Shown here: piece by piece, positions 1-64,000 of the stretch
Position numbering within the stretch: position 1 is the stretch's first letter
Layout of the letters: the number at the start of each line of letters is the position of its first letter
Assembly (NCBI RefSeq): GCF_002854065.1
Contig: NZ_CP024147.1
Direction: 5' to 3' (one strand)
Origin: Escherichia coli
GTDB taxonomy: Bacteria; Pseudomonadota; Gammaproteobacteria; Enterobacterales; Enterobacteriaceae
Length of the DNA: 64,000 nucleotides
Translations under genes and position numbers: made by a program
The notes under the pieces: generated by a model
Seen by the model: only the letters and a program-made list of their open reading frames with translations
Told to the model about the DNA's origin: nothing
Databases searched by the model: none

Positions 1-68
1 AGCAAGGTGACGATGAGCAATAACGTACGGGCAAATGAACTTCGTGGCGAGAAGCGCAATCGCCTCAT
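1..68 (-). CDS. envZ: Sensor histidine kinase EnvZ, 5' end only (gene continues beyond window start)
   Basis: Minus-strand reading from 68 gives MRRLRFSPRSSFARTLLLIVTLL, matching the EnvZ N-terminus; ATG overlaps the ompR stop (ATGA). Confidence 0.75.
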   Translation of the reverse strand, partial: MRRLRFSPRSSFARTLLLIVTL

Positions 69-784
69 GCTTTAGAGCCGTCCGGTACAAAGACGTAGCC
101 CAGGCCCCAAACGGTCTGAATGTAACGCGGATGCGCTGGATCTTCTTCCACCATGCGGCGCAGACGCGAAATCTGCACGTCGATGGAGCGTTCCATTGCG
201 GAATATTCACGACCACGGGCAAGGTTCATCAGCTTATCGCGGGAGAGCGGCTCACGCGGATGGCTGACCAGTGCCTTCAGTACCGCAAACTCACCGCTGG
301 TGAGCGGCATCGGCTCGTCTTCGCGGAACATTTCGCGCGTACCGAGGTTAAGTTTGAACTTACCGAAAGCAATTACCGCCTCTTCCTGTGACGGTGCGCC
401 TGGTAGCTCGTTCGCCTGACGACGCAGCACCGCACGGATACGGGCCAGCAGTTCACGCGGGTTAAACGGTTTTGGAATGTAATCGTCAGCGCCAATCTCC
501 AGGCCAACGATACGGTCCACTTCTTCCCCTTTCGCCGTCACCATAATGATCGGCATCGGGTTGCTCTGACTACGAAGACGTCGGCAAATCGACAAGCCAT
601 CTTCACCAGGTAACATCAAATCCAGTACCATAAGATGGAAAGATTCACGAGTCAGCAGGCGATCCATCTGTTCTGCATTAGCGACGCTTCGAACCTGGAA
701 GCCTTGTTCGGTGAGATAACGCTCCAGCAGCGCGCGCAGGCGCATGTCGTCATCGACCACCAGAATCTTGTAGTTCTCTTGCAT
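65..784 (-). CDS. ompR: Osmolarity response regulator OmpR (239 aa)
   Basis: ORF 65..799; MQENYKILVVDDDMRLR... receiver plus winged-helix domain; start trimmed to the MQENYK methionine. Confidence 0.96.
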   Translation of the reverse strand: MQENYKILVVDDDMRLRALLERYLTEQGFQVRSVANAEQMDRLLTRESFHLMVLDLMLPGEDGLSICRRLRSQSNPMPIIMVTAKGEEVDRIVGLEIGADDYIPKPFNPRELLARIRAVLRRQANELPGAPSQEEAVIAFGKFKLNLGTREMFREDEPMPLTSGEFAVLKALVSHPREPLSRDKLMNLARGREYSAMERSIDVQISRLRRMVEEDPAHPRYIQTVWGLGYVFVPDGSKA

Positions 785-1011
785 TGTTTGTACTCCCAAA
801 GGTTCGCAACAATTTGTAAGCGTGTATTCTTAAAAAAGCTCACGTTCGTCACCAGCTAAATCTGGTATGAATTTCAGCCTAAATTGTTACAAAGCATATT
901 AAACAGCAGCTTAAGTATACAATTTATTCGGCGAAACATTATTGATTCTGTTGATATGATCACGTTATACCCAATGTGCGCATTATCAAACAGACAAAGG
1001 GAATCAACGAG

Positions 1012-1488
1012 ATGAAAACGCCCCTGGTTACCCGGGAAGGGTATGAAAAACTCAAACAAGAGCTAAATTATCTCTGGCGTGAAGAACGCCCGGAGGTCAC
1101 AAAAAAGGTGACCTGGGCCGCAAGTCTGGGCGACCGCAGCGAAAATGCTGACTATCAGTATAATAAAAAGCGTCTGCGTGAAATCGACCGTCGCGTGCGC
1201 TATCTCACTAAATGCATGGAAAATCTCAAAATCGTCGATTACTCCCCTCAGCAGGAAGGCAAAGTCTTTTTTGGCGCGTGGGTGGAGATTGAAAACGACG
1301 ATGGCGTGACTCACCGTTTCCGTATTGTCGGCTACGATGAAATTTTTGGCCGTAAAGATTACATCTCTATCGATTCCCCGATGGCCCGCGCATTGCTGAA
1401 AAAAGAAGTCGGCGATCTGGCTGTGGTGAATACTCCTGCCGGGGAAGCGAGCTGGTATGTTAATGCTATCGAGTACGTGAAACCGTAA
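1012..1488 (+). CDS. greB: Transcript cleavage factor GreB (158 aa)
   Basis: ORF 976..1488 contains MKTPLVTREGYEKLKQELNYLW...; start placed at the MKTPLV methionine. Confidence 0.95.
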   Translation: MKTPLVTREGYEKLKQELNYLWREERPEVTKKVTWAASLGDRSENADYQYNKKRLREIDRRVRYLTKCMENLKIVDYSPQQEGKVFFGAWVEIENDDGVTHRFRIVGYDEIFGRKDYISIDSPMARALLKKEVGDLAVVNTPAGEASWYVNAIEYVKP

Positions 1489-1584
1489 GGAAGAGTCTTA
1501 ACCTCCTGCCGATGGCTGGCATTTTTGCCAGCCAGTCCGTATAACTATCCCCTGATTTTTGATCCGAAAAGATGAACTCAAACC

Positions 1585-3906
1585 ATGATGAATGATTCGT
1601 TCTGCCGCATTATTGCGGGTGAAATTCAGGCGCGCCCGGAACAGGTTGACGCTGCCGTTCGCCTGCTTGACGAAGGGAATACCGTGCCGTTTATCGCACG
1701 TTATCGTAAGGAAATCACCGGCGGTCTGGATGACACGCAGCTGCGTAATCTGGAAACGCGTCTGAGCTATCTGCGCGAGCTGGAAGAGAGACGTCAGGCG
1801 ATCCTCAAGTCCATTTCCGAGCAAGGCAAACTCACCGATGATCTGGCGAATGCCATCAACGCCACCCTAAGCAAAACCGAACTCGAAGACCTCTACCTGC
1901 CCTACAAACCTAAACGCCGCACCCGCGGGCAAATCGCCATTGAAGCAGGGCTTGAGCCGTTGGCTAACCTGCTGTGGAGCGATCCGTCACACACGCCAGA
2001 AGTCGCCGCTGCGCAATATATTGATGCCGATAAAGGCGTGGCAGATACCAAAGCCGCGCTGGACGGCGCGCGCTATATCCTGATGGAACGGTTTGCCGAA
2101 GATGCCGCGCTGCTGGCGAAAGTGCGTGATTATCTGTGGAAGAACGCGCATTTGGTTTCTACGGTGGTGAGCGGTAAAGAAGAGGAAGGGGCGAAATTCC
2201 GCGACTATTTCGATCATCACGAACCGTTGTCCACGGTGCCTTCTCACCGCGCGCTGGCGATGTTCCGTGGGCGTAACGAAGGCGTACTTCAGCTTTCGCT
2301 GAATGCCGATCCACAGTTCGATGAGCCGCCGAAAGAGAGCTATTGCGAGCAAATCATCATGGATCACCTTGGCCTGCGCCTGAACAATGCCCCGGCGGAT
2401 AGCTGGCGCAAAGGCGTGGTGAGCTGGACGTGGCGCATCAAGGTGCTGATGCATCTGGAAACCGAACTGATGGGCACCGTGCGCGAACGTGCGGAAGATG
2501 AAGCAATCAACGTCTTTGCCCGTAACCTGCACGATCTGCTGATGGCGGCCCCTGCCGGACTGCGTGCAACGATGGGCCTCGATCCGGGTCTGCGTACTGG
2601 GGTAAAAGTGGCGGTGGTCGATGCCACTGGCAAACTGGTAGCGACCGATACCATTTACCCGCACACCGGACAAGCCGCAAAAGCAGCGATGACTGTTGCT
2701 GCGCTGTGTGAAAAGCATAACGTTGAACTGGTGGCGATCGGCAACGGTACAGCTTCCCGCGAAACCGAACGTTTCTATCTCGACGTGCAGAAGCAGTTCC
2801 CGAAAGTGACCGCACAGAAAGTGATCGTCAGCGAAGCTGGCGCGTCGGTTTACTCGGCTTCCGAGCTGGCAGCGCAGGAGTTCCCGGATCTCGACGTTTC
2901 GCTGCGTGGCGCGGTTTCTATCGCCCGCCGTTTGCAGGATCCGCTGGCGGAGCTGGTGAAAATCGATCCGAAATCTATCGGCGTAGGTCAGTATCAGCAT
3001 GACGTTAGCCAGACGCAACTGGCCCGCAAACTGGACGCAGTAGTAGAAGACTGCGTAAACGCCGTTGGCGTCGATCTCAACACTGCTTCTGTTCCGCTGT
3101 TAACCCGCGTGGCGGGCCTGACGCGCATGATGGCGCAAAACATCGTAGCCTGGCGCGATGAGAACGGCCAGTTCCAGAACCGTCAGCAACTGTTAAAAGT
3201 GAGCCGTCTGGGGCCGAAAGCCTTCGAGCAGTGCGCGGGCTTCCTGCGCATTAACCACGGTGATAACCCGCTGGACGCCTCTACCGTTCACCCGGAAGCC
3301 TATCCGGTGGTGGAACGCATTCTGGCAGCAACACAGCAGGCACTGAAAGATCTGATGGGTAACAGCAGCGAACTGCGTAACCTGAAAGCGTCTGACTTTA
3401 CTGATGAAAAATTCGGTGTGCCGACAGTAACTGACATCATCAAAGAGCTGGAAAAACCGGGTCGCGATCCGCGTCCGGAATTTAAAACCGCTCAGTTTGC
3501 CGATGGCGTCGAGACAATGAACGACCTGCAACCGGGTATGATCCTCGAAGGCGCTGTCACCAACGTCACCAACTTTGGCGCGTTTGTCGATATCGGCGTG
3601 CATCAGGACGGCCTGGTTCACATCTCTTCATTGTCGAACAAGTTTGTGGAAGATCCGCATACCGTGGTGAAAGCGGGCGACATTGTGAAGGTGAAAGTGC
3701 TGGAAGTGGATCTTCAGCGTAAACGTATCGCCCTGACTATGCGTCTGGACGAGCAGCCTGGCGAAACCAACGCTCGTCGCGGCGGCGGTAACGATCGCCC
3801 GCAAAACAACCGCCCGGCAGCCAAACCACGCGGTCGTGAAGCGCAGCCTGCCGGTAACAGCGCGATGATGGACGCGCTGGCGGCAGCAATGGGCAAAAAA
3901 CGTTAA
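1585..3906 (+). CDS. tex: Transcription accessory protein Tex/YhgF (773 aa), S1 domain at C-terminus
   Basis: 773-aa ORF with YqgF/HhH region and C-terminal S1 motif ([26 protein letters not shown]). Confidence 0.95.
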
Positions 3907-3987
3907 ACGCCCGGACTGGCCCCTAAACCTGCGCGATAAGGCGTTCACGCCGCATCTGGCAACGAACGCCTTGCCTGACATAAAAGT

Positions 3988-4015
3988 GCCGGAGAATATC
4001 TCCGGCATATTTATT
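3988..4015 (+). terminator. Candidate intrinsic terminator downstream of tex
   Basis: Hairpin GCCGGAG-aatat-CTCCGGC followed by ATATTTATT; a REP-like sequence (gcgataaggcgttcacgccgcatctggc) lies just upstream at about 3937..3965. Confidence 0.4.
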
Positions 4016-4204
4016 CCACAGCCAAACTCACAATATATTTCGTTAATATTTATCACTTCATTAACAACTGAAACCTTAATTAAACATTAGCCAGTCCTGG
4101 TAATTCGCTATTCGAATTATATTTTCGCTGCGATATAACCTTGAGCCACATCAACATTGAGTCAGATTATTATTCAAACCAACATTCGCACACATTTTAA
4201 GTAT

Positions 4205-4240
4205 TGCTGATAGAAACCATTCTCATTATCATTGTACTGT
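4205..4240 (+). promoter_or_regulatory. Fur-box-like sequence in the feoA upstream region
   Basis: tgctgatagaaaccattctcattatcattg contains a CATTATCATT core resembling the Fur consensus GATAATGATAATCATTATC; AT-rich region about 100 bp upstream of feoA. Confidence 0.35.
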
Positions 4241-4343
4241 TGATTATTTAATCTCTCCTTCGTTGGCAAATCATCTGGTCTCATGTCGCTGTCAAACGCC
4301 CCATGAGGTAGTTATCCAGTTAATGAGAAACAAGTAGGCACCT

Positions 4344-4571
4344 ATGCAATACACTCCAGATACTGCGTGGAAAATCACTGGCTTTTCCCGTGAAATCAGC
4401 CCGGCATATCGCCAAAAACTGCTTTCTCTTGGCATGTTACCTGGCTCCTCTTTTAATGTGGTGCGCGTCGCTCCACTCGGCGACCCCATTCATATCGAAA
4501 CCCGTCGTGTGAGCCTGGTATTACGCAAAAAAGATCTGGCCTTATTAGAAGTGGAAGCGGTTTCCTGTTAA
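4344..4571 (+). CDS. feoA: Ferrous iron transport protein FeoA (75 aa)
   Basis: [78 protein letters not shown]. Confidence 0.96.
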
Positions 4572-4587
4572 TACGGTGATAACAACA

Positions 4588-6909
4588 ATGAAAAAATTAA
4601 CCATAGGCTTAATTGGTAATCCAAATTCTGGCAAGACAACCTTATTTAACCAGCTCACTGGCGCACGTCAGCGTGTAGGTAACTGGGCTGGCGTTACCGT
4701 CGAACGTAAAGAAGGGCAATTCTCCACCACCGATCATCAGGTCACGCTGGTGGACCTGCCCGGCACCTATTCTCTGACCACCATCTCATCGCAGACCTCG
4801 CTCGATGAGCAAATCGCCTGTCACTACATTTTGAGTGGCGACGCCGACCTGCTGATTAACGTGGTGGATGCGTCTAACCTTGAGCGTAACCTGTACCTGA
4901 CGCTACAACTGCTGGAACTCGGCATTCCCTGCATCGTGGCACTGAACATGCTCGACATTGCCGAGAAGCAAAATATTCGTATTGAAATTGATGCTCTGTC
5001 GGCGCGTCTTGGCTGCCCGGTGATCCCGCTGGTTTCAACCCGTGGTCGCGGTATTGAAGCGCTCAAGCTGGCGATTGATCGCTATAAAGCTAACGAGAAT
5101 GTGGAACTGGTGCATTACGCACAGCCGCTGCTCAACGAAGCAGATTCACTGGCAAAAGTGATGCCTTCCGACATCCCGCTGAAACAACGTCGCTGGCTGG
5201 GCCTGCAAATGCTGGAAGGCGATATCTACAGCCGCGCCTACGCCGGTGAAGCGTCGCAGCATCTTGATGCCGCCCTCGCCCGTCTGCGTAATGAGATGGA
5301 CGATCCGGCGCTGCACATTGCCGATGCGCGTTACCAGTGCATTGCTGCCATCTGTGATGTGGTAAGCAACACCCTGACGGCAGAACCCAGCCGTTTCACC
5401 ACTGCGGTAGATAAAATCGTGCTCAACCGTTTCCTCGGTCTGCCGATTTTCCTCTTTGTGATGTACCTGATGTTCCTGCTGGCTATCAACATCGGCGGGG
5501 CGTTACAGCCGCTGTTTGACGTCGGCTCCGTGGCGCTATTTGTGCATGGTATTCAATGGATTGGCTACACGCTCCACTTCCCGGACTGGCTGACTATCTT
5601 CCTCGCCCAGGGCTTGGGTGGCGGTATTAACACCGTGCTGCCACTGGTGCCGCAGATCGGCATGATGTACCTGTTCCTCTCCTTCCTTGAGGACTCCGGC
5701 TATATGGCGCGTGCAGCGTTTGTGATGGACCGCCTGATGCAGGCGCTGGGCTTGCCGGGGAAATCCTTTGTGCCGCTGATCGTCGGTTTCGGTTGTAACG
5801 TACCGTCGGTAATGGGTGCACGTACACTTGATGCACCGCGTGAACGTCTGATGACCATCATGATGGCACCGTTTATGTCCTGCGGCGCGCGTCTGGCTAT
5901 CTTCGCAGTATTCGCGGCTGCCTTCTTCGGGCAGAACGGTGCGCTGGCGGTCTTCTCGCTGTATATGCTCGGTATCGTGATGGCGGTGCTGACTGGCCTG
6001 ATGCTCAAGTACACCATCATGCGCGGTGAAGCGACGCCGTTTGTCATGGAGCTGCCGGTCTACCATGTACCACACGTTAAAAGCCTGATTATCCAGACCT
6101 GGCAGCGTCTGAAAGGCTTCGTTCTGCGTGCTGGTAAAGTGATTATCATCGTCAGCATTTTCCTGAGCGCTTTCAACAGCTTCTCGTTGAGCGGGAAAAT
6201 CGTCGATAACATCAACGACTCGGCGCTGGCTTCCGTCAGCCGGGTGATCACCCCGGTCTTCAAGCCGATTGGCGTGCATGAAGATAACTGGCAGGCAACA
6301 GTTGGCCTGTTTACGGGTGCAATGGCGAAAGAAGTGGTGGTGGGTACGCTCAACACCCTCTACACCGCAGAAAATATTCAGGACGAAGAGTTCAATCCGG
6401 CGGAATTTAACCTCGGTGAAGAGTTGTTCAGCGCGGTAGATGAAACCTGGCAGAGCCTGAAGGACACCTTCAGCCTTAGCGTACTGATGAACCCCATTGA
6501 AGCTAGCAAAGGCGACGGCGAAATGGGTACCGGGGCGATGGGCGTGATGGATCAGAAATTCGGTAGCGCAGCTGCCGCATACAGCTACCTGATTTTCGTC
6601 CTGCTGTATGTACCGTGCATCTCGGTGATGGGAGCCATCGCCCGTGAATCAAGCCGTGGCTGGATGGGCTTCTCCATCCTGTGGGGGCTGAATATCGCTT
6701 ACTCACTGGCAACATTGTTCTATCAGATCGCCAGCTACAGTCAGCACCCAACTTACAGCCTGGTGTGCATTCTGGCGGTTATCCTGTTTAACATCGTGGT
6801 TATCGGTCTGCTGCGCCGCGCGCGTAGCCGGGTGGATATCGAACTGCTGGCAACCCGTAAGTCGGTAAGCAGTTGCTGCGCAGCCAGCACCACCGGTGAT
6901 TGCCATTAA
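4588..6909 (+). CDS. feoB: Ferrous iron transporter FeoB (773 aa), N-terminal G-domain plus polytopic membrane domain
   Basis: ORF 4576..6909; start set at [21 protein letters not shown] (G1 P-loop motif). Confidence 0.96.
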
Positions 6910-7145
6910 TGGCTTCACTTATTCAGGTGCGTGATTTGCTGGCGTTACGGGGCCGTATGGAAGCGGCCCAGATAAGCCAGACATTGAACACTCCACAGCC
7001 AATGATTAACGCCATGCTGCAACAACTGGAAAGTATGGGCAAAGCCGTGCGGATTCAGGAAGAACCTGACGGCTGCCTCTCCGGCAGTTGTAAAAGCTGC
7101 CCGGAAGGAAAAGCCTGTCTGCGCGAGTGGTGGGCGCTGCGTTAA
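6909..7145 (+). CDS. feoC: FeoC (YhgG), winged-helix Fe-S protein (78 aa)
   Basis: [27 protein letters not shown]...[15 protein letters not shown]; its ATG at 6909 overlaps the feoB TAA stop by 1 nt. Confidence 0.93.
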
Positions 7146-7166
7146 CCATACTCCATCGCCTGTTTT

Positions 7167-7202
7167 GAAAAGCCCGGTATGCGTTTGCATCCGGGCTTTT
7201 TT
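7167..7202 (+). terminator. Rho-independent terminator of feoABC
   Basis: AAAAGCCCGG-tatgcgtttgcat-CCGGGCTTTT followed by a T-run. Confidence 0.8.
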
Positions 7203-7347
7203 GCGTGCGGCTTTCCATAAAAATGCAATTCTTGCAGCGCGACGTAAGTTCCTCTGAAAGCGTCTCGCAGGGATGAAAACTCGCTAATGCACAGGTGTGG
7301 AGTGGCGCATAGAGTCGCGGCATTCAAACAACAGGTGAAGGAGCGCC

Positions 7348-8226
7348 ATGAGCAAAAAGCAGAGTTCCACCCCACACGATGCGCTGTTCAAACTCTTTTT
7401 ACGCCAACCGGAGACGGCACGCGATTTTCTTGCGTTTCATTTACCGGCACCCATTCACGCGCTCTGTGATATGAAAACCCTCAAGCTGGAGTCGAGCAGC
7501 TTTATTGATGACGATCTGCGTGAAAGCTATTCCGACGTGCTGTGGTCGGTGAAAACGGAACAAGGACCAGGATACATCTATTGTCTGATTGAACATCAAA
7601 GCACCTCAAACAAACTGATCGCATTCCGCATGATGCGTTACGCCATTGCCGCAATGCAAAATCACCTTGATGCCGGATACAAAACGTTGCCGATGGTGGT
7701 GCCATTGTTGTTTTATCACGGTATTGAAAGCCCCTATCCCTATTCGCTGTGTTGGCTGGATTGTTTCGCCGATCCCAACCTGGCAAGGCAGCTCTATGCC
7801 TCTGCATTTCCGCTGATTGATATCACCGTCATGCCTGATGATGAAATCATGCAGCACCGACGCATGGCGCTGCTGGAGTTAATTCAAAAACATATTCGTC
7901 AACGCGACCTGATGGGGCTGGTAGAACAAATGGCCTGCTTATTAAGTAGTGGATACGCTAATGACAGACAAATCAAAGGGCTGTTTAATTACATACTGCA
8001 AACCGGCGATGCGGTACGTTTTAACAATTTTATCGACGGCGTTGCCGAACGATCACCGAAACACAAGGAGAGTTTAATGACTATTGCGGAAAGATTGCGG
8101 CAGGAGGGGGAACAATCCAAAGCCCTGCATATAGCCAAAATAATGCTTGAATCCGGAGTTCCTCTTGCAGACATCATGCGCTTTACCGGGCTGTCAGAAG
8201 AAGAGTTGGCTGCGGCGAGTCAGTAA
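7348..8226 (+). CDS. rpnA: Rpn-family recombination-promoting nuclease (YhgA/RpnA, 292 aa)
   Basis: 292-aa [36 protein letters not shown]..., transposase_31-like fold recognised by sequence. Confidence 0.9.
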
Positions 8227-8252
8227 AGTTCTGTCTCGCCATTCAAAAGTGC

Positions 8253-9744
<1,492 letters not shown>

Positions 9745-9802
9745 AGCCTCGATGATGGGCGTATTATAACCAACTAAAATAGTCAACTATTAGGCCATTA
9801 CT

Positions 9803-10378
9803 ATGATCCGTATTTCCGATGCTGCACAAGCGCACTTTGCCAAACTGCTGGCAAACCAGGAAGAAGGGACACAAATCCGCGTATTTGTGATTAACCCTGG
9901 CACGCCTAACGCTGAATGTGGTGTTTCTTATTGTCCGCCGGATGCCGTGGAAGCCACTGACACTGCCCTGAAATTTGACCTGCTGACCGCGTATGTTGAT
10001 GAGTTAAGCGCTCCTTACCTGGAAGATGCAGAGATCGATTTTGTTACCGACCAGTTGGGTTCTCAGCTAACACTGAAAGCGCCTAACGCCAAAATGCGTA
10101 AAGTGGCAGATGATGCACCACTGATGGAGCGCGTGGAGTATATGCTGCAGTCGCAGATCAACCCACAGCTTGCTGGTCACGGTGGTCGCGTTTCACTGAT
10201 GGAAATCACCGAAGACGGTTACGCCATTCTGCAATTTGGCGGCGGCTGTAACGGTTGTTCCATGGTCGATGTGACGCTGAAAGAAGGGATCGAGAAGCAG
10301 CTACTAAACGAATTCCCGGAGCTGAAAGGTGTGCGCGATCTCACCGAACACCAGCGCGGCGAACACTCCTACTACTAA
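9803..10378 (+). CDS. nfuA: Fe-S cluster carrier protein NfuA (191 aa)
   Basis: [29 protein letters not shown]...; C-terminal CXXC (GGGCNGCSM). Confidence 0.95.
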
Positions 10379-10436
<58 letters not shown>

Positions 10437-10562
10437 GTTGAACATGTGCCAGACGTTGGCGCAGCATTGCTTTGGCAAATCCCTCCCTTCGTTTCCCCGC
10501 GATAATATGACCAACCTCTCATAATTTAAATTTACCCCGCTCTGGTGATTCTCAAACGCCAG

Positions 10563-10584
10563 ATGTTACCCGTATCATTCACAT
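10563..10584 (+). promoter_or_regulatory. Putative GntR operator in the gntT promoter region
   Basis: ATGTTACCCGTATCATTCACAT shares the ATGTTAC half-site with the palindrome upstream of gntK. Confidence 0.3.
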
Positions 10585-10738
10585 GAGTACCAAACATACC
10601 CCTGACATCTGACTACAATAATTAGTTTTAGTGGGTATCAGTCGTGGTGCCGCAATATCTCTGTTCCCGATTGGGATAATTAGAGTTTGTCGTCAGAAAA
10701 TTGACGTTACCCATAACAAATGAAAGGCCAGGTAAATC

Positions 10739-12055
10739 ATGCCATTAGTCATTGTTGCTATCGGTGTAATCTTGTTGTTGCTCCTGATGATCCGCTTCAA
10801 AATGAACGGCTTCATCGCTCTCGTCCTCGTGGCGCTTGCTGTTGGATTAATGCAAGGAATGCCGCTGGATAAAGTTATTGGCTCCATCAAAGCCGGTGTC
10901 GGCGGGACGCTCGGTAGCCTTGCCCTGATCATGGGTTTTGGCGCAATGCTGGGCAAAATGCTGGCAGACTGCGGTGGCGCACAACGTATCGCCACCACGC
11001 TGATTGCCAAATTTGGTAAAAAACACATCCAGTGGGCGGTGGTACTGACCGGTTTTACCGTTGGTTTTGCCCTGTTCTATGAAGTGGGCTTTGTGCTGAT
11101 GCTGCCGCTGGTGTTTACCATCGCGGCTTCTGCGAATATTCCACTGCTGTATGTTGGTGTACCAATGGCAGCTGCACTGTCTGTGACCCACGGCTTCCTG
11201 CCACCGCATCCGGGTCCGACTGCGATTGCCACCATTTTCAATGCCGATATGGGTAAAACCCTGCTGTACGGTACTATTCTGGCAATCCCGACCGTGATTC
11301 TCGCCGGTCCGGTTTACGCTCGCGTGTTGAAAGGTATCGATAAGCCGATCCCGGAAGGTCTGTACAGCGCGAAAACCTTCAGCGAAGAAGAGATGCCGAG
11401 CTTTGGCGTCAGCGTCTGGACCTCTCTGGTGCCGGTAGTGCTGATGGCGATGCGTGCGATTGCCGAAATGATCCTGCCGAAAGGTCACGCTTTCCTGCCG
11501 GTAGCGGAGTTCCTCGGTGACCCGGTAATGGCTACGCTGATTGCCGTGCTGATTGCGATGTTCACCTTTGGCCTGAACCGTGGTCGTTCAATGGATCAGA
11601 TTAACGACACGCTGGTTTCTTCCATCAAAATCATTGCGATGATGCTGTTGATCATCGGTGGTGGCGGTGCGTTCAAGCAGGTGCTGGTAGACAGCGGCGT
11701 GGACAAATACATTGCTTCCATGATGCACGAAACCAACATTTCTCCGCTGCTGATGGCCTGGTCGATTGCTGCCGTACTGCGTATCGCGCTGGGTTCCGCA
11801 ACCGTTGCGGCAATCACTGCGGGTGGTATCGCGGCACCGCTGATTGCAACGACGGGTGTTAGCCCGGAGCTAATGGTTATTGCGGTGGGTTCCGGTAGTG
11901 TGATTTTCTCTCACGTGAACGATCCAGGCTTCTGGCTGTTCAAAGAGTACTTTAACTTGACTATCGGCGAGACCATCAAGTCCTGGTCGATGCTGGAAAC
12001 CATTATCTCGGTGTGCGGTCTGGTAGGCTGTCTGCTGCTGAATATGGTGATTTGA
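10739..12055 (+). CDS. gntT: High-affinity gluconate transporter GntT (438 aa)
   Basis: 438-aa polytopic ORF MPLVIVAIGVILLLLLMIRFKMNGF..., GntP family. Confidence 0.95.
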   Translation: MPLVIVAIGVILLLLLMIRFKMNGFIALVLVALAVGLMQGMPLDKVIGSIKAGVGGTLGSLALIMGFGAMLGKMLADCGGAQRIATTLIAKFGKKHIQWAVVLTGFTVGFALFYEVGFVLMLPLVFTIAASANIPLLYVGVPMAAALSVTHGFLPPHPGPTAIATIFNADMGKTLLYGTILAIPTVILAGPVYARVLKGIDKPIPEGLYSAKTFSEEEMPSFGVSVWTSLVPVVLMAMRAIAEMILPKGHAFLPVAEFLGDPVMATLIAVLIAMFTFGLNRGRSMDQINDTLVSSIKIIAMMLLIIGGGGAFKQVLVDSGVDKYIASMMHETNISPLLMAWSIAAVLRIALGSATVAAITAGGIAAPLIATTGVSPELMVIAVGSGSVIFSHVNDPGFWLFKEYFNLTIGETIKSWSMLETIISVCGLVGCLLLNMVI

Positions 12056-12067
12056 TAACACTGACTG

Positions 12068-12088
12068 CCGGATGCATCGCATCCGGCA
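12068..12088. terminator. Hairpin between convergent gntT and malQ (possible bidirectional terminator)
   Basis: GCCGGATGC-atc-GCATCCGGC perfect 9-bp stem; no strong T-run. Confidence 0.35.
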
Positions 12089-12099
12089 TCAACCGCACT

Positions 12100-14184
12100 C
12101 TACTTCTTCTTCGCTGCAGCTCTGCGCCGTCTGTCCAAATCCTTCAGCAACTTGTTCACGCCATCATCGGCAAACATCGTCTCAAGCGTTGCGGAAAGCT
12201 TGCGTCGCCAGTTTTTATACTGGTAACTGGTGCCAGGAATATTCACCGGTTCGGCCATATCCAGCCAGTCTTCCGGCTGTAGTCCTAACAGAGCACTGTT
12301 ACTGTCGGCAATGTAGCGCTGCAAACCACGGTTCAGCGTCGGCGTCATCGACATCAACGATGCCTTATGCCCGGCACGTTTTGGCAGACAACCATATTTA
12401 TGCAGTGCATCCAGCAGCCCTTGCTTCGCCAGTTCGCGATCCTGATACAGACCGCGCAGTACCACTTCATCCGGATACAGCCCCAGGGTTTTGCCCAGCG
12501 TTAGATCCCCGCTCTCCCAGTAGCCGCGTAGCGTAGGCAGGTCATGTGTCGCCGCAACCGCCATCGACTGCTCCGGATACGCTTTCGGTGCACGGAACGT
12601 CTTCTCGTGGTCGTTTTCGAAATAGAGCACTTTGTAGGAGTACACACCGCTGCTGCGCAGCTTACCGACAATCTCTACCGGTACGGTACCGAGATCTTCA
12701 CCAATCACCATACAGCGATGACGTTTACTTTCGAGTGCCAGAATCGAGAGCAGATCATCCACCGGATAGTGAACATACGCGCCCTGATCTGCCGTCTCGC
12801 CATACGGTATCCACCACAAACGCAGCATCGACATCACATGGTCAATTCGTAATGCGCCGCAGTTTTGCATATTGGCACGCAACAGCTCGATAAACGGTTC
12901 ATAGGCACGCGCGGTGATGATATGCGGGTCCATTGGCGGCAATCCCCAGTTCTGCCCCAACGGGCCGAGGATATCCGGCGGCGCGCCAACCGACGCTTTC
13001 AGGCAATACAGTTCACGGTCGCACCAGGTTTCCGCCCCACCTTCCGCTACGCCAACCGCCAGATCACGATACAAGCCAATCGGCATTTCATAGCCCTGGC
13101 TTATCTCCCAGCAGGCGGCAAACTGGCTGTAAGCCAGCCACTGCAGCCAGAGATAAAAATCAACGTCATCGCGATGTTCTTCGCAGAACTGACGCACTTC
13201 TGGTGAATCCACGTTCTGATACATCTCTGGCCATGCAGGCCAGCCCCAGCGCATTTCGTCCTCTTTCACTTGCTGGGCATGTAGCGCATCAAAGGCTGCC
13301 TGCCAGAACAGGCTGTCGCCTTGATCTGCAACAAACTGGCGAAACGCGGCCATCTGCTCATCATCACGTTGCGCGAAACCTTTCCACGCCATTCGTAATG
13401 CTGTCATTTTTAGGGCGGTAACCGTGGAGTAATCGACCCAGTCGGCATCCCGCGCCTGTTGCAGCGTCTGTTGCGTGGTCGGCAACTGCCACCAGGCCTG
13501 AGCCTCTTCGCTAAGATGGAAATCTTCGACGGCGTTAACGTCGATATAAATCACATTCAGCCAACGGCGAGAAGACGGGCTGTATGGGCTGGCGCTCTCC
13601 GGATTTGCCGGATAGAGCGCATGAATCGGGTTCAGGCCGATGAACGACCCGCCACGTTTTGCCACATCCACCAGCATCGCTTTGAGATCGCCAAAATCCC
13701 CAATACCCCAGTTTTTTTCCGATCGCAGCGTATAAAGCTGGACGCAGGCACCCCACAGCTTTTGTTTATTCAGCAACGCCTGCGGTTCGTAACAGCGTTT
13801 CGGGGCGACAATCACCCTGCAATGCGCGCGCTGGTCTTCCTGGGTAAGCGTCAGCGTGTGATAACCTTCCGGCAGCTTCGTCGGTAGATTGAACGCTTTG
13901 CCCCCAGTTACATGGCCTTTGTACTGCGTTCCTTCTTCGGTGGTCAGCAGCCAGCTATATTCGCCGCTGCCCTCCACCACCATCGGCATTTTTTTGCCGC
14001 TGGTATAAACCATGACATTCGGGACTGGCGTTACCGCCACTTTCGTGGCGGTACGTTGATGCATCGCGTCAAGCAAACGCCGTTTGGTTTCGGCGCTAAT
14101 CGACTGCGGTTTACCGTGGGCATTGATGTAATTGGGGCTAATCCCCGCCGCCAGCGCGGCATTATCCAGACGTTTGCTTTCCAT
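12100..14184 (-). CDS. malQ: 4-alpha-glucanotransferase (amylomaltase) MalQ (694 aa)
   Basis: 694-aa ORF MESKRLDNAALAAGISPNYINAHGKPQ... Confidence 0.96.
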   Translation of the reverse strand: MESKRLDNAALAAGISPNYINAHGKPQSISAETKRRLLDAMHQRTATKVAVTPVPNVMVYTSGKKMPMVVEGSGEYSWLLTTEEGTQYKGHVTGGKAFNLPTKLPEGYHTLTLTQEDQRAHCRVIVAPKRCYEPQALLNKQKLWGACVQLYTLRSEKNWGIGDFGDLKAMLVDVAKRGGSFIGLNPIHALYPANPESASPYSPSSRRWLNVIYIDVNAVEDFHLSEEAQAWWQLPTTQQTLQQARDADWVDYSTVTALKMTALRMAWKGFAQRDDEQMAAFRQFVADQGDSLFWQAAFDALHAQQVKEDEMRWGWPAWPEMYQNVDSPEVRQFCEEHRDDVDFYLWLQWLAYSQFAACWEISQGYEMPIGLYRDLAVGVAEGGAETWCDRELYCLKASVGAPPDILGPLGQNWGLPPMDPHIITARAYEPFIELLRANMQNCGALRIDHVMSMLRLWWIPYGETADQGAYVHYPVDDLLSILALESKRHRCMVIGEDLGTVPVEIVGKLRSSGVYSYKVLYFENDHEKTFRAPKAYPEQSMAVAATHDLPTLRGYWESGDLTLGKTLGLYPDEVVLRGLYQDRELAKQGLLDALHKYGCLPKRAGHKASLMSMTPTLNRGLQRYIADSNSALLGLQPEDWLDMAEPVNIPGTSYQYKNWRRKLSATLETMFADDGVNKLLKDLDRRRRAAAKKK

Positions 14185-14193
14185 CGAGCTTCC

Positions 14194-16611
<2,418 letters not shown>

Positions 16612-16654
16612 TCAACACAACGTTATCGCTAGTTTGCCAGGCTCGATGTTGACC

Positions 16655-16702
16655 TTCCTCATCCTGCGGGGGATTAGGCAGGGAGGAGTTGCGGGGATGA
16701 GC
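16655..16702. promoter_or_regulatory. Cluster of MalT-box-like motifs upstream of malP
   Basis: GGGGATGAG at 16693..16701 and CCTCATCC (inverted GGATGAGG) at 16657..16664, 70-115 bp upstream of the malP start. Confidence 0.4.
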
Positions 16703-17057
16703 AAGGAAATGTGATCTCGACCACTTAAAGCTAGTGCAAACCACAGGATTAGCAGCAAATCAATGCCATACAGCGCAGAAAATCTGTATCTAAGTGCAAA
16801 AAATGGCCGTTGCGTATTTTCAAAAAGCGGAAGGTAACTCTATAAATTAAGTAAAGGAGTGAAACAGTTTCACAAGTAAAATATCCAGTGTGCTCCATCT
16901 CATTCTTAATAGATTTATTAAGATCATCTTTTTAGATAGCACTTTCATCAGGAATGAAGAAGAAACCCTTGCTTAAATGAATCTGATGAACATAAGGGAA
17001 ACCAGTATTCACGCTGGATCAGCGTCGTTTTAGGTGAGTTGTTAATAAAGATTTGGA

Positions 17058-17079
17058 ATTGTGACACAGTGCAAATTCA
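17058..17079 (+). promoter_or_regulatory. CRP-like half-site in the malT promoter region
   Basis: aattGTGACAcagtGCAAAttca: good TGTGA half-site with a weak second half, about 130 bp upstream of malT. Confidence 0.3.
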
Positions 17080-17192
17080 GACACATAAAAAAACGTCATC
17101 GCTTGCATTAGAAAGGTTTCTGGCCGACCTTAGAACCATTAATTACGAAGCGCAAAAAAAATAATATTTCCTCATTTTCCACAGTGAAGTGA

Positions 17193-19904
<2,712 letters not shown>

Positions 19905-19964
19905 GTTTGTATAGCGTTTTTATGTACACTCTTTATACTGTATATAAAATCGCACTACAGGCTC

Positions 19965-20249
19965 ATGAATATGAAACCGGAAAGCAAAGAAGCGCCAATC
20001 AATATCAGAGCGAAAGCCTCACAGCGTGACCTGATTGATATGGCAGCGAATCTGGTCGCAAAATCGCGCACTGATTTTATGCTGGATGCCGCATGCCGTG
20101 AAGCGCAAGACATCTTATTAGATCAACGACTATTCATCCTTGATGACGAGCAATACGATGCGTTTCTCGCTGCCCTGGACGCCCCCATCACTGCTGAGCG
20201 TCAGGCCAAAATTAACGCGTTGATGAATCGTAAATCGCCATGGGAATAA
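19965..20249 (+). CDS. DUF1778 (ribbon-helix-helix) antitoxin of a GNAT-type type II TA pair (94 aa; TacA/AtaR/KacA-like)
   Basis: MNMKPESKEAPINIRAKASQRDLIDMAANLVAKSRTDFMLDAACREAQDILLDQRLFILDDEQYDAFLAALDAP... fits the DUF1778 pattern; 3' end overlaps the next ORF by 10 nt. Confidence 0.7.
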   Translation: MNMKPESKEAPINIRAKASQRDLIDMAANLVAKSRTDFMLDAACREAQDILLDQRLFILDDEQYDAFLAALDAPITAERQAKINALMNRKSPWE

Positions 20250-20725
20250 CGGCTCCTACTCCCCTAACGTCTGAACATAATCTGGCTGACTTTTGCTGTT
20301 CCGATCACGGGATGAATGAATGGCTAAAAAAGAAAGCATTAAAAAATCACAGCTCCGGTCTGTCTCGTGTTTACGTTATCTGTATTGCCAATACCCGCCA
20401 GGTAATCGGCTATTACTGCCTTTCTACAGGCAGTATTCAACGTAATTTGGCCCCTGGAGCCATGCGACGTAATGCTCCCGAATCGTTGCCTGTTGTCGTA
20501 TTAGGCAGACTGGCAATTGATCAAGCCTGAGCAGGTAAAGGGTTGGGCGTCGCATTGTTGAAAGATGCAGTCTATCGCACAATGTCCATAGCTCAACAGG
20601 TAGGGGTTCGTGCGCTCATTGTTCATGCCTTAGACGATTCAGTACGCAATTTCTATCTGAAGTATGCCTTTGTACCTTCACCATTCCAGTCACTTACCTT
20701 ACTGTATCCCATTACTCTGGAGTAA
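20240..20725 (+). pseudogene. GNAT-family acetyltransferase toxin (TacT/AtaT/KacT-like) interrupted by an in-frame TGA at 20528..20530
   Basis: ORFs 20240..20530 and 20543..20725 are in the same frame; translation ...PLTSEHNLADFCCSDHGMNEWL...VVLGRLAIDQA*AGKGLGVALLKDAV... carries the GNAT acetyl-CoA motif split by the stop. Confidence 0.7.
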
Positions 20726-20774
20726 TTTACCTCTACCGGATAGTCACACTGATGAGTCTGATCCGGGAGGGATT

Positions 20775-21806
<1,032 letters not shown>

Positions 21807-23033
21807 TTATCCTTTTACGCACACCACCTGACGCAGGGTGTAGATAACTTCCACCAGATCGCTTTGTGCCGCCATCACCGCATCAATATCTTTATACGCC
21901 ATCGGGATTTCGTCGATCACTTCGGCATCTTTACGGCATTCCACATGCGCGGTAGCACGAATTTGATCTTCCACGCTGAACAGTTTTTTCGCTTTAGTAC
22001 GGCTCATTACCCGCCCGGCACCGTGGCTGCATGAACAGAACGACTCTTCATTTCCCAGCCCACGGACGATAAAGCTTTTCGCTCCCATCGACCCTGGAAT
22101 AATTCCATATTGACCAGCACGCGCAGACACCGCGCCTTTACGCGTCACGTAGATCTCTTCACCAAAGTGCTGTTCTTTTTGCACATAGTTGTGGTGACAG
22201 TTGATCTCTTCCATCGCCAGCGTTTGTGGCTGTCTGACCGTTTTCTGCGTAATGCTCTGCAACGCCGTTACTACGTTTTCCATCATCGCATCGCGGTTAA
22301 GGCTGGCAAAAAGCTGCGCCCAGGCCACGGCTTTCAGGTAATCATCAAAGTATTCCGTACCTTCCATAAAGTACGCCAGATCACGCGACGGCAATGTTTC
22401 AAGCGTTTCCTGCATCTCTTTTTGCGCCAGATCGATAAAGTAAGTCCCGATGGCATTACCAATTCCGCGTGAACCGGAGTGCAGCATAATCCACACCTGG
22501 TCCGACTCATCAAGGCAGATTTCAATAAAGTGGTTACCCGTTCCCAGCGTTCCCAGGTGTTTATAGTTGTTAGTGTTAAGGAAACGCGGATATTTTTGCG
22601 TTAACCACTGATAACCGGCCTCCAGCTCAGCCCATTTCGCATCGACGTTAACAGGCGGGTTTTCCCATGCGCCTTTATCACGTTTACAACGTCCGGTAGT
22701 ACGCCCGTGCGGCACGGCCGTTTCAATCGCCTGACGCAGCTCCGCCAGGTTTTCAGGCAGATCTGCCGCCGTTAACGCGGTACGCAGCGCGTTCATTCCA
22801 CAGCCAATATCCACGCCCACCGCCGCCGGAATAATCGCCCCTTTGGTCGGGATCACGCTACCAATGGTGGAACCTTTACCCAGGTGTACATCAGGCATTA
22901 CCGCAATATGTTTGAAAATAAACGGCATCTTCGCCGTATTAATAAGTTGCTGACGCGCATCGGCTTCTACCGGCACGCCTTTGGTCCACATTTTTACCGG
23001 GGCATTTTCAGTGGTCAGTAATTCGTAATTCAT
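21807..23033 (-). CDS. rtcB: RNA-splicing ligase RtcB (408 aa)
   Basis: 408-aa ORF MNYELLTTENAPVKMWTKGVPVEADARQQ... Confidence 0.96.
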   Translation of the reverse strand: MNYELLTTENAPVKMWTKGVPVEADARQQLINTAKMPFIFKHIAVMPDVHLGKGSTIGSVIPTKGAIIPAAVGVDIGCGMNALRTALTAADLPENLAELRQAIETAVPHGRTTGRCKRDKGAWENPPVNVDAKWAELEAGYQWLTQKYPRFLNTNNYKHLGTLGTGNHFIEICLDESDQVWIMLHSGSRGIGNAIGTYFIDLAQKEMQETLETLPSRDLAYFMEGTEYFDDYLKAVAWAQLFASLNRDAMMENVVTALQSITQKTVRQPQTLAMEEINCHHNYVQKEQHFGEEIYVTRKGAVSARAGQYGIIPGSMGAKSFIVRGLGNEESFCSCSHGAGRVMSRTKAKKLFSVEDQIRATAHVECRKDAEVIDEIPMAYKDIDAVMAAQSDLVEVIYTLRQVVCVKG

Positions 23034-23069
23034 TTTGTTTTTCTCTTTTCGTTGGTATGTCCTGATAAT

Positions 23070-23086
23070 TGCAACCGTCGTGCCAG
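23070..23086 (-). promoter_or_regulatory. Sigma-54 (-24/-12) promoter of rtcBA
   Basis: Minus-strand sequence CTGGCACgacggTTGCA matches TGGCAC-N5-TTGCA, about 35 bp upstream of the rtcB ATG and next to divergent rtcR. Confidence 0.8.
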
Positions 23087-23219
23087 AAAATTAAATAAGC
23101 AGATTAATTTTTTAATTCATTGTTTTAAAAAAGATTATATCTTTACGTCCGTAACCGGAGATTTCCCGCAAAGCCGATTTACCGATAATGAAATATCGTC
23201 TTTTATAAGGATATCTAAG

Positions 23220-24818
23220 ATGCGTAAAACAGTGGCTTTTGGCTTTGTCGGAACGGTGCTGGATTATGCCGGGCGCGGCAGTCAGCGCTGGTCGAAATGG
23301 CGTCCGACGCTTTGTTTATGCCAGCAAGAATCGTTGGTCATCGATCGACTGGAATTATTGCATGACGCCCGCTCGCGCTCGCTATTTGAAACGCTTAAAC
23401 GCGATATCGCCAGCGTTTCGCCAGAAACAGAAGTGGTGAGCGTTGAGATTGAACTGCATAACCCGTGGGATTTCGAAGAGGTTTACGCCTGCCTGCATGA
23501 TTTCGCCCGTGGTTACGAGTTTCAACCAGAAAAAGAAGACTATTTAATTCACATCACCACCGGCACCCACGTCGCGCAGATTTGCTGGTTTCTGCTGGCG
23601 GAAGCGCGTTATCTACCCGCCCGGTTGATACAATCTTCACCTCCGCGCAAAAAAGAACAACCGCGCGGCTCAGGTGAAGTGACGATTATCGATCTCGATC
23701 TAAGCCGTTATAACGCCATCGCCAGCCGCTTTGCCGAGGAACGCCAGCAAACGCTTGATTTTCTTAAGTCCGGCATTGCCACGCGTAACCCCCACTTCAA
23801 CCGCATGATTGAGCAGGTTGAAAAAGTGGCGATTAAATCCCGCGCACCGATCCTGCTTAACGGCCCGACCGGTGCGGGTAAGTCGTTTCTGGCACGACGC
23901 ATTTTCGAATTAAAACAGGCGCGGCATCAGTTTAGCGGCGCGTTTGTGGAAGTGAACTGCGCCACCTTGCGTGGCGATACCGCCATGTCGACGCTGTTTG
24001 GTCATGTAAAAGGCGCGTTTACCGGGGCGCGGGAATCCCGTGAAGGATTATTACGTAGCGCCAACGGTGGAATGTTGTTTCTTGATGAGATTGGCGAACT
24101 GGGCGCAGACGAACAGGCAATGCTGCTGAAAGCCATTGAAGAGAAAAACTTTTACCCGTTTGGCAGCGATCGCCAGGTGAGCAGTGATTTTCAGCTCATC
24201 GCCGGAACGGTGCGCGATTTACGCCAGCTGGTTGCCGATGGCAAATTCCGCGAAGATCTATACGCGCGGATCAATCTCTGGACCTTCACCCTGCCGGGGC
24301 TACGCCAGCGTCAGGAAGATATTGAACCTAACCTGGATTATGAAGTGGAGCGCCACGCTTCACTCACCGGCGACAGCGTGCGTTTTAACACCGAAGCGCG
24401 GCGCGCCTGGCTGGCCTTTGCGACATCTCCCCAGGCAACATGGCGCGGTAACTTTCGCGAGCTTTCTGCCAGCGTCACGCGAATGGCAACCTTTGCCTCT
24501 AGCGGACGCATTACTCTGGACGTGGTTGAAGATGAGATAAACCGTCTGCGCTATAACTGGCAGGAGAGCCGCCCCTCCGCGCTTACGGCGTTGCTGGGCG
24601 CAGAGGCAGAAAACATCGATCTCTTCGACCGTATGCAACTGGAACACGTTATCGCTATCTGCCGCCAGGCAAAGTCGCTTTCCGCAGCCGGACGCCAGCT
24701 TTTTGACGTTTCGCGCCAGGGCAAAGCCAGCGTCAATGACGCGGATCGGCTACGCAAATACCTGGCGCGTTTTGGTCTGACGTGGGAAGCATTGCAGGAT
24801 CAGCACAGCTCCAGTTGA
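23220..24818 (+). CDS. rtcR: Sigma-54-dependent activator RtcR (532 aa)
   Basis: ORF 23052..24818; start set at [20 protein letters not shown]; AAA+ motifs GPTGAGKS and GAFTGA; 3' end overlaps glpR by 19 bp. Confidence 0.93.
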
Positions 24819-25558
24819 ATATGGTGGTCCGTCAGCACCTGCATCACGCTTACTGGCGGCGGGGCGTCGGTGTAGACGGCATCTACCATGCTGATGCTGC
24901 CCATATTGACCATCGCGTTACGGCCAAATTTGGAGTGATCGACAACCAGCATAACGTGGCGCGAGTTCTCAATAATGGCGCGTTTGGTGCGAACTTCGTG
25001 GTAATCGAACTCCAGCAGCGAGCCGTCGCTATCGATGCCGCTTATCCCCAGAATGCCGAAATCAAGGCGGAACTGGGAGATAAAATCGAGCGTCGCTTCG
25101 CCAATGATCCCGCCATCGCGGCTGCGTAATTCGCCACCGGCGAGAATAATGCGGAAATCTTCTTTTACCATCAACGTGTTAGCAACATTGAGATTGTTGG
25201 TGACAATGCGCAAATTGCTGTGATTGAGCAGCGCGTGCGCCACCGCTTCCGGCGTGGTGCCGATATCGATAAACAGCGTCGAGCCGTTGGGGATTTGCTC
25301 CGCCACTTTACGGGCAATCCTCTCTTTTTCTTCGGTCTGGGTGGCTTTACGATCGTGCCACGGCGTGTTAACCGAACTGGAAGGCAGCGCCGCACCGCCA
25401 TGATGGCGCAGGATCAGGTTTTGCTCTGCCAGTTCGTTGAGGTCGCGGCGAATAGTCTGCGGGCTGACGGAGAAGTGCTCCACCAGCTCCTCGGTACTGA
25501 CATAACCCTGCTGTTTAACCAGTTCGATAATACCGTTGTGACGTTGTGTTTGTTTCAT
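24800..25558 (-). CDS. glpR: DeoR-family glycerol-3-phosphate regulon repressor GlpR (252 aa)
   Basis: ORF 24800..25609; start set at MKQTQRHNGIIELVKQQGYVSTEELVEHF. Confidence 0.94.
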   Translation of the reverse strand: MKQTQRHNGIIELVKQQGYVSTEELVEHFSVSPQTIRRDLNELAEQNLILRHHGGAALPSSSVNTPWHDRKATQTEEKERIARKVAEQIPNGSTLFIDIGTTPEAVAHALLNHSNLRIVTNNLNVANTLMVKEDFRIILAGGELRSRDGGIIGEATLDFISQFRLDFGILGISGIDSDGSLLEFDYHEVRTKRAIIENSRHVMLVVDHSKFGRNAMVNMGSISMVDAVYTDAPPPVSVMQVLTDHHIQLELC

Positions 25559-25574
25559 TTCTAAATCCCTGGAA

Positions 25575-26417
<843 letters not shown>

Positions 26418-26449
26418 TTATTCCACACAAAAGGGGACAGTATAAAGCG

Positions 26450-26854
<405 letters not shown>

Positions 26855-26912
26855 TTATACATATCACTCTAAAATGTTTTTTCAATGTTACCTAAAGCGC
26901 AATTCTTTGCTA

Positions 26913-26935
26913 ATATGTTCGATAACGAACATTTA
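26913..26935. promoter_or_regulatory. GlpR operator palindrome in the glpD promoter
   Basis: atATGTTCGATAACGAACATtta, a perfect 18-bp palindrome matching the GlpR half-site WATGTTCGWT; overlaps a TAATAT -10-like hexamer about 35 bp upstream of glpD. Confidence 0.75.
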
Positions 26936-26965
26936 TGAGCTTTAACGAAAGTGAATGAGGGCAGC

Positions 26966-28471
26966 ATGGAAACCAAAGATCTGATTGTGATAGGTGGCGG
27001 CATCAATGGTGCTGGTATCGCGGCAGACGCCGCTGGACGCGGTTTATCCGTGCTGATGCTGGAGGCGCAGGATCTCGCTTGCGCGACCTCTTCCGCCAGT
27101 TCAAAACTCATCCACGGTGGCCTGCGCTACCTTGAGCACTATGAATTCCGCCTGGTCAGCGAGGCGCTGGCTGAACGTGAAGTGCTGCTGAAAATGGCCC
27201 CGCATATCGCCTTCCCGATGCGTTTTCGCCTGCCACATCGTCCGCATCTGCGCCCGGCGTGGATGATTCGCATTGGTCTGTTTATGTACGATCATCTGGG
27301 TAAACGCACCAGCCTGCCGGGATCAACTGGTTTGCGTTTTGGCGCAAACTCAGTGTTAAAACCGGAAATTAAGCGCGGATTCGAATATTCTGACTGTTGG
27401 GTAGACGACGCCCGTCTGGTACTCGCCAACGCCCAGATGGTGGTGCGTAAAGGCGGCGAAGTGCTTACTCGTACTCGTGCTACTTCTGCTCGTCGCGAAA
27501 ACGGCCTGTGGATTGTGGAAGCGGAAGATATCGATACCGGCAAAAAATATAGCTGGCAAGCGCGCGGCCTGGTTAACGCCACCGGCCCGTGGGTGAAACA
27601 GTTCTTCGACGACGGGATGCATCTGCCTTCGCCTTATGGCATTCGCCTGATCAAAGGTAGCCATATTGTGGTGCCGCGCGTGCATACCCAAAAGCAGGCC
27701 TACATTCTGCAAAACGAAGATAAACGCATTGTGTTCGTGATCCCGTGGATGGACGAGTTTTCCATCATCGGCACCACCGATGTGGAATACAAAGGTGATC
27801 CGAAAGCAGTGAAGATTGAAGAGAGTGAAATCAATTACCTGCTGAAAGTGTATAACACGCACTTTAAAAAGCAGTTAAGCCGTGACGATATCGTCTGGAC
27901 CTACTCCGGTGTGCGTCCGCTGTGTGATGATGAGTCCGACTCGCCGCAGGCTATTACCCGTGATTACACCCTTGATATCCATGATGAAAACGGCAAAGCA
28001 CCGCTGCTGTCGGTATTCGGCGGTAAGTTGACCACCTACCGCAAACTGGCGGAACATGCGCTGGAAAAACTGACGCCGTATTATCAGGGCATTGGCCCGG
28101 CATGGACGAAAGAGAGCGTGCTGCCGGGTGGTGCCATTGAAGGCGACCGCGACGATTACGCAGCTCGTCTGCGCCGTCGCTATCCATTCCTGACTGAATC
28201 ACTGGCGCGTCATTACGCACGCACTTACGGCAGCAACAGCGAGCTGCTACTCGGCAATGCGGGGGCGATAAGCGACCTCGGGGAGGATTTCGGTCATGAG
28301 TTCTACGAAGCGGAACTGAAATACCTGGTGGATCACGAATGGGTCCGCCGCACCGACGATGCCCTGTGGCGTCGCACAAAACAAGGCATGTGGCTGAATG
28401 CGGATCAACAATCTCGTGTGAGTCAGTGGCTGGTGGAATATACGCAGCAGAAGTTGTCGCTGGCGTCGTAA
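26966..28471 (+). CDS. glpD: Aerobic glycerol-3-phosphate dehydrogenase GlpD (501 aa)
   Basis: ORF 26951..28471; start set at METKDLIVIGGGINGAGIAADAAGRG (FAD-binding GXGXXG). Confidence 0.96.
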   Translation: METKDLIVIGGGINGAGIAADAAGRGLSVLMLEAQDLACATSSASSKLIHGGLRYLEHYEFRLVSEALAEREVLLKMAPHIAFPMRFRLPHRPHLRPAWMIRIGLFMYDHLGKRTSLPGSTGLRFGANSVLKPEIKRGFEYSDCWVDDARLVLANAQMVVRKGGEVLTRTRATSARRENGLWIVEAEDIDTGKKYSWQARGLVNATGPWVKQFFDDGMHLPSPYGIRLIKGSHIVVPRVHTQKQAYILQNEDKRIVFVIPWMDEFSIIGTTDVEYKGDPKAVKIEESEINYLLKVYNTHFKKQLSRDDIVWTYSGVRPLCDDESDSPQAITRDYTLDIHDENGKAPLLSVFGGKLTTYRKLAEHALEKLTPYYQGIGPAWTKESVLPGGAIEGDRDDYAARLRRRYPFLTESLARHYARTYGSNSELLLGNAGAISDLGEDFGHEFYEAELKYLVDHEWVRRTDDALWRRTKQGMWLNADQQSRVSQWLVEYTQQKLSLAS

Positions 28472-28533
28472 ATTAACGTAAGGTGATCAGGTCAGATTTC
28501 AATCTGGCCTGAGACTGATGACAAACACAAAAT

Positions 28534-28632
28534 TGCCTGATGCGCTACGCTTATCAGGCCTACGTGGTTTATGCAATATGTTGAATTTGCATGATTTTGT
28601 AGGCCTGAGAAGGCGTTCACGCCGCATCAGGA
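28534..28632. repeat. Pair of inverted REP elements (BIME-like) downstream of glpD
   Basis: tgcctgatgcgctacgcttatcaggcctacg and gtaggcctgagaaggcgttcacgccgcatcagg match REP consensus in opposite orientations. Confidence 0.7.
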
Positions 28633-28684
28633 ATGAACAAAGTGCACTTTGTCAACAATCTGACCTACTTTTTGAGTCAGAGAA

Positions 28685-29287
28685 TTACCGCAAAGCCCAC
28701 GCCATCATACCCAACGTAACAAAACTCAGGCACGTTCCCCACTCACTCCACTTCCGTATCTGGCTTCTATTTTTGCTACGCCACTGGCAATAATATCCCA
28801 ACGCAAAACCAAGCTGTGCGCTTATTGGACCGATAAAATCCGTCCACGGCTGAGGCCAAAATGGCGAAAAATTCAGGGGTAGCCAGACAACAAGCAGAAA
28901 GAAATTGCGGATACTTTCCAGCAACGCAATTTTCGCTGGCGCGATGTAAAAAATGATATTCCAGAGGATCAACCATAAATAGACCGGTGCGAATACCAAC
29001 CAACAATGGAGCCTGCTTTTCAATTCAGATTGAGTTCTACGAGTAAATTGCCAACCAACGCAACACATTACACAGAAGAAAAGCGCATATTCAGCCGATA
29101 ACCAAAGTTGTAATTGCAGAAGTGAAATACGCCTGATCATGAGCGGGATTGAGAACAGCATTTCCCCCAGAAAACTCAGCGTGATAATACAAGCAGCCAG
29201 CGCAACCACCATCGGCCACACCAACAACGGCACAATAACAAAGCCGAGAAATAACGGATAAATATAAAGTCTGATTATATTCATCAT
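28685..29287 (-). CDS. Polytopic inner-membrane protein, unknown function (200 aa); third gene of the PstS-like operon
   Basis: Hydrophobic ORF MMNIIRLYIYPLFLGFVIVPLLVWPMVVALAACIITLSF... with about 5-6 predicted TM segments; ATG overlaps the upstream gene's stop by 1 nt. Confidence 0.6.
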   Translation of the reverse strand: MMNIIRLYIYPLFLGFVIVPLLVWPMVVALAACIITLSFLGEMLFSIPLMIRRISLLQLQLWLSAEYALFFCVMCCVGWQFTRRTQSELKSRLHCWLVFAPVYLWLILWNIIFYIAPAKIALLESIRNFFLLVVWLPLNFSPFWPQPWTDFIGPISAQLGFALGYYCQWRSKNRSQIRKWSEWGTCLSFVTLGMMAWALR

Positions 29288-30279
29288 TATTGTCCTGATG
29301 ATTCGGGGGATGCTTCATACAGCAGCACATACCCCACATCCTCTACCAACTGTTGCCCCTGCTGACTTATAAACCAGTCAACAAATTTCTGCGTTTCCGG
29401 CGTGGGATTTTCACGCGTCACCATATAGGCATCCACAATGTATGGATAAGTGCCGTTGCGGATATTTTCCTCGGTAGGCGCAACGCCATTTATAGCCAAA
29501 AGTTTAATCTGCTTGCGCATTTTGAGCATATTGTCATTCATACGAGTGACGTAATAGTGGAAGGTGTACCCAATGGAAGATGGCGTGTTTTGATAGTCGG
29601 CAACTTCAGTAATTAAACCGCCCATAAGATCAATCACAGTAGATTTTTTAGCTGGCAGCATTGGGGTGTCTTGCATAACCAATCCCTTCATAATCGTTTG
29701 GCTTCCAGAATCTTCAGGGCGCTGCCAGACTTTTATATGTTCGTCACTACCACCTACTTTATTCCAGCGGCTAGTTTTGCTGCTAAAAATATCTTTAACC
29801 TGGTGCTCAGAGAGAGAATTTACCGGGTTATTAATATCAACGATAAAGACAAAGGCTTCGCGGGCGAAAGCGGTATATTTCAGTTTAACACCCGCTTCTT
29901 CTGCACGTTTTTTCTGTCCTTCCGACGGTTGTGCAACAAAAATAACCGTCGCGGAACCTTTAATCAGACTATCGTAGGCTTCAGCTGTTCGGGTTTGCTG
30001 CAAACCATACGCCTGCCAGGCCAGCGAGGTTCGATCCTTATCTTTTGGCTCGGGTACTAATTTATAATACGCGGAGGCATACAGCGGGTATAAGGCTGTA
30101 GCGCCGTACACTCTCGGCCATCTTGACCAATCATCGCTGTAACGTAATGCAGGTTGCCCCCGCAGAGACGTCAGTCCATGGCTCTCTTCTTCCCTGACGC
30201 TGTTATAGTACCCTTCCCGGTCGACACATCCCGCCAGTAACGCCGTGCCTAATAGTAAAACACCGGTGAATTTATTCAT
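29287..30279 (-). CDS. PstS-like (PBP_like_2 fold) periplasmic-binding lipoprotein (330 aa)
   Basis: ORF 29287..30342; start set at MNKFTGVLLLGTALLAGC (lipobox LAGC); PstS-like motifs GATALYPLY, RPEDSGSQT, SIGYTFHYY. Confidence 0.7.
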   Translation of the reverse strand: MNKFTGVLLLGTALLAGCVDREGYYNSVREEESHGLTSLRGQPALRYSDDWSRWPRVYGATALYPLYASAYYKLVPEPKDKDRTSLAWQAYGLQQTRTAEAYDSLIKGSATVIFVAQPSEGQKKRAEEAGVKLKYTAFAREAFVFIVDINNPVNSLSEHQVKDIFSSKTSRWNKVGGSDEHIKVWQRPEDSGSQTIMKGLVMQDTPMLPAKKSTVIDLMGGLITEVADYQNTPSSIGYTFHYYVTRMNDNMLKMRKQIKLLAINGVAPTEENIRNGTYPYIVDAYMVTRENPTPETQKFVDWFISQQGQQLVEDVGYVLLYEASPESSGQ

Positions 30280-30304
30280 CTCGCTGATTCCTTTCTCTCG
30301 AGCG

Positions 30305-31822
30305 TTATTCCATTGTTGGATACAGCGGCACATATCCCACATCTTCTACCAGACTCTGCCCCTGCGGCGTTAAAAACCATTCGACCAGTTTTTGTGTTTC
30401 TGACGTTGTATTTTCCCTCGTTACCATAAAGGCATCGACGATATAGGGATATTTGCCGTTGCGAATATTTTCCGCAGTCGGTGTAATACCGTTAATCGCT
30501 AGCAGTTTTATATTTTTATCAGCATTCATTTGCGTCGCGTAATAGCGGAAGGTATAGCCTATTGCGTTGTTTGTATTACGGTATTCGGCAACGACTTTAA
30601 TCATTCCCTCCATCACGCTTGCCACTTCCATTTCCTGCGGCGAGATCATGCGGACATTTTTCATGACCTGTGATTGCATCACTGTCTGGCTGCCAGAGTC
30701 TTCCGGGCGCTGCCAGGTCTGGATCTCCTGATCGTTACCGCCAACAGTACGCCAGTTGGTAATTGCACCACTGAAAATGTCACGCACCTGTTGTTCAGTC
30801 AGGGAATTAACCGGATTATCCGCATTGACGATGAAAACGAATGCTTCACGGGCAAAGGGGGTGTACAGCAAAGTGACACCAGATTCCTTTGCACGTTTTT
30901 TTTGCCCACCGGAAGGTTGCGCCACGAAAATAATATCAGCATCGCCCTTAACGATTTTGTTATATGCTTCTGGCGTACGAGAGTTTTCCAGATAATCCCA
31001 AACGTGAAAATCCTCTGGTATTACACTTAATGCATAAAATGCAGAAGCATAAATTGGGTACGCAGCCGTGGCGCCATCGATTCGCGGCCAGTTTTGCCTA
31101 AACTGAATTTGCGGTTTGCCACGCAGCGGCGTCAGTCGATTATTGAGTTTATCGGGTTGCCAGGCCCAGATATCAATATTTTCGCGTACACCGACACCAG
31201 GATTGAGCTGTTTATATAAATAACCCTGATAACCAGCGACAAAACCAAGCATGAGAAGGATAAACAGGAGGGAATTACGGCAACGTAGCCCGGATGTACC
31301 GGTTAAAGGATGTCTGGTTGGCCGGCCGTACCCCAGCGAAAAACTGATATGCGCGCCAACGGGTATAATGACTATCCACCAGTACTCACCTCCGACTACT
31401 GAGACTAACAAAACGCCCAGCCAGGGGAGCATAAGATCAGCCAACCAACCCGATCCCATCTGGTGAAATTGATAATCTGCCAGATGCAGCGCGATTATCC
31501 AGCCAACCAGGATTAATAAAGCGGGTACTAAAAAAAGACATTGTCGCCAGACGGCTATTTCTCTTTTTTCTGGTGCACTATCGCCTGCCCATACTCGCCC
31601 CGAGAAAAATAGCATTAATGCGCCCAGCGCCAGCATAAAAATGTTGAGCAGAAGGTAAATTGTTGGCGTGATAAGGATATTACAAACTTCAATAATACCG
31701 GCAAGTCCGACACCCAGCATAGCAACAACCGCCGCCAAAAATTGCGTCAGTATGGGGATGCCGAAAAAAGTCATTACCAGCGAGGACAAAATCCATTTTC
31801 TGTTTTGCATTATTCTTTCCAT
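30305..31822 (-). CDS. Fusion protein: N-terminal polytopic membrane domain (about 190 aa) plus C-terminal PstS-like binding domain (505 aa)
   Basis: N-terminus hydrophobic (MERIMQNRKWILSSLVMTFFGIPILTQFLAAVVAML...); C-terminal half paralogous to the lipoprotein (GATAAYPIY, RPEDSGSQT, AIGYTFRYY); alternative start at 31810; TATAAT on minus strand at 31840..31845. Confidence 0.65.
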   Translation of the reverse strand: MERIMQNRKWILSSLVMTFFGIPILTQFLAAVVAMLGVGLAGIIEVCNILITPTIYLLLNIFMLALGALMLFFSGRVWAGDSAPEKREIAVWRQCLFLVPALLILVGWIIALHLADYQFHQMGSGWLADLMLPWLGVLLVSVVGGEYWWIVIIPVGAHISFSLGYGRPTRHPLTGTSGLRCRNSLLFILLMLGFVAGYQGYLYKQLNPGVGVRENIDIWAWQPDKLNNRLTPLRGKPQIQFRQNWPRIDGATAAYPIYASAFYALSVIPEDFHVWDYLENSRTPEAYNKIVKGDADIIFVAQPSGGQKKRAKESGVTLLYTPFAREAFVFIVNADNPVNSLTEQQVRDIFSGAITNWRTVGGNDQEIQTWQRPEDSGSQTVMQSQVMKNVRMISPQEMEVASVMEGMIKVVAEYRNTNNAIGYTFRYYATQMNADKNIKLLAINGITPTAENIRNGKYPYIVDAFMVTRENTTSETQKLVEWFLTPQGQSLVEDVGYVPLYPTME

Positions 31823-31894
31823 TCTTTCTGAATGGCGAAATTATACTCCCCGAGTCCCCTTGCCCCTTCTGGACACTTTTCCGAAATGATGGCG

Positions 31895-31921
31895 AAAAAA
31901 ACGGGACCCTTTGGCCCCGTT
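31895..31921 (-). terminator. Rho-independent terminator downstream of glgP
   Basis: Minus-strand AACGGGGCCAAAGGGTCCCGTT hairpin followed by TTTTTTT, immediately after the glgP stop. Confidence 0.7.
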
Positions 31922-31937
31922 CTATTTATTGGTGAAA

Positions 31938-34403
<2,466 letters not shown>

Positions 34404-35837
34404 CTATTTCAAGCGATAGTAAAGCTCACGGTACGACTTCGCCGCGACCTGCCAGCTAAAATCCATTGCCATAGCCTGACGTTGCACAAACCGCCACAGT
34501 GAAGGACGGGACCACAGTACAAAAGCACGTCGAATAGCCCGTAACAGCGACCAGGCATTACTATCTTCAAAGACAAACCCACTGGCGACGCCATCTGCAA
34601 GGTTCTCAAGAGAACAGTCAGAAACCGTATCAGCAAGCCCACCGGTGCGCCGCACTAACGGCAGCGTACCGTACTTCAATCCATAAAGTTGCGTTAAGCC
34701 GCACGGTTCAAAACGGCTGGGCACCAGAATGACGTCCGCGCCGCCCATAATGCGATGCGAAAATGCTTCGTGATAGCCAATCTGAACGCCCACTTGGCCG
34801 GGGTATTCCGCTGCCGCCGCAAGGAAACCTTCCTGCAGCACCGGATCGCCCGCGCCGAGTAGCGCCAGCTGCCCGCCCTGCTCCAGAAGGCCCGGTAAGG
34901 CTTCCAGCACCAGGTCGAGACCTTTCTGGCTGGTCAGACGGCTCACCACTGCAAAAAGCGGCACTTTATCGTCAACCTTAAGCCCCATTGCGATTTGTAA
35001 CTGGCGCTTATTTTCCGCTTTATCTTCCAACGTATCGCGGGTGTAACGCGAGGCCAACAGTAAGTCCGTCTCTGGACTCCAGATTTTCTCGTCCACGCCG
35101 TTCAGTACGCCGGAAAGACGCCCTTCACGGTGACGCTGTTGCAACAGACCTTCCATACCGTAGGCAAACTGCGGTTCGGTGATCTCGCGAGCGTAGGTTG
35201 GACTGACCGCCGTAATGTGATCGGCATAGTACAGACCGGCCTTCAGGAAAGAGATTTGTCCGTTGAATTCCAGCCCATGAATATTAAAGAATGACCATGG
35301 CAATTGGATGTCATTCATGTGATGTGCATAAAACATGCCTTGATAGGCCAGGTTGTGCACAGTAAACACCGACTTCGCCGGACGCCCGCGCGCCGCCAGA
35401 TACGCAGGCGCAAGGCCTGCATGCCAGTCGTGCGCATGCACCACATCAGGACGCCAGAATGGGTCAAGCCCGCTGGCCATTTCTGCCCCAACCCACCCCA
35501 GCAGCGCAAAACGCAATACGTTGTCGGTATAGGCAAATAAGTTGGTATCGTGATACGGGCTTCCCGGACGATCATAGAGATGCGGCGCGTCAATCAGGTA
35601 TATGCCAACCCCGTTGTAATGACCGAACAACAGCGTGATATGCCCGGCAAAGGTATCACGACGGGATACTACCTGCGCATCGGTCACGCCACGGCGAATA
35701 TCGGGAAATGCAGGCAACAGTACGCGAGCGTCAACGCCGTCTGCGATTTGTGCTGCGGGTAATGCCCCAATAACATCAGCCAGACCGCCGGTTTTAAGCA
35801 GCGGGAACATCTCTGAACATACATGTAAAACCTGCAT
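34404..35837 (-). CDS. glgA: Glycogen synthase GlgA (477 aa)
   Basis: 477-aa [30 protein letters not shown]... Confidence 0.96.
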
Positions 35838-37132
35838 TATCGCTCCTGTTTATGCCCTAACTTCCGTAGCATTTCGCGCGTTACCAGCACGATGCCTTCT
35901 TCTGAACGATAGAAACGACGTGCATCTTCCTCTGCGTTTTCACCAATCACCATGCCTTCCGGAATAACACAAGCACGATCGATGACGCAGCGGCGCAGAC
36001 GGCACGAGCGACCTACCCATACTTCCGGTAACAATACGGCGGAATCAATGTTGCAGAATGAATTCACGCGAACGCGCGAGAACAGAACGGACTGCACCAC
36101 CACCGAACCGGAGATCACACAACCGCCGGATACCAGTGAGTTAAGGGTCATCCCGTGGCTACCGGAGCGATCCTGCACGAATTTCGCTGGCGGTAATGAT
36201 TCATTGTAGGTGCGAATTGGCCAATTGCGATCGTACATATCCAGTTCCGGCACCACAGAGGCCAGATCGAGGTTCGCTTTCCAGTAAGCTTCCAGCGTAC
36301 CCACATCGCGCCAGTACGGCTCGGCATCCGGATCGGATTGTACGCAAGAGAGCGGGAACGGGTGCGCATAGGCCAGACCGGCTTCGGTGATCTTGGGAAT
36401 CAAATCTTTGCCAAAGTCGTGGCTGGAGTTCTCATCGCGATCGTCTTCTTCCAGCAGTTCATACAGATAGTCGGCGTCAAAGACGTAGATACCCATACTC
36501 GCCAGAGATTTGCTCGGATCGTTCGGCATTGACGGCGGGTTAGCAGGTTTTTCAACGAATTCGATAATTTTATCGTTCTCATCAACCGCCATAACGCCAA
36601 ATGCGGAGGCTTCTTCAATCGGTACTGGCATACAAGCAACGGTGCAACGTGCGCCTTTTTCGACGTGATCGATAAGCATACGCGAGTAGTCTTGCTTGTA
36701 GATATGGTCGCCCGCCAGGATCACCACGTATTCCGCTTTATAACGGCGGATAATATCGAGGTTTTGGGTGACCGCATCTGCGGTGCCGCGATACCAGTTT
36801 TCCCCTTTCATTCTCTGCTGCGCTGGCAGCAGATCGACAAACTCGTTCATTTCTTCATTAAAGAATGACCAGCCGCGCTGAATGTGCTGCACCAGAGTGT
36901 GGGACTGGTACTGGGTGATCACGCCCATACGACGGATCCCGGAGTTGATGCAGTTAGACAGCGCAAAGTCGATAATGCGGAACTTACCGCCGAAGTGTAC
37001 GGCCGGTTTTGCTCGCTTATTGGTTAAATCCTTCAGGCGGGTACCACGTCCTCCCGCCAGTATCAGGGCAACAGATTTCAATGGCAGCTGGCGCGCCAAC
37101 ATTAAGTGATCGTTCTTCTCTAAACTAACCAT
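35837..37132 (-). CDS. glgC: Glucose-1-phosphate adenylyltransferase GlgC (431 aa)
   Basis: ORF 35837..37168; start set at [33 protein letters not shown]. Confidence 0.95.
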
Positions 37133-37149
37133 GACTAACTCCTTTTTTA

Positions 37150-39123
37150 TCATCTCTGGAACACACACAATCCGTGTGCAGGTCCCTGCCAGACAGCCGT
37201 AATCACTGGGTTATCCTCTCCAGCGAATGGGGGAATGGCGTGCCACTCCCCAGCAGGTAAAACAATCTCTGTTACCTCAAGCGTGGCGTTAATTGCGATC
37301 AAAAAGCGATCCGAGAGCAGAATTTGCAGCTGTTTCGGCCCGTTTTGCCACTCATCCGTGCTTAAAGGTTGAGCATATCGATTTAGCCAACGGACATTGC
37401 CGTCGCCTTCTTCCCACCAGCGATTCTCCACCAAAGCGGGAATACGCTTGCGCAGATGGATTAACGCGGCGGTAAATGCGGTTAAACCACTGCTTGCCTG
37501 CGACCAGTCCAACCAGGTTAATTGGTTATCCTGACAGTAGGCATTGTTATTGCCATGCTGGCTGTGACCATGTTCGTCACCGGCCAGTAACATCGGCGTG
37601 CCCTGGGAGAGCAACAACGTTGTTAACAGGGCATGAATGCTGTCGCGCCGCCGTTCAACCAGATCAAGAGTACCGCCTAACCCTTCTTTACCATGATTGT
37701 TACTGTAATTGTTGTTGGTCCCGTCGCGATTTTCTTCTCCGTTTGCTTCATTGTGTTTATGGTTGAAACAAACGCAGTCGCGAAGCGTAAAACCGTCATG
37801 CGCGGTGACGAGATTAATCGCGGCACTCGGCAGACGACCATTACGTTTAAAAACATCGCTGGAGGCAGCAAAACGCCCGGCAAACGCCCCCAGAGGCAAA
37901 TCATAATGTAGCCAGAAACGACGGGCAGCATCGCGGAAATGATCGTTCCACTCGGCAAACAGCGGCGGGAAATTTCCCACCTGATAACCACCAGGAGCGA
38001 TATCCCACGGTTCAGCAATTAACTTCACCTGCGAGAGCACCGGGCAGTTCTGGATAGCGGTAAACAACGGCGCATCCTGACGGAACTCTGGCGTACGGCC
38101 CATGACTGCCGCCAGATCAAAGCGGAAACCATCGACGTGGCAGGTTTCTACCCAATAACGCAGGCAGGCGCTGGCATAATCCACCACCGCCGGGTGACTC
38201 AAATTGAGCGTGTTGCCACAACCGGTCCAGTTGTGATAATCGCCGTCTTCTCTTATCCAATAATAGCTACGGTTGTCGATCCCACGCAGCGAGAATAACG
38301 GGCCGTCGAGGTCCAGTTCCGCACTATGGTTGAGCACGATATCAAGAATGACTTCGATACCCGCTTTATGCAGTGCTTTGATTGCATCGCGAAACTCATG
38401 CAGCGCCGTTTCTGGCGAGCAGGCATACGCCGGATGCAGCGCAAACATCGCCACCGGGTTGTAACCCCAGTAGTTACTTAGCCCCATGCGTTGCAGACGT
38501 GGTTCACTGGCAAACTGCGCCACTGGCAGCAGTTCCAGCGCGGTAATGCCCAATTGTTTCAAATAGTTGATCATCACCGGATGCCCGAGGGCTTTATAAG
38601 TGCCACGGATCTCGACCGGGATCTCCGGGTGCAGGTACGTTAATCCTTTAACATGGGCTTCATAAATGATGGTGCTGCCCCACGGCGTGCGCGGCGGGGC
38701 ATCATCTTCCCAGTCATAGTGATCAACCACCACTACGCATTTCGGCGCAATGGCGGCGTTGTCGCGATAGTCAGGTTCATTATGACCGGCGTGCAGCAGC
38801 GGGTTATCTTTAAACTCCCCGTCAATTTGCCGCGCGCAAGGATCAATCAACAACTTCGCCGGGTTAAAGCGATGCCCCTCGGCGGGTTGCCAGGGGCCAT
38901 GAACGCGATAACCATAACGCAAACCCGGGCGCGCATCCGGCAGATAACCGTGCCAAATGTCGCCACTGTGCCCTGGCAAGTCATAGCGATGTTCCTGGCC
39001 ATTGGCGTCAAAGACACACAGCTCTACCCGCTCGGCATGAGCGGAGAAAAGTGTGAAGTTGACGCCCTGACCGTCGTAATGCGCGCCGAGGGGAGCGGGT
39101 TTGCCAATGGCGAGTTGTGTCAT
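37150..39123 (-). CDS. glgX: Glycogen debranching enzyme GlgX (657 aa)
   Basis: 657-aa [38 protein letters not shown]... Confidence 0.96.
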
Positions 39124-41306
39124 TCTGCCTCCCGAACCAGCCAGATAGTGGCCAGCGGTGGTAGCGTCAGGCTTAGTGAATGCTGACGACCGTGGCTGGC
39201 AATCTCATCGCTGTGTACCGTGCCGCCATTGCCTGCATTACTGCCGTGATAGTGCATGGAATCGGTATTGAGGATCTCACGCCATTTGCCTGGCTGATTA
39301 ATGCCGAAGCGATAATCATGACGCGGCACCGGCGTAAAGTTACTGGCAACAATGATTTCGTTACCCTCTTTATCGCGACGCACAAAGATCAGCACCGAGC
39401 GTTCTTTGTCATCCACCACCAGCCATTCAAAGCCGTACGGGTCAAAATCCAGTTCATGCATCGCTTTATGGTGGCGGTAGGTGAGGTTCAGATCGCGCAC
39501 CAGACGCTGGACACCGTGGTGCCAGTTATCGCCGCCTTCCAACAGATGCCAGTCGAGGCTGGCGTCATGGTTCCACTCGCGGCCCTGGGCAAATTCGTTC
39601 CCCATGAACAGCAGTTTCTTGCCCGGAAATGCCCACATCCAGCCATAGTAAGCGCGCAGGTTAGCGAATTTCTGCCATGCGTCGCCCGGCATGCGGTCGA
39701 GAATCGATTTTTTACCGTGGACCACTTCATCATGCGACAACGGTAGGACGAAGTTTTCAGTGTAGTTGTAGAGCATCCCGAAGGTCAGTTTATCGTGATG
39801 ATACTGACGATAAATCGGGTCGAGCTTCATGTAGTCCAGGGTGTCATGCATCCAGCCGAGGTTCCACTTGTACCAGAAGCCCAGACCGCCCATATCCTGC
39901 GGACGAGAAACGCCAGGGAAATCGGTAGACTCCTCAGCCATTGTCACCGCACCGGAAACCTGCTCACCAAGAATACGGTTGGTATTACGCAAGAATTCAA
40001 TCGCTTCAAGATTCTCGCGCCCGCCAAATTCGTTCGGGATCCACTCCCCCTCTTTACGGCTGTAGTCACGATAAATCATCGACGCCACCGCATCGACGCG
40101 CAGCGCATCAATACCAAAACGTTCAATCCAGTAAAGCGCGTTACCGACGAGGAAGTTACTGACTTCACGGCGACCATAGTTGTAAATCAGCGTGTTCCAG
40201 TCCTGATGATAGCCTTCGCGCGGATCGCTGTGTTCATACAAGTTCGTACCATCAAATTCGGCAAGCGCAAAGTCATCAGTCGGGAAGTGGCCTGGCACCC
40301 AGTCGAGAATCACGTTCAGACCAGCTGCGTGTGCAGCATCAATGAAATAACGGAAGTCGTCGCGAGTACCAAAACGGCGGGTTGGTGCATACAGGCCGGT
40401 TGGCTGATAACCCCAACTGCCATCGAAGGGATGCTCGTTAATGGGCAGTAGTTCGAGGTGGGTAAAGCCCATCCATTTAGCATAAGGCACCAGTTGATCG
40501 GCCAGCTCGCGGTAGCTCAACCAGAAATTGTTGTCGGTGTGGCGACGCCAGGAGCCCAGGTGAACTTCATAAATAGAGATTGGCGCATCAAACTGATTCG
40601 CTTTTTTGCGCTCTTCAGTCTGTACAACCTTTTCCGGCAGCCCGCAAATAAGAGACGCGGTTTCCGGGCGCATTTGCGCTTCGAAGGCATAAGGGTCGGA
40701 CTTCAGACGCAAGTTGCCATTGGCATCAATCATCTCGTATTTATAGAGCTGACCGTTATGCGCCCCAGGGATAAACAGTTCCCAGATGCCGCTCTCTTTA
40801 CGCAGGCGCATCGGGTGACGGCGACCGTCCCAGTAGTTGAATTGCCCAACCACCGAGACCCGACGGGCGTTTGGAGCCCAGACAGAGAAACGCGTACCTG
40901 TGACGCCATCCATAGTATCTGCATGCGCGCCTAAAGTTTCATACGGGCGCAGGTGAGTACCTTCAGATAATAGCCAGGCATCCATTTCCTGGATTAGCGG
41001 ACCAAAACGGTAAGGATCATCAATCAGGTTTTGCTGACCATGCCAGACAACAGCCAACTGATAGCGGAAAAAATTCTTACGTCGCGGAATGATGCCGCTA
41101 AAGAATCCCCGTGAGTCGAGACACTCCAGTTTTGCGAGTTTGCGCCCGGTTTTCGGTTCAATCACCCAGACATCGGTAGCGTCGGGTAAAAGGGCACGGA
41201 CTTCCAGTCCCGCGGTGGTTTTATGCATTCCCAGTACGGAAAAAGGATCCGCAAAATGGCCTGCAATTAGCGCGTTAATCACGTCTCTATCGATACGATC
41301 GGACAT
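39120..41306 (-). CDS. glgB: 1,4-alpha-glucan branching enzyme GlgB (728 aa)
   Basis: 728-aa [31 protein letters not shown]...; 4-nt overlap with glgX. Confidence 0.96.
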
Positions 41307-41578
41307 GCTTGTCTTCCTGTTTTATTGTGTCACCCCATCCAATTGGATTTTTGACTTCTGGTTGTGACATTTTTTTGACCTGAACGGCGCAGCACTCTGT
41401 GCATCCTCTCTGCGTCGTCCTCACTTCAGGTAAGGCTGTGAATACTCATGTATTCAGCCACCCTTAAAGAATAGCCAATGCTCTATTTAACTCCCGGTAA
41501 ATCATGAAACATCTGCGCTTACTCCTGTATTACGCACTAACAGGGGCGGCATCGCGCCCCAGATTTAATGAATAAAGA

Positions 41579-42682
41579 TTACGCCAGTTGACGAAGCATC
41601 CGACGCAGCGGCTCCGCGGCCCCCCACAGCAGCTGGTCGCCCACGGTAAAGGCTGACAGGAACTCTGGTCCCATATTCAGCTTACGCAGGCGGCCTACCG
41701 GCGTGGTCAGCGTGCCGGTAACGGCAGCTGGGGTTAGCTCACGCATAGTGATTTCCCGATCGTTCGGAACGACTTTCGCCCACGGATTGTGTGCAGCCAG
41801 CAGTTCTTCCACGGTCGGAATAGACACATCTTTTTTCAATTTAATAGTGAATGCCTGGCTGTGGCAGCGCAATGCCCCGACACGCACACATAAACCATCT
41901 ACCGGAATTACGGAAGATGTGTTGAGGATCTTGTTGGTTTCCGCCTGCCCTTTCCACTCTTCGCGGCTCTGACCGTTATCGAGCTGTTTGTCGATCCACG
42001 GAATCAGGCTACCCGCCAGCGGCACGCCAAAGTTATCCACCGGCAGCTCACCGCTACGGGTTAAGGTTGTGACTTTGCGTTCGATATCGAGAATAGCAGA
42101 GGACGGGGTCGCGAGTTCATCTGCTACATGGCCATACAGATGGCCCATCTGGGTTAATAACTCACGCATATGTCGCGCACCACCGCCGGAAGCGGCCTGG
42201 TAGGTTGCAACGGACACCCAATCAACAAGATCATTGGCGAATAAACCACCCAACGACATCAACATCAGGCTTACGGTACAGTTACCGCCAACAAAAGTCC
42301 TGATGCCATTATTTAATCCGTCGGTAATGACGTCCTGATTGACGGGGTCAAGAATGATGATGGCGTCATCTTTCATGCGCAGAGACGATGCTGCGTCAAT
42401 CCAGTAACCCTGCCATCCGCTTTCACGAAGCTTTGGATAGATTTCGTTGGTATAATCGCCGCCCTGACAGGTCACAATGATATCGAGGGCCTTTAGCGCC
42501 TCCAGATCAAAGGCATCCTGAAGTGTGCCAGTGGTTCCGCCAAAAGACGGCGCAGCCTGACCAAGCTGAGAAGTAGAAAAAAAGACAGGGCGAATGGCGT
42601 CGAAGTCGCGCTCTTCAACCATGCGTTGCATGAGAACGGAGCCGACCATACCGCGCCAGCCGATAAAACCAACATTTTTCAT
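41579..42682 (-). CDS. asd: Aspartate-semialdehyde dehydrogenase Asd (367 aa)
   Basis: ORF 41579..42742; start set at [24 protein letters not shown]. Confidence 0.95.
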
Positions 42683-42873
42683 AAGCGTTTTTTCCTGCAA
42701 AGATGTGTGCTGTATAAATGTGCCGGTCTCCTCTTGGCACATCTTTCACCATACAAAAAGCAGCCAAAGTCGCAAGTGAAATTAATCAATGATAGCGAAG
42801 CCATCAGTAATGCGACTTATCCTGCTTTGTTAGCACGCAGAAAGTCCGCGGCAATTATCAGGGAATTTGAGTT

Positions 42874-43467
42874 ATGAATGAAATCATTTCTGCAGCAGTT
42901 TTATTGATCCTGATTATGGATCCGCTCGGAAACCTACCTATTTTCATGTCCGTACTGAAACATACTGAACCGAAAAGACGGCGGGCAATCATGGTGCGAG
43001 AGTTGCTTATTGCTCTCCTGGTGATGCTGGTGTTCCTGTTTGCGGGTGAGAAAATTCTGGCATTTCTCAGCCTACGAGCAGAAACCGTCTCCATTTCTGG
43101 CGGCATCATTCTGTTTCTAATTGCCATTAAGATGATTTTCCCCAGCGCTTCAGGAAATAGCAGCGGGCTTCCGGCAGGTGAAGAGCCATTTATCGTGCCG
43201 CTGGCAATTCCGCTGGTCGCCGGGCCAACTATTCTCGCCACGCTGATGTTGTTGTCTCATCAGTACCCGAATCAGATGGGACATCTGGTGATTGCTCTGC
43301 TGCTGGCCTGGGGCGGCACCTTTGTCATCCTGCTACAGTCTTCGCTATTTTTACGTCTGCTGGGCGAGAAAGGGGTGAACGCACTTGAACGCCTGATGGG
43401 ATTGATTCTGGTGATGATGGCAACCCAGATGTTCCTCGACGGCATTCGAATGTGGATGAAGGGGTAA
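42874..43467 (+). CDS. yhgN: MarC-family inner-membrane protein YhgN (197 aa)
   Basis: 197-aa hydrophobic ORF MNEIISAAVLLILIMDPLGNLPIFMSVL... Confidence 0.93.
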   Translation: MNEIISAAVLLILIMDPLGNLPIFMSVLKHTEPKRRRAIMVRELLIALLVMLVFLFAGEKILAFLSLRAETVSISGGIILFLIAIKMIFPSASGNSSGLPAGEEPFIVPLAIPLVAGPTILATLMLLSHQYPNQMGHLVIALLLAWGGTFVILLQSSLFLRLLGEKGVNALERLMGLILVMMATQMFLDGIRMWMKG

Positions 43468-43472
43468 GGTTC

Positions 43473-43510
43473 AAACAGGTGCTGCACACAACCAGACGCG
43501 GCACCTGTTT
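43473..43510. terminator. Hairpin between yhgN and the DprA-like gene (possible bidirectional terminator)
   Basis: AAACAGGTGC-18 nt-GCACCTGTTT 10-bp inverted repeat followed by TTTTATTACC. Confidence 0.45.
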
Positions 43511-43512
43511 TA

Positions 43513-44715
43513 TTACCTGAACTGATAATGACCTTCGCCCAATCGGATAACCCTTCCCTCTTCTTCTGCGCGGTTCAGCCACACACTAATTTGTTCGATG
43601 GTTAAACCAGTACAAGACGCCAGCCTTTCAATACTTATCGATTCCTTTGCAAGGATCGCCAGTTCCGCCACAAAGAGTTGATAAAAATCGACAGGCGTAT
43701 ACGCGGGCATTACTGCGTAATTTGCGTCATCTTCATGCAGCGAAAACAGTTCTGGTTGAGCGTTACGGAGTGCTCTGTCATACATCAGCCCAGGAACGTC
43801 TGGCAGTCTGATCGTCACATTCTCAGCCTGTTCAGCACTCCATGACGCCCCATTTTCTACTAATCGTGAATTGGCTGATTGCATATCCTGATTTGGTTTA
43901 ACCTGCACAGGCAGCCACTGATGTTTTAATGCCTCCATCGCCCCGGTTATCGTTCCACCGGTCATTCCCGCACGTACAACCATTGCGCTTTCAGCAAGGC
44001 AATAAATATATTTATTTCGCGCCATCGCATTGCCGACGGTGAAACGTACCTCTGGGTAAAACGGCGAAATCAACACCAGGTTGCCTGCTATAAGCCCTTC
44101 ACGCCATTTCACTAACGTACTCGTTTTTAACAAGCTATCAGCTAATACGCCAACGGCAGTTCCCCCGGCCTCCAGTACCGACGCCATTGCACATTCATCA
44201 ATACCTCGCGCACCACCAGAGATAACGCAAATCCCCTGTTGGGCCAGTTTCGCGGCCAGTTGTTGGGTATAGCGCAAATCGTCAGTCGGAGCATCTCGCG
44301 AGCCAACAATCGCCATACCTTCCGCTTGCAGTAATGCTTTATTCCCGCAGCCAAATAAAACGGGAGGTGCATCCGTTCGCAATCGGTTTTTCAAGCGAAC
44401 GGGATAATCAGCATCTCCGCGGGTTAAGATCCATAAACCGGCGCGTTGCCACTTATCTACCGCCAACGCCAGACTATGACCACGCGCCAGCAAGCCAAGA
44501 ATACGCTCCTGAGAAATACGCGGATCGCTCCAGCCTGTAAGTTTCTCTTGCGGTTGCGGCACCAGAAGCTCGGCGGGACTGATACGTTGGTGCTTCAGCC
44601 ATAATGCAAACTTCCCCCATTCACTATTACTAAGAGGTTTATACTCACTCGCCGCCGCGCGAGAAAAATCGCTGGTTAGCAGGAGAGTTGCTTGTGCATT
44701 GGCTGAAAGATTCAT
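43513..44715 (-). CDS. DprA/Smf-like Rossmann-fold protein (about 400 aa), candidate antitoxin of a PsyrTA/ShosTA-like module
   Basis: ORF 43513..44808; DprA signature MAIVGSRDAPTDDLRYTQQLAAKLAQQGICVISGGARGIDECAMASVLEAGGTAVGVLADSL; start favoured at MNLSANAQ, whose ATG overlaps the upstream TGA (ATGA-type coupling). Confidence 0.75.
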   Translation of the reverse strand: MNLSANAQATLLLTSDFSRAAASEYKPLSNSEWGKFALWLKHQRISPAELLVPQPQEKLTGWSDPRISQERILGLLARGHSLALAVDKWQRAGLWILTRGDADYPVRLKNRLRTDAPPVLFGCGNKALLQAEGMAIVGSRDAPTDDLRYTQQLAAKLAQQGICVISGGARGIDECAMASVLEAGGTAVGVLADSLLKTSTLVKWREGLIAGNLVLISPFYPEVRFTVGNAMARNKYIYCLAESAMVVRAGMTGGTITGAMEALKHQWLPVQVKPNQDMQSANSRLVENGASWSAEQAENVTIRLPDVPGLMYDRALRNAQPELFSLHEDDANYAVMPAYTPVDFYQLFVAELAILAKESISIERLASCTGLTIEQISVWLNRAEEEGRVIRLGEGHYQFR

Positions 44716-46822
44716 CAATTTTTTACCGAGGTAGAAGCAAGGGCAAGAGGATAAACCGTCGGGCAACCTGCCTGGCGTAACAGTGCTGTCAGAACTGTCA
44801 GCGTCCATGCAGAATCCACGATATCGTCAACCAGCAACGCCGGACCAGGCATCAAAGGAGGGGTAATCACAAACGCCCCGTCGAGATTTTGACACTGGTG
44901 GAAACGGTTTTGCTGCATTTTCTGCGGTGGATTGTCCACGACTTTTTCAATGGCATCAATAATAGGTAAGCCAAGTTTCGCCGCCAGTCGCCGGGCAAAA
45001 TCAGGAACCAGGTCGAGGTGCTTTAATGAAGGAACGCAGCATACCCAGGTTGGTTCAGGATGCGGATTCCAGCGTTGGCGAACCATTTCCGCACATGCCT
45101 CCACCAGTTCATCACTGAATCGCCCCGTTTTTTTCTCCTGTGCTACCTGCTTTCCCCACCCGGAATCTCCCCAACGAGAAAGGATTCGCCCCGTAGATCC
45201 TTGTAAAATCGCAGGCAAGTTCCCTTTAAATCCGTATTGCGTAAAAGCCCCAGCTGCCACCTGTTTATTGAGATTTAATGACAGGTCAGCGTGTTTAATA
45301 AATAAGTTTGCCGCATGGAGTAAGCCGCTATCAATGTCGGGCGACAACAACGGATGCTGAAGACAACTGCTACATTTACCACAATGTTCGGCACCTGGCT
45401 CATCGAGTGCGCGGCGCAGAAATTGCATTTTGCACTCCTTGGTCGTGATATAGCTTTCAACGTCTGCCAGCTCACTTTTTCTCTGATTCATCAAATGGTT
45501 AATTCGTTCATGGTCAGGAGAAAAACTGACAATTGTTCTGCGCCATAATTTCTCGGTATACACCACAGGCGATGGATTTTCAGCTACCAATAATTTCAGT
45601 GCTTTTTCTATTTGCCCATAACGGAGATTCGTCCGTTGTTCAATGCCTCGTAAGGTAAGACCGTCATTCACGCTAAGTACGTTGAGTATTTCATGAATTT
45701 GCGCCTCCGCAGGAAAGGCGCTTTCACGGAAGAATTTATGAATAGCACGGTCTTCACTGCCGCAAAGCAGTATGCCAACAGCAGAATCGATACCGCGACC
45801 GGCACGCCCCACCTGTTGGTAGTAACCAACTATCGAACCTGGCATCTGGTAATGAATAACAAACCCCAAATCCGGTTTGTCAAAGCCCATTCCCAGCGCC
45901 GTTGTCGCAACCAGCACTTTAATTTTATTTGCCAGCAACGCCTGCTCCAGATATTCCCTGGCAGTATTAGAATCTTCCGCGCCTTCACAAGTCACGCCGC
46001 TGTAGTAAGCAAATGCACTGATACCATTTTTCCTTAACCACTCGGCGACAAGTTCGGCATCGCGAGTAGTCAGGGTATAAACAATTCCCGATTTGGAAAA
46101 CTGAGGGAAAACTGAGGGATAACCGTTGCTAACCATGCCAGACGGGATGACTGTTCACCTAAGACTAAGGCATCAAGCGCCAAACTTTCGCGAGCCAGCG
46201 TTCCACGCTGAATCACAATGTCACCCAATTGCTGACGGATATCCTCAACGACACGGTTATTCGCTGTCGCGGTTGTACCCAGAACAGGGGTATTCGCAGG
46301 TAGTTGGCGCAAAATATCTAATATACGTCGGTAATCCGGGCGAAAATCGTGGCCCCAATCAGAGATGCAGTGCGCCTCGTCGACCACAAGCAAGCCAATA
46401 TGATCGGCTATAGGATATAAAACCGTTTCGATAAAGTCCTGGTTTGCCAAACGTTCCGGGGAAACCAGCAAGCAATCGACCTCACCTTGCAGCAACTTAT
46501 CGCTAATGCGCTGCCATTCTTCTCTGTTTGTAGAATTCAACGTTTCAGCCGTAATACCTAACCGTTCAGCGGCGGCAACCTGGTTACGCATCAGGGCAAG
46601 CAAAGGAGAGATGATAATTGTCGGGCCAGCGCCGCGATCGCGGAAGATTTTACTGGCGATGAAGTACACAGCACTTTTCCCCCAGCCAGTGCGTTGGACA
46701 ACCAGCAGTTTTCGCCGTTGGTTCACCACCGCGTCTATGGCTTCCCATTGCCCTTCCCTGAAAGTAGCGGTGGTATTTCCTAACATCCGCTGTAAAAGCA
46801 ATTCAGCTGCGTGCTTTTCCAT
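44715..46822 (-). pseudogene. RecQ-like helicase fused to a C-terminal PRTase domain (PsyrT/RqlH-like toxin candidate), frameshifted by an 11-bp tandem duplication
   Basis: ORF 46070..46822 has helicase motifs I-III (QRTGWGKS, VVDEAHCISDWGHDFRPDYRRI, GTTATA); ORF 44715..46136 in another frame has helicase motifs IV-VI (YQQVGRAGRG) and a PRTase motif (LLVDDIVDSAWT); deleting one repeat copy at 46096..46117 joins them into about 698 aa. Confidence 0.75.
46095..46119. repeat. 11-bp perfect tandem duplication (GAAAACTGAGG x2) inside the helicase gene
   Basis: Forward ...tttgGAAAACTGAGGGAAAACTGAGGgat...; on the coding strand both frames read PQFS across the copies. Confidence 0.9.
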
Positions 46823-46924
46823 CTTTATCTCCTGCGATCTTTAGGCAGTGATTAGAACGGATTATTTGCAGGTAAATTTGCGAGAGAGATCAAAAAGATG
46901 AAGAGAGGAGAAAAGAGAAATGAA

Positions 46925-46948
46925 TTACTGCGAGCAAGCTCGCAGTAA
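46925..46948 (-). terminator. Hairpin downstream of gntU (candidate terminator)
   Basis: TTACTGCGAGC-aa-GCTCGCAGTAA perfect inverted repeat, then TTCATTTCTCTTTTCTCC on the minus strand; sits between the gntU stop and the helicase start. Confidence 0.5.
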
Positions 46949-46961
46949 TTTGTCGCAGTAA

Positions 46962-48302
46962 TTAACTCAACAGCTGGAACGCAATCATCCCAACGATGGC
47001 ACCGACAGTGCCGAGGATGGTTTCCATCATGGTCCAGGTTTTCAGCGTTTCGGCTTCGGTCGCGCCGGTAAATTTACCGAACAACCAGAAACCAGCGTCG
47101 TTAACGTGGCTGACAACAATCGAACCACCGGCGATACAAATCGACAGCGCCGCCATTTGCGCACCGGAGTAGTTCAGTTGTTCAATAACCGGCATCACCA
47201 GTCCCACCGCCGTTAAACAGGCAACGGTTGCAGAACCCTGAATGATGCGCACTGCAGCGGCCAGCACGAAGCAGGTGATGGCAATCGGCAGGCCCATGCC
47301 GGTTAACGCTTCGCCCAGTGCCGGACCTACGCCAGAGTCAACCAGCACCTGTTTGAACACGCCGCCCGCACCAATCACCAGCAGAATGATCCCCGCCGGT
47401 TGCAGCGCGTGACCGCAAATATCCATCACTTTGTCTTTTGGCATGCCCTGACGCATTGCCAGGCCATAAATCGCTACCAGACAAGCAACCAGAATCGCGG
47501 TAAACGGATGACCAATAAACTCGAACCATTCGTAAGCGGTAGAGCCTTCCGGCACAAAACGCGCGGCAATGGTTTTCAGCCCCACCAGCACCAGCGGCAG
47601 CAGGATCAGCGACAGGCTGAATCCGAAGGACGGCATTTTGCCTTCGCCGAGATGCGGCTCGCTGATGTCGTCAGGAATATGCAGCTCAACGTAACGGCTG
47701 ATGAAGTTACCCCACAGCGGCCCGGCAATAATCATTCCCGGAATTGCCGCACACAGGCCAATCAGGATCATCCAGCCAAAATCGGCGTTCATCTGCGATG
47801 CCAGCAGCATTGGCGCTGGCCCAGGCACCAGGAACGCCGCCGCGGCCGCCACGCCTGCGAATAATGGGATTACCAGCTTCACCAGGTTCGTACCGGTGTG
47901 GCGCGCCATTGAGAAAGCAACGCTAATCAGCAGAACAATCGCCACTTCAAAGAACAGCGGTAGCGCACAGACCAGCCCCGCAAGGCCGATGGCATAATGC
48001 GCGCGGCTGTGACCGAAGGATTTGAGCATTTTGACGGCAATCTGATCGACTGCGCCGGTTTCATGTAAGATCTTGCCAAACATAGCTCCCAGGGCGACAA
48101 CCACCGCCAGGAAGCCGAGGGTGCCTCCCATCCCTTTTTCCATCGTCGCTGCGATTTTATCGAGCGGCATACCGGAAAAAAGGCCAGCCCCCATGGACAC
48201 CACCATTAAAGCCAGGAAAGCGTGCATACGCGCCTTCATGACTAAAAACAGCAGCAGTAAAACAGACCCTACTGCTGTTAAAACAAGCGTTAATGTAGTC
48301 AC
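46962..48302 (-). CDS. gntU: Low-affinity gluconate transporter GntU (446 aa)
   Basis: 446-aa polytopic ORF MTTLTLVLTAVGSVLLLLFLVMKARMHAFLALMVV..., GntP family. Confidence 0.95.
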   Translation of the reverse strand: MTTLTLVLTAVGSVLLLLFLVMKARMHAFLALMVVSMGAGLFSGMPLDKIAATMEKGMGGTLGFLAVVVALGAMFGKILHETGAVDQIAVKMLKSFGHSRAHYAIGLAGLVCALPLFFEVAIVLLISVAFSMARHTGTNLVKLVIPLFAGVAAAAAFLVPGPAPMLLASQMNADFGWMILIGLCAAIPGMIIAGPLWGNFISRYVELHIPDDISEPHLGEGKMPSFGFSLSLILLPLVLVGLKTIAARFVPEGSTAYEWFEFIGHPFTAILVACLVAIYGLAMRQGMPKDKVMDICGHALQPAGIILLVIGAGGVFKQVLVDSGVGPALGEALTGMGLPIAITCFVLAAAVRIIQGSATVACLTAVGLVMPVIEQLNYSGAQMAALSICIAGGSIVVSHVNDAGFWLFGKFTGATEAETLKTWTMMETILGTVGAIVGMIAFQLLS

Positions 48303-48305
48303 TAC

Positions 48306-48833
48306 TTATTTGCCTTTTTTAATAACCTCAATGGTGCTTGCCACAACACCTTCCAGCGGTTGATCGATATCCACCACCAGTACATCGGTTTCGTCCGCAC
48401 CCGGCTCCTGCAGCGTTTCAAACTGCGTCACCAACATTTGGGTTTTAAAGAAATGGCCTTTGCGCGCTTTCAGGCGGCTTTCAATCACATCAAAATCGCC
48501 TTTCAGGTAGATGAAAGAGAGATTCGGATTACCTTCACGCAGCAAGTCGCGATAGTGTTTTTTCAATGCAGAACAGACGATCAGTGACACTTTATTAGTG
48601 CGCTGCATAGCAAACGCGGCGTCGTTCAGCGCCTGCAACCACGGTTTGCGATCGTCGTCATTCAGCGGTTCGCCAGACGCCATTTTTTCGATATTGCGCC
48701 GTGGATGGAGGAAATCGCCATCAAGAAACGCGGCATGAAGTTGATGCGCCACTTCACTGGCGACCGCAGATTTGCCGCTGCCCGATACGCCCATCAAGAC
48801 GTAAATGTGGTGATCATGGTTAGTCGTGCTCAA
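48306..48833 (-). CDS. gntK: Gluconokinase GntK (175 aa), apparent TTG start
   Basis: ORF 48306..48854; product recognised from (M)STTNHDHHIYVLMGVSGSGKSAV; the codon at that start is TTG. Confidence 0.88.
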   Translation of the reverse strand: MSTTNHDHHIYVLMGVSGSGKSAVASEVAHQLHAAFLDGDFLHPRRNIEKMASGEPLNDDDRKPWLQALNDAAFAMQRTNKVSLIVCSALKKHYRDLLREGNPNLSFIYLKGDFDVIESRLKARKGHFFKTQMLVTQFETLQEPGADETDVLVVDIDQPLEGVVASTIEVIKKGK

Positions 48834-48863
48834 AGTGGTGCCCCCACAATACAAGAATTAAAA

Positions 48864-48893
48864 AATGTTACGGGTAACTGTTATCGGTAACAT
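48864..48893. promoter_or_regulatory. GntR operator-like palindrome upstream of gntK
   Basis: AATGTTACgggtaactgttatcgGTAACATT with outer inverted repeat ATGTTAC/GTAACAT, about 30 bp upstream of the gntK start. Confidence 0.55.
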
Positions 48894-48972
48894 TCTCCGG
48901 CCGGACAATATCAGAAGCAATATCCATCCGTGCCTTAAGTGTATAAGTGTGAGCTACTTCAAATTTGTGGGC

Positions 48973-49968
48973 TTAAATAGATCCGCCCGGTGACAAGGTG
49001 AAACCTAAATCTAACATTTTCGGTGTCACAGATTCGCCACGAATACGCGCCAGAAGGCGTTCAGCGCCAATACTGCCCATCCGCTCACGCGGCGTCAGCA
49101 CGCTCGCAAGTCGTGGCTCCATCACCTGACCAATGTCATGACCGTGGAAACCGGCAATCGCCATATCGTCAGGAACTTTTAACCCCAGACGCTGACATTC
49201 AAACGCCGCGCCGACCGCCAGATCATCATTAGTACAGAACACGCCATCCAGCTGCGGATATTCCCGCCGCGCCTGGCGAATCAGTTCAATACCGGAAGAG
49301 TAAGAAGAAGATTGCTCAACCATCACGCTATACGGCACCAGGCCTGCATCCAGCATCGCCTGTTCGTATCCCTTCTGTTTGATGATAGTACGTTCGTCGA
49401 GACGTGCGCCGAGATAGGCAATATGGCGATGCCCGCGAGCAATAATGGCGGTGGTCATCTGGCGTGCCGCTTCAAAGTTATCAAAACCGACGGCGATATC
49501 GAGGCACGGCGACTTGCTGTCCATCAGTTCCACCACGGGAATACCCGCCACTTCAATCATCTTTAAGGTGCGCGGCGTGTGCGTACGTTCAGTGAGGATC
49601 AGGCCGTCGATATTCCAGGAGAGCATGGATTCGAGGCGTTCTTGCTCCATTTCCGGTTTATAACCGTAGTGGGCCAGCATGGTCTGATAACCGTGCGCGT
49701 CGGTGACGCTTTCGATTCCGCGTAATACTTCCGCGAAAACCTGGTTGGTGAGAGAAGGTAACAGGACGCCAATCGCCCGGCTGGTGGCGTTAGAGAGGAT
49801 ATCGGGCGCACGATTGGGAATATAGCCCAGTTCATCAAGAGCCGCGGCAATCTTGCCGCGTAGAGCGACGGAAACCTGCTCCGGGTTGCGTAAAAAACGG
49901 CTGACCGTCATTTTGGTCACGCCTACACGGTCAGCCACATCCTGAAGTACGGGTCTTTTCTTTTTCAT
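48973..49968 (-). CDS. gntR: LacI-family gluconate repressor GntR (331 aa)
   Basis: 331-aa ORF MKKKRPVLQDVADRVGVTKMTVSRFLRNPEQVS... (HTH plus periplasmic-binding-like fold). Confidence 0.95.
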   Translation of the reverse strand: MKKKRPVLQDVADRVGVTKMTVSRFLRNPEQVSVALRGKIAAALDELGYIPNRAPDILSNATSRAIGVLLPSLTNQVFAEVLRGIESVTDAHGYQTMLAHYGYKPEMEQERLESMLSWNIDGLILTERTHTPRTLKMIEVAGIPVVELMDSKSPCLDIAVGFDNFEAARQMTTAIIARGHRHIAYLGARLDERTIIKQKGYEQAMLDAGLVPYSVMVEQSSSYSSGIELIRQARREYPQLDGVFCTNDDLAVGAAFECQRLGLKVPDDMAIAGFHGHDIGQVMEPRLASVLTPRERMGSIGAERLLARIRGESVTPKMLDLGFTLSPGGSI

Positions 49969-50191
49969 CGTCCTGAAGGTACAAAAGAGATAGATTCTCT
50001 TAGTTTAACACGGACGCATCAGAACCTTCCCGGGGAAAACAGTGCTTGTTTACAATTATTAGATATACACTAAATCAATTGCATCGCATTGTGCTAACGA
50101 CGCGGCAAAACCCCGGAAGCGTACATCAGCACGCGACCGGAGCGAGCGAGGAAGCCTGCAAAAAGGCAGGCTTCAAAGATGCCGTTGAGTT

Positions 50192-50887
50192 TTAAACCGG
50201 CGGCAGATCGAACAGTAACACTTCGCTGTCGCTATCCGCATGGATGGAGATTGCCTGCTCATCCCAGATTGCCAGACCATCGCTGGTCGAGGCTTTCACG
50301 CCGTTAATGGTGACATTGCCTTTCACCACCTGGATCCAGACGCGGCGTTCAGCGGCAATCTGATGCACCGACTGCTCATCTTTCAGCAACGCCCAGCGGT
50401 ACAGTTCCATATCCTGATGCACTTTCAATGAGCCATCTCGCGCATCCGGCGAGAGCACCAGCTGTTTGCCCTGTACGGCATCGAAGCGACGCTGTTCATA
50501 ACGCGGCGTAATACCGTTTTCTTCAGGCATGATCCAGATCTGATACAGATGCAGACGCTCGGTGCTGCTTGGGTTGTACTCTGAGTGACGAATACCCGTA
50601 CCAGCACTCATAATCTGGAACTCACCCGCCGGAACCTGCTCTTTATTGCCCATGCTGTCCTGGTGCTCAACAGTACCTTCCAGCACGTAGGTCAAAATTT
50701 CCATATCTTTATGCGGGTGAGTGCCGAAGCCCTGCCCTGCTTCAATCACGTCGTCGTTAATCACGCGCAGCGCGGAGAAGCCCATAAAGTTCGGATCGTA
50801 ATAGTTGGCAAAAGAGAAAGTATGCCAGGAGTCCAGCCAGCCATGATTTGCATGACCACGTTCATTTGCTTTGCGTAAGTAGATCAT
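50192..50887 (-). CDS. yhhW: Pirin-like cupin (quercetin 2,3-dioxygenase) YhhW (231 aa)
   Basis: 231-aa ORF MIYLRKANERGHANHGWLDSWHTFSFANYYDP... Confidence 0.93.
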   Translation of the reverse strand: MIYLRKANERGHANHGWLDSWHTFSFANYYDPNFMGFSALRVINDDVIEAGQGFGTHPHKDMEILTYVLEGTVEHQDSMGNKEQVPAGEFQIMSAGTGIRHSEYNPSSTERLHLYQIWIMPEENGITPRYEQRRFDAVQGKQLVLSPDARDGSLKVHQDMELYRWALLKDEQSVHQIAAERRVWIQVVKGNVTINGVKASTSDGLAIWDEQAISIHADSDSEVLLFDLPPV

Positions 50888-51009
50888 TTGTATTCGCCCC
50901 CTGAATGATTTCGATGGGCTTAGTGTGGACCCGATCTGCCTGGGATGATAGAGGGTGAAAATTGCCCCCTCTGTTCAAAAAAATTGAACTATTAGAGGGG
51001 CCATCAAAC

Positions 51010-52047
51010 TTACTTCGCGAGAGTCACTGTGGAGGGAGAGGCTTGCTCGAATCCGCGTTCAAGGATTTCCAGATTGGTAAGAACTTCAGATTCCTTGACG
51101 TAATTTGGCGCACCGTGGGTGATGGTTTGATACAACGCATCATAAACGCGCCCGTAATCGCCCATCTCCGGCTTCATCTCTTCTCTGACCGTCACGCCCT
51201 CGTCATTGACATACTCCAGCACACCGACCGAATCATCCGCTGCGAATCCCGGTTCGCCCGGCATAATATTAGCCTTCAGGCTGGTTTCCTGCTGGTCGAT
51301 ACCGTATTTAATAAACGAACCTTTCTTACCGTGAACGATAAATTTCGGATAATCGATTTTCACCAGATGGCTGGTTTTGACGATGGCTTTTAGATCGCCA
51401 TAAAACAGTTGCGCTTCGAAAGTATCGTCAGGATTGGCTTTAATGCGCAGGCTGCGGATGTCATAAGCGACGTGATCCGGGCGACCGAACAGAGAAATAA
51501 TCTGGTCCATCGTATGCACACCAAGGCCATAGAACGCGCCATCCTGCGGCAGCCCAGGTTTGGTTTCTGCCACCGGGCGGTAATAGTCAAAATGGCTTTC
51601 CACTTCGACAATCTCTCCCAGCTTGCCGCTTTCAATCGCTTTTTTCGCCGTCAGGAAGCAGGAATCAAAGCGACGATTCTGATATGGCGTGACGGTCAGC
51701 CCTTTGCTTTTCGCCAGTGCAAACAGCTCTTTCGCCTGCGCAAGTGTCGGAGTGAACGGTTTTTCGACCAGCACATTTTTCCCGGCTTCCAGCGCGCGCT
51801 TCGCGTACTCGAAGTGGCTGTCCGCATGGGTGCAGACAACAACCAGCTTAACATCGGGATCGTTTAGCACTTCGTTGAGATCGCTGGTGAAATGGATATG
51901 AGAGTAAATGGGAGCTTGTTCTTCCGGCTTTGCATGGCGGCGAAAAATATGCGCGACATGCCAGCTATCCTTGCGGTTAAGTACATACGGCAGATGGTAA
52001 CGGGTGGTGCTTTTGCCGAAGCCAATAAAGGCGCAGTTGATGACCAT
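51010..52047 (-). CDS. yhhX: Gfo/Idh/MocA-family NAD(P)-dependent oxidoreductase YhhX (345 aa)
   Basis: 345-aa ORF MVINCAFIGFGKSTTRYHLPYVLNRK... Confidence 0.93.
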   Translation of the reverse strand: MVINCAFIGFGKSTTRYHLPYVLNRKDSWHVAHIFRRHAKPEEQAPIYSHIHFTSDLNEVLNDPDVKLVVVCTHADSHFEYAKRALEAGKNVLVEKPFTPTLAQAKELFALAKSKGLTVTPYQNRRFDSCFLTAKKAIESGKLGEIVEVESHFDYYRPVAETKPGLPQDGAFYGLGVHTMDQIISLFGRPDHVAYDIRSLRIKANPDDTFEAQLFYGDLKAIVKTSHLVKIDYPKFIVHGKKGSFIKYGIDQQETSLKANIMPGEPGFAADDSVGVLEYVNDEGVTVREEMKPEMGDYGRVYDALYQTITHGAPNYVKESEVLTNLEILERGFEQASPSTVTLAK

Positions 52048-52169
52048 GATTTCGTCCTTTTTAAGGTGGTTATTTACACCTTAGCGCAAAGCGGACGTGG
52101 TTCCTACTGGAGTGCGCATAACGAACACAAGCACTTCCCGAGGATAAATTGAGAACGAAAGATCAAAAA

Positions 52170-52259
52170 AAAAGCCAGCACCCGGCTGGCTAAGTAATAC
52201 TGGAAGCAATGTGAGCAATGTCGTGCTTTCAGGTTCTCCGCGAGGGTCTTCCTGATCGC
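52170..52259 (-). ncRNA. ryhB: Iron-responsive small RNA RyhB (90 nt)
   Basis: Minus-strand GCGATCAGGAAGACCCTCGCGGAGAACCTGAAAGCACGACATTGCTCACATTGCTTCCAGTATTACTTAGCCAGCCGGGTGCTGGCTTTT matches RyhB as I recall it, with the terminator hairpin plus T-run. Confidence 0.9.
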
Positions 52260-52261
52260 GA

Positions 52262-52286
52262 GACAATAATAATCATTCTCATTCGC
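52262..52286 (-). promoter_or_regulatory. Fur box overlapping the ryhB promoter
   Basis: Minus-strand GAATGAGAATGATTATTATTGTC resembles the Fur consensus and overlaps a TATTAT -10 placed 7 nt upstream of the RyhB 5' end. Confidence 0.75.
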
Positions 52287-52380
52287 ACTTGTCCAACACT
52301 TTTTGCAAAAAAATGCATTTGACTCGCATTCGAAAGTCAATGATGTTGAAAGGGACTTTTACCCCAAAGAGGACAAAGGA

Positions 52381-52869
52381 ATGAGTGAGATAGTGATACG
52401 CCATGCTGAAACGCGCGATTACGAGGCCATCAGGCAGATTCACGCCCAGCCGGAGGTGTATTGCAACACACTACAACTACCTCATCCTTCGGAAGGCTGG
52501 TGGCCAGAAAGATTGAAAGATCGCCAGGGTTTTAAACAACTGGTTGCCTGCATTGATGGCATCGTAGTGGGTCATCTTTTCATTGAGGCTTATCAAGGCC
52601 CACGCCGCAGTCATGTTGCAACTTTTGGTATCTGTGTTGACTCCCGCTGGCACAACCGCGGCATCGCCAGCGCCCTGATCCGCGAATTGATTGAAATGTG
52701 CGACAACTGGTTACGGATAGATCGTATTGAGTTGACGGTGTTTGCGGATAACGCCCCGGCAATCACAGTCTATAAAAAATTCGGATTTCACATAGAAGGC
52801 ACCGGCAAAAATTACGCTTTTCGTAATGGTGAATATGTCGATGCGTATTATATGGCGCGGGTGAAATAG
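52381..52869 (+). CDS. yhhY: GNAT-family N-acetyltransferase YhhY (162 aa)
   Basis: ORF 52303..52869; start set at MSEIVIRHAETRDYEAIRQIHAQPEV. Confidence 0.9.
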   Translation: MSEIVIRHAETRDYEAIRQIHAQPEVYCNTLQLPHPSEGWWPERLKDRQGFKQLVACIDGIVVGHLFIEAYQGPRRSHVATFGICVDSRWHNRGIASALIRELIEMCDNWLRIDRIELTVFADNAPAITVYKKFGFHIEGTGKNYAFRNGEYVDAYYMARVK

Positions 52870-52894
52870 AGAATTTGCAATCTAAGTTTGTCAT

Positions 52895-52925
52895 TTAAGC
52901 CCTCACCTACCGGGAGAGGGCTTAA
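52895..52925. terminator. Hairpin between convergent yhhY and ggt
   Basis: TTAAGCCCTC-acctaccggg-GAGGGCTTAA inverted repeat in the 60-bp gap. Confidence 0.45.
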
Positions 52926-52929
52926 GATA

Positions 52930-54675
52930 TTAATACCCCGCCGTTAAATCATCCACCGAGCGCGGGTCGGATGCGCCGTACAACTCACCGTCCGGCCCAA
53001 CCATAATGCTTTGTGTACTGCCCATCGCCTCTTTCAGCGCCACTTTCTGACCTTTTGCTTCCAGCAGCTTGAGCGTATCCGGGCTAAACCCTTTTTCGAC
53101 ACGCAGCTCGTCCGGCAACCACTGATGGTGGAAACGCGGCGCATTGGTCGCTTCGGCGACATTCATACCATAATCGATGCTATTCACCACCATTTGAAGC
53201 ACGGTGGTAATGATCCGGCTCCCGCCAGGGCTACCGGTGACCAGCCAGGTTTTACCGTCTTTCACCACAATGGTGGGTGACATCGATGACAGCGGGCGTT
53301 TGTTCGGCCCGACGGCGTTGGCATCACCGCCCACCAGCCCATAAATGTTCGGTACGCCCGGTTTGGCGGAGAAATCATCCATCTGGTTATTAAGCAGAAT
53401 ACCGCTCTCGCCCGCGACAATGCCCGTACCGAAGGTGGTGTTCAGCGTATAGGTCACCGCCACCGCGTTACCATCTTTATCCACCACTGAGTAATGGGTA
53501 GTTTGATTACTCTCATAAGGCGCAAGCTTACCAGGGCGAATCTCGCTGGACGGTTTCGCTTTATTGATATCGATTTGCTCGGCAATAGATTTGGCATAGG
53601 CTTTATTGGTCAGCGCCTGCCACGGGACTTTGACAAAATCCGGGTCGCCAAGATATTCCGAGCGGTCAGCGTAGGCATATTTCTCCGCTTCTGCCATGAT
53701 CTGCATCGCGTCGGCGCTGCCAAAACCGTATTTCTTCATATCGAAGTTTTCCAGAATATTGAGGATTTGTACGATATGGATCCCGCCGGAGGATGGCGGT
53801 GGCATGGAGTAAACCTGATACCCGCGATAATCGCCGCTTATCGGTGTGCGTTCGACTGCTTTATACGCCGCTAAATCTTCTTTAGTGATCAGGCCACCGT
53901 TTTTCTGCATCTCCTGGGCAATCTGTTCCGCTATCGTGCCTTTGTAGAATTCGTCCGGGCCGTTTTCGGCAATCATCTCCAGGTTCTTTGCCAGGTTCGC
54001 CTGCACCAGCTTGTCGCCCTTTTTCAGCGGCTCGCCCTCTTTCCAGAAGATAGCCTTGCTGTTTTCGTGATTCGGCAGCACTTCGCTCCCGTAGGTTTTG
54101 AGATCGTCAGCCAGCGCGTCGTTAACGATAAAACCATCGCGTGCCAGTTTAAACGCTGGCTGCACCACTTTGTTCAACGGCATTGTGCCGTATTTATCCA
54201 ACGCCAGCGAGAAACCAGCGACCGTACCGGGCGTGCCGGAAGCCAGATGCGAAGTGAGTGATTTTTTGCTGTCCGGGTTGCCCTGGTCATCGAGAAACAT
54301 ATCGCGGGTCGCTTTGGCGGGTGCCATTTCGCGGAAATCGATAGCGGTGGTATTGCCATTTTTCGAGCGGATCAGCATAAAACCACCACCGCCCAGATTC
54401 CCTGCCTGCGGATGCGTTACCGCCAGCGCGTAGCCCACAGCCACGGCGGCATCAACGGCATTCCCGCCCTCCTTGAGGATATCCACCCCCACCTGAGTGG
54501 CAGTAGCATCTACAGATGCCACCATCCCCTGTTTCGCGCGTACCGGATGAAAGACATCTTCCTCCACGCCGTAAGAAACAGGAGACGGCGCAGGTGGCGC
54601 GGCTACCGTACTAAAACAACTTCCTGAGAGCAGAGCAGCAATGGCCACCCGGCGTAAAAACGTCGGTTTTATCAT
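52930..54675 (-). CDS. ggt: Gamma-glutamyltranspeptidase Ggt (about 580 aa)
   Basis: ORF 52930..54702; start set at MIKPTFLRRVAIAALLSGSCFS (signal peptide); autoprocessing Thr in ...QTTHYSVVD... Confidence 0.94.
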   Translation of the reverse strand: MIKPTFLRRVAIAALLSGSCFSTVAAPPAPSPVSYGVEEDVFHPVRAKQGMVASVDATATQVGVDILKEGGNAVDAAVAVGYALAVTHPQAGNLGGGGFMLIRSKNGNTTAIDFREMAPAKATRDMFLDDQGNPDSKKSLTSHLASGTPGTVAGFSLALDKYGTMPLNKVVQPAFKLARDGFIVNDALADDLKTYGSEVLPNHENSKAIFWKEGEPLKKGDKLVQANLAKNLEMIAENGPDEFYKGTIAEQIAQEMQKNGGLITKEDLAAYKAVERTPISGDYRGYQVYSMPPPSSGGIHIVQILNILENFDMKKYGFGSADAMQIMAEAEKYAYADRSEYLGDPDFVKVPWQALTNKAYAKSIAEQIDINKAKPSSEIRPGKLAPYESNQTTHYSVVDKDGNAVAVTYTLNTTFGTGIVAGESGILLNNQMDDFSAKPGVPNIYGLVGGDANAVGPNKRPLSSMSPTIVVKDGKTWLVTGSPGGSRIITTVLQMVVNSIDYGMNVAEATNAPRFHHQWLPDELRVEKGFSPDTLKLLEAKGQKVALKEAMGSTQSIMVGPDGELYGASDPRSVDDLTAGY

Positions 54676-54794
54676 CGTTATTCTCCAGAGATTAAGGGGC
54701 AACCCCAGCTAAGCCTGGTATATAACTCTGAATTAATCCTGATGATTGCAGGAAAGGAGTAAACTTAAAGAATATCTTCAGAGGAGGATACGCG

Positions 54795-55235
54795 ATGAAA
54801 CGACTTCTGATTCTTACGGCACTCCTGCCGTTTTTCGGCTTTGCACAGCCCATTAATACTCTGAACAACCCTAACCAGCCGGGGTATCAGATCCCCAGTC
54901 AGCAGCGGATGCAAACCCAGATGCAGACTCAGCAAATCCAGCAAAAAGGGATGCTGAATCAGCAACTGAAAACGCAAACTCAGTTGCAACAACAGCATTT
55001 AGAAAACCAGATAAACAATAATTCTCAGCGGGTGTTGCAGTCACAGCCGGGGGAGCGAAATCCCGCCCGGCAGCAAATGCTGCCCAACACCAATGGCGGG
55101 ATGTTAAACAGCAACCGTAATCCGGATAGTTCGTTGAATCAGCAGCATATGTTGCCGGAGAGGAGAAACGGCGACATGCTGAATCAGCCCGGCACGCCGC
55201 AGCCTGATATACCGTTGAAAACTATTGGGCCGTAA
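54795..55235 (+). CDS. yhhA: Secreted Q-rich protein YhhA (DUF2756, 146 aa)
   Basis: 146-aa ORF with signal peptide [19 protein letters not shown] and low-complexity Q/N-rich body. Confidence 0.9.
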
Positions 55236-55965
55236 AGTTCGGACCAATCACATCAATCGCATCGGTACAGATGCAATCCACGCCCCAGCGCAGCAACTCT
55301 GCCGCGCGCTGGGGTTTATTGACGGTATAAACCAGAATCCGTAATCCGGCGTCTTTCAACTGCATCACTCGCGCTTTATCGAGTAACTTATGATTGAGAT
55401 GAATAGAGACGCAGCCCAGCCGCGCGGTCAGTTCTCGCCAGTCGTCGCGCCACTCATCCAGCAACAAACCGCGCGGCAGTTCTGGTACTGCCTGTTGTGC
55501 GGCTTCTAAAGCATCAATCTCAAACGATGACAGTAGCGGCGGCGTCATACCGGCCCACAGCTCGCGTGCCGCCAGCGCCACCATTTTGCCCGTTAATGGC
55601 CCGGTGCCAGTGGTGGGTTTGATTTCGATATTCGCCATCATCCCATGTTCGCGACAGCGTTCCGCCACCTGCGAAAGCAACGGCAGCGGCTCACCTTTAA
55701 ACGCTTTGCCGTACCAACTGCCTGCATCCACACGTAGTAAATCCTGCCAGTTCAGTTCACCCGCGACGCCCCAGCCGTTGCTGGTACGTTCAAGATTGTC
55801 GTCATGGAGCAGAAAGATCTCGCCATCTTTCGATAACTTCGCGTCAAATTCGATCATCTTATGACCGTATTTTGCCCCGACGTCGGTTGCCGCCAGGGTG
55901 TTTTCCGGGGCCAGCTTACCGCCGCCACGATGTGCGACGATGCGGGGATAAGGCCAGTTACTCAT
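55222..55965 (-). CDS. ugpQ: Glycerophosphodiester phosphodiesterase UgpQ (247 aa)
   Basis: 247-aa [29 protein letters not shown]... Confidence 0.95.
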
Positions 55966-57032
55966 ACTCGTTGTCCTGTTTCACCATCAAAAAGATGCAG
56001 CTGATTTTCCGCCAGATGCAGCCACAGCGTGCTGCCTGCCGTCGGGCGCTCCTGATGCGCCAGTCGCACCACCAGCTTCTGTTCGCCCCAGCGTCCGTGC
56101 GCCAGGTTATCTGCGCCGAGGATCTCCAGCGTGTCCATCACCAGCGGTACGCCGCCTTCTGCCTGCGAGCTTAGCGCAATATGTTCCGGGCGAATGCCGA
56201 GAGTCATTTTACGCCCGGCATACTGACGGTAGCCACCGTTTAGCGGTAGCACGATACCGCCGTCCAGTTCAAAATGCGTGCCTTCATTATTCACGCGGCC
56301 TGTCAGCAGATTCATCGCCGGACTGCCAATAAAACTCGCCACAAACAGGCTGGCGGGCTTTTCGTAGACTTCAACTGGCGTGCCAATCTGTTCGGCAACG
56401 CCGCCGTTCATCACCATTACTCGCTGGGCGAGCGTCATCGCCTCAACCTGATCGTGAGTAACGTAGAGTGATGTCGTTTTCAGGCGACGGTGCAGCTGTT
56501 GCAGTTCAAGACGCATCTGTACGCGCAGCTTGGCATCGAGGTTAGAGAGTGGCTCATCAAACAGGAACACCGCCGGATCGCGCACAATCGCGCGGCCCAT
56601 CGCCACACGCTGACGCTGACCGCCGGAAAGCTCGCGCGGGCGGCGCTTAAGCAGACCGTCCAGTTCCAGAATGCGCGCCGCCTCTTTAACGCGCTCGGCA
56701 ATTTGCTGCTTGCCCATGCCGCGAATTTTCAGCCCCCACGCCATGTTTTCTTCAACACTCATATGCGGATAAAGCGCGTAGTTCTGGAACACCATCGCAA
56801 TCCCGCGATCTTTCGGCTCCATTTCGGTCACCCGCTGGTCGTTGATCCAGATATCGCCTTCCGTCACCCGCTCCAGCCCGGCAACCATGCGCAGCAGCGT
56901 CGATTTCCCGCAGCCTGACGGCCCGACCATCACGATAAATTCGCCATCCGCCACATCAAGGGTCAGCGGTTTAATCACCTGGGTTTTGCCATCCCAGCTT
57001 TTGGTTACTGCCTGTAATTTCAGTCCTGCCAT
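55962..57032 (-). CDS. ugpC: sn-glycerol-3-phosphate ABC transporter ATPase UgpC (356 aa)
   Basis: ORF 55962..57071; start set at [20 protein letters not shown]; Walker [10 protein letters not shown], signature LSGGQRQR. Confidence 0.95.
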
Positions 57033-57033
57033 C

Positions 57034-57879
57034 TTATTTCTCACTATCGACCAGGCCGCGCACGAAGGCACGCTGCATCACTAAAACAATCACTACTGGT
57101 GGGATCAGGGTTAACAACATCGCCGCCATCACTGAGTTCCATTCTGTGGTGCCTTCGCCAGTGGCGATCATCCCTTTGATCCCTGCCACGGTGGTGCCGA
57201 GATCCACGTCGGTAATAATCAACAACGGCCACAAATACTGGTTCCAGCCGTAAATAAAGGTGATCACAAACAACGCCGCCAGATTAGTTTTGGACAACGG
57301 AAAAACGATGTCGCAAAAGAAGCGCATTGGCGATGCGCCGTCGATCCGCGCGGCTTCCACCAGTTCATCCGGTAGGGTCATAAAGAACTGGCGGAAAAGA
57401 AACGTCGCGGTCGCCGAGGCCATCAGCGGCAGCGTTAAACCTGCGTAGCTGTCGAGCATCTTCAGGTTGGCGATGACTTCCACCGTCGGGAAGATACGTA
57501 CTTCAACCGGCAACATCAGGGTGATAAAAATCATCCAGAAAAAGAGGTTACGCAGCGGAAAACGAAACCAGACAATGGCGAATGCCGAGAGCATCGAGAC
57601 GGTAATTTTGCCGAGCGTAATGCTGAACGCCATCACGAAGCTGTTAAGCAACATCCGCCAGAACGGCGCACTATTTGTGCCTACCCCGTTTACCCAGATG
57701 TTGTGGATGTTTTCCAGCAGATGCGTGCCGGGGATGAGCGTCATCGGCGCGGCGTAGATGGCCTGTTTATCCAGCGTCGCCGCGACAAACGCCACGTACA
57801 GCGGGAATAGGATCACCGCGATCCCGAGGATCAGCATGGTATGGCTGAATATCGTCAGCCACGGACGGTTCTCAATCAT
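57034..57879 (-). CDS. ugpE: sn-glycerol-3-phosphate ABC transporter permease UgpE (281 aa)
   Basis: 281-aa [32 protein letters not shown]... Confidence 0.95.
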
Positions 57880-58763
57880 TGGTAACGCACCTTGCTTTCA
57901 ACATAGCGGAACTGCACCACCGTCAGCACGATGACGAGGAACATCAACACCACCGACTGTGCGGCAGACGAAGCCAGATCCAGTCCGGTAAAGCCTTCAC
58001 GGTAGATCTTATAAATCAGCGTCGTGGTGGCCTGCACCGGCCCACCGGACGTGGCGGCGTCGATCACCGGGAAGGTGTCGAAGAAGGCATACACCAGGTT
58101 CACTACCAGCAGGAAGAAACTCACCGGAGCGATAAGCGGTAGCGCAATCTTAAAGAAGCGGCGAATCGGGCCTGCGCCATCAATGGCTGCGGCTTCAATC
58201 AACGAACGGGGAATGGATTGCAGCGCGGCATAGAAGAACAGAAAGTTGTAGCTGATTTGCTTCCACACCGAGGCAAACACCACCAGAAACATCGCCTGAC
58301 CGCTGTTTTGCGCGTGGTTCCAGTCGTAGCCGAACTCGGCGAGAAAATGAGTGATCAGCCCGCGACCGGGGTTAAACAAAAATATCCACAATACGGCGGC
58401 AACGGCGGGAGCCACGGCATACGGCAGCAGCATCAAGGTTTGATAGAAACGACTGCCGCGCACGATGTACTCCACCAGCGCCGCAAAGAACAGCGATACC
58501 AGCAAACCGCTGACGGTGACAAAGGTGCTGAATTTTATCGTCGTCCAGAAGGAGTCGATATAGTAGCTGTCATGAAACAGCGCGACGAAGTTATCCAGGC
58601 CGACAAACTGGCTAGAGAAACCAAACGGATCGACGCTTTGTAGCGAGTACCACAACGCTTCGCCCGCAGGCCAGATAAAAAAGATAACGGTGATGATGAG
58701 CTGCGGCGCGACCAGCAAATAAGGCAACCAGCGCGAGCGGAACACCGGACGGGATGATGACAT
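57876..58763 (-). CDS. ugpA: sn-glycerol-3-phosphate ABC transporter permease UgpA (295 aa)
   Basis: 295-aa [32 protein letters not shown]... Confidence 0.95.
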
Positions 58764-58783
58764 TACGGTTAATTCCTGAACTG

Positions 58784-58854
58784 TGCCGGATGCGCTTCGC
58801 TTATCCGGCCTACACGCGATGCCAGGTCAGATAAGCGAAACGCATCCGACATTA
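58784..58854. repeat. REP/BIME element between ugpA and ugpB
   Basis: tgccggatgcgcttcgcttatccggcctaca plus inverted partner gataagcgaaacgcatccgacatt. Confidence 0.7.
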
Positions 58855-58860
58855 CACTGA

Positions 58861-60177
58861 TTAAGACTTCGTCGATTTCTCAAAGCGGCGCAGTAACTGG
58901 TTCCCACGCTCAACGGCGGTATCCAGTGCCTGCTGCGGTGTCTTCTTACCGGTCCACACGCTCTCCAGCTCTTCATCCACAATCACGCGGATCTGCGGCA
59001 TGTTGCCCAGACGCAGCCCTTTGGTGAACGGCAATGGCGGCTTGTTCAGCATCTGACGCGTCGCGGTATCCGCCCCTGGGTTTTTCTCATAAAAGCCCTG
59101 CTCACGAGTCAAGTCATACGCCGCTTTGGTGATTGGCAGATAACCAGTTTTCTGATGCCACTCGGCAGCATTTTCTGGCTTAGCGAGGAAGTCGAGGAAC
59201 TTCGCCACGCCGGTATAAGTTTCTTTATCTTTGCCCTGCATCACCCACAGGCTGGCCCCGCCGATAATGGCGTTTTGCGGTGCATCTTTCGCATCGGCGT
59301 CGTAAGGCATCATGCCTACGCCATAGTTGAATTTGGCGTACTCGCGAATATTAGCGAGAGAACCGGAAGAGGCGGTGGTCATCGCGCAATCACCGTTATA
59401 GAACTTCTCGGTGGATTCATCCTTACGCCCGACGTAGCTGAAATCGCCCTTCTTGTTCATCTCTTCGAGCATGGCGATGTGTTTCACCTGCTCCGGCTTG
59501 TTGAACTCCAGCACCGCATCCGTGCCGTCAAAGCCGTTGTTTTTGCTGGCAAACGGCAGACCGTTCCAGGCGCTAAAGTTTTCCAGTTGGATCCAGCCCT
59601 GCCAGCCGCTGGCGTAGCCGCACTTCATTCCGGAGGCTTTCAGTTTTGCAGAATAGTCCGCCAGATCCTGCCAGGTTTTCGGCGGCTGTTCCGGGTCTAA
59701 TCCTGCTTTCTTGAAGGCGTCTTTGTTGTAATAGAGAACGGGGGTCGAGCTGTTGAATGGCTGGGAGAGTAAGTGGCCGGTTTTGCTGTCGGAGTAGTAA
59801 CCGGAAACCGTCGGCACAAACTGCGACTCATCGAATTGAATCCCCGCCTCTTTAAACACGTCATATACCGGTTTAATGGCTTTCGACGCCATCATGGTGG
59901 CGGTGCCAACTTCATAAACCTGCAAAATAGCCGGAGCGTTGCCGGTACGAAATGCGGCAATCCCCGCGCTTAAATTCTGTTCGTAGTTGCCTTTATAGGT
60001 CGGTACAATTTTGTAATCCGGGTTTTCGGCGTTAAAACGTTGGGCCAGAGAATCCACCTCTTTACCCAGTTCCCCTTCCATAGAATGCCAGAACGGAATG
60101 GTCGTCACTGCCTGTGCATTCCCCATTAACGCCAGTCCGAGCGCCAGTGCTGAAGCTGTATAATGTAACGGTTTCAT
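58861..60177 (-). CDS. ugpB: sn-glycerol-3-phosphate-binding periplasmic protein UgpB (438 aa)
   Basis: 438-aa [41 protein letters not shown]... Confidence 0.96.
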
Positions 60178-60296
60178 CGTTTATCTCTCTTGTTGTACCG
60201 AATGCGCGAATTCACGCGTTTTATGCTCGCGGGGTAACATGACATGCTCGAATTACAGAAAAATAACTTTTTTGTTACATTTGTAAGATAGTAAGG

Positions 60297-60314
60297 TGTC
60301 AGAAAGATGACAAG
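60297..60314 (-). promoter_or_regulatory. Pho-box-like direct repeats upstream of ugpB
   Basis: Minus-strand TTGTCATctttCTGACAC, two 7-bp repeats resembling CTGTCAT separated by 4 bp, about 120-140 bp upstream of the ugpB ATG. Confidence 0.5.
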
Positions 60315-60536
60315 GCGGTGACGGTACGGGTGAGGGAAAATGGGAGATGGGGCACGGATATCCCGAGAATGCACTGAAAAGAGGCGATTAACGGCCAGCT
60401 AATCGCCAGAACTCCTTACCATGAAGAGCAAAAATGGCAGCAAATTCTGCGTCCAGTTTTGCTGCCCGATGAGAGCTACATTTTTCAATTTTAACAAAAG
60501 ATTGCCGCGACACTGGTCTAACGGCAAAGAAGATTT

Positions 60537-61283
60537 TCATTGCACCACACTCTGCTTCAACCGTTCATTGGCGGTCTTAATCCATTCCCGGTGGTGTTTT
60601 CTATAATGAGGTCTTGAGCGTTTAGCCGTATCAACTACAGCAACATACTGCTCGTTGGCTTCACGTAACCGACTCATTTTCGCCAACATTTCCGCATAGT
60701 AAATACGCGCCTGCGGGCCGGGGTAATAAGAAATCAATACTTCAAACTCGCTTTCCGCATCAGCGTATTTTTCTTGTGCGGCTAACGTTCTGGCAAATAA
60801 CAAATGCCCGTCTGCCGACTGAAAATCAGGGTTATAACGCATCACATCTTCCAGCGTCTGCTGACAGGCGGCGAACTCCTGAATAGCAAACTGTGCCTGC
60901 GCCAGGCTTAGCATCATTGCCGCTTCATGGGCGAATATCCCGCTTAACGCCTGCTGATAATGGGGAACGGCTTCGTGGTAACGCTCCAGACGCGCCAGCT
61001 CGTTGGCAAGTTGATAGTGGTTTTGATTGGTCTCGGCAATCGCCAGCTCTTCGGTTAATTTGCGCAGGTGACGTTCCGGATTGATTTTGTCCTGCAGGCG
61101 CATCAGAAAGGTACGCCCGTGACGGTCAGCGCCCGTTTCTGGCAGCATCACCATGACAAAATACGCCACGCAACCAATCACCGGAAAACAGAAGATGATA
61201 AAAAACCAATATCGCTCTTGTCCGGTACGGTAAGCGTGGATACAGCAAAGCATTTCAAGCATGGCGACAACGGCATAATGCAT
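60537..61283 (-). CDS. Hypothetical membrane-anchored protein: N-terminal two-helix PLDc_N-like anchor plus cytoplasmic TPR-like helical repeats (248 aa)
   Basis: ORF MHYAVVAMLEMLCCIHAYRTGQERYWFFIIFCFPVIGCVAYFVMVML... (W...FP.IG...Y pattern), then alpha-helical repeats rich in A/L/Q/E/Y; GGAAAGG SD-like sequence upstream. Confidence 0.55.
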   Translation of the reverse strand: MHYAVVAMLEMLCCIHAYRTGQERYWFFIIFCFPVIGCVAYFVMVMLPETGADRHGRTFLMRLQDKINPERHLRKLTEELAIAETNQNHYQLANELARLERYHEAVPHYQQALSGIFAHEAAMMLSLAQAQFAIQEFAACQQTLEDVMRYNPDFQSADGHLLFARTLAAQEKYADAESEFEVLISYYPGPQARIYYAEMLAKMSRLREANEQYVAVVDTAKRSRPHYRKHHREWIKTANERLKQSVVQ

Positions 61284-61365
61284 GGGAGGGAACCTTTCCG
61301 TGGCAAATAAGTGGTCTGGTTTTAATCCTCCCGGTCAGTTGAAACAAGTCTGTATACGGACGAAT

Positions 61366-61392
61366 AACCCGGCAGAACTTAGCTGCCGGGTT
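61366..61392 (-). terminator. Hairpin downstream of livF
   Basis: AACCCGGCAG-ctaagtt-CTGCCGGGTT perfect 10-bp inverted repeat just after the livF stop; no clear U-tract. Confidence 0.4.
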
Positions 61393-61401
61393 ATTGATAA
61401 T

Positions 61402-62115
61402 TTACCCGCCTAAATACGCACTTCTCACCGCTTCATTCGCTAGTAGCGCATCACCAGTATCGGAGAGCACTACATGGCCGTTTTCCAGCACGTAGCCGCG
61501 ATCAGCGAGCTTTAGCGCCTGGTTGGCGTTCTGCTCGACGAGGAAGATAGTCATCCCCTGCTCGCGCAGCTGCTCGATGGTGTCGAAAATTTGCTGGATG
61601 ATAATCGGCGCAAGACCGAGCGATGGCTCATCAAGCAACAACAAACGCGGGTTGCTCATCAGCGCGCGACCAATCGCCAGCATCTGCTGTTCACCGCCGG
61701 ACATGGTGCCTGCCCGCTGAACACGGCGCTCATGCAGACGCGGGAACAGTTCATACACCCACTTTATGCGCTCCTGGAACTGGTCGCGTTCGGCAAAGAA
61801 GCCGCCCATCGCCAGGTTCTCTTCCACCGTCATCCGCGAGAAGACGCGACGCCCTTCCGGGACAATCGCTACCGCTTCGCGCATGATTTTCGCCGTCTGC
61901 CAGTCGGTAATGTCTTTATCATCAAACACAATTCGCCCGCTGGTGGCGCGTGGATCGCCGCATAATGTGCCAAGCAAGGTGGTTTTCCCCGCCCCGTTTG
62001 CGCCAATGAGGGTGACAATCTCGCCCTGATTGATATGCAGGCTCACCTCATGCAGCGCCTGGATTTTGCCGTAGTGGGCGCTGACTTTGTCAAAGGACAA
62101 CATGACTTTTTCCAT
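61402..62115 (-). CDS. livF: Branched-chain amino acid ABC transporter ATPase LivF (237 aa)
   Basis: ORF 61402..62127; start set at MEKVMLSFDKVSAHYGKIQALHEV; Walker A GANGAGKTT. Confidence 0.95.
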   Translation of the reverse strand: MEKVMLSFDKVSAHYGKIQALHEVSLHINQGEIVTLIGANGAGKTTLLGTLCGDPRATSGRIVFDDKDITDWQTAKIMREAVAIVPEGRRVFSRMTVEENLAMGGFFAERDQFQERIKWVYELFPRLHERRVQRAGTMSGGEQQMLAIGRALMSNPRLLLLDEPSLGLAPIIIQQIFDTIEQLREQGMTIFLVEQNANQALKLADRGYVLENGHVVLSDTGDALLANEAVRSAYLGG

Positions 62116-62116
62116 C

Positions 62117-62884
62117 TTATGCCTCACCTAAATAGGCACGGATCACGTCCGGGTTATTACGGATTTGCTCCGGCGTACCGTTTGCCAGCGGCGTCCCCTG
62201 ATTGACCACGTAAATTCGGTCCGAAATTCCCATCACCAGCTTCATATCGTGTTCAATCAACAAGATAGTGGTGTTGTGATGGTTACGCAGTTCGGCAATC
62301 AGCTCATCCAGCTCTTTGGTTTCTTTTGGGTTAAGACCTGCTGCCGGTTCGTCGAGCATTAAAATCTCCGGCTGCGTCACCATGCAGCGGGCAATCTCCA
62401 GACGGCGCTGGTCACCATAGGCCAGGTTACTCGCCTGACGGTTGGCGTGTTCCAGCAAACCAATACGCTCAAGCCAGGTGGCGGCGCGGTCGAGCGCTTC
62501 GCTCTGGGTGCGACGGAAAGACGGCGTTTTCAACAGGCCTGAGAACAGCCCGGTTTTCAGTTGCTGATGCTGCGCCACCAGCAGGTTTTCAATTACCGTC
62601 ATTTCACGGAACAGACGCACATGCTGGAAGGTACGCACCACGCCCATGCGGGCAATTTGCTGCCCCGGTAAACCTTCCAGATGCTGATCGCGCAGTAAAA
62701 TGGTGCCTCCTGTGGGTTTGTAGAATCCGGTCAGGCAGTTAAAGACCGTGGTTTTTCCGGCACCGTTAGGACCGATTAACGAGACGATCTCCTGCGGGTA
62801 CAATTCAAGATTGACGTTATTCACAGCCAGCAGGCCGCCGAAGCGCATCATCAGGCCGTTAACAGATAATAATGGCTGACTCAT
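62117..62884 (-). CDS. livG: Branched-chain amino acid ABC transporter ATPase LivG (255 aa)
   Basis: 255-aa [32 protein letters not shown]...GPNGAGKTT. Confidence 0.95.
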
Positions 62885-64000
62885 GCCTGCTCTCCTTTCG
62901 CTGCGCCGTTTTTCAGCTTCAGTTGCGGGCGCGTCATGGGCAGCAAGCCCTGCGGACGCCAGATCATCATCAGCACCATCAAACCACCGAGCATTAACAT
63001 GCTGTATTCGTTGAAATCACGCATCAACTCGCGCGACACCACCAGCAAAATTGCCGCCAGAATTACCGCAAATTGCGAGCCCATACCGCCGAGCACCACT
63101 ATCGCCAGCACAAACGCCGATTCGGCAAAGGTGAAGGATTCCGGGCTGACAAAGCCCTGACGCGCAGCAAACAGCGTTCCGGCAAAACCGGCAAACGCGG
63201 CGCTGATGGTAAAGGCAGTCAGCTTGATACGACGCGGGCTTAAGCCCAGCGAACGGCAGGCGATTTCATCTTCACGCAACGCTTCCCACGCACGCCCCAG
63301 CGGCATCCGCAGCAGGCGGTTAATGACAAACAGGCTTAGCACCACCAGCAGCAACGCCACCAGGTAGAGGAAGATGACACGATCGGAGGGATCGTATTTC
63401 AGGCCAAAGAAATTACTGAACGTGTCCCAGCCGCCTTCACGAGCGGTACGGCTGAACTCGAGTCCGAAGAGTGTCGGTTTCGGGATCTGACTGATACCGT
63501 TCGGGCCGCCGGTAATTCCGGTGTTATTGAGCAGCAATATGCGCACAATTTCGCCGAAACCGAGGGTAACGATCGCCAGATAGTCGCCGCGCAGGCGCAG
63601 CACCGGAAAACCGAGCAGGAAGCCCGCCGCCGCTGCCATTAACCCGGCAATCGGCAGACAGGTCCAGAAGCCCAGGCCGTAATAGTGATTGAGCAGCGCA
63701 AAGGTGTAAGCGCCGATGGCGTAAAAGCCGCCGTAACCCAGCACCAGCAGGCCAGAAAGCCCTACCACCACGTTCAGCCCGAGACCAAGGATAATGTAGA
63801 TCATGGTCAAGGTGGCGATATCCACCGTCCCGCGTGAAACCATAAACGGCCACGCCACCGCAAGCACCAGCAGCGCCACGAGAAACAGCTTTTGCCTCAC
63901 CGTGGAGCCATCAATGGCGGGCAGAATAAACTTCGGTCCGGAAACGCTTTTCAACCCTTTCTGGAAAGCCGGTCGCAAAAGCTGGAAGAAAAAGACCACC
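62881..64000 (-). CDS. livM: Branched-chain amino acid ABC transporter permease LivM, 3' portion (gene continues beyond window end)
   Basis: Frame open to the window edge; translation ...[29 protein letters not shown]...[13 protein letters not shown]; stop overlaps the livG start. Confidence 0.9.

Follow-up and report, generated by a model that had tools for sequence, protein, structure and literature searches.

Between the convergent genes malT and rtcA, the Escherichia coli DNA analysed here (64,000 nucleotides of contig NZ_CP024147.1, referred to below as the window) carries a small antitoxin gene followed by a toxin reading frame that is broken once by TGA. Is this frame a toxin gene lost to a nonsense mutation beside an antitoxin gene that was kept, or is it still expressed at a low level through its stop? 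An initial annotation, made from the sequence alone, had posed these two alternatives. We conclude that the interval very probably holds the AtaR2/AtaT2 operon with its toxin pseudogenised by a TGG to TGA change at W97 and its antitoxin retained.

Identity and layout of the operon

Read directly from the window, the malT–rtcA interval occupies positions 19905-20774 (870 bp), with malT ending at 19904 and rtcA at 20775, as had been described. The interval and its flanks contain the following features.

17199..19904, plus strand: malT, the left flank
19902..19965, plus strand: putative ataR2-ataT2 promoter/operator, from consensus and repeat matches
19971..20249, plus strand: ataR2, intact, 92 aa, DUF1778/TacA-family RHH antitoxin
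20240..20725, plus strand: ataT2, probable pseudogene of a GNAT aminoacyl-tRNA acetyltransferase toxin, 161 codons, with TGA in place of TGG at codon 97
20528..20530, plus strand: premature TGA, with G-to-A at 20530 and G as the next base (GCC TGA GCA)
20733..20769, unstranded: hairpin CTACCGGAT...ATCCGGGAG (CCGGAT…ATCCGG) between the convergent ataT2 and rtcA, with a putative function
20775..21806, minus strand: rtcA, the right flank, with its 3' end at 20775

Both the 94-aa antitoxin ORF of the initial annotation and its 10-nt overlap with the toxin ORF were recovered. The 94-aa ORF begins at an alternative in-frame ATG at 19965 (19965-20249); the start used by RefSeq and by the crystal structure is the ATG at 19971, which gives a protein of 92 aa. 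The antitoxin gene comes first and the toxin gene, starting at 20240, overlaps it by 10 nt, in the arrangement of a two-gene operon. The ataT2 frame contains a lone TGA (…RLAIDQA*AGKGLG…) and is otherwise open as far as the TAA at 20723-20725, again in agreement with what had been read from the sequence.

The antitoxin translated from ATG 19971 was identical to chain C of PDB 7F37 at 92/92 residues, matched Pfam TacA1 PF08681 (DUF1778) with E = 1.1e-19, and is the RefSeq product WP_000801912.1, the same protein as in O157:H7. It is without any glycine in its sequence, a feature of AtaR2 that was pointed out in the AtaT2 paper (PMC7470980). With Trp restored at the stop, the toxin was identical to chain B of PDB 7F37 at 161/161 residues (9.5e-107). 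This conceptually repaired translation matched Pfam GNAT domains as well as PDB 7F37_B, TacT, AtaT and KacT, and the joined-translation alignment that had been proposed as a check placed both halves, across the stop, on one GNAT toxin. A search of NCBIfam returned no useful family match.

The gene order in O157:H7 Sakai is malT - ECs_4261 - ECs_4262 - rtcA. The flanks of ECs4261/ECs4262 are shared with the window and the 870 bp are 99.8% identical; the Sakai AtaR2/AtaT2 pair (PDB 7F37) thus lies at the same malT/rtcA site with the same operon layout and a 100% identical antitoxin. ECs4261/ECs4262 were named ataRT2 by Ovchinnikov et al. 2020, NAR (PMC7470980). By sequence identity, then, what lies between malT and rtcA is AtaR2/AtaT2, a chromosomal type II toxin-antitoxin operon already characterised and published. 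The initial assignment to a TacT/AtaT-type GNAT toxin with a DUF1778 antitoxin was right, and can be sharpened to AtaR2/AtaT2, that is, ECs4261/ECs4262.

The activity of the intact module is known from published work. With acetyl-CoA as donor, AtaT2 acetylates Gly-tRNAGly on its alpha-amino group, which stalls ribosomes at Gly codons, and a toxin dimer forms a complex with an AtaR2 antitoxin tetramer (PMC7470980, PMC9177977). Growth arrest and its neutralisation by the cognate antitoxin were shown for the intact O157 allele, and Y139A, a substitution of the catalytic Tyr139, alone abolishes AtaT2 toxicity (PMC7470980). In the working module, intact AtaR2, a DUF1778/RHH protein, binds and neutralises the toxin in the heterohexamer and presumably represses the operon.

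The closest of the compared relatives is TacA/TacT of Salmonella Typhimurium (PDB 5FVJ, 7F36, 7AK8), likewise a GNAT toxin with a DUF1778 antitoxin. TacT aligned with repaired AtaT2 over residues 3-155 (E about 7e-44) with the GKGLG loop conserved, and a specificity for Gly-tRNAGly has been reported for it too (PMC9177977). TacA/TacT comes from another species and another locus, however, and is a paralogous family member rather than the same gene as AtaRT2. AtaR/AtaT (ECs4308/ECs4307, PDB 6AJM/6GTS) and KacA/KacT (PDB 5ZGN) belong to the same superfamily and share the toxin-dimer/antitoxin-tetramer architecture of AtaRT2, but their toxins are distant from AtaT2 (E about 1e-20 to 5e-20 for AtaT and about 7e-18 to 1e-17 for KacT). 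AtaT and AtaT2 are 29.2% identical (PMC7470980), and the aminoacyl-tRNA specificity of AtaT is broader than that of AtaT2 (PMC9177977).

Two further sequence features may be regulatory. Upstream of ataR2, TGTACA and TAAAAT, 16 nt apart (19923-19950), form a sigma-70-like motif, and an imperfect inverted repeat with arms of 27 nt (19902-19928 / 19939-19965) surrounds it. Because RHH antitoxins autoregulate type II toxin-antitoxin operons, it is plausible that this repeat is the AtaR2 operator. Downstream of ataT2, the hairpin at 20733-20769 resembles a CCGGAT...ATCCGG hairpin of the empty K-12-type junction. It has no T run and was not called in a scan for intrinsic terminators.

Authenticity and distribution of the TGA allele

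Just two differences separated the window from O157:H7 SS52 across the 870 bp: a synonymous A/G at 20338 and a G>A change at 20530. The latter converts TGG (Trp97) to TGA. Relative to O157:H7 AtaT2, the toxin DNA of the window thus differs at two bases, with codon 97 read as TGA and the product truncated at 96/161 residues.

Comparison with other E. coli genomes, proposed earlier as a means of finding the sense codon at this position, gave TGG. A 61-mer with TGG was matched exactly by 354 of the 393 genomes holding the stretch, TGA occurred in 2/393, and codon 97 was Trp in essentially all other alleles. The 61-mer was unsuitable for counting TGA carriers, as a further SNP at 20549 sets strain 100416 apart from it; the TGA count was therefore made with a 40-mer whose position keeps TGG alleles from seeding a megablast match. 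This count found the TGA allele in two of 5,426 complete E. coli genomes: CUWW06, from wastewater in Thailand, and 100416, from human stool in The Gambia. The initial annotation had further expected a hydrophobic residue at the stop position in homologues. This was borne out by the Trp of AtaT2, in whose place TacT has an aromatic Phe.

A difference of a single base from 354 other genomes could in principle be a sequencing or assembly error over a true TGG, which the initial annotation had named as a refutation. The carriers argue against this. Over 24 kb, the window differed from CUWW06 by 4 SNPs and by an IS1 inserted in CUWW06 at the equivalent of window position 30809, and from 100416 by 10 SNPs. 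CUWW06 and 100416 share the TGA while differing elsewhere from the window and from each other; since the three differ at other sites, they are separate isolates of one shallow lineage. The TGA was also present in four independent metagenome contigs (L013-L016). The draft genome of E. coli 1-250-04_S3_C1 has a gene call that ends at Ala96 inside a 202-kb contig, which implies the same TGA allele there. Given its recurrence in independent assemblies and metagenome contigs, we regard the TGA as genuine and inherited, and the chance of an error as negligible.

Two of these differences deserve description in their own right. The CUWW06 element is an IS1B of 777 bp (L006 22809-23585) that splits a gene for a PstS-family phosphate-binding protein; it is absent from the window and from 100416, and so sets the window apart from the CUWW06 assembly. 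The 100416 SNP at window position 20549 (L005 12550) is a G>A change that lies 19 nt beyond the premature stop and gives V104I. It is consistent with relaxed constraint on the downstream frame, as a single event.

The 96-aa product was listed on 80 contigs in the collection, a number that is an overcount and was not used as a carrier count. Ten places with this product were inspected: at four the sequence contains the TGA, and at the other six the contig ends at codon 96 or 2 nt beyond it. Contigs L007-L012, Logan contigs from six sequencing-run assemblies, end exactly at or 2 nt past codon 96, at the polymorphic base, which suggests an assembly-graph branch in samples with both alleles. Other damaged AtaT2 variants appear in public data, in the protein cluster of the 96-aa product: one of 87 aa (P0009) has a frameshift after residue 71, and one of 149 aa (P0008) has lost the 12 residues YRTMSIAQQVGV in frame. 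Toxin decay may thus be recurrent, or the variants may be assembly errors.

Effect of the stop and readings that keep the toxin alive

Trp97 sits just before the acetyl-CoA loop G99-K-G-L-G103, and the catalytic Tyr139 lies 42 codons further on, so that the stop at codon 97 precedes both and the toxin ORF is incomplete. In this lineage a single G-to-A transition turned Trp97 into TGA, with translation predicted to end after 96 residues. Such a product stops short of the GKGLG loop, which binds pyrophosphate, and is without Tyr139 and the GNAT fold's C-terminal half. Because the loop and Tyr139 are lost, and Y139A by itself already abolishes toxicity, the 96-aa product should be inactive and would not be expected to acetylate Gly-tRNAGly. 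The toxin gene would then be a recent pseudogene, and the locus would now yield only the antitoxin. Judged from its sequence, the locus is a decayed, rather than functional, member of the GNAT/DUF1778 (TacAT-type) modules. PGAP/RefSeq already annotates the toxin gene in CUWW06 and 100416 as 'GNAT family N-acetyltransferase, internal stop', pseudo.

UGA is the leakiest stop codon in E. coli, and its natural misreader is tRNATrp. Low-level read-through by tRNATrp could supply a trickle of wild-type AtaT2 and leave an attenuated but live module. Because the codon lost to UGA was one for Trp, read-through would put the native residue back; beyond the UGA the frame is unbroken as far as its normal end; and the RNA downstream of the premature stop folds somewhat better than its shuffles (z = -1.95; 10/200 as good). 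This fold is not significant, however, and the same downstream sequence occurs in the compared TGG alleles. The base after the stop is G, rather than the C or A of the leaky UGA-C and UGA-A contexts, and no Rfam element matched. Only one shallow lineage has the allele (2/394 locus-bearing complete genomes), with no sign of selection for the stop, and 100416 already carries its missense change just after it. Antitoxin translated upstream would, moreover, titrate trace toxin. We therefore consider a live, attenuated module very unlikely.

A more specific form of this idea makes the W97-UGA allele a 'dimmer switch', in which misreading by tRNATrp regenerates AtaT2 at about 1e-3 to 1e-2 of its normal level. 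If true, the strain would have a strongly attenuated Gly-tRNA-acetylating toxin that rises when RF2 activity or termination efficiency falls. We think there is only a very slight chance that this is so. The near-undamaged downstream half would be expected after a very recent mutation, but a frame still in use would look alike. Passive read-through would explain nothing beyond decay, and trace read-through by tRNATrp is probably irrelevant.

A programmed event at the UGA, either insertion of selenocysteine or a two-piece toxin made by re-initiation at TTG 20543, would likewise use the frame, which is open before and after the stop, and a 60-aa ORF does start at this TTG (20543-20725). The ancestral codon, however, is Trp in nearly all alleles, with UGA in only 2/393. 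A search of the interval against Rfam found no recoding element and no other RNA family, and the downstream fold fell short of significance. We reject selenocysteine or structured recoding on these grounds. A split toxin is rejected as well: the TTG fragment would begin after G99-K-G101 and so divide the acetyl-CoA loop, and neither fragment alone matches any NCBIfam family. Taken as a whole, programmed recoding seems to us extremely improbable. Elsewhere in the window, Rfam matches at the gathering threshold comprised the RyhB sRNA (52166-52230, minus strand, 83 bits) and the ES036/CssrF sRNA (28556-28598, minus strand, 39 bits, just above the cut-off).

Between the two alternatives raised at the outset, nonsense decay with a retained antitoxin thus stands, given TGG elsewhere, the lost loop and Tyr139, and the PGAP pseudogene call; the read-through alternative gained no supporting evidence.

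The cassette at malT–rtcA and the retained antitoxin

Of the 5,426 complete E. coli genomes, 394 have the cassette, in every case chromosomally, and its carriers among the matches listed were mostly O157:H7, O55:H7 and O145 strains. About 5,002 genomes have an empty K-12-type junction. K-12 itself has a 42-nt spacer and no gene between malT and rtcA, in line with the initial annotation. The G+C content of the cassette is 46%, compared to 54% for malT and 60% for rtcA.

When empty and occupied sites were compared, homology ran a few bases past the stop codon of malT, broke off there and resumed only at ~20794, inside the 3' end of rtcA. Because homology resumes only there, the RtcA C-terminus encoded at 20775-20793 is altered: compared with the K-12-type protein, cassette-bearing genomes encode a longer ending of different sequence (…RVMITKLTD*). 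The cassette is flanked by two copies of a 9-nt direct repeat, GTGAGTTTG, at 19901-19909 and 20782-20790, the second of them lying in the altered 3' end of rtcA, and empty sites have one copy of a similar sequence, GTGAGTTTA. This repeat could be an insertion footprint or could be due to chance.

These features of the sequence would fit an acquired cassette. The earlier suggestion that the pair is probably an insertion is supported in the form of a presence/absence polymorphism (394 versus ~5,002 genomes) and by the low G+C content. Divergence of the cassette from O157 (2/870 bp) is as low as that of the upstream malT/malPQ side, whereas the rtcAB side is more diverged. Low cassette divergence was considered as a sign of recent transfer and rejected, the malT/malPQ side being equally low. 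At a separate place, about 52874-52930, the window lacks ~1.85 kb present in O157:H7 Sakai (the ECs_4291 region after yhhY; L003 41015-42866) or has ~55 bp in its stead.

The intact ataR2 raises the possibility that an orphan antitoxin is being kept by selection, as an anti-addiction or cross-neutralising factor against GNAT toxins borne by plasmids or phages. In the window, CUWW06 and 100416 alike, the gene is intact and its product the same as in O157, and an anti-addiction role for chromosomal AtaR/AtaR2 was proposed in the discussion of PMC7470980. The TGA genomes, however, differ by no more than 10 SNPs in 24 kb, and are too young for a neutral 279-nt gene to have decayed. With so little time since the loss of the toxin, the intactness of ataR2 is uninformative on selection. 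A search of the window for a second, paralogous GNAT/DUF1778 pair found none, and so no paralogous GNAT toxin. We regard selective retention as unlikely.

The preferred reading, a nonsense-inactivated ataT2 beside an intact ataR2, describes a known system that has undergone routine lineage-specific toxin decay, and RefSeq already carries the pseudogene call. As the module has been published together with its biochemistry and structure, the finding has little importance except for correct annotation. The natural W97* allele may be usable as a negative control, and it could also mark the lineage of strains akin to CUWW06 and 100416. At most, the locus shows in clean, natural form how the decay of a chromosomal toxin-antitoxin module begins, with the toxin lost first while the antitoxin is still intact.

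Follow-up and report, generated by a model that had tools for sequence, protein, structure and literature searches.

The sigma-54 promoter of the rtcBA RNA-repair operon in an Escherichia coli genome, and a candidate enhancer for its activator RtcR

The literature ties Rtc RNA repair to tRNA damage and to how well cells tolerate antibiotics that target the ribosome. The question raised by the short region between rtcB and rtcR in a 64,000-nucleotide stretch of E. coli chromosome, contig NZ_CP024147.1 (the window, hereafter) is whether it holds the sigma-54 (RpoN) dependent promoter of the rtcBA RNA-repair operon, as had been proposed in a preliminary description made from the sequence, and which elements accompany that promoter. 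The genes on which the question depends are listed below.

17199-19904, plus strand: malT
20775-21803, minus strand: rtcA, RNA 3'-phosphate cyclase, 342 aa (NCBIfam equivalog NF003247, 771 bits against a cut-off of 333; annotation)
21807-23033, minus strand: rtcB, RNA ligase, 408 aa (PF01139, 446 bits against a cut-off of 27; annotated rtcB in identical genomes)
23220-24818, plus strand: rtcR, sigma-54 enhancer-binding activator with a CARF-type N-terminal domain, 532 aa (NCBIfam equivalog NF038308, 850 bits against a cut-off of 650)

The earlier calls of rtcA, rtcB and rtcR as the RNA-repair operon and its regulator are borne out, since all three pass their family models and the order malT / rtcA / rtcB / rtcR / glpR is that of K-12. 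The three genes are full length, rtcBA is divergent from rtcR, and rtcA starts 3 nt past the rtcB stop. At its N terminus RtcR has its specific domain PF06956, after which comes the sigma-54 interaction (AAA+) domain PF00158 (172 bits). The gap between the ATG of rtcB (23033) and that of rtcR (23220) is exactly 23034..23219, which amounts to 186 bp with 28% G+C. When a 701-bp query around the site was compared with 5426 complete E. coli genomes, matches were obtained in 4857, always beneath annotated rtcB and rtcR. About 570 of the 5426 remain unmatched over the rtcB-rtcR region; not every E. coli therefore has the locus. The gap is unusually polymorphic within the species (in more than half of the genomes its identity with the window is no higher than 90-95%), and the allele of the window is a minority one, with only about 50 genomes at least 99% identical to it. 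An Rfam scan of the whole window placed no RNA family within or near the gap; above the gathering score it gave the RyhB sRNA (52166-52230, minus strand, 83 bits) and the ES036/CssrF sRNA (28556-28598, minus strand, 39 bits), which are ordinary E. coli features.

The elements discussed for the gap itself are the following, of which the start, the IHF-like site and the enhancer are predictions.

23034..23058, minus strand: remainder of the predicted 26-nt rtcB leader, unlike K-12 at +3..+8 and 2 nt shorter
23059, minus strand: predicted transcription start, +1 = C (the A at 23060 being -1)
23070..23086, minus strand: sigma-54 (-24/-12) promoter element of rtcBA, CTGGCACGACGGTTGCA
23113-23125, minus strand: IHF-like site AAACAATGAATTA, one mismatch to WATCAANNNNTTR, centred at -60 (sequence match)
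23183-23198, unstranded: dyad CGATA-N6-TATCG, candidate RtcR enhancer (UAS), from conservation

On the minus strand, CTGGCACGACGGTTGCA runs from 23086 to 23070 inside the 186-bp gap and is composed of TGGCAC (23085-23080), the spacer GACGG and TTGCA (23074-23070), with the GG (23084-23083) and GC (23072-23071) doublets one helical turn apart; read in this way, the coordinates, strand and spacing given in the preliminary description are all correct. The site satisfies all specified positions of the longer consensus YTGGCACGR-N3-TTGCW, and it is the sole exact match to TGGCAC-N5-TTGCW in the 64-kb window, for which 0.11 are expected. With two mismatches allowed, 43 matches were found against 45 expected, which means that only near-perfect sigma-54 matches are informative. 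The weight-matrix scan that had been suggested as a check was carried out with a matrix derived from the intergenic-sense ChIP-seq sites for sigma-54 in E. coli K-12, 41 in number once rtcB had been left out. Over both strands (about 128,000 positions) the rtcBA site ranks first in the window with 17.23 bits, compared with 13.93 for the runner-up and a median of 15.97 for the 41 training sites.

These numbers have to be read with care, as a site of at least 17.23 bits is also contained in 44 of 200 random 64-kb sequences (about 22%), and the score alone is therefore not decisive. Together with the 0.11 exact consensus matches expected per window, this is what can be said for the motif being a chance match that is functionless in the window strain. 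The evidential weight comes instead from the placement: the motif adjoins the gene of an enhancer-binding protein, and lies in the sole 186-bp divergent gap, and on the sole strand, where a promoter of the operon must be.

The remaining matrix hits are of a different standing. The second-best (56370-56386, minus strand, TTGGCACGCCAGTTGAA, 13.9 bits) and the third-best (19522-19538, minus strand, within malT, CTGGCGCAGTTGTTGCG, 13.6 bits) are absent from the published ChIP-seq tables searched, and are for this reason probably due to chance. Two further sites in the window are published intragenic sigma-54 ChIP-seq sites, namely IS43 in glgA (enrichment 49; AAGGCATGTTTTATGCA, 35325-35341, minus strand, 13.0 bits) and IS42 in feoB (GTGGCACTGAACATGCT, 4936-4952, plus strand, 12.6 bits). 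A match on the opposite strand at 23057-23073 (12.2 bits) was rejected as a chance overlap with the palindromic TTGCAA.

Comparison with rtcBp, the K-12 rtcBA promoter, was the other check suggested at the outset. From about -40 to +2, the 17-mer included, the sequence does not differ from that of K-12 MG1655, and the gaps align with 99% mean column identity; the motif is thus base for base the site bound by sigma-54 in vivo in K-12, which argues against a chance match. In K-12 this 17-mer corresponds to OS35, a sigma-54 peak in ChIP-seq (enrichment (FAT) 17, 28 nt from rtcB) and to an EcoCyc-confirmed promoter (PMC4591121), and the rtcB site appears in a table of known sigma-54 promoters (PMC2831329). 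When a reporter is driven by the 175 nt that precede the start codon of K-12 rtcB, its activity depends on RtcR (PMC5175333), and the operon has been described as both sigma-54- and RtcR-dependent, the native K-12 PrtcBA being reported as very weak in vitro, its consensus sequence notwithstanding (PMC9650030). The orthologous Salmonella sequence, TGGCACGCTGGTTGCAAT, located upstream of rsr, binds sigma-54 and has sigma-54-dependent activity (PMC3844500). The promoter of the Salmonella Typhimurium rsr-yrlBA-rtcBA operon (STM3521) is, like that of the window, an RtcR-controlled sigma-54 promoter of the TGGCACG-N4-GTTGCAA type, divergent from rtcR; in Salmonella rtcBA is preceded by rsr (Ro) and genes for Y RNA, whereas rtcB comes first in the window. 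In addition to the 17-mer and its flanks, K-12 and the window share the divergent rtcR, the IHF-like site and the upstream dyad. They differ by two single bases upstream (alignment columns 65 and 138, one of them at window position 23156), by the leader at +3..+8 (TACC in the window and GCAAAC in K-12, making leaders of 26 and 28 nt, respectively), and at the far end of the operon, where the window has an 889-bp ataRT2 segment between malT and rtcA. Genschik et al. are reported to have mapped the start in 1998, with TGGCA and TTGCA elements upstream of it, and to have demonstrated sigma-54 dependence by means of a truncated RtcR.

The motif is also retained well beyond E. coli. A single RtcR scan of species-representative genomes gave 16 RtcR loci, comprising those of four other Escherichia lineages, Klebsiella oxytoca, Intestinirhabdus, Superficieibacter, Iodobacter and Accumulibacter, as well as three Pseudomonas, a Calditrichia genome, Desulfobulbus, Desulfovibrio and Desulfogranum. 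In all 16, a -24/-12 motif is directed away from rtcR at a near-constant distance from its start codon (134 nt separate the motif from the divergent rtcR in the window); 12 of the motifs fit the strict pattern and 4 a relaxed one, such as TGGCATGTTTTCTGCT. An alignment of nine enterobacterial sequences from four genera has just two intergenic blocks that are kept. The first consists of TCTGGCACG-N4-GTTGCAA together with the CA at the predicted start, and the second adjoins rtcR and contains the dyad CGATA-N6-TATCG. Among eight divergent Escherichia alleles ATTTTCTGGCACGACGGTTGCAATTATCA is invariant, while the rest of the gap varies. The block GAAATCTCCGkTTACGGAC was set aside as uninformative, being conserved only within Escherichia. 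With the motif invariant amid varying intergenic bases and conserved across genera, and given its position and its identity with K-12, we consider that a functionless chance match, judged on these comparisons, is excluded in practice and deserves next to no credence.

Two observations were made on the genes that follow the motif in these other loci. In K. oxytoca, Intestinirhabdus, Superficieibacter and the Calditrichia genome the first gene past the promoter is not rtcB, and appears Ro/Rsr-like by eye. In Desulfogranum japonicum (L017) about 240 nt separate the sigma-54 motif from the rtcB start, and this stretch includes visibly self-complementary sequences such as CCTGTAACTGGTTACAGG; the long leader could contain a small structured RNA, for example a Y-RNA-like element.

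A different objection is that the motif is a rarely or never productive sigma-54 site, and that rtcBA is mainly transcribed from another promoter in the gap, for example of the sigma-70 type. Many E. coli sigma-54 ChIP sites are indeed not known to drive transcription (PMC4591121), and the weakness of the native promoter in vitro points the same way, as does the discussion of 'alternative promoters' for RtcR-independent induction (PMC9650030). Some RtcB persists without RtcR, which likewise favours another rtcBA promoter, and induction independent of RtcR has been reported (PMC9650030, PMC5175333), so that the sigma-54 promoter need not be the only one of the operon. However, a consensus scan of 22950-23300 on both strands for sigma-70 promoters and terminators found neither, and gave no promoter for rtcR; reporter activity depends on RtcR for the K-12 fragment (PMC5175333) and on sigma-54 for the Salmonella promoter (PMC3844500); and the motif is retained beside rtcR across several phyla. 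We therefore hold it very improbable that the motif is unproductive and rtcBA served mainly from elsewhere. Considering the identity with K-12, the conservation across genera and the gene calls, the site is almost certainly the RpoN-dependent promoter of the rtcBA operon, next to the gene of its activator, in agreement with the preliminary description. This promoter is already known, and it is intact and ordinary in the window: the strain keeps a wild-type control region for Rtc RNA repair, which is useful for annotation and is no discovery.

The predicted transcription start is the C at 23059, which the -12 GC precedes by 12 nt. The dinucleotide ApC has been used as a -1/+1 primer on native PrtcBA (PMC9650030), and it fits the sequence GGACA at 23062..23058. 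The same start implies a 28-nt leader in K-12, equal to the 28-nt distance to rtcB tabulated for that strain (PMC4591121). The CA at +1/+2 is kept across the four aligned enterobacterial genera, and in all Escherichia compared except O157 Z869, which has CC. By this prediction, transcription in the window strain would begin at 23059 and the rtcB leader would be 26 nt long. Both leader variants, that of the window and that of K-12, are present in several Escherichia lineages.

Upstream of the core, the IHF-like site agrees with PMC9650030, where an 'rtc IHF binding site' is mentioned. In Escherichia the site is centred at -60. Matches to WATCAANNNNTTR in promoter orientation and without mismatch occur at -61/-62 in Iodobacter, Accumulibacter and the three Pseudomonas, and at -50 there is a match in Superficieibacter (no mismatch) and in Klebsiella (one mismatch). 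The site at 23113-23125 may be used by IHF.

The dyad CGATA-N6-TATCG is the part of the gap for which the analysis goes beyond the literature searched, and the sole one. It is centred at about -131 from the predicted start, lies 22 nt ahead of the rtcR ATG, and occurs once in the 64-kb window, where 0.04 are expected. Its core GATA-N6-TATC is the most widely shared dyad among the gaps, being found in 5 of 13 non-redundant loci, a number reached in 0 of 300 shuffles but weakened by the relatedness of the four enterobacterial loci; the next most shared is TATC-N6-GATA (4 of 13). When single tetramers are counted over 12 loci, the 70 nt nearest the rtcR start contain GATA or TATC 36 times, where 9.9 ± 3.1 are expected and none of 2000 shuffles reached that number; the remainder of the same gaps has only 6. 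The enrichment persists when the set is reduced to 8 loci, and the tetramer starts are typically spaced by 10 nt. The dyad also falls within the 175-nt K-12 fragment that confers RtcR dependence (PMC5175333). On the grounds of its conservation, its rarity, the enrichment of the tetramers and its place in this fragment, we propose the dyad at 23183-23198 as the RtcR enhancer, and suggest more generally that from Enterobacteriaceae to Pseudomonas and the Desulfovibrio relatives the enhancer would consist of GATA/TATC half-sites, set in a 10-bp register and no farther than about 70 nt from the rtcR start; we put the chances of this assignment at about even. Neither the dyad sequence nor an RtcR footprint was found in any paper of the literature searched. 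In a 2016 review table of the enhancers of Salmonella activators, RtcR is entered as 'NK' (PMC4987338), and the half-site with its 10-bp register is unlike the enhancers tabulated there for the other activators. The UAS/IHF sequence of the hybrid promoter is not given in the supplement of PMC9650030. In one E. coli allele (AHB19) the left half-site reads GAGA instead of GATA. Another candidate for the enhancer, the inverted repeat 23163-23175 / 23241-23253 (GGCTTTGyGGGAA), was rejected because it is not kept in E. whittamii or beyond Escherichia.

Taken together, these elements suggest the following course of events. Sigma-54 RNA polymerase would bind the -24 GG and -12 GC at 23086..23070 in a closed complex unable to initiate unaided. 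RtcR would bind an upstream enhancer, here proposed to be the dyad, and a bend made by IHF at the AT-rich site centred at -60 would deliver it to the polymerase. A signal would relieve the RtcR CARF domain, ATP hydrolysis by the AAA+ domain would then open the complex, and transcription would proceed from C 23059 into rtcB and then rtcA. The first and last of these steps rest on the published K-12 and Salmonella work plus sequence identity; we infer the exact start in the window strain, the identity of the enhancer, the use of IHF and the autoregulation of rtcR. This last possibility is suggested by the position of the dyad, since RtcR bound 22 nt before the rtcR ATG would also cover its own leader or promoter. 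The layout would resemble that of nifH, pspA and glnH, which have a dyad about 100-150 bp upstream, IHF at about -60 and a -24/-12 core, but the dyad is here only 22 nt from the start codon of the activator itself, in contrast to other UAS / IHF / -24/-12 systems. The value added to what was known is modest, and consists of a testable candidate for the RtcR site and of an enhancer / IHF / promoter layout that would be conserved in distant bacteria.

An IS1 element was observed in the rtcB-rtcR gap of E. coli strain 720632 (NZ_CP025842.1; L026 1611-2465), at about window position 23141, where it separates the candidate enhancer dyad from the IHF-like site. The insertion would constitute a natural test of enhancer distance. 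In the same strain rtcA is frameshifted, and its Rtc system looks to be decaying.

The genes at the far end of the operon had been presented in the preliminary description as a new toxin-antitoxin pair, convergent with rtcA.

19971-20249, plus strand: ataR2, antitoxin of the TacA/DUF1778 type, 92 aa, glycine-free (PF08681, 70.8 bits; AtaR2 primer with 1 mismatch)
20240-20725, plus strand: ataT2, GNAT toxin gene inactivated by W97* (TGA at 20528-20530, G to A at 20530)

The orientation is as described, and the novelty does not stand: the pair has already been published as the module ataRT2 from E. coli O157:H7 Sakai (ECs4261-ECs4262), the toxin of which acetylates Gly-tRNA(Gly) and the antitoxin of which is glycine-free (PMC7470980). 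The published ataRT2 primers match exactly at 20240 and 20696-20725, and with one mismatch at 19971 (PMC7470980). The two genes overlap, and ataT2 is annotated as GNAT; once its reading frame is restored, the toxin sequence matches PDB chain 7f37_B with 357 bits. While the primer sites and the glycine-free antitoxin are shared with Sakai, the toxin gene of the window is prematurely stopped at codon 97 of 161 (TGA for TGG), so that its frame is not intact and ataR2, which is, has become an orphan antitoxin. The record is corrected accordingly: the toxin-antitoxin module beside rtcA is known, and disabled in the window strain.

The 889-bp ataRT2 segment covers window positions 19909-20797 and is present in 394 of the 5426 complete E. 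coli genomes. K-12 is without it, malT and rtcA being 42 nt apart there. Its right edge lies inside the 3' end of rtcA and alters the last few codons, which accounts for an RtcA of 342 aa whose C-terminal tail is unlike that of the 338-aa K-12 protein. Only one complete genome is 100% identical over the segment, that of CUWW06 (NZ_CP182139.1), from wastewater in Thailand, in the annotation of which ataT2 is a pseudogene with an internal stop.

Follow-up and report, generated by a model that had tools for sequence, protein, structure and literature searches.

The RNA-repair regulator gene rtcR and the glycerol repressor gene glpR converge in Escherichia coli and share the last 19 bp of their coding sequences. 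We examined this junction in a 64,000-nt stretch of one strand of E. coli DNA (referred to as the window; positions are counted from its first letter unless an MG1655 coordinate is named). Our reading, to which we give a probability of roughly 80%, is that the two unrelated regulator genes overlap tail to tail in a way that is real but incidental. The length of the overlap follows the stop codon of glpR: a single T/C difference at position 24801, silent for GlpR, toggles it between 4 and 19 bp. The features discussed below are collected in Table 1.

Table 1. Features at and around the rtcR–glpR junction, in window coordinates
Feature	Position	Strand	Basis
malT, other edge of the rtc region	17199..19904	+	
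rtcR CDS, 532 aa, sigma-54 activator of rtcBA	23220..24818	+	ORF; Pfam; RefSeq
3' part of the glpEGR transcript beyond the glpR stop, untranslated, antisense to the rtcR 3' end	24466..24799	-	Adams et al. 2021; coarse end
Hypervariable rtcR-only tail codons (EALQD, EAVQD, ESVQD, EMLKD)	24785..24799	+	alignment
Shared stretch, 19 bp, TCAGCACAGCTCCAGTTGA	24800..24818	both strands	stop positions of rtcR and glpR
glpR stop codon, TGA	24802..24800	-	
Toggle codon, CAG (Gln528 of RtcR) here; TAA (rtcR stop) in Salmonella and Superficieibacter	24801..24803	+	
rtcR stop codon, TGA	24816..24818	+	
glpR CDS, 252 aa	24800..25558	-	ORF; Pfam; RefSeq
glpG, upstream gene of the glpEGR operon	25575..26405	-	
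glpE, upstream gene of the glpEGR operon	26450..26776	-	

The earlier note on this DNA had named the two genes and placed a 19-bp convergent overlap between them, and both statements hold. The two stop codons were located in the sequence, and the PGAP annotation agrees. Pfam recognizes an RtcR domain (residues 2–185) and Sigma54_activat (187–354) in RtcR, and HTH_DeoR (6–61) and DeoRC (74–231) in GlpR, matching the RefSeq names; the GlpR of the window is 100% identical to WP_000815099.1. With their Pfam domains and with orthologs in several genera, both are genuine conserved protein-coding genes. The shared DNA encodes (D)QHSSS followed by the stop of RtcR on the plus strand and (I)QLELC followed by the stop of GlpR on the minus strand. 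Throughout it, the two genes have their third codon positions in common (24803, 24806, 24809, 24812, and 24815), which is phase 123:213, the register of the minimal 4-bp convergent overlap.

The overlap is already known and ordinary, and it is no statistical anomaly. RefSeq (PGAP) gives the same 19 bp in strain 100416, in the K-12 derivative MGY, and in MG1655 (NC_000913.3; rtcR at 3558268..3559866 and glpR at 3559848..3560605), and 1 kb around the junction is 100% identical to strain 100416. The locus was found in all but one of 5426 complete E. coli genomes (5425), and a 35-mer across the junction, with at most two mismatches allowed, in 5399; wherever the sequence was read, the mismatches lay outside the 19 bp. 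All E. coli sequences that were read carried the 19 bp unchanged, and the common variants fall outside them, at 24824 and 24827. There are 58 convergent overlaps in E. coli according to Lillo and Krakauer (2007; PMC2174442), and the 64-kb window has a second one annotated, of 14 bp between ugpQ and yhhA (56421..56434).

Why the overlap measures 19 bp can be read from relatives. A scan of our genome collection with RtcR returned 18 loci and missed Salmonella, which was recovered through its GlpR homolog; the rule described here was drawn from 10 rtcR-adjacent loci. Base 24801 doubles as the middle position of the glpR stop codon, the one that separates TGA from TAA and TAG, and the rtcR codon at 24801..24803 has two bases in common with that stop codon. 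The seven in-register loci with glpR TGA (six Escherichia lineages and Klebsiella oxytoca) all have CAG as the rtcR codon, an overlap of 19 bp, and an RtcR tail of DQHSSS. The two loci in which glpR ends in TAA or TAG have TAA as the rtcR codon and an overlap of 4 bp: Salmonella (glpR TAA, junction TTAA) has an RtcR of 527 aa ending in LQN, and Superficieibacter (glpR TAG, junction CTAA) has one ending in KEMAN. Intestinirhabdus also has glpR TGA; there a 7-nt deletion upstream has put rtcR in another frame, giving an overlap of 35 bp and the tail STAPAEYGDR.

These comparisons show a mechanical rule, in which rtcR abuts glpR in the minimal 4-bp convergent register. A glpR stop of TAA or TAG makes the rtcR codon TAA, so that rtcR stops there with 4 bp shared; a glpR stop of TGA makes it CAG, and translation of rtcR runs through five further codons (QHSSS) until it meets a stop in frame, with 19 bp shared. 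Stops in the rtcR frame across antisense glpR occur once per 31 codons on average, so an extension of five codons is an unremarkable chance outcome. Outside the Enterobacteriaceae, RtcR ends 5–12 residues past a conserved Trp, and its gene has no glpR neighbor. Outgroup tail lengths would favor the short, 4-bp form as the older one, but the long form is common to Escherichia and K. oxytoca.

The pair fits the class described by Lillo and Krakauer (2007; PMC2174442). As in their pairs, two genuine opposite-strand genes have common 3' ends, and a stop codon that is lost or absent leads to extension up to the next in-frame stop; the TTAA and CTAA junctions of the 4-bp relatives are among the four tetramers given in that study. 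At 18%, phase 123:213 is the least common one for convergent overlaps of at least 5 nt (PMC2174442), and rtcR and glpR are in it because a 4-bp-type junction was extended by 15 nt. We find no essential difference between this overlap and known convergent overlaps made by a change of stop codon.

No intergenic DNA, and with it no intrinsic terminator, separates rtcR from glpR. The earlier note had remarked that there was no room for one, and neither a consensus scan nor folding traced any at the junction. The scan returned five terminator-like sites in 4 kb (5.6 expected from shuffled sequence), none of them at the junction; the 200–230 nt past the two stops folded with z-scores no stronger than −1.7 and −1.6, and no convincing intrinsic terminator emerged on either strand. 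One candidate was considered and rejected. An inverted repeat of 9 bp, GC-rich and followed by TTTT (CGCGCCAGG...CCTGGCGCG; 24713..24769, plus strand), lies within rtcR at a distance of 47 nt from the stop codon and looks like a terminator. The repeat is broken in K. oxytoca and in Intestinirhabdus with no compensating change, and has probably arisen by chance from codon choice. Terminators of convergently overlapping genes must sit within the coding sequence of the partner, and Rho-independent terminators have been predicted for only 23 of the 116 such genes in E. coli (Lillo and Krakauer 2007; PMC2174442).

Adams et al. (2021; PMC7815308, Supplementary file 2) compared RNA coverage of MG1655 with and without bicyclomycin over 800-nt windows, which makes positions coarse. 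They defined 1078 bicyclomycin-sensitive termination regions, the largest class of which (51.5%) is antisense to a gene; a Rho score above 2 means at least twofold more read-through. One minus-strand region, at MG1655 3559514, is classed as antisense to rtcR. Without the drug, 154 reads lay upstream and 29 downstream of it; with the drug, the counts were 153 and 256 (Rho score 8.9, p = 2.7e-27), in a strain whose glpR is frameshifted (PMC7815308). By coordinate mapping this corresponds to window position 24466, which lies ∼334 nt beyond the stop of glpR. The region belongs to the largest class in that study, and transcription ends there well over 50 nt past the end of translation, as Rho requires (PMC7815308). 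In one direction at least, then, transcription runs antisense into the partner gene: in MG1655, glpR-strand transcription does enter rtcR (Adams et al. 2021).

The MG1655 data have to be read with the glpR allele of that strain in mind. The glpR of MG1655 and of a K-12 derivative carries a 1-bp deletion after codon 50 (equivalent to window ∼25240..25410). In both a premature stop follows at codon 106, and the gene is annotated as a pseudogene or as frameshifted; in MG1655, 440 nt are left untranslated. The glpR of the window strain is intact. Because the frameshift leaves these 440 nt untranslated, Rho may load earlier in MG1655 than in strains with an intact glpR, such as the window strain. 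The C/G ratio past the glpR stop is 1.42 at 24799..24720, 0.7–0.9 in between, and 1.1–1.2 at 24599..24460, a modest enrichment that is not decisive for a rut site, which would be C-rich and G-poor. The Term-seq tables of Adams et al. (2021) hold no curated 3' end within MG1655 3559300..3560499, for the rtcR transcript included, and the SMRT-Cappable-seq supplements mention neither rtcR nor glpR. For MG1655, then, the published data show glpEGR transcription passing antisense into rtcR, where Rho stops it a few hundred nucleotides in. We infer that transcripts of rtcR likewise end inside antisense glpR, through Rho or through polymerase collision, and that the overlap itself has no dedicated regulatory role.

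Relatives without the rtc genes show what else can stand at the same end of glpR. The gene order in the window is malT (plus strand), a TacA antitoxin gene and a GNAT toxin pseudogene (plus), rtcA and rtcB (minus), rtcR (plus), glpR (minus), glpG and glpE (minus), and glpD (plus). In Enterobacteriaceae that have no rtc genes, glpR converges directly on malT, so the rtc genes occupy a position between glpR and malT. In one such genome (L028, 3756..3780), the spacer between glpR and malT measures 18 bp and consists of a hairpin, TAAACCGCC-TTGC-GGCGGTTTTTA, also given as AAACCGCC-TTGC-GGCGGTTT; the stop codons of both genes sit in its A-tract and T-tract. From its sequence, this hairpin looks like a minimal bidirectional intrinsic terminator. 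Such terminators occur between convergent genes (Ju et al. 2019, as presented in bioRxiv 10.1101/2022.10.23.513370). The rtc-less relatives match this type, with a GC hairpin, flanking A- and T-tracts, and an 18-bp spacer, whereas the E. coli rtcR–glpR junction has neither hairpin nor spacer. Enterobacter and Shimwellia have 80–100 bp with GC-rich hairpins between glpR and malT. E. coli has another hairpin after malT and no such hairpin at the glpR end. As judged by these comparisons, glpR is without an intrinsic terminator where the rtc genes are present.

The convergent arrangement of rtcR and glpR has been kept in at least five genera. Within E. coli, ∼571 of the 5426 complete genomes (∼10%) are without the body of rtcR, and in these glpR and the junction are intact. 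In EC958 (ST131) and AVS0283, a 3.2-kb deletion (window ∼21204..24434) has taken away rtcB together with the 5' part of rtcA and ∼1.2 kb from the start of rtcR. The 3' remnant of rtcR that is left, annotated at 399 bp, still overlaps glpR and spans the published zone of Rho termination.

Several other observations concern this neighborhood and the rest of the window. In NCTC11023, a deletion removes the 3' end of glpR, the rtc genes, and malT, fusing the 5' part of glpR to a 3' remnant of a glucan phosphorylase gene beside malQ. A GlpR variant of 259 aa from sources labeled Salmonella (L035 and L036, 3001..3780) has lost its stop and ends in LELC-RPITGEM; next to it are a glucan phosphorylase gene and malQ, instead of rtcR or malT. 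Between malT and rtcA of the window lie the TacA-family antitoxin gene (19965..20249) and the GNAT-family toxin gene (20240..20725), the latter annotated as a pseudogene with an internal stop; EC958 is without both and has a 42-bp spacer with a hairpin there instead. Two genes for PstS-family phosphate-binding proteins and a hypothetical gene between glgP and glpD (28685..31813) look accessory. Between gntU and yhgN (43513..48021) is a DEAD/DEAH helicase pseudogene split by IS5, followed by a DprA-like gene. Rfam reports two small RNAs on the minus strand, RyhB (52166..52230; 83 bits, above the gathering score) and ES036/CssrF (28556..28598; 39.3 bits, just above the cut-off of 37.6).

We also considered which of the two genes holds the shared DNA constant. 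GlpR ends in LELC and a stop in 108 of its 120 best homologs, down to 79% identity (Rouxiella), and RtcR tails vary by genus (DQHSSS, STAPAEYGDR, KEMAN, LQN), with overlaps of 4, 19, or 35 bp. The most variable part of the RtcR alignment is 24785..24799, immediately before the overlap, with indels in Intestinirhabdus and Superficieibacter. Within the 19 bp, substitutions among Escherichia species and K. oxytoca are confined to 24809 (C to T) and 24815 (T to C), both synonymous in both genes; these few changes are silent in both because the wobble positions coincide. It is mainly the conserved C-terminus of GlpR (QLELC) that holds the shared DNA constant. Together, the constraint on GlpR and the shared wobble positions explain the conservation of the 19 bp.

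Two other explanations of the overlap were weighed. The idea that it is an artefact of annotation or ORF calling, one gene truly ending earlier, is almost certainly wrong. It draws on the fact that the ORF list is too long at both 5' ends (it begins rtcR at TTG 23052 and glpR at TTG 25609, against real starts at 23220 and 25558), so the ORF track is not wholly reliable. The 3' ends, however, are fixed by stop codons and involve no choice; neither gene contains an in-frame stop before its own, and the start and stop check against orthologs that the earlier note had proposed confirmed both stops, neither gene ending earlier than its ORF. GlpR keeps its terminal LELC and stop in the 108 homologs, RtcR keeps DQHSSS and its stop in K. 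oxytoca as well as in Escherichia species, PGAP and the MG1655 reference give the same overlap, and the junction 35-mer recurs in the 5399 genomes. We also regard it as highly improbable that the 19-bp form itself has been selected, for example, for a functional QHSSS tail or because it physically locks the genes together. The 19 bp and DQHSSS are indeed the same in Escherichia species and K. oxytoca, while RtcR overall is only 84% identical, but the constraint on GlpR and the coincident wobble positions account for this. The tail is moreover missing from the RtcR of Salmonella, from that of Superficieibacter, and from the frameshifted one of Intestinirhabdus; no Pfam domain of RtcR extends past residue 443, and no solved homolog aligns to it past residue 438.

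Returning to the incidental overlap that we favor, its main competitor is regulatory. The earlier note had raised the possibility of coupling between the RNA-repair regulator and the glycerol repressor, a suggestion that gained no support here. As a functional convergent excludon, the pair would let glpEGR read-through depress RtcR expression, or the opposite, by way of colliding polymerases or of duplex cleavage by RNase III, and glycerol or carbon status would then be linked to RNA repair. We think this very unlikely, even though any full-length mRNAs of rtcR and glpR would necessarily be complementary for 19 nt or more, glpR-strand transcription extends ∼300 nt or more antisense into rtcR, and five genera or more retain the convergent arrangement. 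Convergent excludons occur frequently in E. coli; 165 have been reported in MG1655 as found in at least 50% of 58 transcriptomes (ExcludonFinder, PMC12288877). Like these, rtcR–glpR has transcription of one gene, glpR, invading the antisense strand of the other; unlike them, it is outside the 165 pairs, and its antisense read-through is seen from the glpR side. Neither rtcR nor glpR occurs in the table of the 165 pairs (Table 1 of PMC12288877), which does include the yhhA–ugpQ pair of the same window. That the pair is missing from one such list counts only weakly against it, given the low expression of rtcR and the pseudogene annotation of glpR in MG1655. Also against an excludon, malT is the partner of glpR in genomes without rtc, the overlap length is not conserved (4, 19, or 35 bp), and the ∼571 E. 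coli genomes without the body of rtcR have an intact glpR. Six papers in the library searched name both genes; one has them only as table entries, and the others, judged by title and abstract, deal with matters other than the overlap. Both genes encode low-expression regulators, and collisions should hence be rare; RtcR is controlled post-translationally, through its sensor domain. A further reading is quite unlikely as well: glpEGR read-through would weakly restrain RtcR synthesis under some conditions, to a degree set by Rho activity, and the remnant of rtcR (∼385 bp) would persist in rtc-deleted lineages as the Rho-dependent terminator of glpR. If that were so, inhibition of Rho or strong glpEGR transcription would lower the capacity to induce RtcBA RNA repair.

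The finding as such carries little weight, since the overlap has stood in the annotation of E. coli K-12 for years, and genome-wide descriptions exist both for its class, convergent overlaps arising from a changed stop codon, and for its consequence, transcripts that terminate within the neighbor, usually through Rho. What our analysis adds is an explanation of its length, with glpR TGA giving 19 bp and TAA or TAG giving 4 bp, and a comparison with rtc-less relatives, in which a compact, putative bidirectional terminator stands at the same end of glpR. The locus could be used as an example in teaching. It may also offer a natural test case for the replacement of an intrinsic terminator by Rho-dependent termination once a neighbor has been placed against a gene.

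What the first reader, a model, noticed from the sequence alone, without database searches (positions are those of the whole stretch)
26913..26935. Perfect 18-bp GlpR operator palindrome overlapping the glpD promoter
ATGTTCGATAACGAACAT is a perfect inverted repeat of the GlpR half-site and overlaps a TAATAT -10-like hexamer immediately upstream of glpD, in the region shared with divergent glpEGR.
Basis: partly seen in the sequence, partly recalled or inferred. Interest (0 to 1): 0.25.

Follow-up and report, generated by a model that had tools for sequence, protein, structure and literature searches.

The report
Known GlpR operator at glpD promoter

Summary
The 18-mer ATGTTCGATAACGAACAT lies at 26915-26932, 34 nt before the glpD ATG (26966), in the 189-bp glpE/glpD divergent region of an E. 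coli chromosome. It is not a perfect palindrome. Eight of nine pairs are complementary (A:A at positions 8/11), giving 7-bp arms around ATAA. Near-palindromes of this quality are no commoner than chance (11 observed, 7.9±3 expected).

The identity of the site is what stands out. The 20-mer 26914-26933 matches the GlpR consensus WATGTTCGWTAWCGAACATW at 20/20. It is the only site in 64 kb within three mismatches (0.01 expected). The intergenic region is identical to K-12 MG1655 except for one base outside the site.

The 20-mer overlaps a conserved extended -10 (TG-C-TAATAT, 26908-26916). A weaker, in-register second site follows at 26934-26953 (14/20). An intact glpR lies 1.4 kb away.

The -10/operator overlap recurs upstream of glpD in Citrobacter, Salmonella and Photobacterium, and 91% of 5,426 E. 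coli genomes carry it exactly.

Verdict: this is the known glpD operator OD1, repressing by promoter occlusion. Already known, low interest.

I could not read the primary footprinting papers, and the exact transcription start remains ambiguous (about 26924 versus 26946).

The parts
26914..26933 (.). Primary GlpR operator (OD1 of glpD), 20 bp: TATGTTCGATAACGAACATT. It contains the 18-mer 26915-26932, with 7-bp arms ATGTTCG/CGAACAT and spacer ATAA.
   Evidence: 20/20 to WATGTTCGWTAWCGAACATW and unique in the window. Identical to K-12. Invariant in sampled E. coli alleles. Present upstream of glpD in Citrobacter, Salmonella arizonae/diarizonae and Photobacterium.
26934..26953 (.). Adjacent weaker GlpR site in 20-bp register (probable OD2): TATGAGCTTTAACGAAAGTG
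   Evidence: 14/20 to the consensus, where sites of 14 or more occur about once per 4 kb. The block TGAGCTWTAACGAAAG is conserved across Escherichia, Citrobacter and Salmonella. Tandem OD1/OD2 is recalled from Yang & Larson 1996; I could not read that paper.
26908..26916 (+). Probable glpD extended -10 element: TG-C-TAATAT (hexamer 26911-26916)
   Evidence: T1, A2 and T6 of the hexamer and the upstream TG are conserved: TAATAT/TATTAT/TACTAT in enterics and cTATTAT in Photobacterium. The generic promoter scan found nothing because no -35 hexamer reaches 4/6. The implied start is about 26923-26925.
26853..26868 (.). CRP-like site TGTTATACATATCACT, centred at 26860.5
   Evidence: Read directly from the sequence against TGTGA-N6-TCACA. 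It is the most conserved upstream block in the cross-species alignment. Assigning it to CRP, and the -63.5 position, rest on my memory.
26874..26916 (+). ArcA-P direct-repeat region reported for K-12 (ATGTTTTTTCAATGTTACCTAAAGCGCGATTCTTTGCTAATAT); it abuts or overlaps the -10 and the 5' edge of OD1
   Evidence: Supplementary tables of PMC3798270 report a ChIP peak at glpD/glpE and list this 43-bp site. ATGTT repeats at 26851, 26873 and 26884 are spaced 22 and 11 bp apart.
26966..28471 (+). [quoted passage not shown]
   Evidence: RefSeq annotation of the identical strain; Pfam DAO plus DAO_C.
24800..25558 (-). glpR, the cognate DeoR-family repressor (252 aa, intact)
   Evidence: Pfam HTH_DeoR (2.4e-26) and DeoRC (6.8e-56). 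Annotated as a DeoR/GlpR-family regulator. It is a 758-bp pseudogene in MG1655.
26450..26776 (-). glpE (rhodanese), first gene of the divergent glpEGR operon
   Evidence: The main glpEGR promoter is reported not to be GlpR-regulated (PMC2593051).
27277..27389 (.). Candidate intragenic GlpR-like sites inside glpD: 27277-27296 (13/20), 27329-27348 (11/20) and 27370-27389 (13/20). A further one lies at 27703-27722 (13/20). These are possible distal operators for looping.
   Evidence: Consensus scan. The three 13/20 sites coincide with the three longest invariant nucleotide runs in a 12-species glpD codon alignment. 27329 and 27370 are 41 bp apart, the spacing I recall for OD3/OD4. The recalled coordinates could not be reconciled, so this is suggestive only.

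Best explanation
The palindrome is the high-affinity operator (OD1) through which the glycerol-3-phosphate repressor GlpR shuts off glpD. GlpR is a DeoR-family protein encoded 1.4 kb away. It binds the two half-sites TGTTCG/CGAACA of the 20-bp site 26914-26933, and probably binds cooperatively to the weaker in-register neighbour at 26934-26953. This ~40-bp stretch covers the -10 hexamer and the start of transcription, so a bound repressor keeps RNA polymerase off the promoter. When sn-glycerol-3-phosphate accumulates it binds GlpR, lowers its affinity for DNA, and glpD is transcribed. Distal sites inside glpD may stabilise repression by looping. Shown here: the sequence, its 20/20 motif match, its uniqueness in the window, its overlap with a conserved -10, its identity to K-12, the presence of an intact glpR, and conservation across species. 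Inferred or taken from the literature: physical binding, cooperativity, the inducer response and looping.
For: Gene context is glpR-glpG-glpE <-> glpD. The intergenic region is identical to K-12 MG1655 except at 26901. The site is a 20/20 consensus match and the only one within 3 mismatches in 64 kb, with 0.01 expected. Only 0.17 sites of 16/20 or better are expected per shuffled window. The consensus was validated two ways. The other K-12 GlpR-controlled regions, glpFK and glpT/glpA, carry phased clusters of 13-15/20 matches. Two of those matches are exactly the RegulonDB glpTQ sites printed in PMC7804116. The exact 18-mer class occurs in 48 loci of 298 Gb. Thirteen of these are the glpE-glpD intergenic region of Escherichia, Citrobacter and Salmonella, and two lie beside glpR/glpT/glpD in Photobacterium. 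In the enteric alignment, OD1, the -10, OD2 and the CRP-like block are conserved while the glpE-proximal half diverges. Photobacterium keeps the same TATTAT/operator overlap. The 30-mer TGCTAATAT+OD1 is exact over at least 28 nt in 4926 of 5426 E. coli genomes, and sampled alleles vary in OD2 or the spacer, not in OD1. The literature names glpD as a GlpR target with multiple operators (PMC7567609; PMC4117983).
Against: No binding or expression data were generated here, and the primary footprinting papers could not be opened. The consensus and the OD1/OD2 naming therefore rest partly on memory. The transcription start is ambiguous. Promoter geometry and conservation point to about 26924, which puts OD1 at -10..+10. 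A table in PMC3798270 places the ArcA site ending at 26916 at -30, which implies a start at 26946 and OD1 at -32..-13. Either way the operator pair overlaps the core promoter. The cross-species set was selected for exact matches, so it cannot measure how often OD1 diverges; Salmonella enterica, Klebsiella and Enterobacter were not hit.
Confidence: 0.95

Rival explanations
1. The palindrome is a site for a different regulator, for instance a Crp/Fnr-family protein reading TGTTC-N6-GAACA, or ArcA-P, whose repeats abut it. On this reading GlpR is not the main reader.
For: The same 18-mer class sits immediately upstream of Crp/Fnr-family genes in four betaproteobacterial loci: L026, L029, L035 and L049. 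So the word itself is not exclusive to GlpR. A reported ArcA site ends at 26916.
Against: Against the E. coli CRP consensus TGTGA-N6-TCACA the site matches only 6/10 core positions (read from the sequence). In enterics and Photobacterium the word always accompanies glpD and glpR. Related weaker copies cluster in the other glp control regions. ArcA boxes are direct repeats of TGTTA at 11-bp spacing, not this inverted repeat.
Confidence: 0.03
2. It is a chance near-palindrome with no function of its own.
For: 18-bp windows with at least 8/9 complementary pairs are as frequent as expected by chance: 11 observed against 7.9±3.0.
Against: It is a 20/20 match to a specific motif with 0.01 expected. 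It is invariant across sampled E. coli alleles while neighbouring bases vary. It is conserved upstream of glpD to Vibrionaceae.
Confidence: 0.01
3. It acts as a nucleic-acid hairpin: an RNA stem in the glpD leader, a terminator, or a DNA cruciform.
For: The 7-bp arms could pair.
Against: No terminator-like site was found and no Rfam family at E<=1. The likely start at about 26924 falls inside the palindrome, so the mRNA would carry only one arm. The predicted leader is no more structured than shuffles (z = +1.2). In other species W-position changes keep the protein-site consensus rather than improve pairing.
Confidence: 0.01

Closest known systems
glpD operator OD1 (with OD2) of E. coli K-12 (Ye & Larson 1988; Yang & Larson 1996)
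   Same: Sequence identical over the -10, OD1 and OD2. Same genes on both sides and the same 189-bp intergenic length.
   Different: One substitution at 26901 (A here, G in K-12 and in almost all E. coli), outside the operators. glpR is intact here, whereas MG1655 carries a frameshifted pseudogene.
GlpR operators of glpFK (O1-O4) and glpTQ/glpACB in E. coli
   Same: Same 20-bp motif and 20/40-bp phasing. One operator overlaps the -10: O4 of glpFK (PMC4117983).
   Different: Those sites are degenerate (13-15/20). The glpD site is the only 20/20 copy among the regions examined.
DeoR operator (16-bp palindrome TGTTAGAA/TTCTAACA; recalled from memory) and multi-operator looping repressors such as LacI and DeoR
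   Same: Same repressor family, TGTT...AACA outer half-site bases, and repression by promoter occlusion assisted by distant operators.
   Different: Different inner half-site bases and a different inducer. Looping for glpD is taken from the literature and was not tested here. A synthetic-promoter study saw no looping-type synergy for GlpR sites (PMC7804116).

Membership tests
GlpR (DeoR-family) operator of the E. coli glp regulon | Match to the 20-bp consensus WATGTTCGWTAWCGAACATW | tested here: met
   20/20 at 26914-26933 and unique within 3 mismatches. The consensus was recalled from memory, but it recovers RegulonDB glpTQ sites in register.
GlpR (DeoR-family) operator of the E. coli glp regulon | Lies in, and overlaps, the core promoter of a glp regulon gene | tested here: met
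   34 nt upstream of the glpD ATG. Overlaps the conserved TG-n-TAATAT. The exact start is ambiguous, 26924 versus 26946.
GlpR (DeoR-family) operator of the E. coli glp regulon | Identity with the experimentally footprinted K-12 glpD operator | tested here: inconclusive
   The region is identical to K-12 MG1655, and glpD is cited as footprinted. The footprint coordinates themselves could not be read.
GlpR (DeoR-family) operator of the E. coli glp regulon | Accompanied by further operators: a tandem neighbour in 20-bp register and distal sites | tested here: met
   A conserved 14/20 site lies directly adjacent at 26934-26953. Distal intragenic candidates are only suggestive.
GlpR (DeoR-family) operator of the E. 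coli glp regulon | Cognate repressor gene present and intact | tested here: met
   252-aa ORF at 24800-25558 (-) with HTH_DeoR and DeoRC domains.
GlpR (DeoR-family) operator of the E. coli glp regulon | Bound by GlpR and released by sn-glycerol-3-phosphate | not testable with these tools
   Requires EMSA, footprinting or reporter assays.
CRP/FNR-type 5-N6-5 site | Match to TGTGA-N6-TCACA (CRP) core | tested here: not met
   TGTTC/GAACA gives 6 of 10 core positions (read). A better CRP-like site lies at 26853-26868.
Intrinsic terminator or structured RNA element | GC-rich stem followed by a T run, or a match to an RNA family | tested here: not met
   No terminator-like sites, no Rfam hits, and a leader fold z-score of +1.2.

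The most novel reading that the evidence does not exclude
The GlpR regulon around this locus may have more operators than the four described for glpD. Two observations point that way. First, a 16/20 consensus match at 25576-25595 sits 18-37 nt upstream of the glpR start codon and is conserved, with two rare CGA codons, across Escherichia, Citrobacter and Salmonella. It could give GlpR a previously unreported hold on its own synthesis from the promoters inside glpG. Second, three or four intragenic glpD sites, rather than two, coincide with the most conserved nucleotide runs. OD1 itself would remain the known operator.
Probability: 0.12. Interest if true: 0.25.

Novelty: already known. Interest (0 to 1): 0.05.

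Why it matters
It matters little as a discovery. The site is the classic glpD operator of the glp regulon, characterised in the 1980s and 1990s. Its value here is as a positive control: a tool-free reader correctly recognised a real regulatory site from sequence alone. The check also quantifies three things. The site is the single best GlpR motif in 64 kb. It is essentially invariant in E. coli. And its overlap with the -10 is conserved from Enterobacteriaceae to Vibrionaceae.

Tried and rejected
1. Primary papers. I tried to open Ye & Larson 1988, Yang & Larson 1996 and Zhao et al. 1994 by PubMed and PMC id. None is held.
2. Literature search for the operator string. It returned only unrelated primer hits.
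3. Generic sigma-70 scan. No hits, because the -35 is weak. I relied on conservation of TG-n-TAWTAT instead.
4. Internal operators OD3/OD4 at the coordinates I recalled (568-587 and 609-628). No numbering origin (start at 26924, start at 26946, or the ATG) puts a plausible site there. Only an arbitrary origin at 26762 maps them onto the conserved pair 27329/27370. I left this as unresolved candidates.
5. Published transcription-start data. Nothing was retrievable from the supplements of PMC3415461, PMC7567609, PMC4161252 or PMC4288677.
6. RNA-level readings. Rfam and folding of the leader were both negative.
7. Palindromicity as evidence. Rejected, because such near-palindromes occur at the chance rate.
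8. The 32 non-enteric, non-Photobacterium loci carrying the exact word. No glp genes lie nearby, apart from a glpK about 2.7 kb from the site in Desulfosporosinus L048, and the count is of the order of the ~17 expected by chance. The exception is a betaproteobacterial subset next to Crp/Fnr-family genes.

Full report
**What is in the sequence.** The window is an E. coli chromosome. A 1-kb stretch around the finding is 100% identical to strain CUWW06 and is present in 5,425 of 5,426 complete E. coli genomes. The local genes are rtcB, rtcR, glpR, glpG and glpE on one side and glpD on the other. Pfam confirms their identities:
- glpR, 24800-25558 (-): a DeoR-type HTH plus a DeoR sensor domain.
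- glpG: a rhomboid protease.
- glpE, 26450-26776 (-): a rhodanese.
- glpD, 26966-28471 (+): an FAD-dependent glycerophosphate dehydrogenase.

The 18-mer ATGTTCGATAACGAACAT sits at 26915-26932, so the finding's coordinates pad it by 2-3 nt. It is not a perfect palindrome. Pair 8/11 is A:A, leaving 8 of 9 pairs, or 7-bp perfect arms ATGTTCG/CGAACAT around ATAA. TAATAT is at 26911-26916 and overlaps the 18-mer by two bases. The glpD ATG follows 34 nt after the palindrome. The glpE ATG is at 26776 on the other strand, so the site lies in a 189-bp divergent control region.

**Is it more than chance?** As a palindrome, no. The window holds 11 stretches of 18 bp with at least 8/9 complementary pairs, against 7.9±3.0 in shuffles, and none is perfect. 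As a specific motif, yes.
- The 20-mer TATGTTCGATAACGAACATT (26914-26933) matches the GlpR consensus WATGTTCGWTAWCGAACATW at all 20 positions.
- It is the only site in 64 kb within three mismatches, where 0.01 is expected.
- Sites scoring 16/20 or better are expected 0.17 times per shuffled window.

I recalled the consensus from memory (Zhao et al. 1994), so I tested it independently. In K-12, the two other GlpR-controlled regions I fetched carry phased clusters of 13-15/20 matches: glpFK at spacings of 20 and 42 bp, and glpT/glpA at 40, 52 and 40 bp. Background matches of 14/20 or better occur only about once per 4 kb. Two of those hits are exactly the RegulonDB glpTQ GlpR sites printed in Supplementary Table 1 of PMC7804116, and they are in the same register.

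**Identity with the characterised operator.** The whole intergenic region is identical to K-12 MG1655 except for A instead of G at 26901, which is outside the site. The glpD operators were defined in K-12. PMC7567609 lists glpD among the four operons known to be GlpR-regulated, each with 4-8 sites, citing Ye & Larson 1988 and Yang & Larson 1996. I could not open those papers. From memory, they describe tandem operators OD1 and OD2 covering the -10 element and about 30 bp downstream of the start, plus two operators inside glpD that enhance repression at a distance. The sequence fits this description. Directly after the perfect site, in 20-bp register, lies TATGAGCTTTAACGAAAGTG (26934-26953), a 14/20 match.

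**Conservation.**
- *Across genomes.* An exact scan of 298 Gb of reference genomes for ATGTTCGWTAWCGAACAT found 48 loci. My own calculation for equal base frequencies gives about 17 expected by chance.
- *Next to glp genes.* Thirteen loci are the glpE-glpD intergenic region of Escherichia, Citrobacter and Salmonella arizonae/diarizonae. Two lie beside glpR/glpT/glpD in Photobacterium.
- *In the enteric alignment.* The conserved blocks are a CRP-like site (26853-26868), GATGTTACC, TTCTTTGCTAWTAT plus OD1, and OD2. The glpE-proximal half is unalignable. That set was selected for an exact OD1, so only the other blocks are unbiased evidence.
- *In Photobacterium.* The arrangement cTATTATGTTCGATATCGAACATaa recurs 44 nt before the glpD ATG, with the same overlap of -10 and operator.
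- *Within E. coli.* The 30-mer TGCTAATAT+OD1 is exact over at least 28 nt in 4,926 of 5,426 genomes. Sampled variant alleles differ at 26893, 26901, 26935 or 26939, which fall in the spacer or OD2 and not in OD1. The one exception is noted under "Seen in passing".

**Promoter geometry and a discrepancy.** The generic promoter scan found nothing, because no -35 hexamer reaches its threshold. TG-C-TAATAT (26908-26916) has the form of an extended -10. Its key positions (T1, A2, T6 and the upstream TG) are conserved as TAATAT, TATTAT or TACTAT. That predicts a start near 26924, which places OD1 at -10..+10, OD2 at +11..+30 and the CRP-like site at -63.5. All three agree with what I recall of the literature.

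A supplementary table of PMC3798270 disagrees. It lists a three-repeat ArcA site equal to window 26874-26916 at "-72/-30", which implies a start at 26946. The hexamer that start would require (TATGAG) lacks the final T and is not conserved. I therefore favour about 26924, but I could not retrieve start-site data to settle it. Under either start the OD1-OD2 pair overlaps the core promoter, so the mechanism does not depend on the answer.

**Mechanism.** GlpR binds OD1 with high affinity, probably together with OD2, and occludes RNA polymerase at the glpD promoter. sn-Glycerol-3-phosphate releases it (general statements in PMC4117983, and PMC7567609). An intact glpR is present here, whereas MG1655 carries a 758-bp pseudogene. 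The divergent glpEGR main promoter is reported not to respond to GlpR (PMC2593051), so the operator serves glpD alone. Binding, cooperativity, the inducer response and looping were not tested here.

**Distal sites.** Inside glpD, the three best consensus matches are 27277-27296, 27370-27389 and 27703-27722, each 13/20. They coincide with the three longest invariant nucleotide runs in a 12-species codon alignment. The site at 27329-27348 (11/20) lies 41 bp before 27370, the spacing I recall for OD3/OD4. The coordinates I recalled (568-587 and 609-628) do not map to any plausible site from the start or from the ATG. The conserved codons are mostly two-fold degenerate, so this is only suggestive.

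**Rivals.**
- *An RNA or DNA hairpin* is unsupported. There are no terminator-like sites, no Rfam match, and an unstructured leader, and the start probably lies inside the palindrome.
- *A different regulator* is unlikely here. The site matches the CRP core at only 6/10 positions. However, the same word lies upstream of Crp/Fnr-family genes in four betaproteobacterial loci, so assigning it to GlpR depends on context. That context is fully met in this window.

**Seen in passing.** One clinical isolate, 20AR1039, has OD1 altered by a substitution and a 1-bp deletion.

**Verdict.** The feature is the known glpD operator OD1, so it is already known and of low interest.

Noticed in passing
window 25576-25595: A 16/20 GlpR-consensus match (AATGCGCGAAAACGAAAATA on the minus strand) covers the last codons of glpG, 18-37 nt upstream of the glpR ATG. 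It is conserved across Escherichia, Citrobacter and Salmonella, including two rare CGA Arg codons. glpEGR's main promoter is reported not to be GlpR-regulated, but promoters inside glpG drive glpR, so this is a possible unrecognised autoregulatory site.
   Followed up: partly
window 27277-27296, 27329-27348, 27370-27389, 27703-27722: GlpR-like sites inside glpD. The three 13/20 sites coincide with the three longest invariant nucleotide runs in a 12-species glpD alignment. That makes more candidates than the two internal operators I recall from the literature, and the recalled coordinates could not be reconciled.
   Followed up: partly
window 26874-26916 (and ATGTT repeats at 26851, 26873, 26884): A published ArcA three-direct-repeat site overlaps the -35/-10 region and abuts OD1. 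The '-72/-30' position given in PMC3798270 implies a start at 26946, which conflicts with the start near 26924 implied by the conserved extended -10.
   Followed up: partly
L054 (E. coli 20AR1039, urine isolate), equivalent to window 26921-26924: OD1 is altered to ATGTTCAAT-ACGAACAT (G>A plus a 1-bp deletion), the only OD1 variant seen. It could be an operator-constitutive allele or an assembly error.
   Followed up: no
window 26935, 26939, 26893, 26901: Natural E. coli polymorphisms hit OD2 (A>G at 26935; G>A at 26939, also the Salmonella arizonae state) and the promoter spacer. The window's A at 26901 is rare: only 6 genomes share the exact 96-mer 26870-26965.
   Followed up: partly
L026, L029, L035, L049 (betaproteobacterial contigs): The same 18-mer class (ATGTTCGWTAWCGAACAT) lies directly upstream of Crp/Fnr-family regulator genes, with no glp genes nearby. 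This looks like convergent use of a TGTTC-N6-GAACA palindrome by another transcription-factor family, perhaps for autoregulation.
   Followed up: partly
window 24800-25558: glpR is intact (252 aa) here, whereas K-12 MG1655 carries a 758-bp frameshifted pseudogene. GlpR control of the operator should therefore be functional in this strain.
   Followed up: yes
window 28685-30342 and beyond: Downstream of glpD this strain carries a 200-aa ORF with no NCBIfam family match and a PstS-family substrate-binding protein gene. The identical strain CUWW06 adds a PstS-family pseudogene and IS1 there. K-12 has only the small yzgL before glgP.
   Followed up: partly
window 42076-42095: Another 16/20 GlpR-consensus match (TGCGTTCGATATCGAGAATA) lies inside asd. 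Together with the glpG site this makes two extra sites of 16/20 or better, where 0.17 sites at that score are expected in total per shuffled window. No contextual reason for GlpR control was found.
   Followed up: no
L008 2704-2721 (Photobacterium sp.): A fully symmetric version, ATGTTCGATATCGAACAT, overlapping TATTAT lies 44 nt upstream of glpD. It is followed by an extra CGAACAT half-site, and glpR lies immediately upstream in the same orientation.
   Followed up: partly

Follow-up and report, generated by a model that had tools for sequence, protein, structure and literature searches.

PstS-like proteins at the glgP-glpD junction of Escherichia coli: a putative orphan immunity cluster with relatives linked to Rhs toxins

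The interval between glpD and glgP in the E. coli DNA analysed here (the window, a stretch of 64,000 nucleotides from contig NZ_CP024147.1) holds a tight minus-strand operon of three consecutive ORFs, A, B and C. RefSeq gives them only the labels 'PstS family ... substrate-binding protein' and 'hypothetical protein', and no characterisation of the operon was found in the literature searched. What, then, do PstS-like proteins do at a site that lacks any visible partner for transport? Indeed, as the initial annotation had remarked, the glpD-glgP interval contains no permease, ATPase, kinase or regulator gene; moreover, no transporter gene lies beside an A-type or B-type gene in any locus examined.

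The anatomy of the operon is as first described, that is, a membrane domain fused to a PstS-like domain (A), a PstS-like lipoprotein (B) and a 200-aa membrane protein (C), encoded by consecutive minus-strand ORFs (Table 1). The stop codon of B and the start codon of C overlap by 1 nt and the gap between A and B is 25 nt, a gene order arranged for translational coupling. The annotated 502-aa form of A corresponds to an ATG start found in most E. coli, at which the window has ATA. The operon had been placed between a REP pair and the glgP terminator, and both boundaries, a hairpin with a T-run and two REP-like palindromes, are visible in the sequence. The hairpin probably separates the operon from glgCAP transcription, and the TATAAT hexamer upstream of A may be the -10 element of the operon's own promoter. 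Consensus scans for promoters and for terminators were not above shuffled expectation; the former proposed a different, weaker site than this hexamer, and the hairpin was not listed by the simple terminator scan.

Table 1. Coordinates of the operon, its parts and its flanks in the window
Feature	Position	Strand	Remarks
glpD	26951-28471	+	Flank of the operon
Two REP-like palindromes	28535..28631 (about)	.	GCCTGATGCGCTACGCTTATCAGGCCTAC and GTAGGCCTGAGAAGGCGTTCACGCCGCATCAGG, between the convergent ends of glpD and C
Gene C	28685-29287	-	Polytopic membrane protein, 200 aa
Gene B	ORF 29287-30342; annotated 330-aa form 29287..30279	-	PstS-like lipoprotein
Lipoprotein signal peptide of B	30226..30279	-	Predicted from the translation: MNKFTGVLLLGTALLAG followed by C18; +2 residue Val
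Gene A	30305-31822 as ORF	-	505 aa if read from the first ATG, 501 aa if read from that at 31810
A, 501-aa form	30305..31810	-	PBP_like_2; AlphaFold mean pLDDT 88.5
PstS-like (PBP_like_2) domain of A	30320..31135	-	Probably periplasmic
Membrane domain of A (residues 1-202)	31205..31810	-	Six predicted helices
TATAAT hexamer	31840..31845	-	About 30 nt upstream of the A start; candidate -10 element
Intrinsic-terminator-like hairpin and T-run after glgP	31895..31920	-	ACGGGGCCAAAGGGTCCCGTTTTTTT, read from the sequence
glgP	31938-34385	-	Other flank of the operon

Purifying selection acts on A and C, with dN/dS values of 0.12-0.18 and 0.21-0.25, respectively, at a dS of about 0.8 and up to 0.9, so that these ORFs are not due to chance. 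K-12 derivatives, as the initial annotation had stated, carry only a remnant at this locus, the 222-nt yzgL pseudogene (b3427), which occupies the position of gene A and corresponds to its 5' end; in contrast to this truncated copy, the window carries the full three-gene form, which we read as ancestral. In other genera there are copies with internal deletions or frameshifts, and IS1 disrupts the gene in strain CUWW06. Such losses would suit a decaying remnant of an old insertion, devoid of present function, but the intact frames, dN/dS values of 0.12-0.25 over a dS of up to 0.9, the arrangement for translational coupling, a confident fold prediction and the retention of the block in 882 genomes argue against it, and we give this explanation only a very slight chance.

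A (residues 247-485, 1.3e-30) and B (1.2e-28) both match Pfam PBP_like_2 (PF12849), and their binding domains share 58% identity over 286 aa. Their PstS motifs had been described as variant, which agrees with TIGR02136 scores of 123.4 bits for A and 113.4 bits for B, about half of the curated NCBIfam cut-off of 206.6 bits. The best Foldseek matches of the PstS-like domain of A were the type-2 PstS structures 9l8j, 4gd5 and 4q8r, at target TM-scores of 0.76-0.79 and identities of 20-23%. Among PHROGs, the only match of A and B is a generic family of phages, 'phosphate transporter subunit', and C has no match, while PADLOC gave no match to any model for the three proteins.

In E. coli PstS, phosphate is ligated by T10, S38, D56, R135, S139, G140 and T141. 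According to a motif alignment, residues T61, T98, R187 and S191-G192-S193 of B do not vary among 15 B-type proteins, and the same ligand-motif equivalents are invariant or nearly so across 69 A-type proteins; the segments RPEDSGSQT, IGYTF.YY and GAT..YP.Y, present in A and B, are similarly conserved in the family. The position of PstS Asp56 falls on A116-Q117-P118 in this alignment, where there is no acidic residue. The ligand of the pocket may, as the initial annotation had suggested, be an oxyanion other than phosphate.

How the three proteins are attached to the envelope can be predicted in part. From its annotated start at 30279, B reads MNKFTGVLLLGTALLAGC, a lipobox whose Cys is shared by most B-type homologues in the alignment, and B is thus predicted to be exported and lipid-anchored in the periplasm. 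A B-type homologue also occurs in Sebaldella. For A, six helices are predicted (residues 2-43, 49-77, 83-110, 120-140, 145-165 and 173-202), yet the three positively charged loops, compared over 69 homologues, cannot all be cytoplasmic, which leaves its topology ambiguous. C matches no Pfam family. An HMM of C matches A-family proteins in their N-terminal domains, with E-values down to 5e-10, and hhalign pairs it with the membrane domain of A over 170 columns (probability 98%, E 9e-14); C is a paralogue of that domain, ending where the binding domain of A would begin. By word-indexed protein search, homologues of C were found only in Escherichia. An assignment of C to the YbbD_head proteins was rejected, the YbbD_head proteins of Salmonella and Klebsiella being unrelated lipoproteins.

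From these features, A and B could be orphan binding proteins that hand phosphate or a similar anion, in trans, to an ABC importer encoded elsewhere, be it PstCAB or a different one, as befits the RefSeq name of both and their matches to PF12849 and TIGR02136. Against this stand the scores at about half the curated cut-off, an identity of about 20% to solved PstS structures, a six-helix anchor unlike PstC or PstA, a stand-alone anchor, C, that has no place in a Pst system, and the linkage of the nearest relatives of B to Rhs; delivery in trans is therefore highly improbable in our judgement.

The best explanation we can offer has about an even chance of being right, both in holding that the operon is not a nutrient importer and in proposing that its PstS-derived proteins are of immunity type, an orphan cluster that protects the periplasm from Rhs toxins arriving from outside. 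Lipoproteins of the B type, with about 62% identity to B, are encoded directly downstream of Rhs C-terminal toxins, on the same strand: in 9/9 toxin-bearing enterobacterial loci examined, comprising two different toxins, the B-type gene follows 85-270 nt after the toxin. At the E. albertii locus L018 the order is VipA/B, Hcp, VgrG, PAAR-Rhs, toxin, the B-type lipoprotein P0077 and the next Rhs; here the C-terminus of PAAR-Rhs after DPLGL is the 131-aa toxin, at 9501-9893 of L018, and P0077 starts 84-105 nt after it, with no other ORF fitting in between. Orphan Rhs arrays at six Salmonella loci (L013, L014, L022-L025), in several different arrangements, show an Rhs-core end, the same toxin and a B-type gene, an order that recurs on contig L026. 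In six loci, a second B-type paralogue is preceded by an unrelated second toxin, tox2, or by its 5'-truncated remnant. In a rough neighbor joining tree, the island clade that includes the B of the window appears as sister to the Rhs-linked clade.

We counted in favor of the immunity reading that relatives of B follow two Rhs toxins, that ABC partners are absent and that the scores lie far below the PstS cut-off. Counted against it were the splitting of the E. albertii Rhs, whose activity is thus putative, into two overlapping ORFs in the assembly and, in the window, the lack of a toxin adjoining A, B or C, which makes the link one by homology, through relatives of B that are about 62% identical. 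No Rhs, PAAR or VgrG remnant lies within the window, and no A-type protein was seen directly behind a toxin. Immunity is usually allele-specific.

The toxin found in L018 and in Salmonella has the marks of a genuine polymorphic-toxin domain of a new Cys/His family. A word-indexed search with it gave only 3 proteins and an exhaustive protein search 215 clusters at 50% identity; in almost all of the best 150 of these 215 clusters (proteins of 66-2389 aa) the domain is C-terminal, in many of them right after DPxGL, and its invariant residues are H27, SWG, D61, H100 and N108-C109-K110. A permuted papain fold of the NlpC/P60-LRAT-like kind is tentatively proposed; 6v98, the structure of TseH, turned up in the search. 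Pfam and NCBIfam have nothing for the toxin, for tox2 or for a 255-aa cassette protein. A blastn search of 5,426 complete E. coli genomes, which covered matches of about 65-70% identity and above, gave none for the toxin DNA, a result counted for the immunity reading; tblastn likewise gave none for the toxin in plasmids.

When metagenomes were scanned with a 12-sequence toxin alignment, a membrane protein of about 100 aa followed the toxin in 32/48 loci, and this small membrane partner suggests that the toxin acts at the envelope. A PBP-like gene was paired with the toxin in 0/48 of these loci outside Enterobacteriaceae, the partner there being the unrelated small membrane protein, of whose family no member was found in the enterobacterial loci examined. 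This pairing with a different partner was counted against the immunity reading. A relationship between this family and either the membrane domain of A or C was rejected (hhalign probability at most 1%).

The site occupied by the operon is itself polymorphic. At least four alleles of the locus occur in E. coli, and its middle part is a cassette swapped among strains and genera: DUF4279-like or YbbD-family genes of immunity type take its place in other E. coli, in Salmonella and in Klebsiella. The DUF4279-like gene encodes 234-236 aa, and DUF4279 is an immunity family (PMC9424270, PMC13304343); the YbbD-family lipoprotein has a K-12 homologue located behind an orphan Rhs fragment. Tandem paralogues also occur, L016 having three PBP genes and L012 a pair of A-type genes, and in Rahnella and Salmonella A-type genes are inserted at unrelated intergenic sites. 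A contig scan with a single-protein query returned only two close loci. Among 5426 complete E. coli genomes, A is intact in 3349 (62%) and B is present in 884 (16%), including O157:H7 and BLR(DE3); these frequencies, together with the immunity-type genes of the other alleles, the tandem paralogues and the insertions at unrelated sites, were counted for the immunity reading. With its toxin-less, variable immunity-type cassettes and paralogue arrays, the glgP-glpD site fits an orphan immunity island. Orphan immunity proteins are discussed in PMC10539506. What the initial annotation had said of the anatomy, the missing partners, the variant motifs and yzgL thus stands, whereas its framing of the operon as an oxyanion-binding or uptake system is superseded by the immunity-type cassettes at this site and the Rhs linkage of B relatives.

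Under the immunity reading, a neighboring cell would use its type VI secretion system to inject an Rhs effector, whose C-terminal toxin, a small Cys/His enzyme, would once released have to act in the periplasm or on the surface of the membrane, where PstS-like domains would bind and block it. B would be the lipid-anchored periplasmic copy, A would present its 58%-identical domain on a polytopic inner-membrane anchor, and C, as a stand-alone copy of the anchor, would share in the role of B, as would A. E. coli would retain the genes without the toxin because they shield it from attack, for example by E. albertii or Salmonella. B has a lipobox, and the small membrane protein with which the toxin is mostly paired elsewhere suggests action at the envelope; the topology of A is ambiguous.

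The conserved pocket has to be accommodated as well, as a pure toxin-plug model leaves its invariant residues unexplained. A-type proteins are widespread across Enterobacterales, A being conserved in several genera, and in the rough tree the A-type appears as the older, more basal and more widespread form than the B-type; taken with the invariance of the pocket, this keeps a native ligand-binding role in play. The operon would then be a native envelope module without an ABC transporter, with A as a membrane-tethered receptor and B as a lipoprotein receptor. Their ligand would be an oxyanion resembling phosphate or else a phosphorylated molecule of the envelope, and they would serve in sensing, retention or envelope homeostasis; the Rhs-linked B-types would be a later recruitment and would tell little about A, B and C. 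This agrees with equivalents of the pocket motifs that vary little or not at all among 84 family members, with a fold matching phosphate-bound type-2 PstS structures, and with a basal A-type under purifying selection. It is also favored by an entry for the K-12 yzgL promoter region, changed -2.0-fold, in a table of the Cpx regulon (PMC2731931). However, no partner kinase, regulator or transporter was seen at any locus, the gene is dispensable (lost in K-12, disrupted by IS1 in CUWW06), the neighboring genes are of immunity type, the Asp56 position lacks an acidic residue, and tandem paralogues, cassette swapping and unrelated insertion sites would be unusual for a housekeeping receptor. We regard this alternative as unlikely, though a serious contender.

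The two functions might also be combined, in a PstS fold turned immunity family that still uses its anion pocket to capture a phosphorylated envelope molecule, which we hold to be rather improbable. The toxin would here be a permuted papain acting on lipids or the envelope, and the molecule captured, which the toxin would need or make, a phospholipid or lipid-linked head group or the product of the toxin; protection would be due to this capture and not to a plugging of the toxin. The widespread membrane-anchored A would be the original resistance determinant of the chromosome, and the Rhs-linked lipoproteins would have been recruited from it.

If the immunity reading is correct, hundreds of automatically annotated proteins in E. 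coli (O157:H7 and the B/BL21 lineage included), Salmonella, Klebsiella and relatives are misnamed, and they would protect against contact-dependent killing as a new class of immunity proteins with an unexpected structure. The toxin would found a new family of Rhs toxin domains, countered by two immunity solutions that are not homologous, and the glgP-glpD junction would be an immunity island. K-12, which lacks the genes, would offer a simple genetic explanation for strain differences in type VI susceptibility.

Among known systems, the closest in structure are the type-2 PstS proteins (TIGR02136; 4gd5 and 4q8r of Clostridium perfringens, 9l8j, Sll0540 of Synechocystis, and 4exl of Streptococcus), with which A and B have in common the two-lobe PBP_like_2 fold; the equivalents of Thr10, Ser38, Arg135 and Ser139-Gly140-Thr141 are kept in the A/B family, and B is a predicted exported lipoprotein. 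They differ from these in that pstCAB is not nearby, that A is fused to a six-helix membrane domain and that the closest relatives of B are linked to Rhs toxins.

Type VI effectors have periplasmic immunity proteins, among them the partners of NlpC/P60-type effectors such as TseH and of the Tae family. Their genes, encoding a signal-peptide protein or lipoprotein, stand directly downstream of a cysteine-hydrolase-like toxin on the same strand, as B-type genes do, and orphan toxin-less copies occur in both cases. The family described here departs from them by its full solute-binding fold of about 300 aa with ligand-pocket residues, its neutralising activity being putative; for a PstS-like immunity family, we found no precedent in the literature searched or in PADLOC. 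Orphan immunity arrays of Rhs and polymorphic-toxin systems, such as rhsD-ybbC-ylbH-ybbD of K-12, share with the glgP-glpD site toxin-less genes, tandem paralogues, cassette replacement and the co-location with DUF4279-like and YbbD-family genes. Unlike these arrays, the island described here sits at a fixed housekeeping junction, and several genera have conserved its lead gene, A.

The interval between glpD and glgP holds three minus-strand open reading frames in the ORF listing of the window, designated A, B and C (see table), as the initial annotation had proposed in describing an uncharacterised three-gene operon at this position. A gap of 25 nt separates A from B, and the stop of B and the start of C share one base. 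In most E. coli, A is annotated as a 502-aa protein, the codon ahead of the ATG at 31810 being also ATG; in the window, this codon (31811-31813) is ATA, and translation probably starts either one codon later than annotated or further upstream, from the ATG at 31822. The G+C content of the operon is 43-50%, versus 50-57% in its flanks. A hairpin, a TATAAT hexamer and two REP-like palindromes 3' of C are proposed from reading the sequence, as a simple promoter and terminator scan of the operon region did not rise above its shuffles.

Positions of features in the window and, where a handle (L) is given, in homologous loci elsewhere
Feature	Position	Strand	Remarks
glpD	26951-28471	+	flank of operon
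glgP	31938-34385	-	other flank of operon
A	30305-31822	-	505 aa from first ATG; 501 aa from ATG at 31810
B	29287-30279	-	330 aa; N-terminus MNKFTGVLLLGTALLAGC
C	28685-29287	-	200 aa
Hairpin and T-run	31895-31920		3' of glgP; read from sequence
TATAAT hexamer	31840-31845		beyond the glgP hairpin/T-run; read from sequence
K-12 yzgL	L003 1841-2062
255-aa B substitute	L002 2232-2999; L004 2234-3001
Tandem A-type genes	L012 about 6490-7990, 8001-9524		S. enterica subsp. salamae
A-type gene P0101	L015 8001-10193		Salmonella
Deleted A-type gene	L019 11002-12057		Pseudocitrobacter
Repeat proteins	L016 6988-7413, 12636-13064; L019 12231-12659		E. coli TA054; Pseudocitrobacter
Toxin domain	L018 9501-9893; L013 4598-4972; L026 1106-1507		about 125 aa; L018 is E. 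albertii
tox2	L025 16057-16485		joined to Rhs core, interrupted by in-frame stop; VGHVF ... KNCTVG motif
tox2 remnants	L013 7492-7802; L022-L024 about 12871-13183; also L014		5'-truncated only
Membrane partner (about 100 aa), examples	L028 571-858; L037 6378-6674		from metagenome loci L027-L074

Both A (residues 247-485, 1.3e-30) and B (1.2e-28) contain a PBP_like_2 domain according to Pfam searches, which recognized no domain in C. These binding domains share 58% identity. The AlphaFold model of A, for which 69 homologues were used as input (mean pLDDT 88.5), consists of six long helices (2-43, 49-77, 83-110, 120-140, 145-165 and 173-202) followed by an alpha/beta domain resembling type-2 PstS structures (Foldseek target TM-score 0.76-0.79, 20-23% identity). 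The predicted topology is ambiguous: six helices are modelled, whereas three segments carry a net positive charge in the A family, namely the N-terminus (+1.5), loop 2-3 (+2.2) and loop 5-6 (+3.9). C is a stand-alone paralogue of the anchor of A, stopping where the binding domain starts, since in a 120-sequence set its HMM picks up several A-family proteins by their N-terminal membrane domain (E down to 5e-10) and profile-profile comparison with the membrane domain of A gives 98% probability (E 9e-14, 170 columns). The equivalent gene in Pseudocitrobacter, an A-type gene with a large internal deletion in its binding domain, located after a B-type gene, is a likely intermediate towards such an anchor-only protein, and suggests a route to C. 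Values of dN/dS at a dS near 0.8 are 0.12-0.18 (A) and 0.21-0.25 (C), compared with 0.02-0.05 for glpD, and indicate that A, B and C are all functional genes, but the divergence of the locus far exceeds that of its flanks.

The full A-B-C block is present in 882 of the 5426 complete E. coli genomes, an intact A in 3349 and B in 884, O157:H7 and BLR(DE3) among the last; all copies of A and B are chromosomal, and the median genome has a single one. Other alleles retain A and a C-like gene with B swapped out for a 255-aa gene, or for a 236-aa and a 255-aa gene (loci L004, L002). The 255-aa substitute, a soluble protein found in many E. coli strains, has no match in Pfam, NCBIfam or PHROGs. K-12 derivatives keep the first 222 nt of A alone, which correspond to yzgL, the pseudogene remnant that the initial annotation had named for K-12. 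As yzgL stands at -2.0-fold in a CpxR regulon table (PMC2731931), the operon promoter may respond to envelope stress. E. coli TA054 combines an A-type gene, two more PBP genes and DUF4279-like and YbbD_head-type genes, and some alleles include secreted 141-142-aa proteins composed of repeats of the Y-R-D-x-N-G-N-x-x-G-T type. The sole record 100% identical to window positions 30305-31813, NZ_CP182139.1, has an IS1B inserted within its gene A. The glp-glg region was described as a variable hotspot, without functional analysis, in a 2026 genotyping paper.

A-type genes reside at the same junction in Salmonella and Klebsiella oxytoca, where a DUF4279-like 234-aa gene, a YbbD_head lipoprotein or both come after them. 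DUF4279 has been reported among the immunity families of polymorphic toxins (PMC9424270; PMC13304343), and the YbbD-family protein has its K-12 homologue right behind the orphan Rhs fragment that lies downstream of rhsD-ybbC. Two A-type genes stand in tandem in S. enterica subsp. salamae, the upstream one with a frameshift near its 3' end and absent from the gene calls. Insertions elsewhere comprise a single A-type gene between purB and phoPQ (Rahnella) and a distant one, P0101, between ruvC and yebB (one Salmonella).

Outside the glgP-glpD island, B-type lipoproteins are encoded where Rhs toxins have their immunity genes. In E. albertii, VipA/B, Hcp and VgrG genes precede a PAAR-Rhs, split over two ORFs in the assembly used, whose C-terminus past a DPLGL motif is a 131-aa domain, here called the toxin; the B-type lipoprotein P0077 begins 84-105 nt after it, and is followed by the next Rhs. 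The succession of Rhs-core end, same toxin and B-type gene is repeated in a Salmonella orphan Rhs array (six loci, L013, L014 and L022-L025, in several differing arrangements), and recurs on an unrelated contig (L026) among ankyrin, PAAR and VgrG fragments. The second B-type paralogue of the Salmonella array is preceded by a different Rhs C-terminal domain, tox2, which has no family or solved-structure match. Two of these Salmonella contigs (L013, L022), near yegS, sseK-like and yegQ genes, show a long orphan Rhs array with PAAR N-terminal fragments, several Rhs-core ends, DUF7674, a Peptidase_M91-like HExxH toxin with a lipoprotein partner, and an Ntox34 fragment with a HEAT-repeat partner. 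In a rough neighbor joining tree, B of the window groups with its relatives from the island as the sister of the Rhs-linked copies, and the entire lipoprotein clade is nested within enterobacterial A-types, which are basal and widespread; in the loci examined, an A-type gene was never seen directly behind a toxin.

No Pfam or NCBIfam model recognizes the toxin, and a search of the 5426 complete E. coli genomes with its DNA gave no match. An exhaustive search of 1.84 billion representatives yielded a family of 215 clusters at 50% identity. In nearly all of the 150 best listed, the domain forms the C-terminal end of a protein of 66-2389 aa, frequently right past DPxGL. Its invariant residues are H27, S44-W45-G46, D61, H100, N102, N108-C109-K110 and E112. 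Because its structure model (pLDDT 89.8) has no significant Foldseek match, a permuted papain/LRAT-like fold is assigned tentatively. YebB, encoded beside P0101, is a Peptidase_C92 permuted-papain protein of this same broad fold class, which may be a coincidence. None of 48 metagenome loci with the toxin has a PBP-like gene (positive controls were run); in 32 of them, a polytopic membrane protein of about 100 aa, ending in N-x-[Y/R/W]-G-[S/G/T], lies just downstream, and is presumably the usual immunity protein. This protein is absent from the enterobacterial loci and, by profile comparison, unrelated to the anchor of A and to C. The toxin has two non-homologous partners; since both are envelope proteins, it probably acts at the membrane or in the periplasm.

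B alone probably belongs to an immunity-type family. Together, A, B and C are best read as an orphan cluster in which the PstS fold has given rise to immunity-type proteins, a reading to which we give an even chance. The anatomy, paralogy and polymorphism of the locus are established directly, as is the fact that homologues are linked to two Rhs toxins; from these we infer toxin neutralisation, the site where the toxin acts, and the extension of the role of B to A and C. B, as a lipoprotein, and A, anchored in the membrane, would capture Rhs toxins as these enter the periplasm, and C would enter the scheme as the paralogue of the anchor of A. Equivalents of the PstS phosphate ligands (T61, T98, R187 and S191-G192-S193, B numbering) show no or almost no variation among 15 B-type and 69 A-type proteins, Rhs-linked copies included, and the PstS Asp56 position is non-acidic in the family. 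Such a pocket does not fit a simple toxin plug, which would need none. Together with the basal position and wide distribution of A-types away from toxins, the ambiguous topology of A and the split E. albertii Rhs, it leaves room for a native ligand-binding role of A, an alternative that we consider unlikely; immunity that depends on a pocket ligand appears quite improbable. The observation in the initial annotation is confirmed and its interpretation is supported in part: the PstS-like fold stands, and its framing of the function as unknown gives way to the preferred orphan-immunity reading.

A and B share the fold of PstS phosphate-transport binding proteins. However, they score 123 and 113 bits, respectively, against the PstS family model TIGR02136 (NCBIfam curated cut-off, 206.6) and the PstS operon context is missing, so they are not classed as phosphate-transport binding proteins, which bears out the earlier view that this is not a canonical Pst-type importer. 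Judging by sequence and gene context, A, B and C resemble periplasmic T6SS immunity proteins as well as orphan immunity arrays. Neither a PstS-like immunity protein nor the toxin domain was described in the literature searched, and the first 300,000 characters of a comprehensive 2012 polymorphic-toxin survey do not mention PstS, periplasmic-binding or solute-binding proteins. Immunity proteins are themselves of a known kind; what would be new here is immunity-type proteins built on an unexpected fold, and paired with a new toxin domain.

Follow-up and report, generated by a model that had tools for sequence, protein, structure and literature searches.

The window, a 64,000-nucleotide stretch of Escherichia coli DNA, carries three adjacent genes (here called A, B and C) on the minus strand between glgP and glpD (Table 1). 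A previous sequence-only reading had described a fused membrane and binding protein at these positions, followed by a lipoprotein with the binding domain alone and a separate membrane protein, and all of these elements were present there. Gene B starts 25 nt past the stop of gene A, and the stop codon of B and the start codon of C overlap by one base common to both (..CAATAATGATG.., at 29287), as that reading had proposed. Both downstream genes have Shine-Dalgarno sequences, AAGGA 9 nt upstream of the start of B and AGGA 8 nt upstream of the start of C, the latter lying inside B. A promoter and terminator scan of the locus, performed together with an Rfam search, gave nothing above chance, and one borderline sRNA match fell outside the genes. 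A, B and C would form one accessory operon packed into the variable glgP-glpD slot, and the translational coupling of B and C would be a consequence of this packing rather than a sign that they are two halves of one fission.

Table 1. Genes, domains and segments of the A-B-C locus (positions in the window).
Feature	Position	Strand	Description
Gene A	30305..31822	-	505-aa ORF (or 501 aa from ATG at 31810); fused membrane and binding protein
Membrane domain of gene A	31205..31822	-	Residues 1 to about 206
Binding domain of gene A	30308..31138	-	Residues about 229-505; PstS-like, predicted periplasmic
Gene B	29287..30279	-	330-aa predicted lipoprotein, binding domain alone
Gene C	28685..29287	-	200 aa, stand-alone copy of the membrane domain
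Gene A DNA segment resembling gene B 29317-29945	30320..30933		blastn
Gene B DNA segment resembling gene A 30320-30933	29317..29945		blastn
Segment missing from K-12-type genomes	28745..31592		Deletion leading to pseudogene yzgL

The protein encoded by A consists of hydrophobic helices at residues about 10–206 and a PBP_like_2 domain (PF12849) at residues 247–485 (E 1.3e-30). The TIGR02136 profile matched both A (E 1e-35, 123 bits) and B (E 1.1e-32, 113 bits), significant matches that place them in the same binding fold family as PstS, although both scores were under the NCBIfam curated cut-off of 206.6 bits. Consistent with this assignment, the O157:H7 orthologue of A is named 'PstS family phosphate ABC transporter substrate-binding protein' in RefSeq, and the relatives of B in the PDB were PstS phosphate-binding proteins (E 3e-15). 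Three putative anion-binding motifs, canonical for PstS (in A, GATA at 250–253, T283, and R372-P373 together with S376-G377-S378), were invariant in at least 98% of 107 family members. On alignment by eye, we take GATA, T283 and R372..S376-G377-S378 to be equivalent to T10, S38, R135 and S139-T141 of PstS; the position of PstS Asp56 is presumably replaced in the family, judging from a by-eye alignment to the E. coli PstS sequence. The binding half is an ordinary fold, and wider interest lies in the membrane domain, the yzgL scar and the origin of the lipoprotein.

PstS proteins have no multi-pass membrane domain, whereas A carries one of roughly 200 aa. PstS systems also include pstCAB-type genes, whereas none was found near A or B in any genus examined: ABC permease and ATPase genes were absent from the calls at the window locus and from flanks of 4–7 kb per side at the loci read in Escherichia, Salmonella, Klebsiella, Pseudocitrobacter, Superficieibacter and Budviciaceae. 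In OpuA- and GlnPQ-type ABC importers the substrate-binding domain is fused to the permease, and Gram-positives and archaea have membrane-tethered binding proteins. As in these systems, covalent fusion in A would hold the binding domain at the membrane. Unlike OpuA and GlnPQ, however, A has no accompanying ATPase gene, and its type of membrane domain also stands alone and matched no ABC permease family or fold, being distinct from the BPD_transp-type fold with its EAA loop. A would display a binding domain for a phosphate-like anion on the periplasmic face of the inner membrane and, because there is no ABC partner in cis, ligand delivery or signalling would have to use the membrane domain itself or a transporter encoded elsewhere.

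The longest ORF of B starts at 30342, but the start judged plausible, at 30279 (MNKFTGVLLLGTALLAGC, with a lipobox), yields a protein of 330 aa, the same length as its O157:H7 orthologue in RefSeq. A signal peptide and the lipobox LLAGC (criterion [LVI][ASTVI][GAS]C; Cys at residue 18) mark B as a probable lipoprotein, lipid-anchored like the PstS lipoproteins of Gram-positive bacteria, and a lipobox was found in all members of the B clade. The destination of lipoproteins is decided by the +2 sorting rule, under which those without Asp at +2 go to the outer membrane. Because the residue that follows the lipid-modified Cys of B (+2) is not Asp, B is predicted to be sorted to the outer membrane, away from C, where it would act as a second, lipid-anchored binder.

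The nucleotide similarity that had been noted between the binding-domain coding regions of A and B was confirmed by blastn (67% identity over 633 nt, E 2e-48). The ranges proposed for it were slightly overlong at the 5' end of the domains, and the two 25-mers quoted as examples each occurred exactly once, on the plus strand, at 30328 and 29325. At the protein level, the binding domains were 58% identical over 286 aa (BLASTP, E 2e-115). The duplication had been proposed to be ancient, and the A binding domain was indeed 67–69% identical to the Klebsiella and Salmonella fused proteins, compared to 60.5% to B. In a phylogeny of the binding domains, an analysis that the same reading had suggested, none of 200 replicates grouped A and B as sisters; B fell in a single lipoprotein-only clade (97.5% bootstrap) that was nested among fused forms and not beside A, and the distant relatives (Budviciaceae, Leminorella, Brachymonas and others) were all fused. 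Since the distant relatives are fused and the lipoproteins form one nested clade, the fused form, judged from these sequences, is ancestral and the lipoprotein form derived. The protein of the ancestor would have begun with a multi-pass domain in the inner membrane and continued into a periplasmic oxyanion-binding domain of the PstS type (Venus-flytrap), and A would retain both.

The signal peptide of B aligned with helix 6, the last helix of the fused membrane domain, and B therefore looks like an N-terminally truncated fused gene. In the same alignment the lipobox Cys fell on the conserved A-G-[YW]-Q position of the fused forms, and the 'NSVxE' linker motif further downstream was common to lipoprotein and fused forms. 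We infer that the old lipoprotein lineage to which B belongs lost helices 1–5, with a signal peptide and lipobox in place of the last helix. B would then be a clear example of a lipoprotein that arose from a polytopic protein by conversion of its last helix into a signal peptide. Superficieibacter was also found to carry an internally deleted fused gene in which the last helix now reads LSGC.

The tails of the membrane domain of A and of C had been described as weakly alike. This likeness was not recovered pairwise (BLASTP E 2.8) but held at the profile level, where the motifs quoted for it, ..GAHISFSLGY.. and ..GPISAQLGFALGYY.., were aligned to each other. Using profiles built on the N-domains of 38 diverse fused proteins, hhalign detected homology between these N-domains and C (97.5% and 97.1% probability, E 9e-12 and 5e-11), the result sought by the profile comparison that the earlier reading had recommended. 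The 38-protein profile scored 30–53 bits against the C family, with collinear alignments, whereas none of 3,000 shuffles exceeded 23 bits, and a library-wide profile search found a C-family member (P0026) at E 9e-8. In word-indexed searches with C and with the A N-domain, all hits were from Escherichia and many were fragments with frameshifts; sequence diversity was obtained solely with full-length A as query. Shallow alignments of Escherichia sequences alone (Neff about 1.2) gave 0.7% probability in hhalign and were replaced by the deep profiles. The structural model of C had the helix pattern of the A domain and a TM-score of 0.70–0.74 to AFDB models of fused proteins, a likeness that is partly built in, as the alignment used for the model included fused proteins. 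Overall, both halves of A have homologues in the next two genes, as had been claimed, by BLASTP for the binding domain and by profiles for the membrane domain; C would be a membrane-domain-only paralogue.

The membrane domain of A belongs to no Pfam family and was modelled with six long helices, with conserved Pro/Trp/Gly motifs inside the membrane region. Such an even number does not fit the N-in/C-out topology expected, for which the helix count must be odd. The confident model of the membrane domain matched no known fold, solved or predicted, outside its own family, and searches of Pfam, NCBIfam and PADLOC with C and with 236-aa and 255-aa cassette genes gave no match. The domain thus defines a small, uncharacterised family, with about 170 representatives among 1.84 billion proteins. 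The domain was almost always fused to one PstS-like subfamily, yet it can also occur alone, and intact stand-alone homologues were present in other phyla, in unrelated contexts and with no adjacent binding protein. This combination of near-constant fusion and occasional independence suggests a binding-protein-dependent membrane device other than an ABC, TRAP or TTT system, and the membrane domain would be a functional module in its own right, doing more than anchoring the protein.

Several observations bear on whether C has a function of its own or is the decaying remnant of a truncated fused gene. C ends a few residues past its last helix; it is frameshifted in some strains, and many database entries of the C family are fragments. 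In Pseudocitrobacter, what comes after a B orthologue is a membrane domain whose attached binding domain carries an internal deletion. As read from the sequence, this arrangement shows that the binding part can be lost from a fused copy lying downstream of B, and it would represent an intermediate towards such a remnant. However, all three genes were under purifying selection (dN/dS 0.13–0.24 for A and about 0.1 for B), including C, for which dN/dS was 0.21–0.24 at dS up to 0.9. Moreover, intact C ORFs of 196–201 aa were found in E. coli, E. albertii and E. marmotae, at least 80% of the C length was present in at least 2,053 genomes, and other phyla carry the intact stand-alone homologues described above. 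Decay of C is thus very improbable.

B and C had also been read as the split counterpart of A, produced from the same module by one fission or fusion event. In its functional form this explanation holds that a fused paralogue underwent fission and that its products reassemble at the membrane, possibly pairing with A. The homology of each of B and C to one domain of A fits such a history, as do the 1-nt overlap and the position of the C ribosome-binding site within B. In E. coli, B was always found alongside the C-type allele and never with C', and 882 of 884 B-carrying genomes had A, B and C all together. The nearest fused relatives of the two halves also tended, weakly, to the same subgroup: the N-domains most similar to C (25–27%) were those of the fused proteins P0170, P0172 and P0167, whose binding domains lay next to the lipoprotein clade with 11–20% support. 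In the membrane-domain tree itself, the best sister group of C had 34% support and looks like a long-branch artefact, and B and C may therefore still share an origin in a single fused ancestor.

Gene order and distribution across genomes argue against a split pair. The fused gene encodes membrane domain then binding domain, whereas B and C encode binding then membrane domain, so that the order was not kept. Co-occurrence failed in both directions. B-type lipoproteins without any C-like gene were found in Salmonella (L003) and at locus L020; conversely, of 5,426 E. coli genomes, at least 2,053 carried C and 884–900 carried B, and at least 1,169 E. coli genomes had C or C' without B, with C there following, and coupled to, an unrelated 255-aa gene. 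The stand-alone membrane-domain genes in other phyla, which lack a neighbouring binding protein, and the predicted sorting of B to the outer membrane also stand against reassembly. Finally, the A membrane-domain allele did not co-vary with the C allele. Between the window and locus L013, dS was 0.019 for the membrane domain of A and 0.9 for C, a mismatch that would be one point against tight pairing of the A and C membrane parts, which had also been suggested. A functional split pair therefore seems unlikely, and the claim that B and C are the fission counterpart of A was not upheld. A, B and C are probably old copies of one gene, with B and C not a simple split pair; that the three are diverged derivatives of a single ancestral fused gene, with separate histories for B and C, is the explanation we favour with reasonable but incomplete confidence.

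A different function for the locus was suggested by the genomic context of B relatives. E. albertii (L021) has, 84–105 nt after the C-terminal toxin tip of a VgrG-linked Rhs protein, a gene for a lipoprotein with 68% identity to B, and at the Salmonella locus L003 an intact B-clade lipoprotein comes after a decayed, orphaned copy of the L021 tip (67% identity over 125 aa, E 1e-51). E. coli EC42405 keeps the lipoprotein between two Rhs genes after replacement of the toxin tip. These B relatives occupy the immunity-gene position seen in Rhs orphan toxin/immunity arrays such as rhsD-ybbC-ylbH-ybbD of K-12, and their placement right after an Rhs tip in two genera hints at an immunity role. YbbD_head, which takes its name from the gene at the orphan-immunity position of rhsD in K-12, occurs in genes downstream of A homologues in Klebsiella and Salmonella. 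The 255-aa cassette gene was considered as a further YbbD_head relative and ruled out as unrelated. The locus itself showed presence/absence polymorphism, mosaicism and very old alleles (dS 0.8–0.9), as might be expected of an orphan immunity island in which B, and perhaps A, protect against a periplasm-acting Rhs/T6SS toxin.

Several results do not fit this explanation. Whereas B relatives in L021 and L003 directly follow a toxin tip, the window genes do not, and there was no Rhs core, toxin tip, VgrG or toxin remnant beside A-B-C; any immunity function here is putative. When genome and metagenome collections were searched for the Rhs toxin tip, each yielded one extra locus, neither with a downstream binding protein; the two more distant toxin-family members (46–47% identity) in Citrobacter (L023) and a metagenome (L024) precede 105–111-aa multi-pass membrane proteins with no mutual similarity. 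Concordant loci number only two. In addition, A lies at one same chromosomal position across several genera and keeps its invariant small-anion-binding motifs, and PADLOC, the scope of which is phage defence and not toxin immunity, gave no matches. Literature searches on PBP_like_2 and immunity, and on fused or orphan PstS, found nothing relevant. We consider it doubtful that the locus belongs to such an orphan immunity island. Similarly improbable is the broader proposal that B-clade lipoproteins, and possibly fused A, act in the periplasm as immunity proteins against an uncharacterised Rhs/T6SS toxin tip, and that in Enterobacteriaceae the glgP-glpD slot serves as an orphan-immunity island, with recombination exchanging binding-protein paralogues and other immunity-type cassettes there. 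If true, it would be the first recruitment of a phosphate-binding-protein fold as toxin immunity and a new class of immunity protein.

Irrespective of function, the locus reveals that a slot in a well-studied genome is highly polymorphic and has very old alleles. Literature searches on yzgL, the corresponding Z-numbers and OI-133 found no functional study. O-island 133 of O157:H7 occupies the same slot with the full A-B-C locus at 94% identity, whereas in E. coli K-12 the slot is reduced to a scar. The K-12-type deletion left the first 230 nt of A fused to the last 60 nt of C; this remnant, annotated as the pseudogene yzgL, is thus explained as the scar of a 2.85-kb deletion.

In this stretch of E. 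coli chromosome, the gap between glpD and glgP is occupied by three minus-strand genes, A, B and C, which represent a PstS-like binder fused to an undescribed membrane domain in complete (A, 505 aa), binder-only (B, a 330-aa lipoprotein) and membrane-only (C, 200 aa) versions. The longest reading frame of gene B begins at 30342, and the start at 30279 agrees with how RefSeq annotates the O157:H7 orthologue. Genes A and B are separated by 25 nt, and the gene B stop and gene C start have one base in common (TAATG). In gene A, hydrophobic helices at residues ~10–206 precede a PBP_like_2 domain at residues 247–485 (PF12849, E 1.3e-30). Genes A and B matched TIGR02136 (PstS family; E 1e-35 and 1e-32, both under the curated cut-off), and the closest solved relatives of gene B were phosphate-binding proteins (E 3e-15). 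The two binding domains were 58% identical in protein (E 2e-115) and 67% identical in DNA over 633 nt (30320–30933 vs 29317–29945, E 2e-48), with the 25-mers cited in the sequence-only reading at 30328 and 29325. These gene calls, domain matches and identities therefore bear out its description of the genes, their domains, the 1-nt overlap at 29287 and the two similar binding-domain regions.

Coordinates of the gene trio, its flanks and related loci (L numbers are sequences outside the window)
Feature	Location	Strand	Remark
glpD	26951-28471	+	flanks gene trio
glgP	31938-34385	-	flanks gene trio
Gene A	31822..30305	-	
Gene B	30279..29287	-	lipoprotein start MNKFTGVLLLGTALLAGC at 30279
Gene C	29287..28685	-	
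Stand-alone membrane-domain genes	L016 4001-4636; L018 4001-4645; L019 389-1036		intact, 211-215 aa
Rhs tip and PstS-like lipoprotein	L021 (E. albertii) 1759-6999; L003 (Salmonella) 1598-3241; L022 (E. coli EC42405) 3976-14367		
Distant toxin-tip relatives (46-47%) and 105-111-aa multi-pass membrane proteins	L023 (Citrobacter) 2155-2941; L024 (metagenome) 11-2574		
E. coli haplotypes with 236-aa/255-aa genes instead of B	L002 5958-8046; L013 1382-3470; L012 1458-2833		

By eye, the stretch at 31840–31920 (minus strand) shows a GC-rich hairpin and then a T-run just 3' of the glgP stop, and upstream of gene A there is a perfect TATAAT (31845..31840); a consensus scan listed neither. Between glpD and gene C, the repeat-rich spacer holds an Rfam match to the sRNA ES036 (CssrF; 28556–28598, minus strand; 39.3 bits vs a gathering score of 37.6).

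The most tentative earlier claim was that the membrane domains of A and C are related. Pairwise BLASTP between them saw no relationship (E 2.8), and profile comparison using shallow, Escherichia-only alignments gave no signal (0.7%). Searches with full-length A revealed that fused ~500-aa proteins are common across Enterobacterales and also occur outside that order, with relatives in Klebsiella, Salmonella, Intestinirhabdus, Budviciaceae, Leminorella and Brachymonas at 36–54% full-length identity. An HMM built from 38 membrane domains of fused proteins (N-domains), with C-family sequences left out, scored the C family at 30–53 bits over its whole length, and the best of 3,000 shuffles reached 3 bits when residues were fully shuffled, 16 bits within 20-residue windows and 23 bits within 8-residue windows. 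Among all ORFs of the window and six related loci (~129 kb), every match of this HMM was to a fused protein, a fragment of one or a C homologue. Pairwise alignment having been null, profile-profile comparison of the N-domain with the C family was significant (97.5% and 97.1% probability, E 9e-12 and 5e-11) and mutually aligned the membrane-tail motifs cited in the sequence-only reading; one C-family member also matched a fused N-domain by BLASTP (E 2e-8). An exhaustive N-domain profile search of 1.84 billion representatives returned just 170 proteins, including the C-family protein P0026 (E 9e-8). Of 132 representatives new relative to earlier searches, 71 were fused to a PstS-like binding domain and 20 had a full-length membrane domain without one. 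The deep-profile and search evidence therefore shows that the kinship claim was right, at an identity of only ~17%. AlphaFold2 models of the two domains (pLDDT 88 for A, 82 for C) had a common six-helix pattern, and the C model, the alignment for which included fused homologues, matched fused-protein models in AFDB at TM-scores of 0.70–0.74, with no other match >0.4. Six helices were modelled, yet the charge pattern and a periplasmic binding domain would require an odd number.

In a neighbour-joining tree of binding domains (72 representatives, 200 replicates), the lipoprotein forms were a single clade (97.5% bootstrap) inside the enterobacterial fused forms, and distant outgroups were fused without exception. 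A and B were sisters in 0 of 200 replicates; the A binding domain was 67–69% identical to Klebsiella/Salmonella fused proteins vs 60.5% to B, and gene B was closest to lipoproteins from other genera (67–84%). This tree indicates that the A/B duplication is old, as previously proposed, and the lipoprotein form derived.

When lipoprotein N-termini were aligned to the fused forms at their last helix and linker, the lipobox Cys fell on a conserved A-G-[YW]-Q in helix 6, and an 'NSVxE' linker motif downstream was common to both; in Superficieibacter, the last helix of a fused gene with an internal deletion now reads LSGC. From these matches we infer that B-type genes would have lost helices 1–5, with helix 6 becoming the lipoprotein signal peptide. 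In Superficieibacter, the glpD–glgP slot (L006 4814–6484) contains fragments corresponding to fused-gene helices 1–3, a binding domain with leader LVLSGC, and a chimeric ORF with pieces of a 236-aa gene, a 255-aa gene and the gene C tail (translations read by eye). Gene C terminates a few residues beyond helix 6. In Pseudocitrobacter, the gene after a B orthologue (76% identical) encodes 351 aa (L005 6002–7057): a membrane domain and a binding domain with an internal deletion, evidence that the binding part of a fused copy lying downstream of B can be lost. In a tree of membrane domains C had no supported placement, so B and C may or may not share an origin. The C-terminal 30 residues of the 351-aa product, read by eye, are near-identical to those of the adjacent lipoprotein, which suggests gene conversion between the two.

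The proposal that B and C are a fission/fusion pair, the split counterpart of A, was not supported as stated. Although A and a C-type allele accompany B in 882 of the 884 E. coli genomes carrying B, the B-then-C order is the opposite of the domain order in the fused gene, and among 5,426 complete E. coli genomes C (at least 80% length) occurred in at least 2,053 and full-length A in 3,349, but B in only 884. B-type lipoproteins have no C-like neighbour in Salmonella and at a further locus (L020), while C', a divergent C allele, lies 2 nt downstream of an unrelated 255-aa gene in other haplotypes. Membrane-domain genes also stand alone, intact, in unrelated surroundings where no binding protein is close by; one of them is immediately upstream of a P-type cation ATPase. 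The A membrane-domain and C alleles do not co-vary (dS 0.019 vs 0.9, window vs haplotype L013). Lipoproteins with a residue other than Asp at +2 after the Cys are sorted to the outer membrane, and gene B has Val, which predicts outer-membrane anchoring.

Another reading, which we consider unlikely, is that B-clade lipoproteins are putative immunity proteins against an Rhs toxin tip. In E. albertii one lies 84–105 nt past the tip of a VgrG-linked Rhs protein; Salmonella has a decayed orphan copy of this type of tip (67% over 125 aa, E 1e-51) and then an intact B-clade lipoprotein, and EC42405 has kept the lipoprotein between two Rhs genes despite tip exchange. Genes after A homologues in Klebsiella/Salmonella contain YbbD_head, a family named from a K-12 gene that occupies the rhsD orphan-immunity position. 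However, just two further toxin relatives were found; downstream of each is a small multi-pass membrane protein rather than a binding protein, the two having no detectable mutual similarity, and a search of the window for a toxin remnant found none. The tip (~130 aa) had no Pfam family.

Low dN/dS values (C 0.21–0.24 with dS up to 0.9, A 0.13–0.24, B ~0.1) indicate that all three are maintained genes. Their allele classes predate the flanks by far (glpD and glgP 95–99% identical), and gene A is a recombinant mosaic (30305–31822 vs L013 3486–4994), with dS of 0.019 in the membrane-domain part and 0.43 in the binding-domain part. Alternative E. coli arrangements were A, 236-aa gene, 255-aa gene, C'; A, 255-aa gene, C'; and, in one haplotype, a chaperone-usher fimbrial operon followed by the 236-aa gene, 255-aa gene and C'. 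C' and C had ~79% DNA identity. The 236-aa and 255-aa genes are unrelated to B and had no Pfam family; the former is 55% identical to the gene following the A homologue in Klebsiella.

No ABC permease/ATPase genes were called in the 4–7 kb flanks of A/B relatives in the six genera examined. GATA, Thr and Arg..Ser-Gly-Ser motifs, which we take to correspond to the anion-binding residues of PstS, were the same in at least 98% of 107 members of the family, and ligand binding therefore appears to be retained. With modest confidence, we predict a membrane-held oxyanion binder with the membrane domain as its functional partner, not just its anchor; for anchoring, a lipid is enough, as in gene B.

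K-12-type genomes are without exactly 28745–31592, and their yzgL pseudogene is the junction of the first 230 nt of A and the last 60 nt of C. The sole genome 100% identical to the window at the A-B-C locus, NZ_CP182139.1, carries IS1B inside gene A.

What the first reader, a model, noticed from the sequence alone, without database searches (positions are those of the whole stretch)
43513..46822. PsyrTA/ShosTA-like toxin-antitoxin (candidate anti-phage) module inserted between yhgN and gntU
About 3.4 kb separates yhgN from gntU, where I recall these genes being almost adjacent in K-12. It encodes, on the minus strand, a RecQ-like helicase with a C-terminal phosphoribosyltransferase-like domain followed by a translationally coupled DprA/Smf-like protein. 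A RecQ-like toxin with a DprA-like partner is the PsyrTA (RqlHI) architecture, and a PRTase toxin with a DprA-like partner is the ShosTA architecture; both have been reported as TA pairs with phage-defence activity. The combined helicase plus PRTase fusion may be an under-described variant. No integrase or IS flanks the insertion.
Basis: partly seen in the sequence, partly recalled or inferred. Interest (0 to 1): 0.7.

Follow-up and report, generated by a model that had tools for sequence, protein, structure and literature searches.

The report
Known rqlHI/PsyrTA operon, toxin frameshifted
This is the already described E. coli rqlHI (PsyrTA) toxin-antitoxin operon found between yhgN and gntU in about 30% of E. 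coli strains, and in this strain an 11-base duplication has broken the toxin gene, so it is an ordinary, probably inactive copy.

Summary
On the minus strand, 3,494 bp (43468-46961) fill the yhgN-gntU gap that is 56 bp in K-12. They carry a RecQ-type helicase with a C-terminal PRTase domain, then a DprA-family gene whose ATG overlaps the helicase stop (TGATG).

PADLOC matches are end to end: PsyrT 5-687 of 689 positions, PsyrA 1-397 of 398, E 1e-122 to 1e-202. This is not a new variant. It is the E. coli rqlH-rqlI operon of Russell & Mulvey 2015, with identical K49, D148 and D663 numbering and a 400-aa RqlI. Millman et al. 2022 cloned the same locus from E. coli STEC 1299 as PsyrTA construct SG127 and recorded no defence. 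The helicase-PRTase fusion is the canonical toxin architecture.

About 1,650 of 5,426 complete E. coli genomes carry the operon at this site and 3,774 have the empty site.

In this window the toxin gene is a pseudogene. An 11-bp tandem duplication (46095-46118) shifts the frame at codon 240, between the two helicase lobes. Only 2 of the 5,426 genomes share it. psyrA is intact.

At least 294 carriers have a broken toxin, including 292 O157:H7-type genomes with a 29-bp duplication. The antitoxin was full length in all 60 sampled genomes.

Verdict: already known, low interest.

The parts
46070..46822 (-). 5' fragment of psyrT/rqlH. It has 239 native codons covering RecA-like lobe 1, with Walker A K49 and DEAH D148. 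These are followed by 11 out-of-frame codons and a stop.
   Evidence: ORF list. PADLOC PsyrT 2.7e-122, profile positions 5-241 of 689. Residues K49 and D148. PGAP calls the identical CUWW06 gene 'frameshifted'.
46095..46118 (-). 11-bp tandem duplication (CCCTCAGTTTT x2 plus 2 bp; the phase is ambiguous) that frameshifts psyrT at codon 240.
   Evidence: Alignment with the intact ES5 allele shows 11 extra bases at 46095-46105. Sequence read directly. A junction-specific megablast query found it in only 2 of 5,426 complete E. coli genomes.
44715..46136 (-). 3' part of psyrT/rqlH: RecA-like lobe 2, Zn-binding region and PRTase domain with the PRPP-loop motif DIVD663. The native frame resumes after the duplication. 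The ORF's ATG at 46136 is fortuitous and has no Shine-Dalgarno sequence at proper spacing.
   Evidence: ORF list. PADLOC PsyrT 9.9e-193, profile positions 237-687 of 689. The repaired protein differs from intact ES5 at 2 of 698 residues. PRTase fold supported.
43513..44715 (-). psyrA/rqlI: intact 400-aa DprA-family antitoxin with a possible C-terminal HTH. Its ATG overlaps the psyrT stop (TGATG).
   Evidence: PADLOC PsyrA 7.2e-202, profile positions 1-397 of 398, starting at residue 32 of the 431-aa ORF. PF02481 6.1e-50. DprA and ShosA structures matched. 391 of 400 residues identical to PsyrA of Millman construct SG127. Overlap read directly.
46823..46961 (-). 139-bp gntU-psyrT spacer. It contains the gntU terminator-like hairpin (46923-46950) and presumably the operon's own promoter and RBS (AGGAGA 7 nt before the ATG).
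   Evidence: Terminator-like hairpin found, no sigma-70 consensus promoter found. Sequence. Millman's SG127 clone starts at window position 46962 and relied on this native upstream region.
43468..43512 (.). 45-bp psyrA-yhgN spacer between the convergent genes. It holds an inverted repeat, AACAGGTGC...GCACCTGTT (43474-43509), followed by a T-run. It is a possible bidirectional terminator.
   Evidence: Read directly from the sequence. The terminator scan did not report it, because the 18-nt loop exceeds its limit. This part is inference.

Best explanation
**Identity.** The locus is the chromosomal E. coli rqlH-rqlI operon, which DefenseFinder and PADLOC call PsyrTA. It is a presence/absence polymorphism at the yhgN-gntU junction.

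**How intact alleles work.**
- RqlH/PsyrT (698 aa) is a RecQ-type SF2 helicase fused to a ComF-like type I PRTase domain.
- When it is not restrained it is genotoxic: it induces SOS, filamentation and mutagenesis. This requires the PRPP-loop aspartate D663. The PRTase domain alone is not toxic. These results are published for E. coli F11.
- RqlI/PsyrA (400 aa) is a DprA-family Rossmann/SLOG protein with a C-terminal HTH. It is co-transcribed and translationally coupled. It binds RqlH and neutralises it (published).

**State in this window.**
- An 11-bp tandem duplication at codon 240 splits psyrT between the two helicase lobes. This is shown.
- The antitoxin is intact. This is shown.
- Full-length toxin therefore cannot be made, and the module is most likely a recently inactivated, non-toxic and non-defensive remnant with an orphan antitoxin. 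This is inferred.

**Anti-phage role.** It is demonstrated only for a Bacillus homologue. It is unproven for the E. coli allele, with two negative tests.
For: **Family match.** PADLOC matches are end to end for PsyrT and PsyrA. RecQ, PRTase and DprA domains are confirmed.

**Same operon as published.**
- K49, D148 and DIVD663 numbering and the 400-aa RqlI are identical to Russell & Mulvey 2015.
- Their strains are B2 ExPEC. B2 strain ST131 carries intact genes at the same locus.
- Millman's SG127 clone starts at window position 46962, with 393 of 399 nt identical. It lists PsyrT as 698 aa and PsyrA as 400 aa.

**The frameshift is real.**
- It is an 11-bp tandem duplication relative to the intact ES5 allele.
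- PGAP marks the identical gene as frameshifted.
- It occurs in two independent complete genomes, from Thailand wastewater and from Gambian stool. The Gambian genome also has an IS5 in the gene.

**It is recent.** Apart from the duplication, the repaired ORF differs from the intact ES5 protein at only 2 of 698 residues and has no further disruption. In addition, the repaired allele compared with ST131 gives dN/dS 0.069, which shows that the gene is under purifying selection in the species.

**TA-like asymmetry.**
- psyrT is disrupted in at least 294 of about 1,650 carriers.
- psyrA is present at 80% coverage or more in all 1,650 carriers. It is exactly 1,203 bp, ungapped, in 60 of 60 evenly sampled genomes.

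**Defence context of homologues.** An E. coli IncF plasmid pair sits inside a type I R-M operon. An Acinetobacter plasmid pair sits next to BREX pglX.
Against: - Nothing here measures expression or toxicity.
- ORF2 (473 aa) starts at an ATG upstream of the break and, after 12 out-of-frame leader residues, carries native residues 237-698. A C-terminal product is not formally excluded. Published helicase-dead K49A and D148A mutants kept some toxicity.
- No consensus sigma-70 promoter was found upstream, so transcription of the operon is only assumed. RT-PCR in F11 and RNA-seq studies support it.
- Whether the site reflects an insertion or a deletion in K-12-like strains was not resolved.
Confidence: 0.93

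Rival explanations
1. Split but functional. The duplication falls at the linker between the two RecA-like lobes. Two polypeptides would be made: 1-239 plus an 11-residue tail, and a 473-aa product from ATG 46136. They would reassemble, or the C-terminal piece would act alone. The system would stay toxic or defensive, which would explain why psyrA is retained.
For: - The two ORFs overlap by 67 nt and together cover every native residue.
- Helicase-dead RqlH mutants retained PRTase-dependent toxicity.
- psyrA is intact.
Against: - There is no Shine-Dalgarno sequence within 5-10 nt of ATG 46136. The nearest AGGTGA lies 18 nt upstream.
- ORF1's stop is 67 nt downstream of that ATG, so termination-reinitiation is unlikely.
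- The allele is rare, 2 of 5,426 genomes, and one of the two carriers has since gained an IS5 in the gene. That looks like decay.
- Antitoxin retention is equally expected shortly after toxin loss.
Confidence: 0.05
2. In E. coli, even the intact rqlHI operon is not a phage-defence system. It would be a DNA-metabolism or fitness module with TA-like behaviour, and the 'defence' label would come only from homology.
For: - The E. coli STEC 1299 operon gave no observed defence.
- NILS69 PsyrTA gave no protection either natively or in K-12.
- Russell & Mulvey found that rqlI is needed for gut colonisation and microaerobic growth, and proposed a cooperative function on DNA.
- The chromosomal locus lies between core metabolic genes and not in a defence island.
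Against: - The Bacillus homologue protects against phage.
- Proteobacterial plasmid homologues are embedded in a type I R-M operon and next to BREX.
- The phage panels tested were small.
- The accessory, patchy distribution (30%) is typical of defence genes.
Confidence: 0.3
3. The frameshift is a sequencing or assembly artefact, and the toxin is really intact.
For: Single-assembly frameshifts are common, especially in long-read assemblies.
Against: - An exact 11-bp tandem duplication is not a homopolymer-type error.
- The same junction is found in two other, independent complete genomes from different continents.
- The window is not identical to either. It has 5 mismatches in 30 kb against CUWW06 and lacks its IS1.
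Confidence: 0.02
4. It is a ShosTA system, or a hybrid of ShosTA and PsyrTA.
For: Both families pair a PRTase-bearing toxin with a DprA-like antitoxin. ShosA HMM 4.9e-26. The ShosA structure 9vzo is hit at 6.4e-7.
Against: - The PsyrA model scores 7.2e-202 over its full length, while ShosA matches only partially.
- The ShosT model reaches only E 0.037 on the PRTase domain.
- ShosT has no helicase.
Confidence: 0.01

Closest known systems
RqlH-RqlI of extraintestinal pathogenic E. coli F11, CFT073 and 536 (Russell & Mulvey 2015, PMC4670107)
   Same: - Same species and same two-gene operon, with rqlH upstream and a stop/start overlap.
- Same lengths, 698 aa and 400 aa.
- Same residue numbering for K49, D148 and DIVD663.
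- The B2 allele sits at the same yhgN-gntU site. It is 97.1% (PsyrT) and 99% (PsyrA) identical at protein level.
   Different: Here rqlH is frameshifted by an 11-bp duplication. The nucleotide allele belongs to the O157/O55/ES5-like clade, at least 99% identical to it and 94.6% identical to the B2 allele.
PsyrTA as defined in PADLOC and DefenseFinder (Sberro 2013; Millman 2022), including construct SG127 from E. coli STEC 1299 and the verified system from Bacillus sp. FJAT-29814
   Same: Full-length HMM matches to both components. SG127 is this same locus.
   Different: SG127 showed no defence; only the Bacillus system did. The toxin here is a pseudogene.
ShosTA (Kimelman 2012; Rousset 2022; Nat Commun 2025, PMC11961720)
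   Same: PRTase-type toxin plus DprA-like, ssDNA-binding antitoxin. Toxicity acts through DNA damage and filamentation.
   Different: - ShosT has no helicase.
- ShosA pairs a SAM domain with a DprA domain.
- HMM scores are far lower.
- Unlike ShosTA, which the paper classes as a type IV TA system, RqlI co-immunoprecipitates with RqlH.
Solo RqlH of Mycobacterium smegmatis and other actinobacteria and archaea
   Same: Same RecQ plus PRTase architecture. It is 41% identical to F11 RqlH. Plasmid homologues in Arthrobacter, Tsukamurella, Halomicrobium and Halanaeroarchaeum are 39-44% identical over the full length.
   Different: No adjacent DprA-like gene.
Competence proteins ComFA, ComFC/GntX and DprA
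   Same: Helicase, ComF-type PRTase and DprA domains. The predicted PRTase domain matches H. pylori ComF 7p0h with TM 0.53. GntX and ComF HMMs are weak hits.
   Different: These are separate housekeeping genes. The canonical gntX is in this window, while dprA lies elsewhere in the genome. They show no TA behaviour.

Membership tests
PsyrTA / RqlHI | The toxin has an N-terminal RecQ-type SF2 helicase core (DEAD, Helicase_C, Zn-binding). | tested here: met
   Pfam DEAD 1.9e-25, Helicase_C 9.5e-13, RecQ_Zn_bind 0.0031. NCBIfam recQ_fam on both fragments. E. coli RecQ 1oyw matched at 3.5e-53.
PsyrTA / RqlHI | The toxin has a C-terminal PRTase domain with a PRPP-binding loop (DIVD663). | tested here: met
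   - PF00156 is weak on the single sequence, E 0.0087 and 0.0021.
- A 10-sequence profile hit 40 PDB sequences, nearly all type I PRTases or PRPP synthetases, best E 1.9e-5.
- The AF2 model has pLDDT 92.1. Its top 50 Foldseek hits are almost all named PRTase-fold proteins, including ComF.
- DIVD is at residue 663.
PsyrTA / RqlHI | Full-length match to the family's toxin and antitoxin profile HMMs. | tested here: met
   PsyrT positions 5-241 and 237-687 of 689, E 2.7e-122 and 9.9e-193. PsyrA positions 1-397 of 398, E 7.2e-202.
PsyrTA / RqlHI | A DprA-family antitoxin lies immediately downstream on the same strand, close to or overlapping the toxin stop. | tested here: met
   PF02481 6.1e-50. 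TGATG overlap. Same order in E. coli plasmid, Nostoc and Acinetobacter homologues.
PsyrTA / RqlHI | Intact toxin reading frame, meaning a functional system. | tested here: not met
   An 11-bp tandem duplication frameshifts the gene at codon 240. PGAP labels it 'frameshifted'. The locus belongs to the family by descent but is a degraded copy.
PsyrTA / RqlHI | The toxin is toxic when expressed alone, and the cognate antitoxin neutralises it. | not testable with these tools
   Published for the orthologous E. coli F11 proteins. Millman could not obtain a delta-psyrA mutant.
PsyrTA / RqlHI | Protection against phage. | not testable with these tools
   Published as positive for Bacillus sp. FJAT-29814. 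Negative for E. coli STEC 1299 and for E. coli NILS69.
ShosTA | ShosT-type stand-alone PRTase toxin without a helicase, matching the ShosT HMM. | tested here: not met
   ShosT HMM E 0.037 on the PRTase domain. The toxin is a 698-aa helicase fusion.
ShosTA | ShosA-type antitoxin as the best-matching family. | tested here: not met
   ShosA 4.9e-26, a partial match, against PsyrA 7.2e-202 over the full length.
Dpd (7-deazaguanine DNA modification) DpdF helicase | Match above the curated DpdF cut-off, with dpd gene neighbours. | tested here: not met
   NCBIfam DpdF scores 76.6 and 69.8 bits against a cut-off of 550. There are no dpd genes nearby. The PADLOC 'DpdF' hits reflect the shared RecQ-like core, plus two short models that match the PsyrT C-terminus.

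The most novel reading that the evidence does not exclude
psyrT may be repeatedly switched off in E. coli by short tandem duplications while psyrA is always kept. Two such events are seen: 11 bp here, and 29 bp in the sampled O157:H7-type genomes. Tandem duplications can revert precisely. They could therefore act as a heritable but reversible ON/OFF switch for a costly genotoxic defence module. Alternatively, the pattern could reveal an RqlH-independent function of RqlI that is under selection.
Probability: 0.07. Interest if true: 0.4.

Novelty: already known. Interest (0 to 1): 0.13.

Why it matters
There is little new biology here. The operon, its architecture, its TA behaviour and its place in defence-system catalogues are all published, and this copy is a pseudogenised one.

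The useful by-product is a caveat for pan-genome defence censuses.
- HMM-based tools will probably still score this locus as PsyrTA. The same applies to the 292 O157:H7-type genomes with a 29-bp duplication and 1-bp deletion in psyrT.
- Published work reports PsyrTA enrichment in phylogroup E2 with an odds ratio of 7.81. If E2 includes the O157:H7 lineage, as I recall but did not check, that figure would largely count broken toxins.
- The asymmetry is a clean natural illustration of TA decay order. The toxin is broken in at least 18% of carriers, while the antitoxin is full length in 60 of 60 sampled genomes.

Tried and rejected
- **Single-sequence AlphaFold of the PRTase domain** gave pLDDT 41.8 and was unusable. 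I replaced it with a 10-sequence alignment built from plasmid homologues.
- **Single-sequence phmmer of the C-terminal domain against the PDB** gave only E 0.25 hits. The profile search was needed.
- **Promoter scan** found no sigma-70 consensus upstream of psyrT, so the promoter remains unlocated.
- **Outgroup scan.**
  - I used one genome-contig scan with a degenerate pattern for DDIVDSAWTLTV, to ask whether the module sits at yhgN-gntU in other Escherichia or Enterobacteriaceae.
  - It returned a single unrelated Sumerlaeota MAG.
  - Insertion versus ancestral presence with loss is therefore unresolved.
  - The pattern was probably too strict.
- **Phage collection** holds no full-length homologues.
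- **Remnants of either state** at the K-12 versus window junctions: none found. The two intergenic sequences are unrelated.
- **Base composition** shows no foreign-DNA signature. GC is 0.44-0.55 across the module.
- **ShosTA and DpdF membership** were considered and rejected.
Full report
**What is in the sequence**

The interval 43468-46961 lies between the stop codons of yhgN (plus strand, ends 43467) and gntU (minus strand, ORF 46962-48302). It holds three large minus-strand ORFs:
- 46070-46822, 250 aa
- 44715-46136, 473 aa
- 43513-44808, 431 aa, with an internal start at 44715 that gives 400 aa

The first two ORFs are two halves of one gene. Alignment with the intact allele of strain ES5 shows 11 extra bases at 46095-46105. 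Reading the sequence shows a perfect tandem duplication, CCCTCAGTTTT CCCTCAGTTTT, on the coding strand. Removing one copy restores a 698-aa ORF that differs from the ES5 protein at two residues.

The break is at codon 240, between the two RecA-like helicase lobes. The 5' fragment ends after 11 out-of-frame codons. PGAP annotates the identical gene in strain CUWW06 as 'RecQ family ATP-dependent DNA helicase, frameshifted'.

The toxin stop and the downstream start share a base (TGATG, 44717-44713). This supports translational coupling and a 400-aa product. PGAP's 431-aa call is probably too long, because the PsyrA model aligns from residue 32 of that ORF.

**Domain and family identity**

PADLOC models match both proteins end to end:
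- PsyrT: E 2.7e-122 for profile positions 5-241, and 9.9e-193 for positions 237-687, of 689.
- PsyrA: E 7.2e-202 for positions 1-397 of 398.
- ShosA scores only 4.9e-26, and ShosT scores 0.037 on the C-terminal domain.

For the helicase, Pfam finds DEAD, Helicase_C and a weak RecQ_Zn_bind. The best solved relatives are E. coli RecQ and human BLM, RECQ1 and WRN.

The PRTase call is weak for the single sequence, at PF00156 E 0.0087, so I tested it further:
- I aligned ten full-length homologues from E. coli, an E. coli plasmid, Nostoc, Acinetobacter, Sinorhizobium, two haloarchaea and two actinobacteria.
- The profile of their C-terminal domains hit 40 PDB sequences, nearly all type I PRTases or PRPP synthetases, best E 1.9e-5, centred on the PRPP loop.
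- AlphaFold with that alignment gave pLDDT 92.1.
- Its top 50 Foldseek matches in the PDB are almost all named PRTase-fold proteins: APRT, HGPRT, PurF, OPRT and H. pylori ComF.

PsyrA carries PF02481 at 6.1e-50 and a SLOG-type signal. It matches DprA and ShosA crystal structures.

**It is the published E. coli system**

Russell & Mulvey (PMC4670107) characterised rqlH-rqlI in ExPEC strains F11, CFT073 and 536. They describe:
- a helicase with a C-terminal PRTase domain (residues 509-690)
- mutants K49A, D148A, D663A and DIVD663EVME
- a 400-aa RqlI containing a DprA-homology region and an HTH
- co-transcription, physical interaction and TA-like behaviour

In the protein encoded here, K is at position 49, D at 148 and DIVD at 663. 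A B2 strain (ST131) carries intact genes at the same yhgN-gntU site.

Millman et al. 2022 equate PsyrTA with RqlHI and state that the toxin has a PRTase domain. Their Table S2 lists construct SG127, 'PsyrTA, Escherichia coli STEC 1299', 3,485 bp:
- Its first base corresponds to window position 46962, and 393 of the first 399 nt are identical.
- It lists PsyrT as 698 aa and PsyrA as 400 aa. PsyrA is identical to the window protein at 391 of 400 residues.
- The column 'observed defense' reads 'x'.
- The Bacillus sp. FJAT-29814 construct SG128 reads 'v'.

An independent study of E. coli NILS69 found no protection from its PsyrTA and a growth defect when it was expressed in K-12.

The helicase-PRTase fusion is therefore not an under-described variant. 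It is the canonical and experimentally dissected architecture.

**Population picture**

| Query against 5,426 complete E. coli genomes | Result |
|---|---|
| Whole module with flanks, at least 80% covered in one place | 1,641 genomes |
| psyrT | 1,650 genomes |
| psyrA | 1,650 genomes |
| Empty K-12-type junction | 3,774 genomes |

The site is essentially a two-state polymorphism with about 30% occupancy, and it is always chromosomal. K-12 has a 56-bp spacer, and identity with the window stops exactly at the two stop codons. No integrase or IS flanks the module, and GC content is unremarkable.

Toxin and antitoxin fare differently across carriers:
- A junction-specific query finds the 11-bp duplication in only two genomes. 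These are CUWW06 (Thailand, wastewater) and 100416 (Gambia, stool). The second also has an IS5 in the gene.
- O157:H7 genomes carry a different lesion: a 29-bp tandem duplication in the PRTase region plus a 1-bp deletion. The duplication is present in 292 genomes.
- O55:H7 strain DEC5B gave a match one base shorter than the query, consistent with the deletion alone.
- Another strain has an IncI1 plasmid integrated in psyrT.
- In an evenly spaced sample of 40 psyrT hits, 31 showed no net length change.
- psyrA was exactly 1,203 bp and ungapped in 60 of 60 sampled genomes, and was at least 80% covered in all 1,650.

Comparing the repaired window allele with the ST131 allele gives dN/dS 0.069 for psyrT and 0.12 for psyrA. 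The genes are therefore under purifying selection in the species. Because the repaired window ORF also differs from intact ES5 at only 2 of 698 residues, with no further disruption, the break here is recent.

**Mechanism**

The published results for the orthologue are as follows:
- RqlH alone induces SOS, filamentation, mutagenesis and growth arrest.
- This requires the PRPP-loop aspartate of the PRTase domain together with other parts of the protein.
- RqlI binds RqlH and suppresses these effects.

What is shown here is that full-length RqlH cannot be translated, and that the antitoxin is intact and still preceded by the coupled junction.

I infer that the module in this strain is non-toxic and non-defensive. 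It is a decaying TA pair in which the toxin was lost first, as TA logic predicts.

The main alternative is a functional split protein, which I consider unlikely:
- ATG 46136 has no usable Shine-Dalgarno sequence.
- The PRTase domain alone is not toxic.
- One of the two other carriers has already accumulated a second lesion.

Whether intact E. coli alleles defend against any phage remains open. Two negative tests argue against it. On the other side, homologous pairs on an E. coli IncF plasmid and an Acinetobacter plasmid sit inside a type I R-M operon and beside BREX pglX, and the Bacillus system is protective.

**Verdict**

The system is already known, and interest is low.

Noticed in passing
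window 19965-20725 (+), between malT and rtcA: A second TA-like pair with a broken toxin. A 94-aa DUF1778 antitoxin-like ORF (19965-20249) overlaps a GNAT acetyltransferase toxin-like gene. An internal stop splits that gene into 20240-20530 and 20543-20725. PGAP calls it 'GNAT family N-acetyltransferase, internal stop' in the near-identical CUWW06 genome.
   Followed up: partly
L003 3097-3154 (O157:H7 PV15-279); corresponds to window about 44995 and 46306: O157:H7-type genomes carry psyrT inactivated by a 29-bp tandem duplication in the PRTase region plus a 1-bp deletion. The duplication is in 292 of 5,426 complete genomes, and psyrA is intact. Published censuses report PsyrTA as enriched in phylogroup E2; I did not check whether E2 includes the O157:H7 lineage.
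   Followed up: partly
window 44715-46822 versus L005 2501-4597 (ST131): Divergence between the window allele and the B2 allele of psyrT is mosaic. Three 150-nt patches at operon nt 1-150, 301-450 and 901-1050 hold 17-27 differences each, against 0-7 elsewhere. dS is 0.21 for psyrT, about 0.10 for the flanking core genes and 0.036 for psyrA. This suggests imported recombination tracts.
   Followed up: no
L008 1-8127 (E. coli IncFIA/IncFIC plasmid NZ_OX030731.1): A PsyrTA homologue, 60% identical in the toxin, is inserted inside a type I restriction-modification operon in the order hsdM, hsdS, RecQ-PRTase, DprA, hsdR. In an Acinetobacter plasmid (L010) the pair lies between BREX pglX and a DUF262 gene.
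   Followed up: no
PADLOC models PDLC02869 and PDLC02866, hit by window 44715-46136: Two short PADLOC models labelled 'DpdF' (74 and 255 positions) match the PRTase C-terminus of PsyrT at E 5e-54 and 8e-19. They look like models built from PsyrT-type C-terminal fragments and could cause spurious DpdF calls.
   Followed up: no
window 43513-44808: PGAP annotates the antitoxin as 431 aa from ATG 44808, overlapping psyrT by 94 nt. The experimentally used RqlI/PsyrA is 400 aa from ATG 44715, and the PsyrA HMM starts at residue 32 of the long ORF.
   Followed up: yes
window 28685-31822 (-), between glpD and glgP: Three extra genes: a 200-aa hypothetical protein and two PstS-family substrate-binding proteins of 351 and 505 aa. 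In CUWW06 the 505-aa gene is interrupted by IS1, which the window lacks. The window is therefore a close relative of CUWW06 and not the same genome, with 5 mismatches in 30 kb.
   Followed up: partly
L006 6001-13488 (E. coli g1-11, NZ_AP040965.1): In this strain psyrT is truncated at its 5' end by IncI1-type conjugative plasmid genes (traF, traH, traI, traJ). A plasmid appears to have integrated into the toxin gene, and psyrA is intact.
   Followed up: no
window about 9061-9744 (+): The housekeeping ComF-family PRTase gene gntX ('DNA utilization protein') lies in the same window (shifted by the 777-bp IS1 offset). It belongs to the PRTase family that the PsyrT C-terminal domain most resembles.
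   Followed up: no
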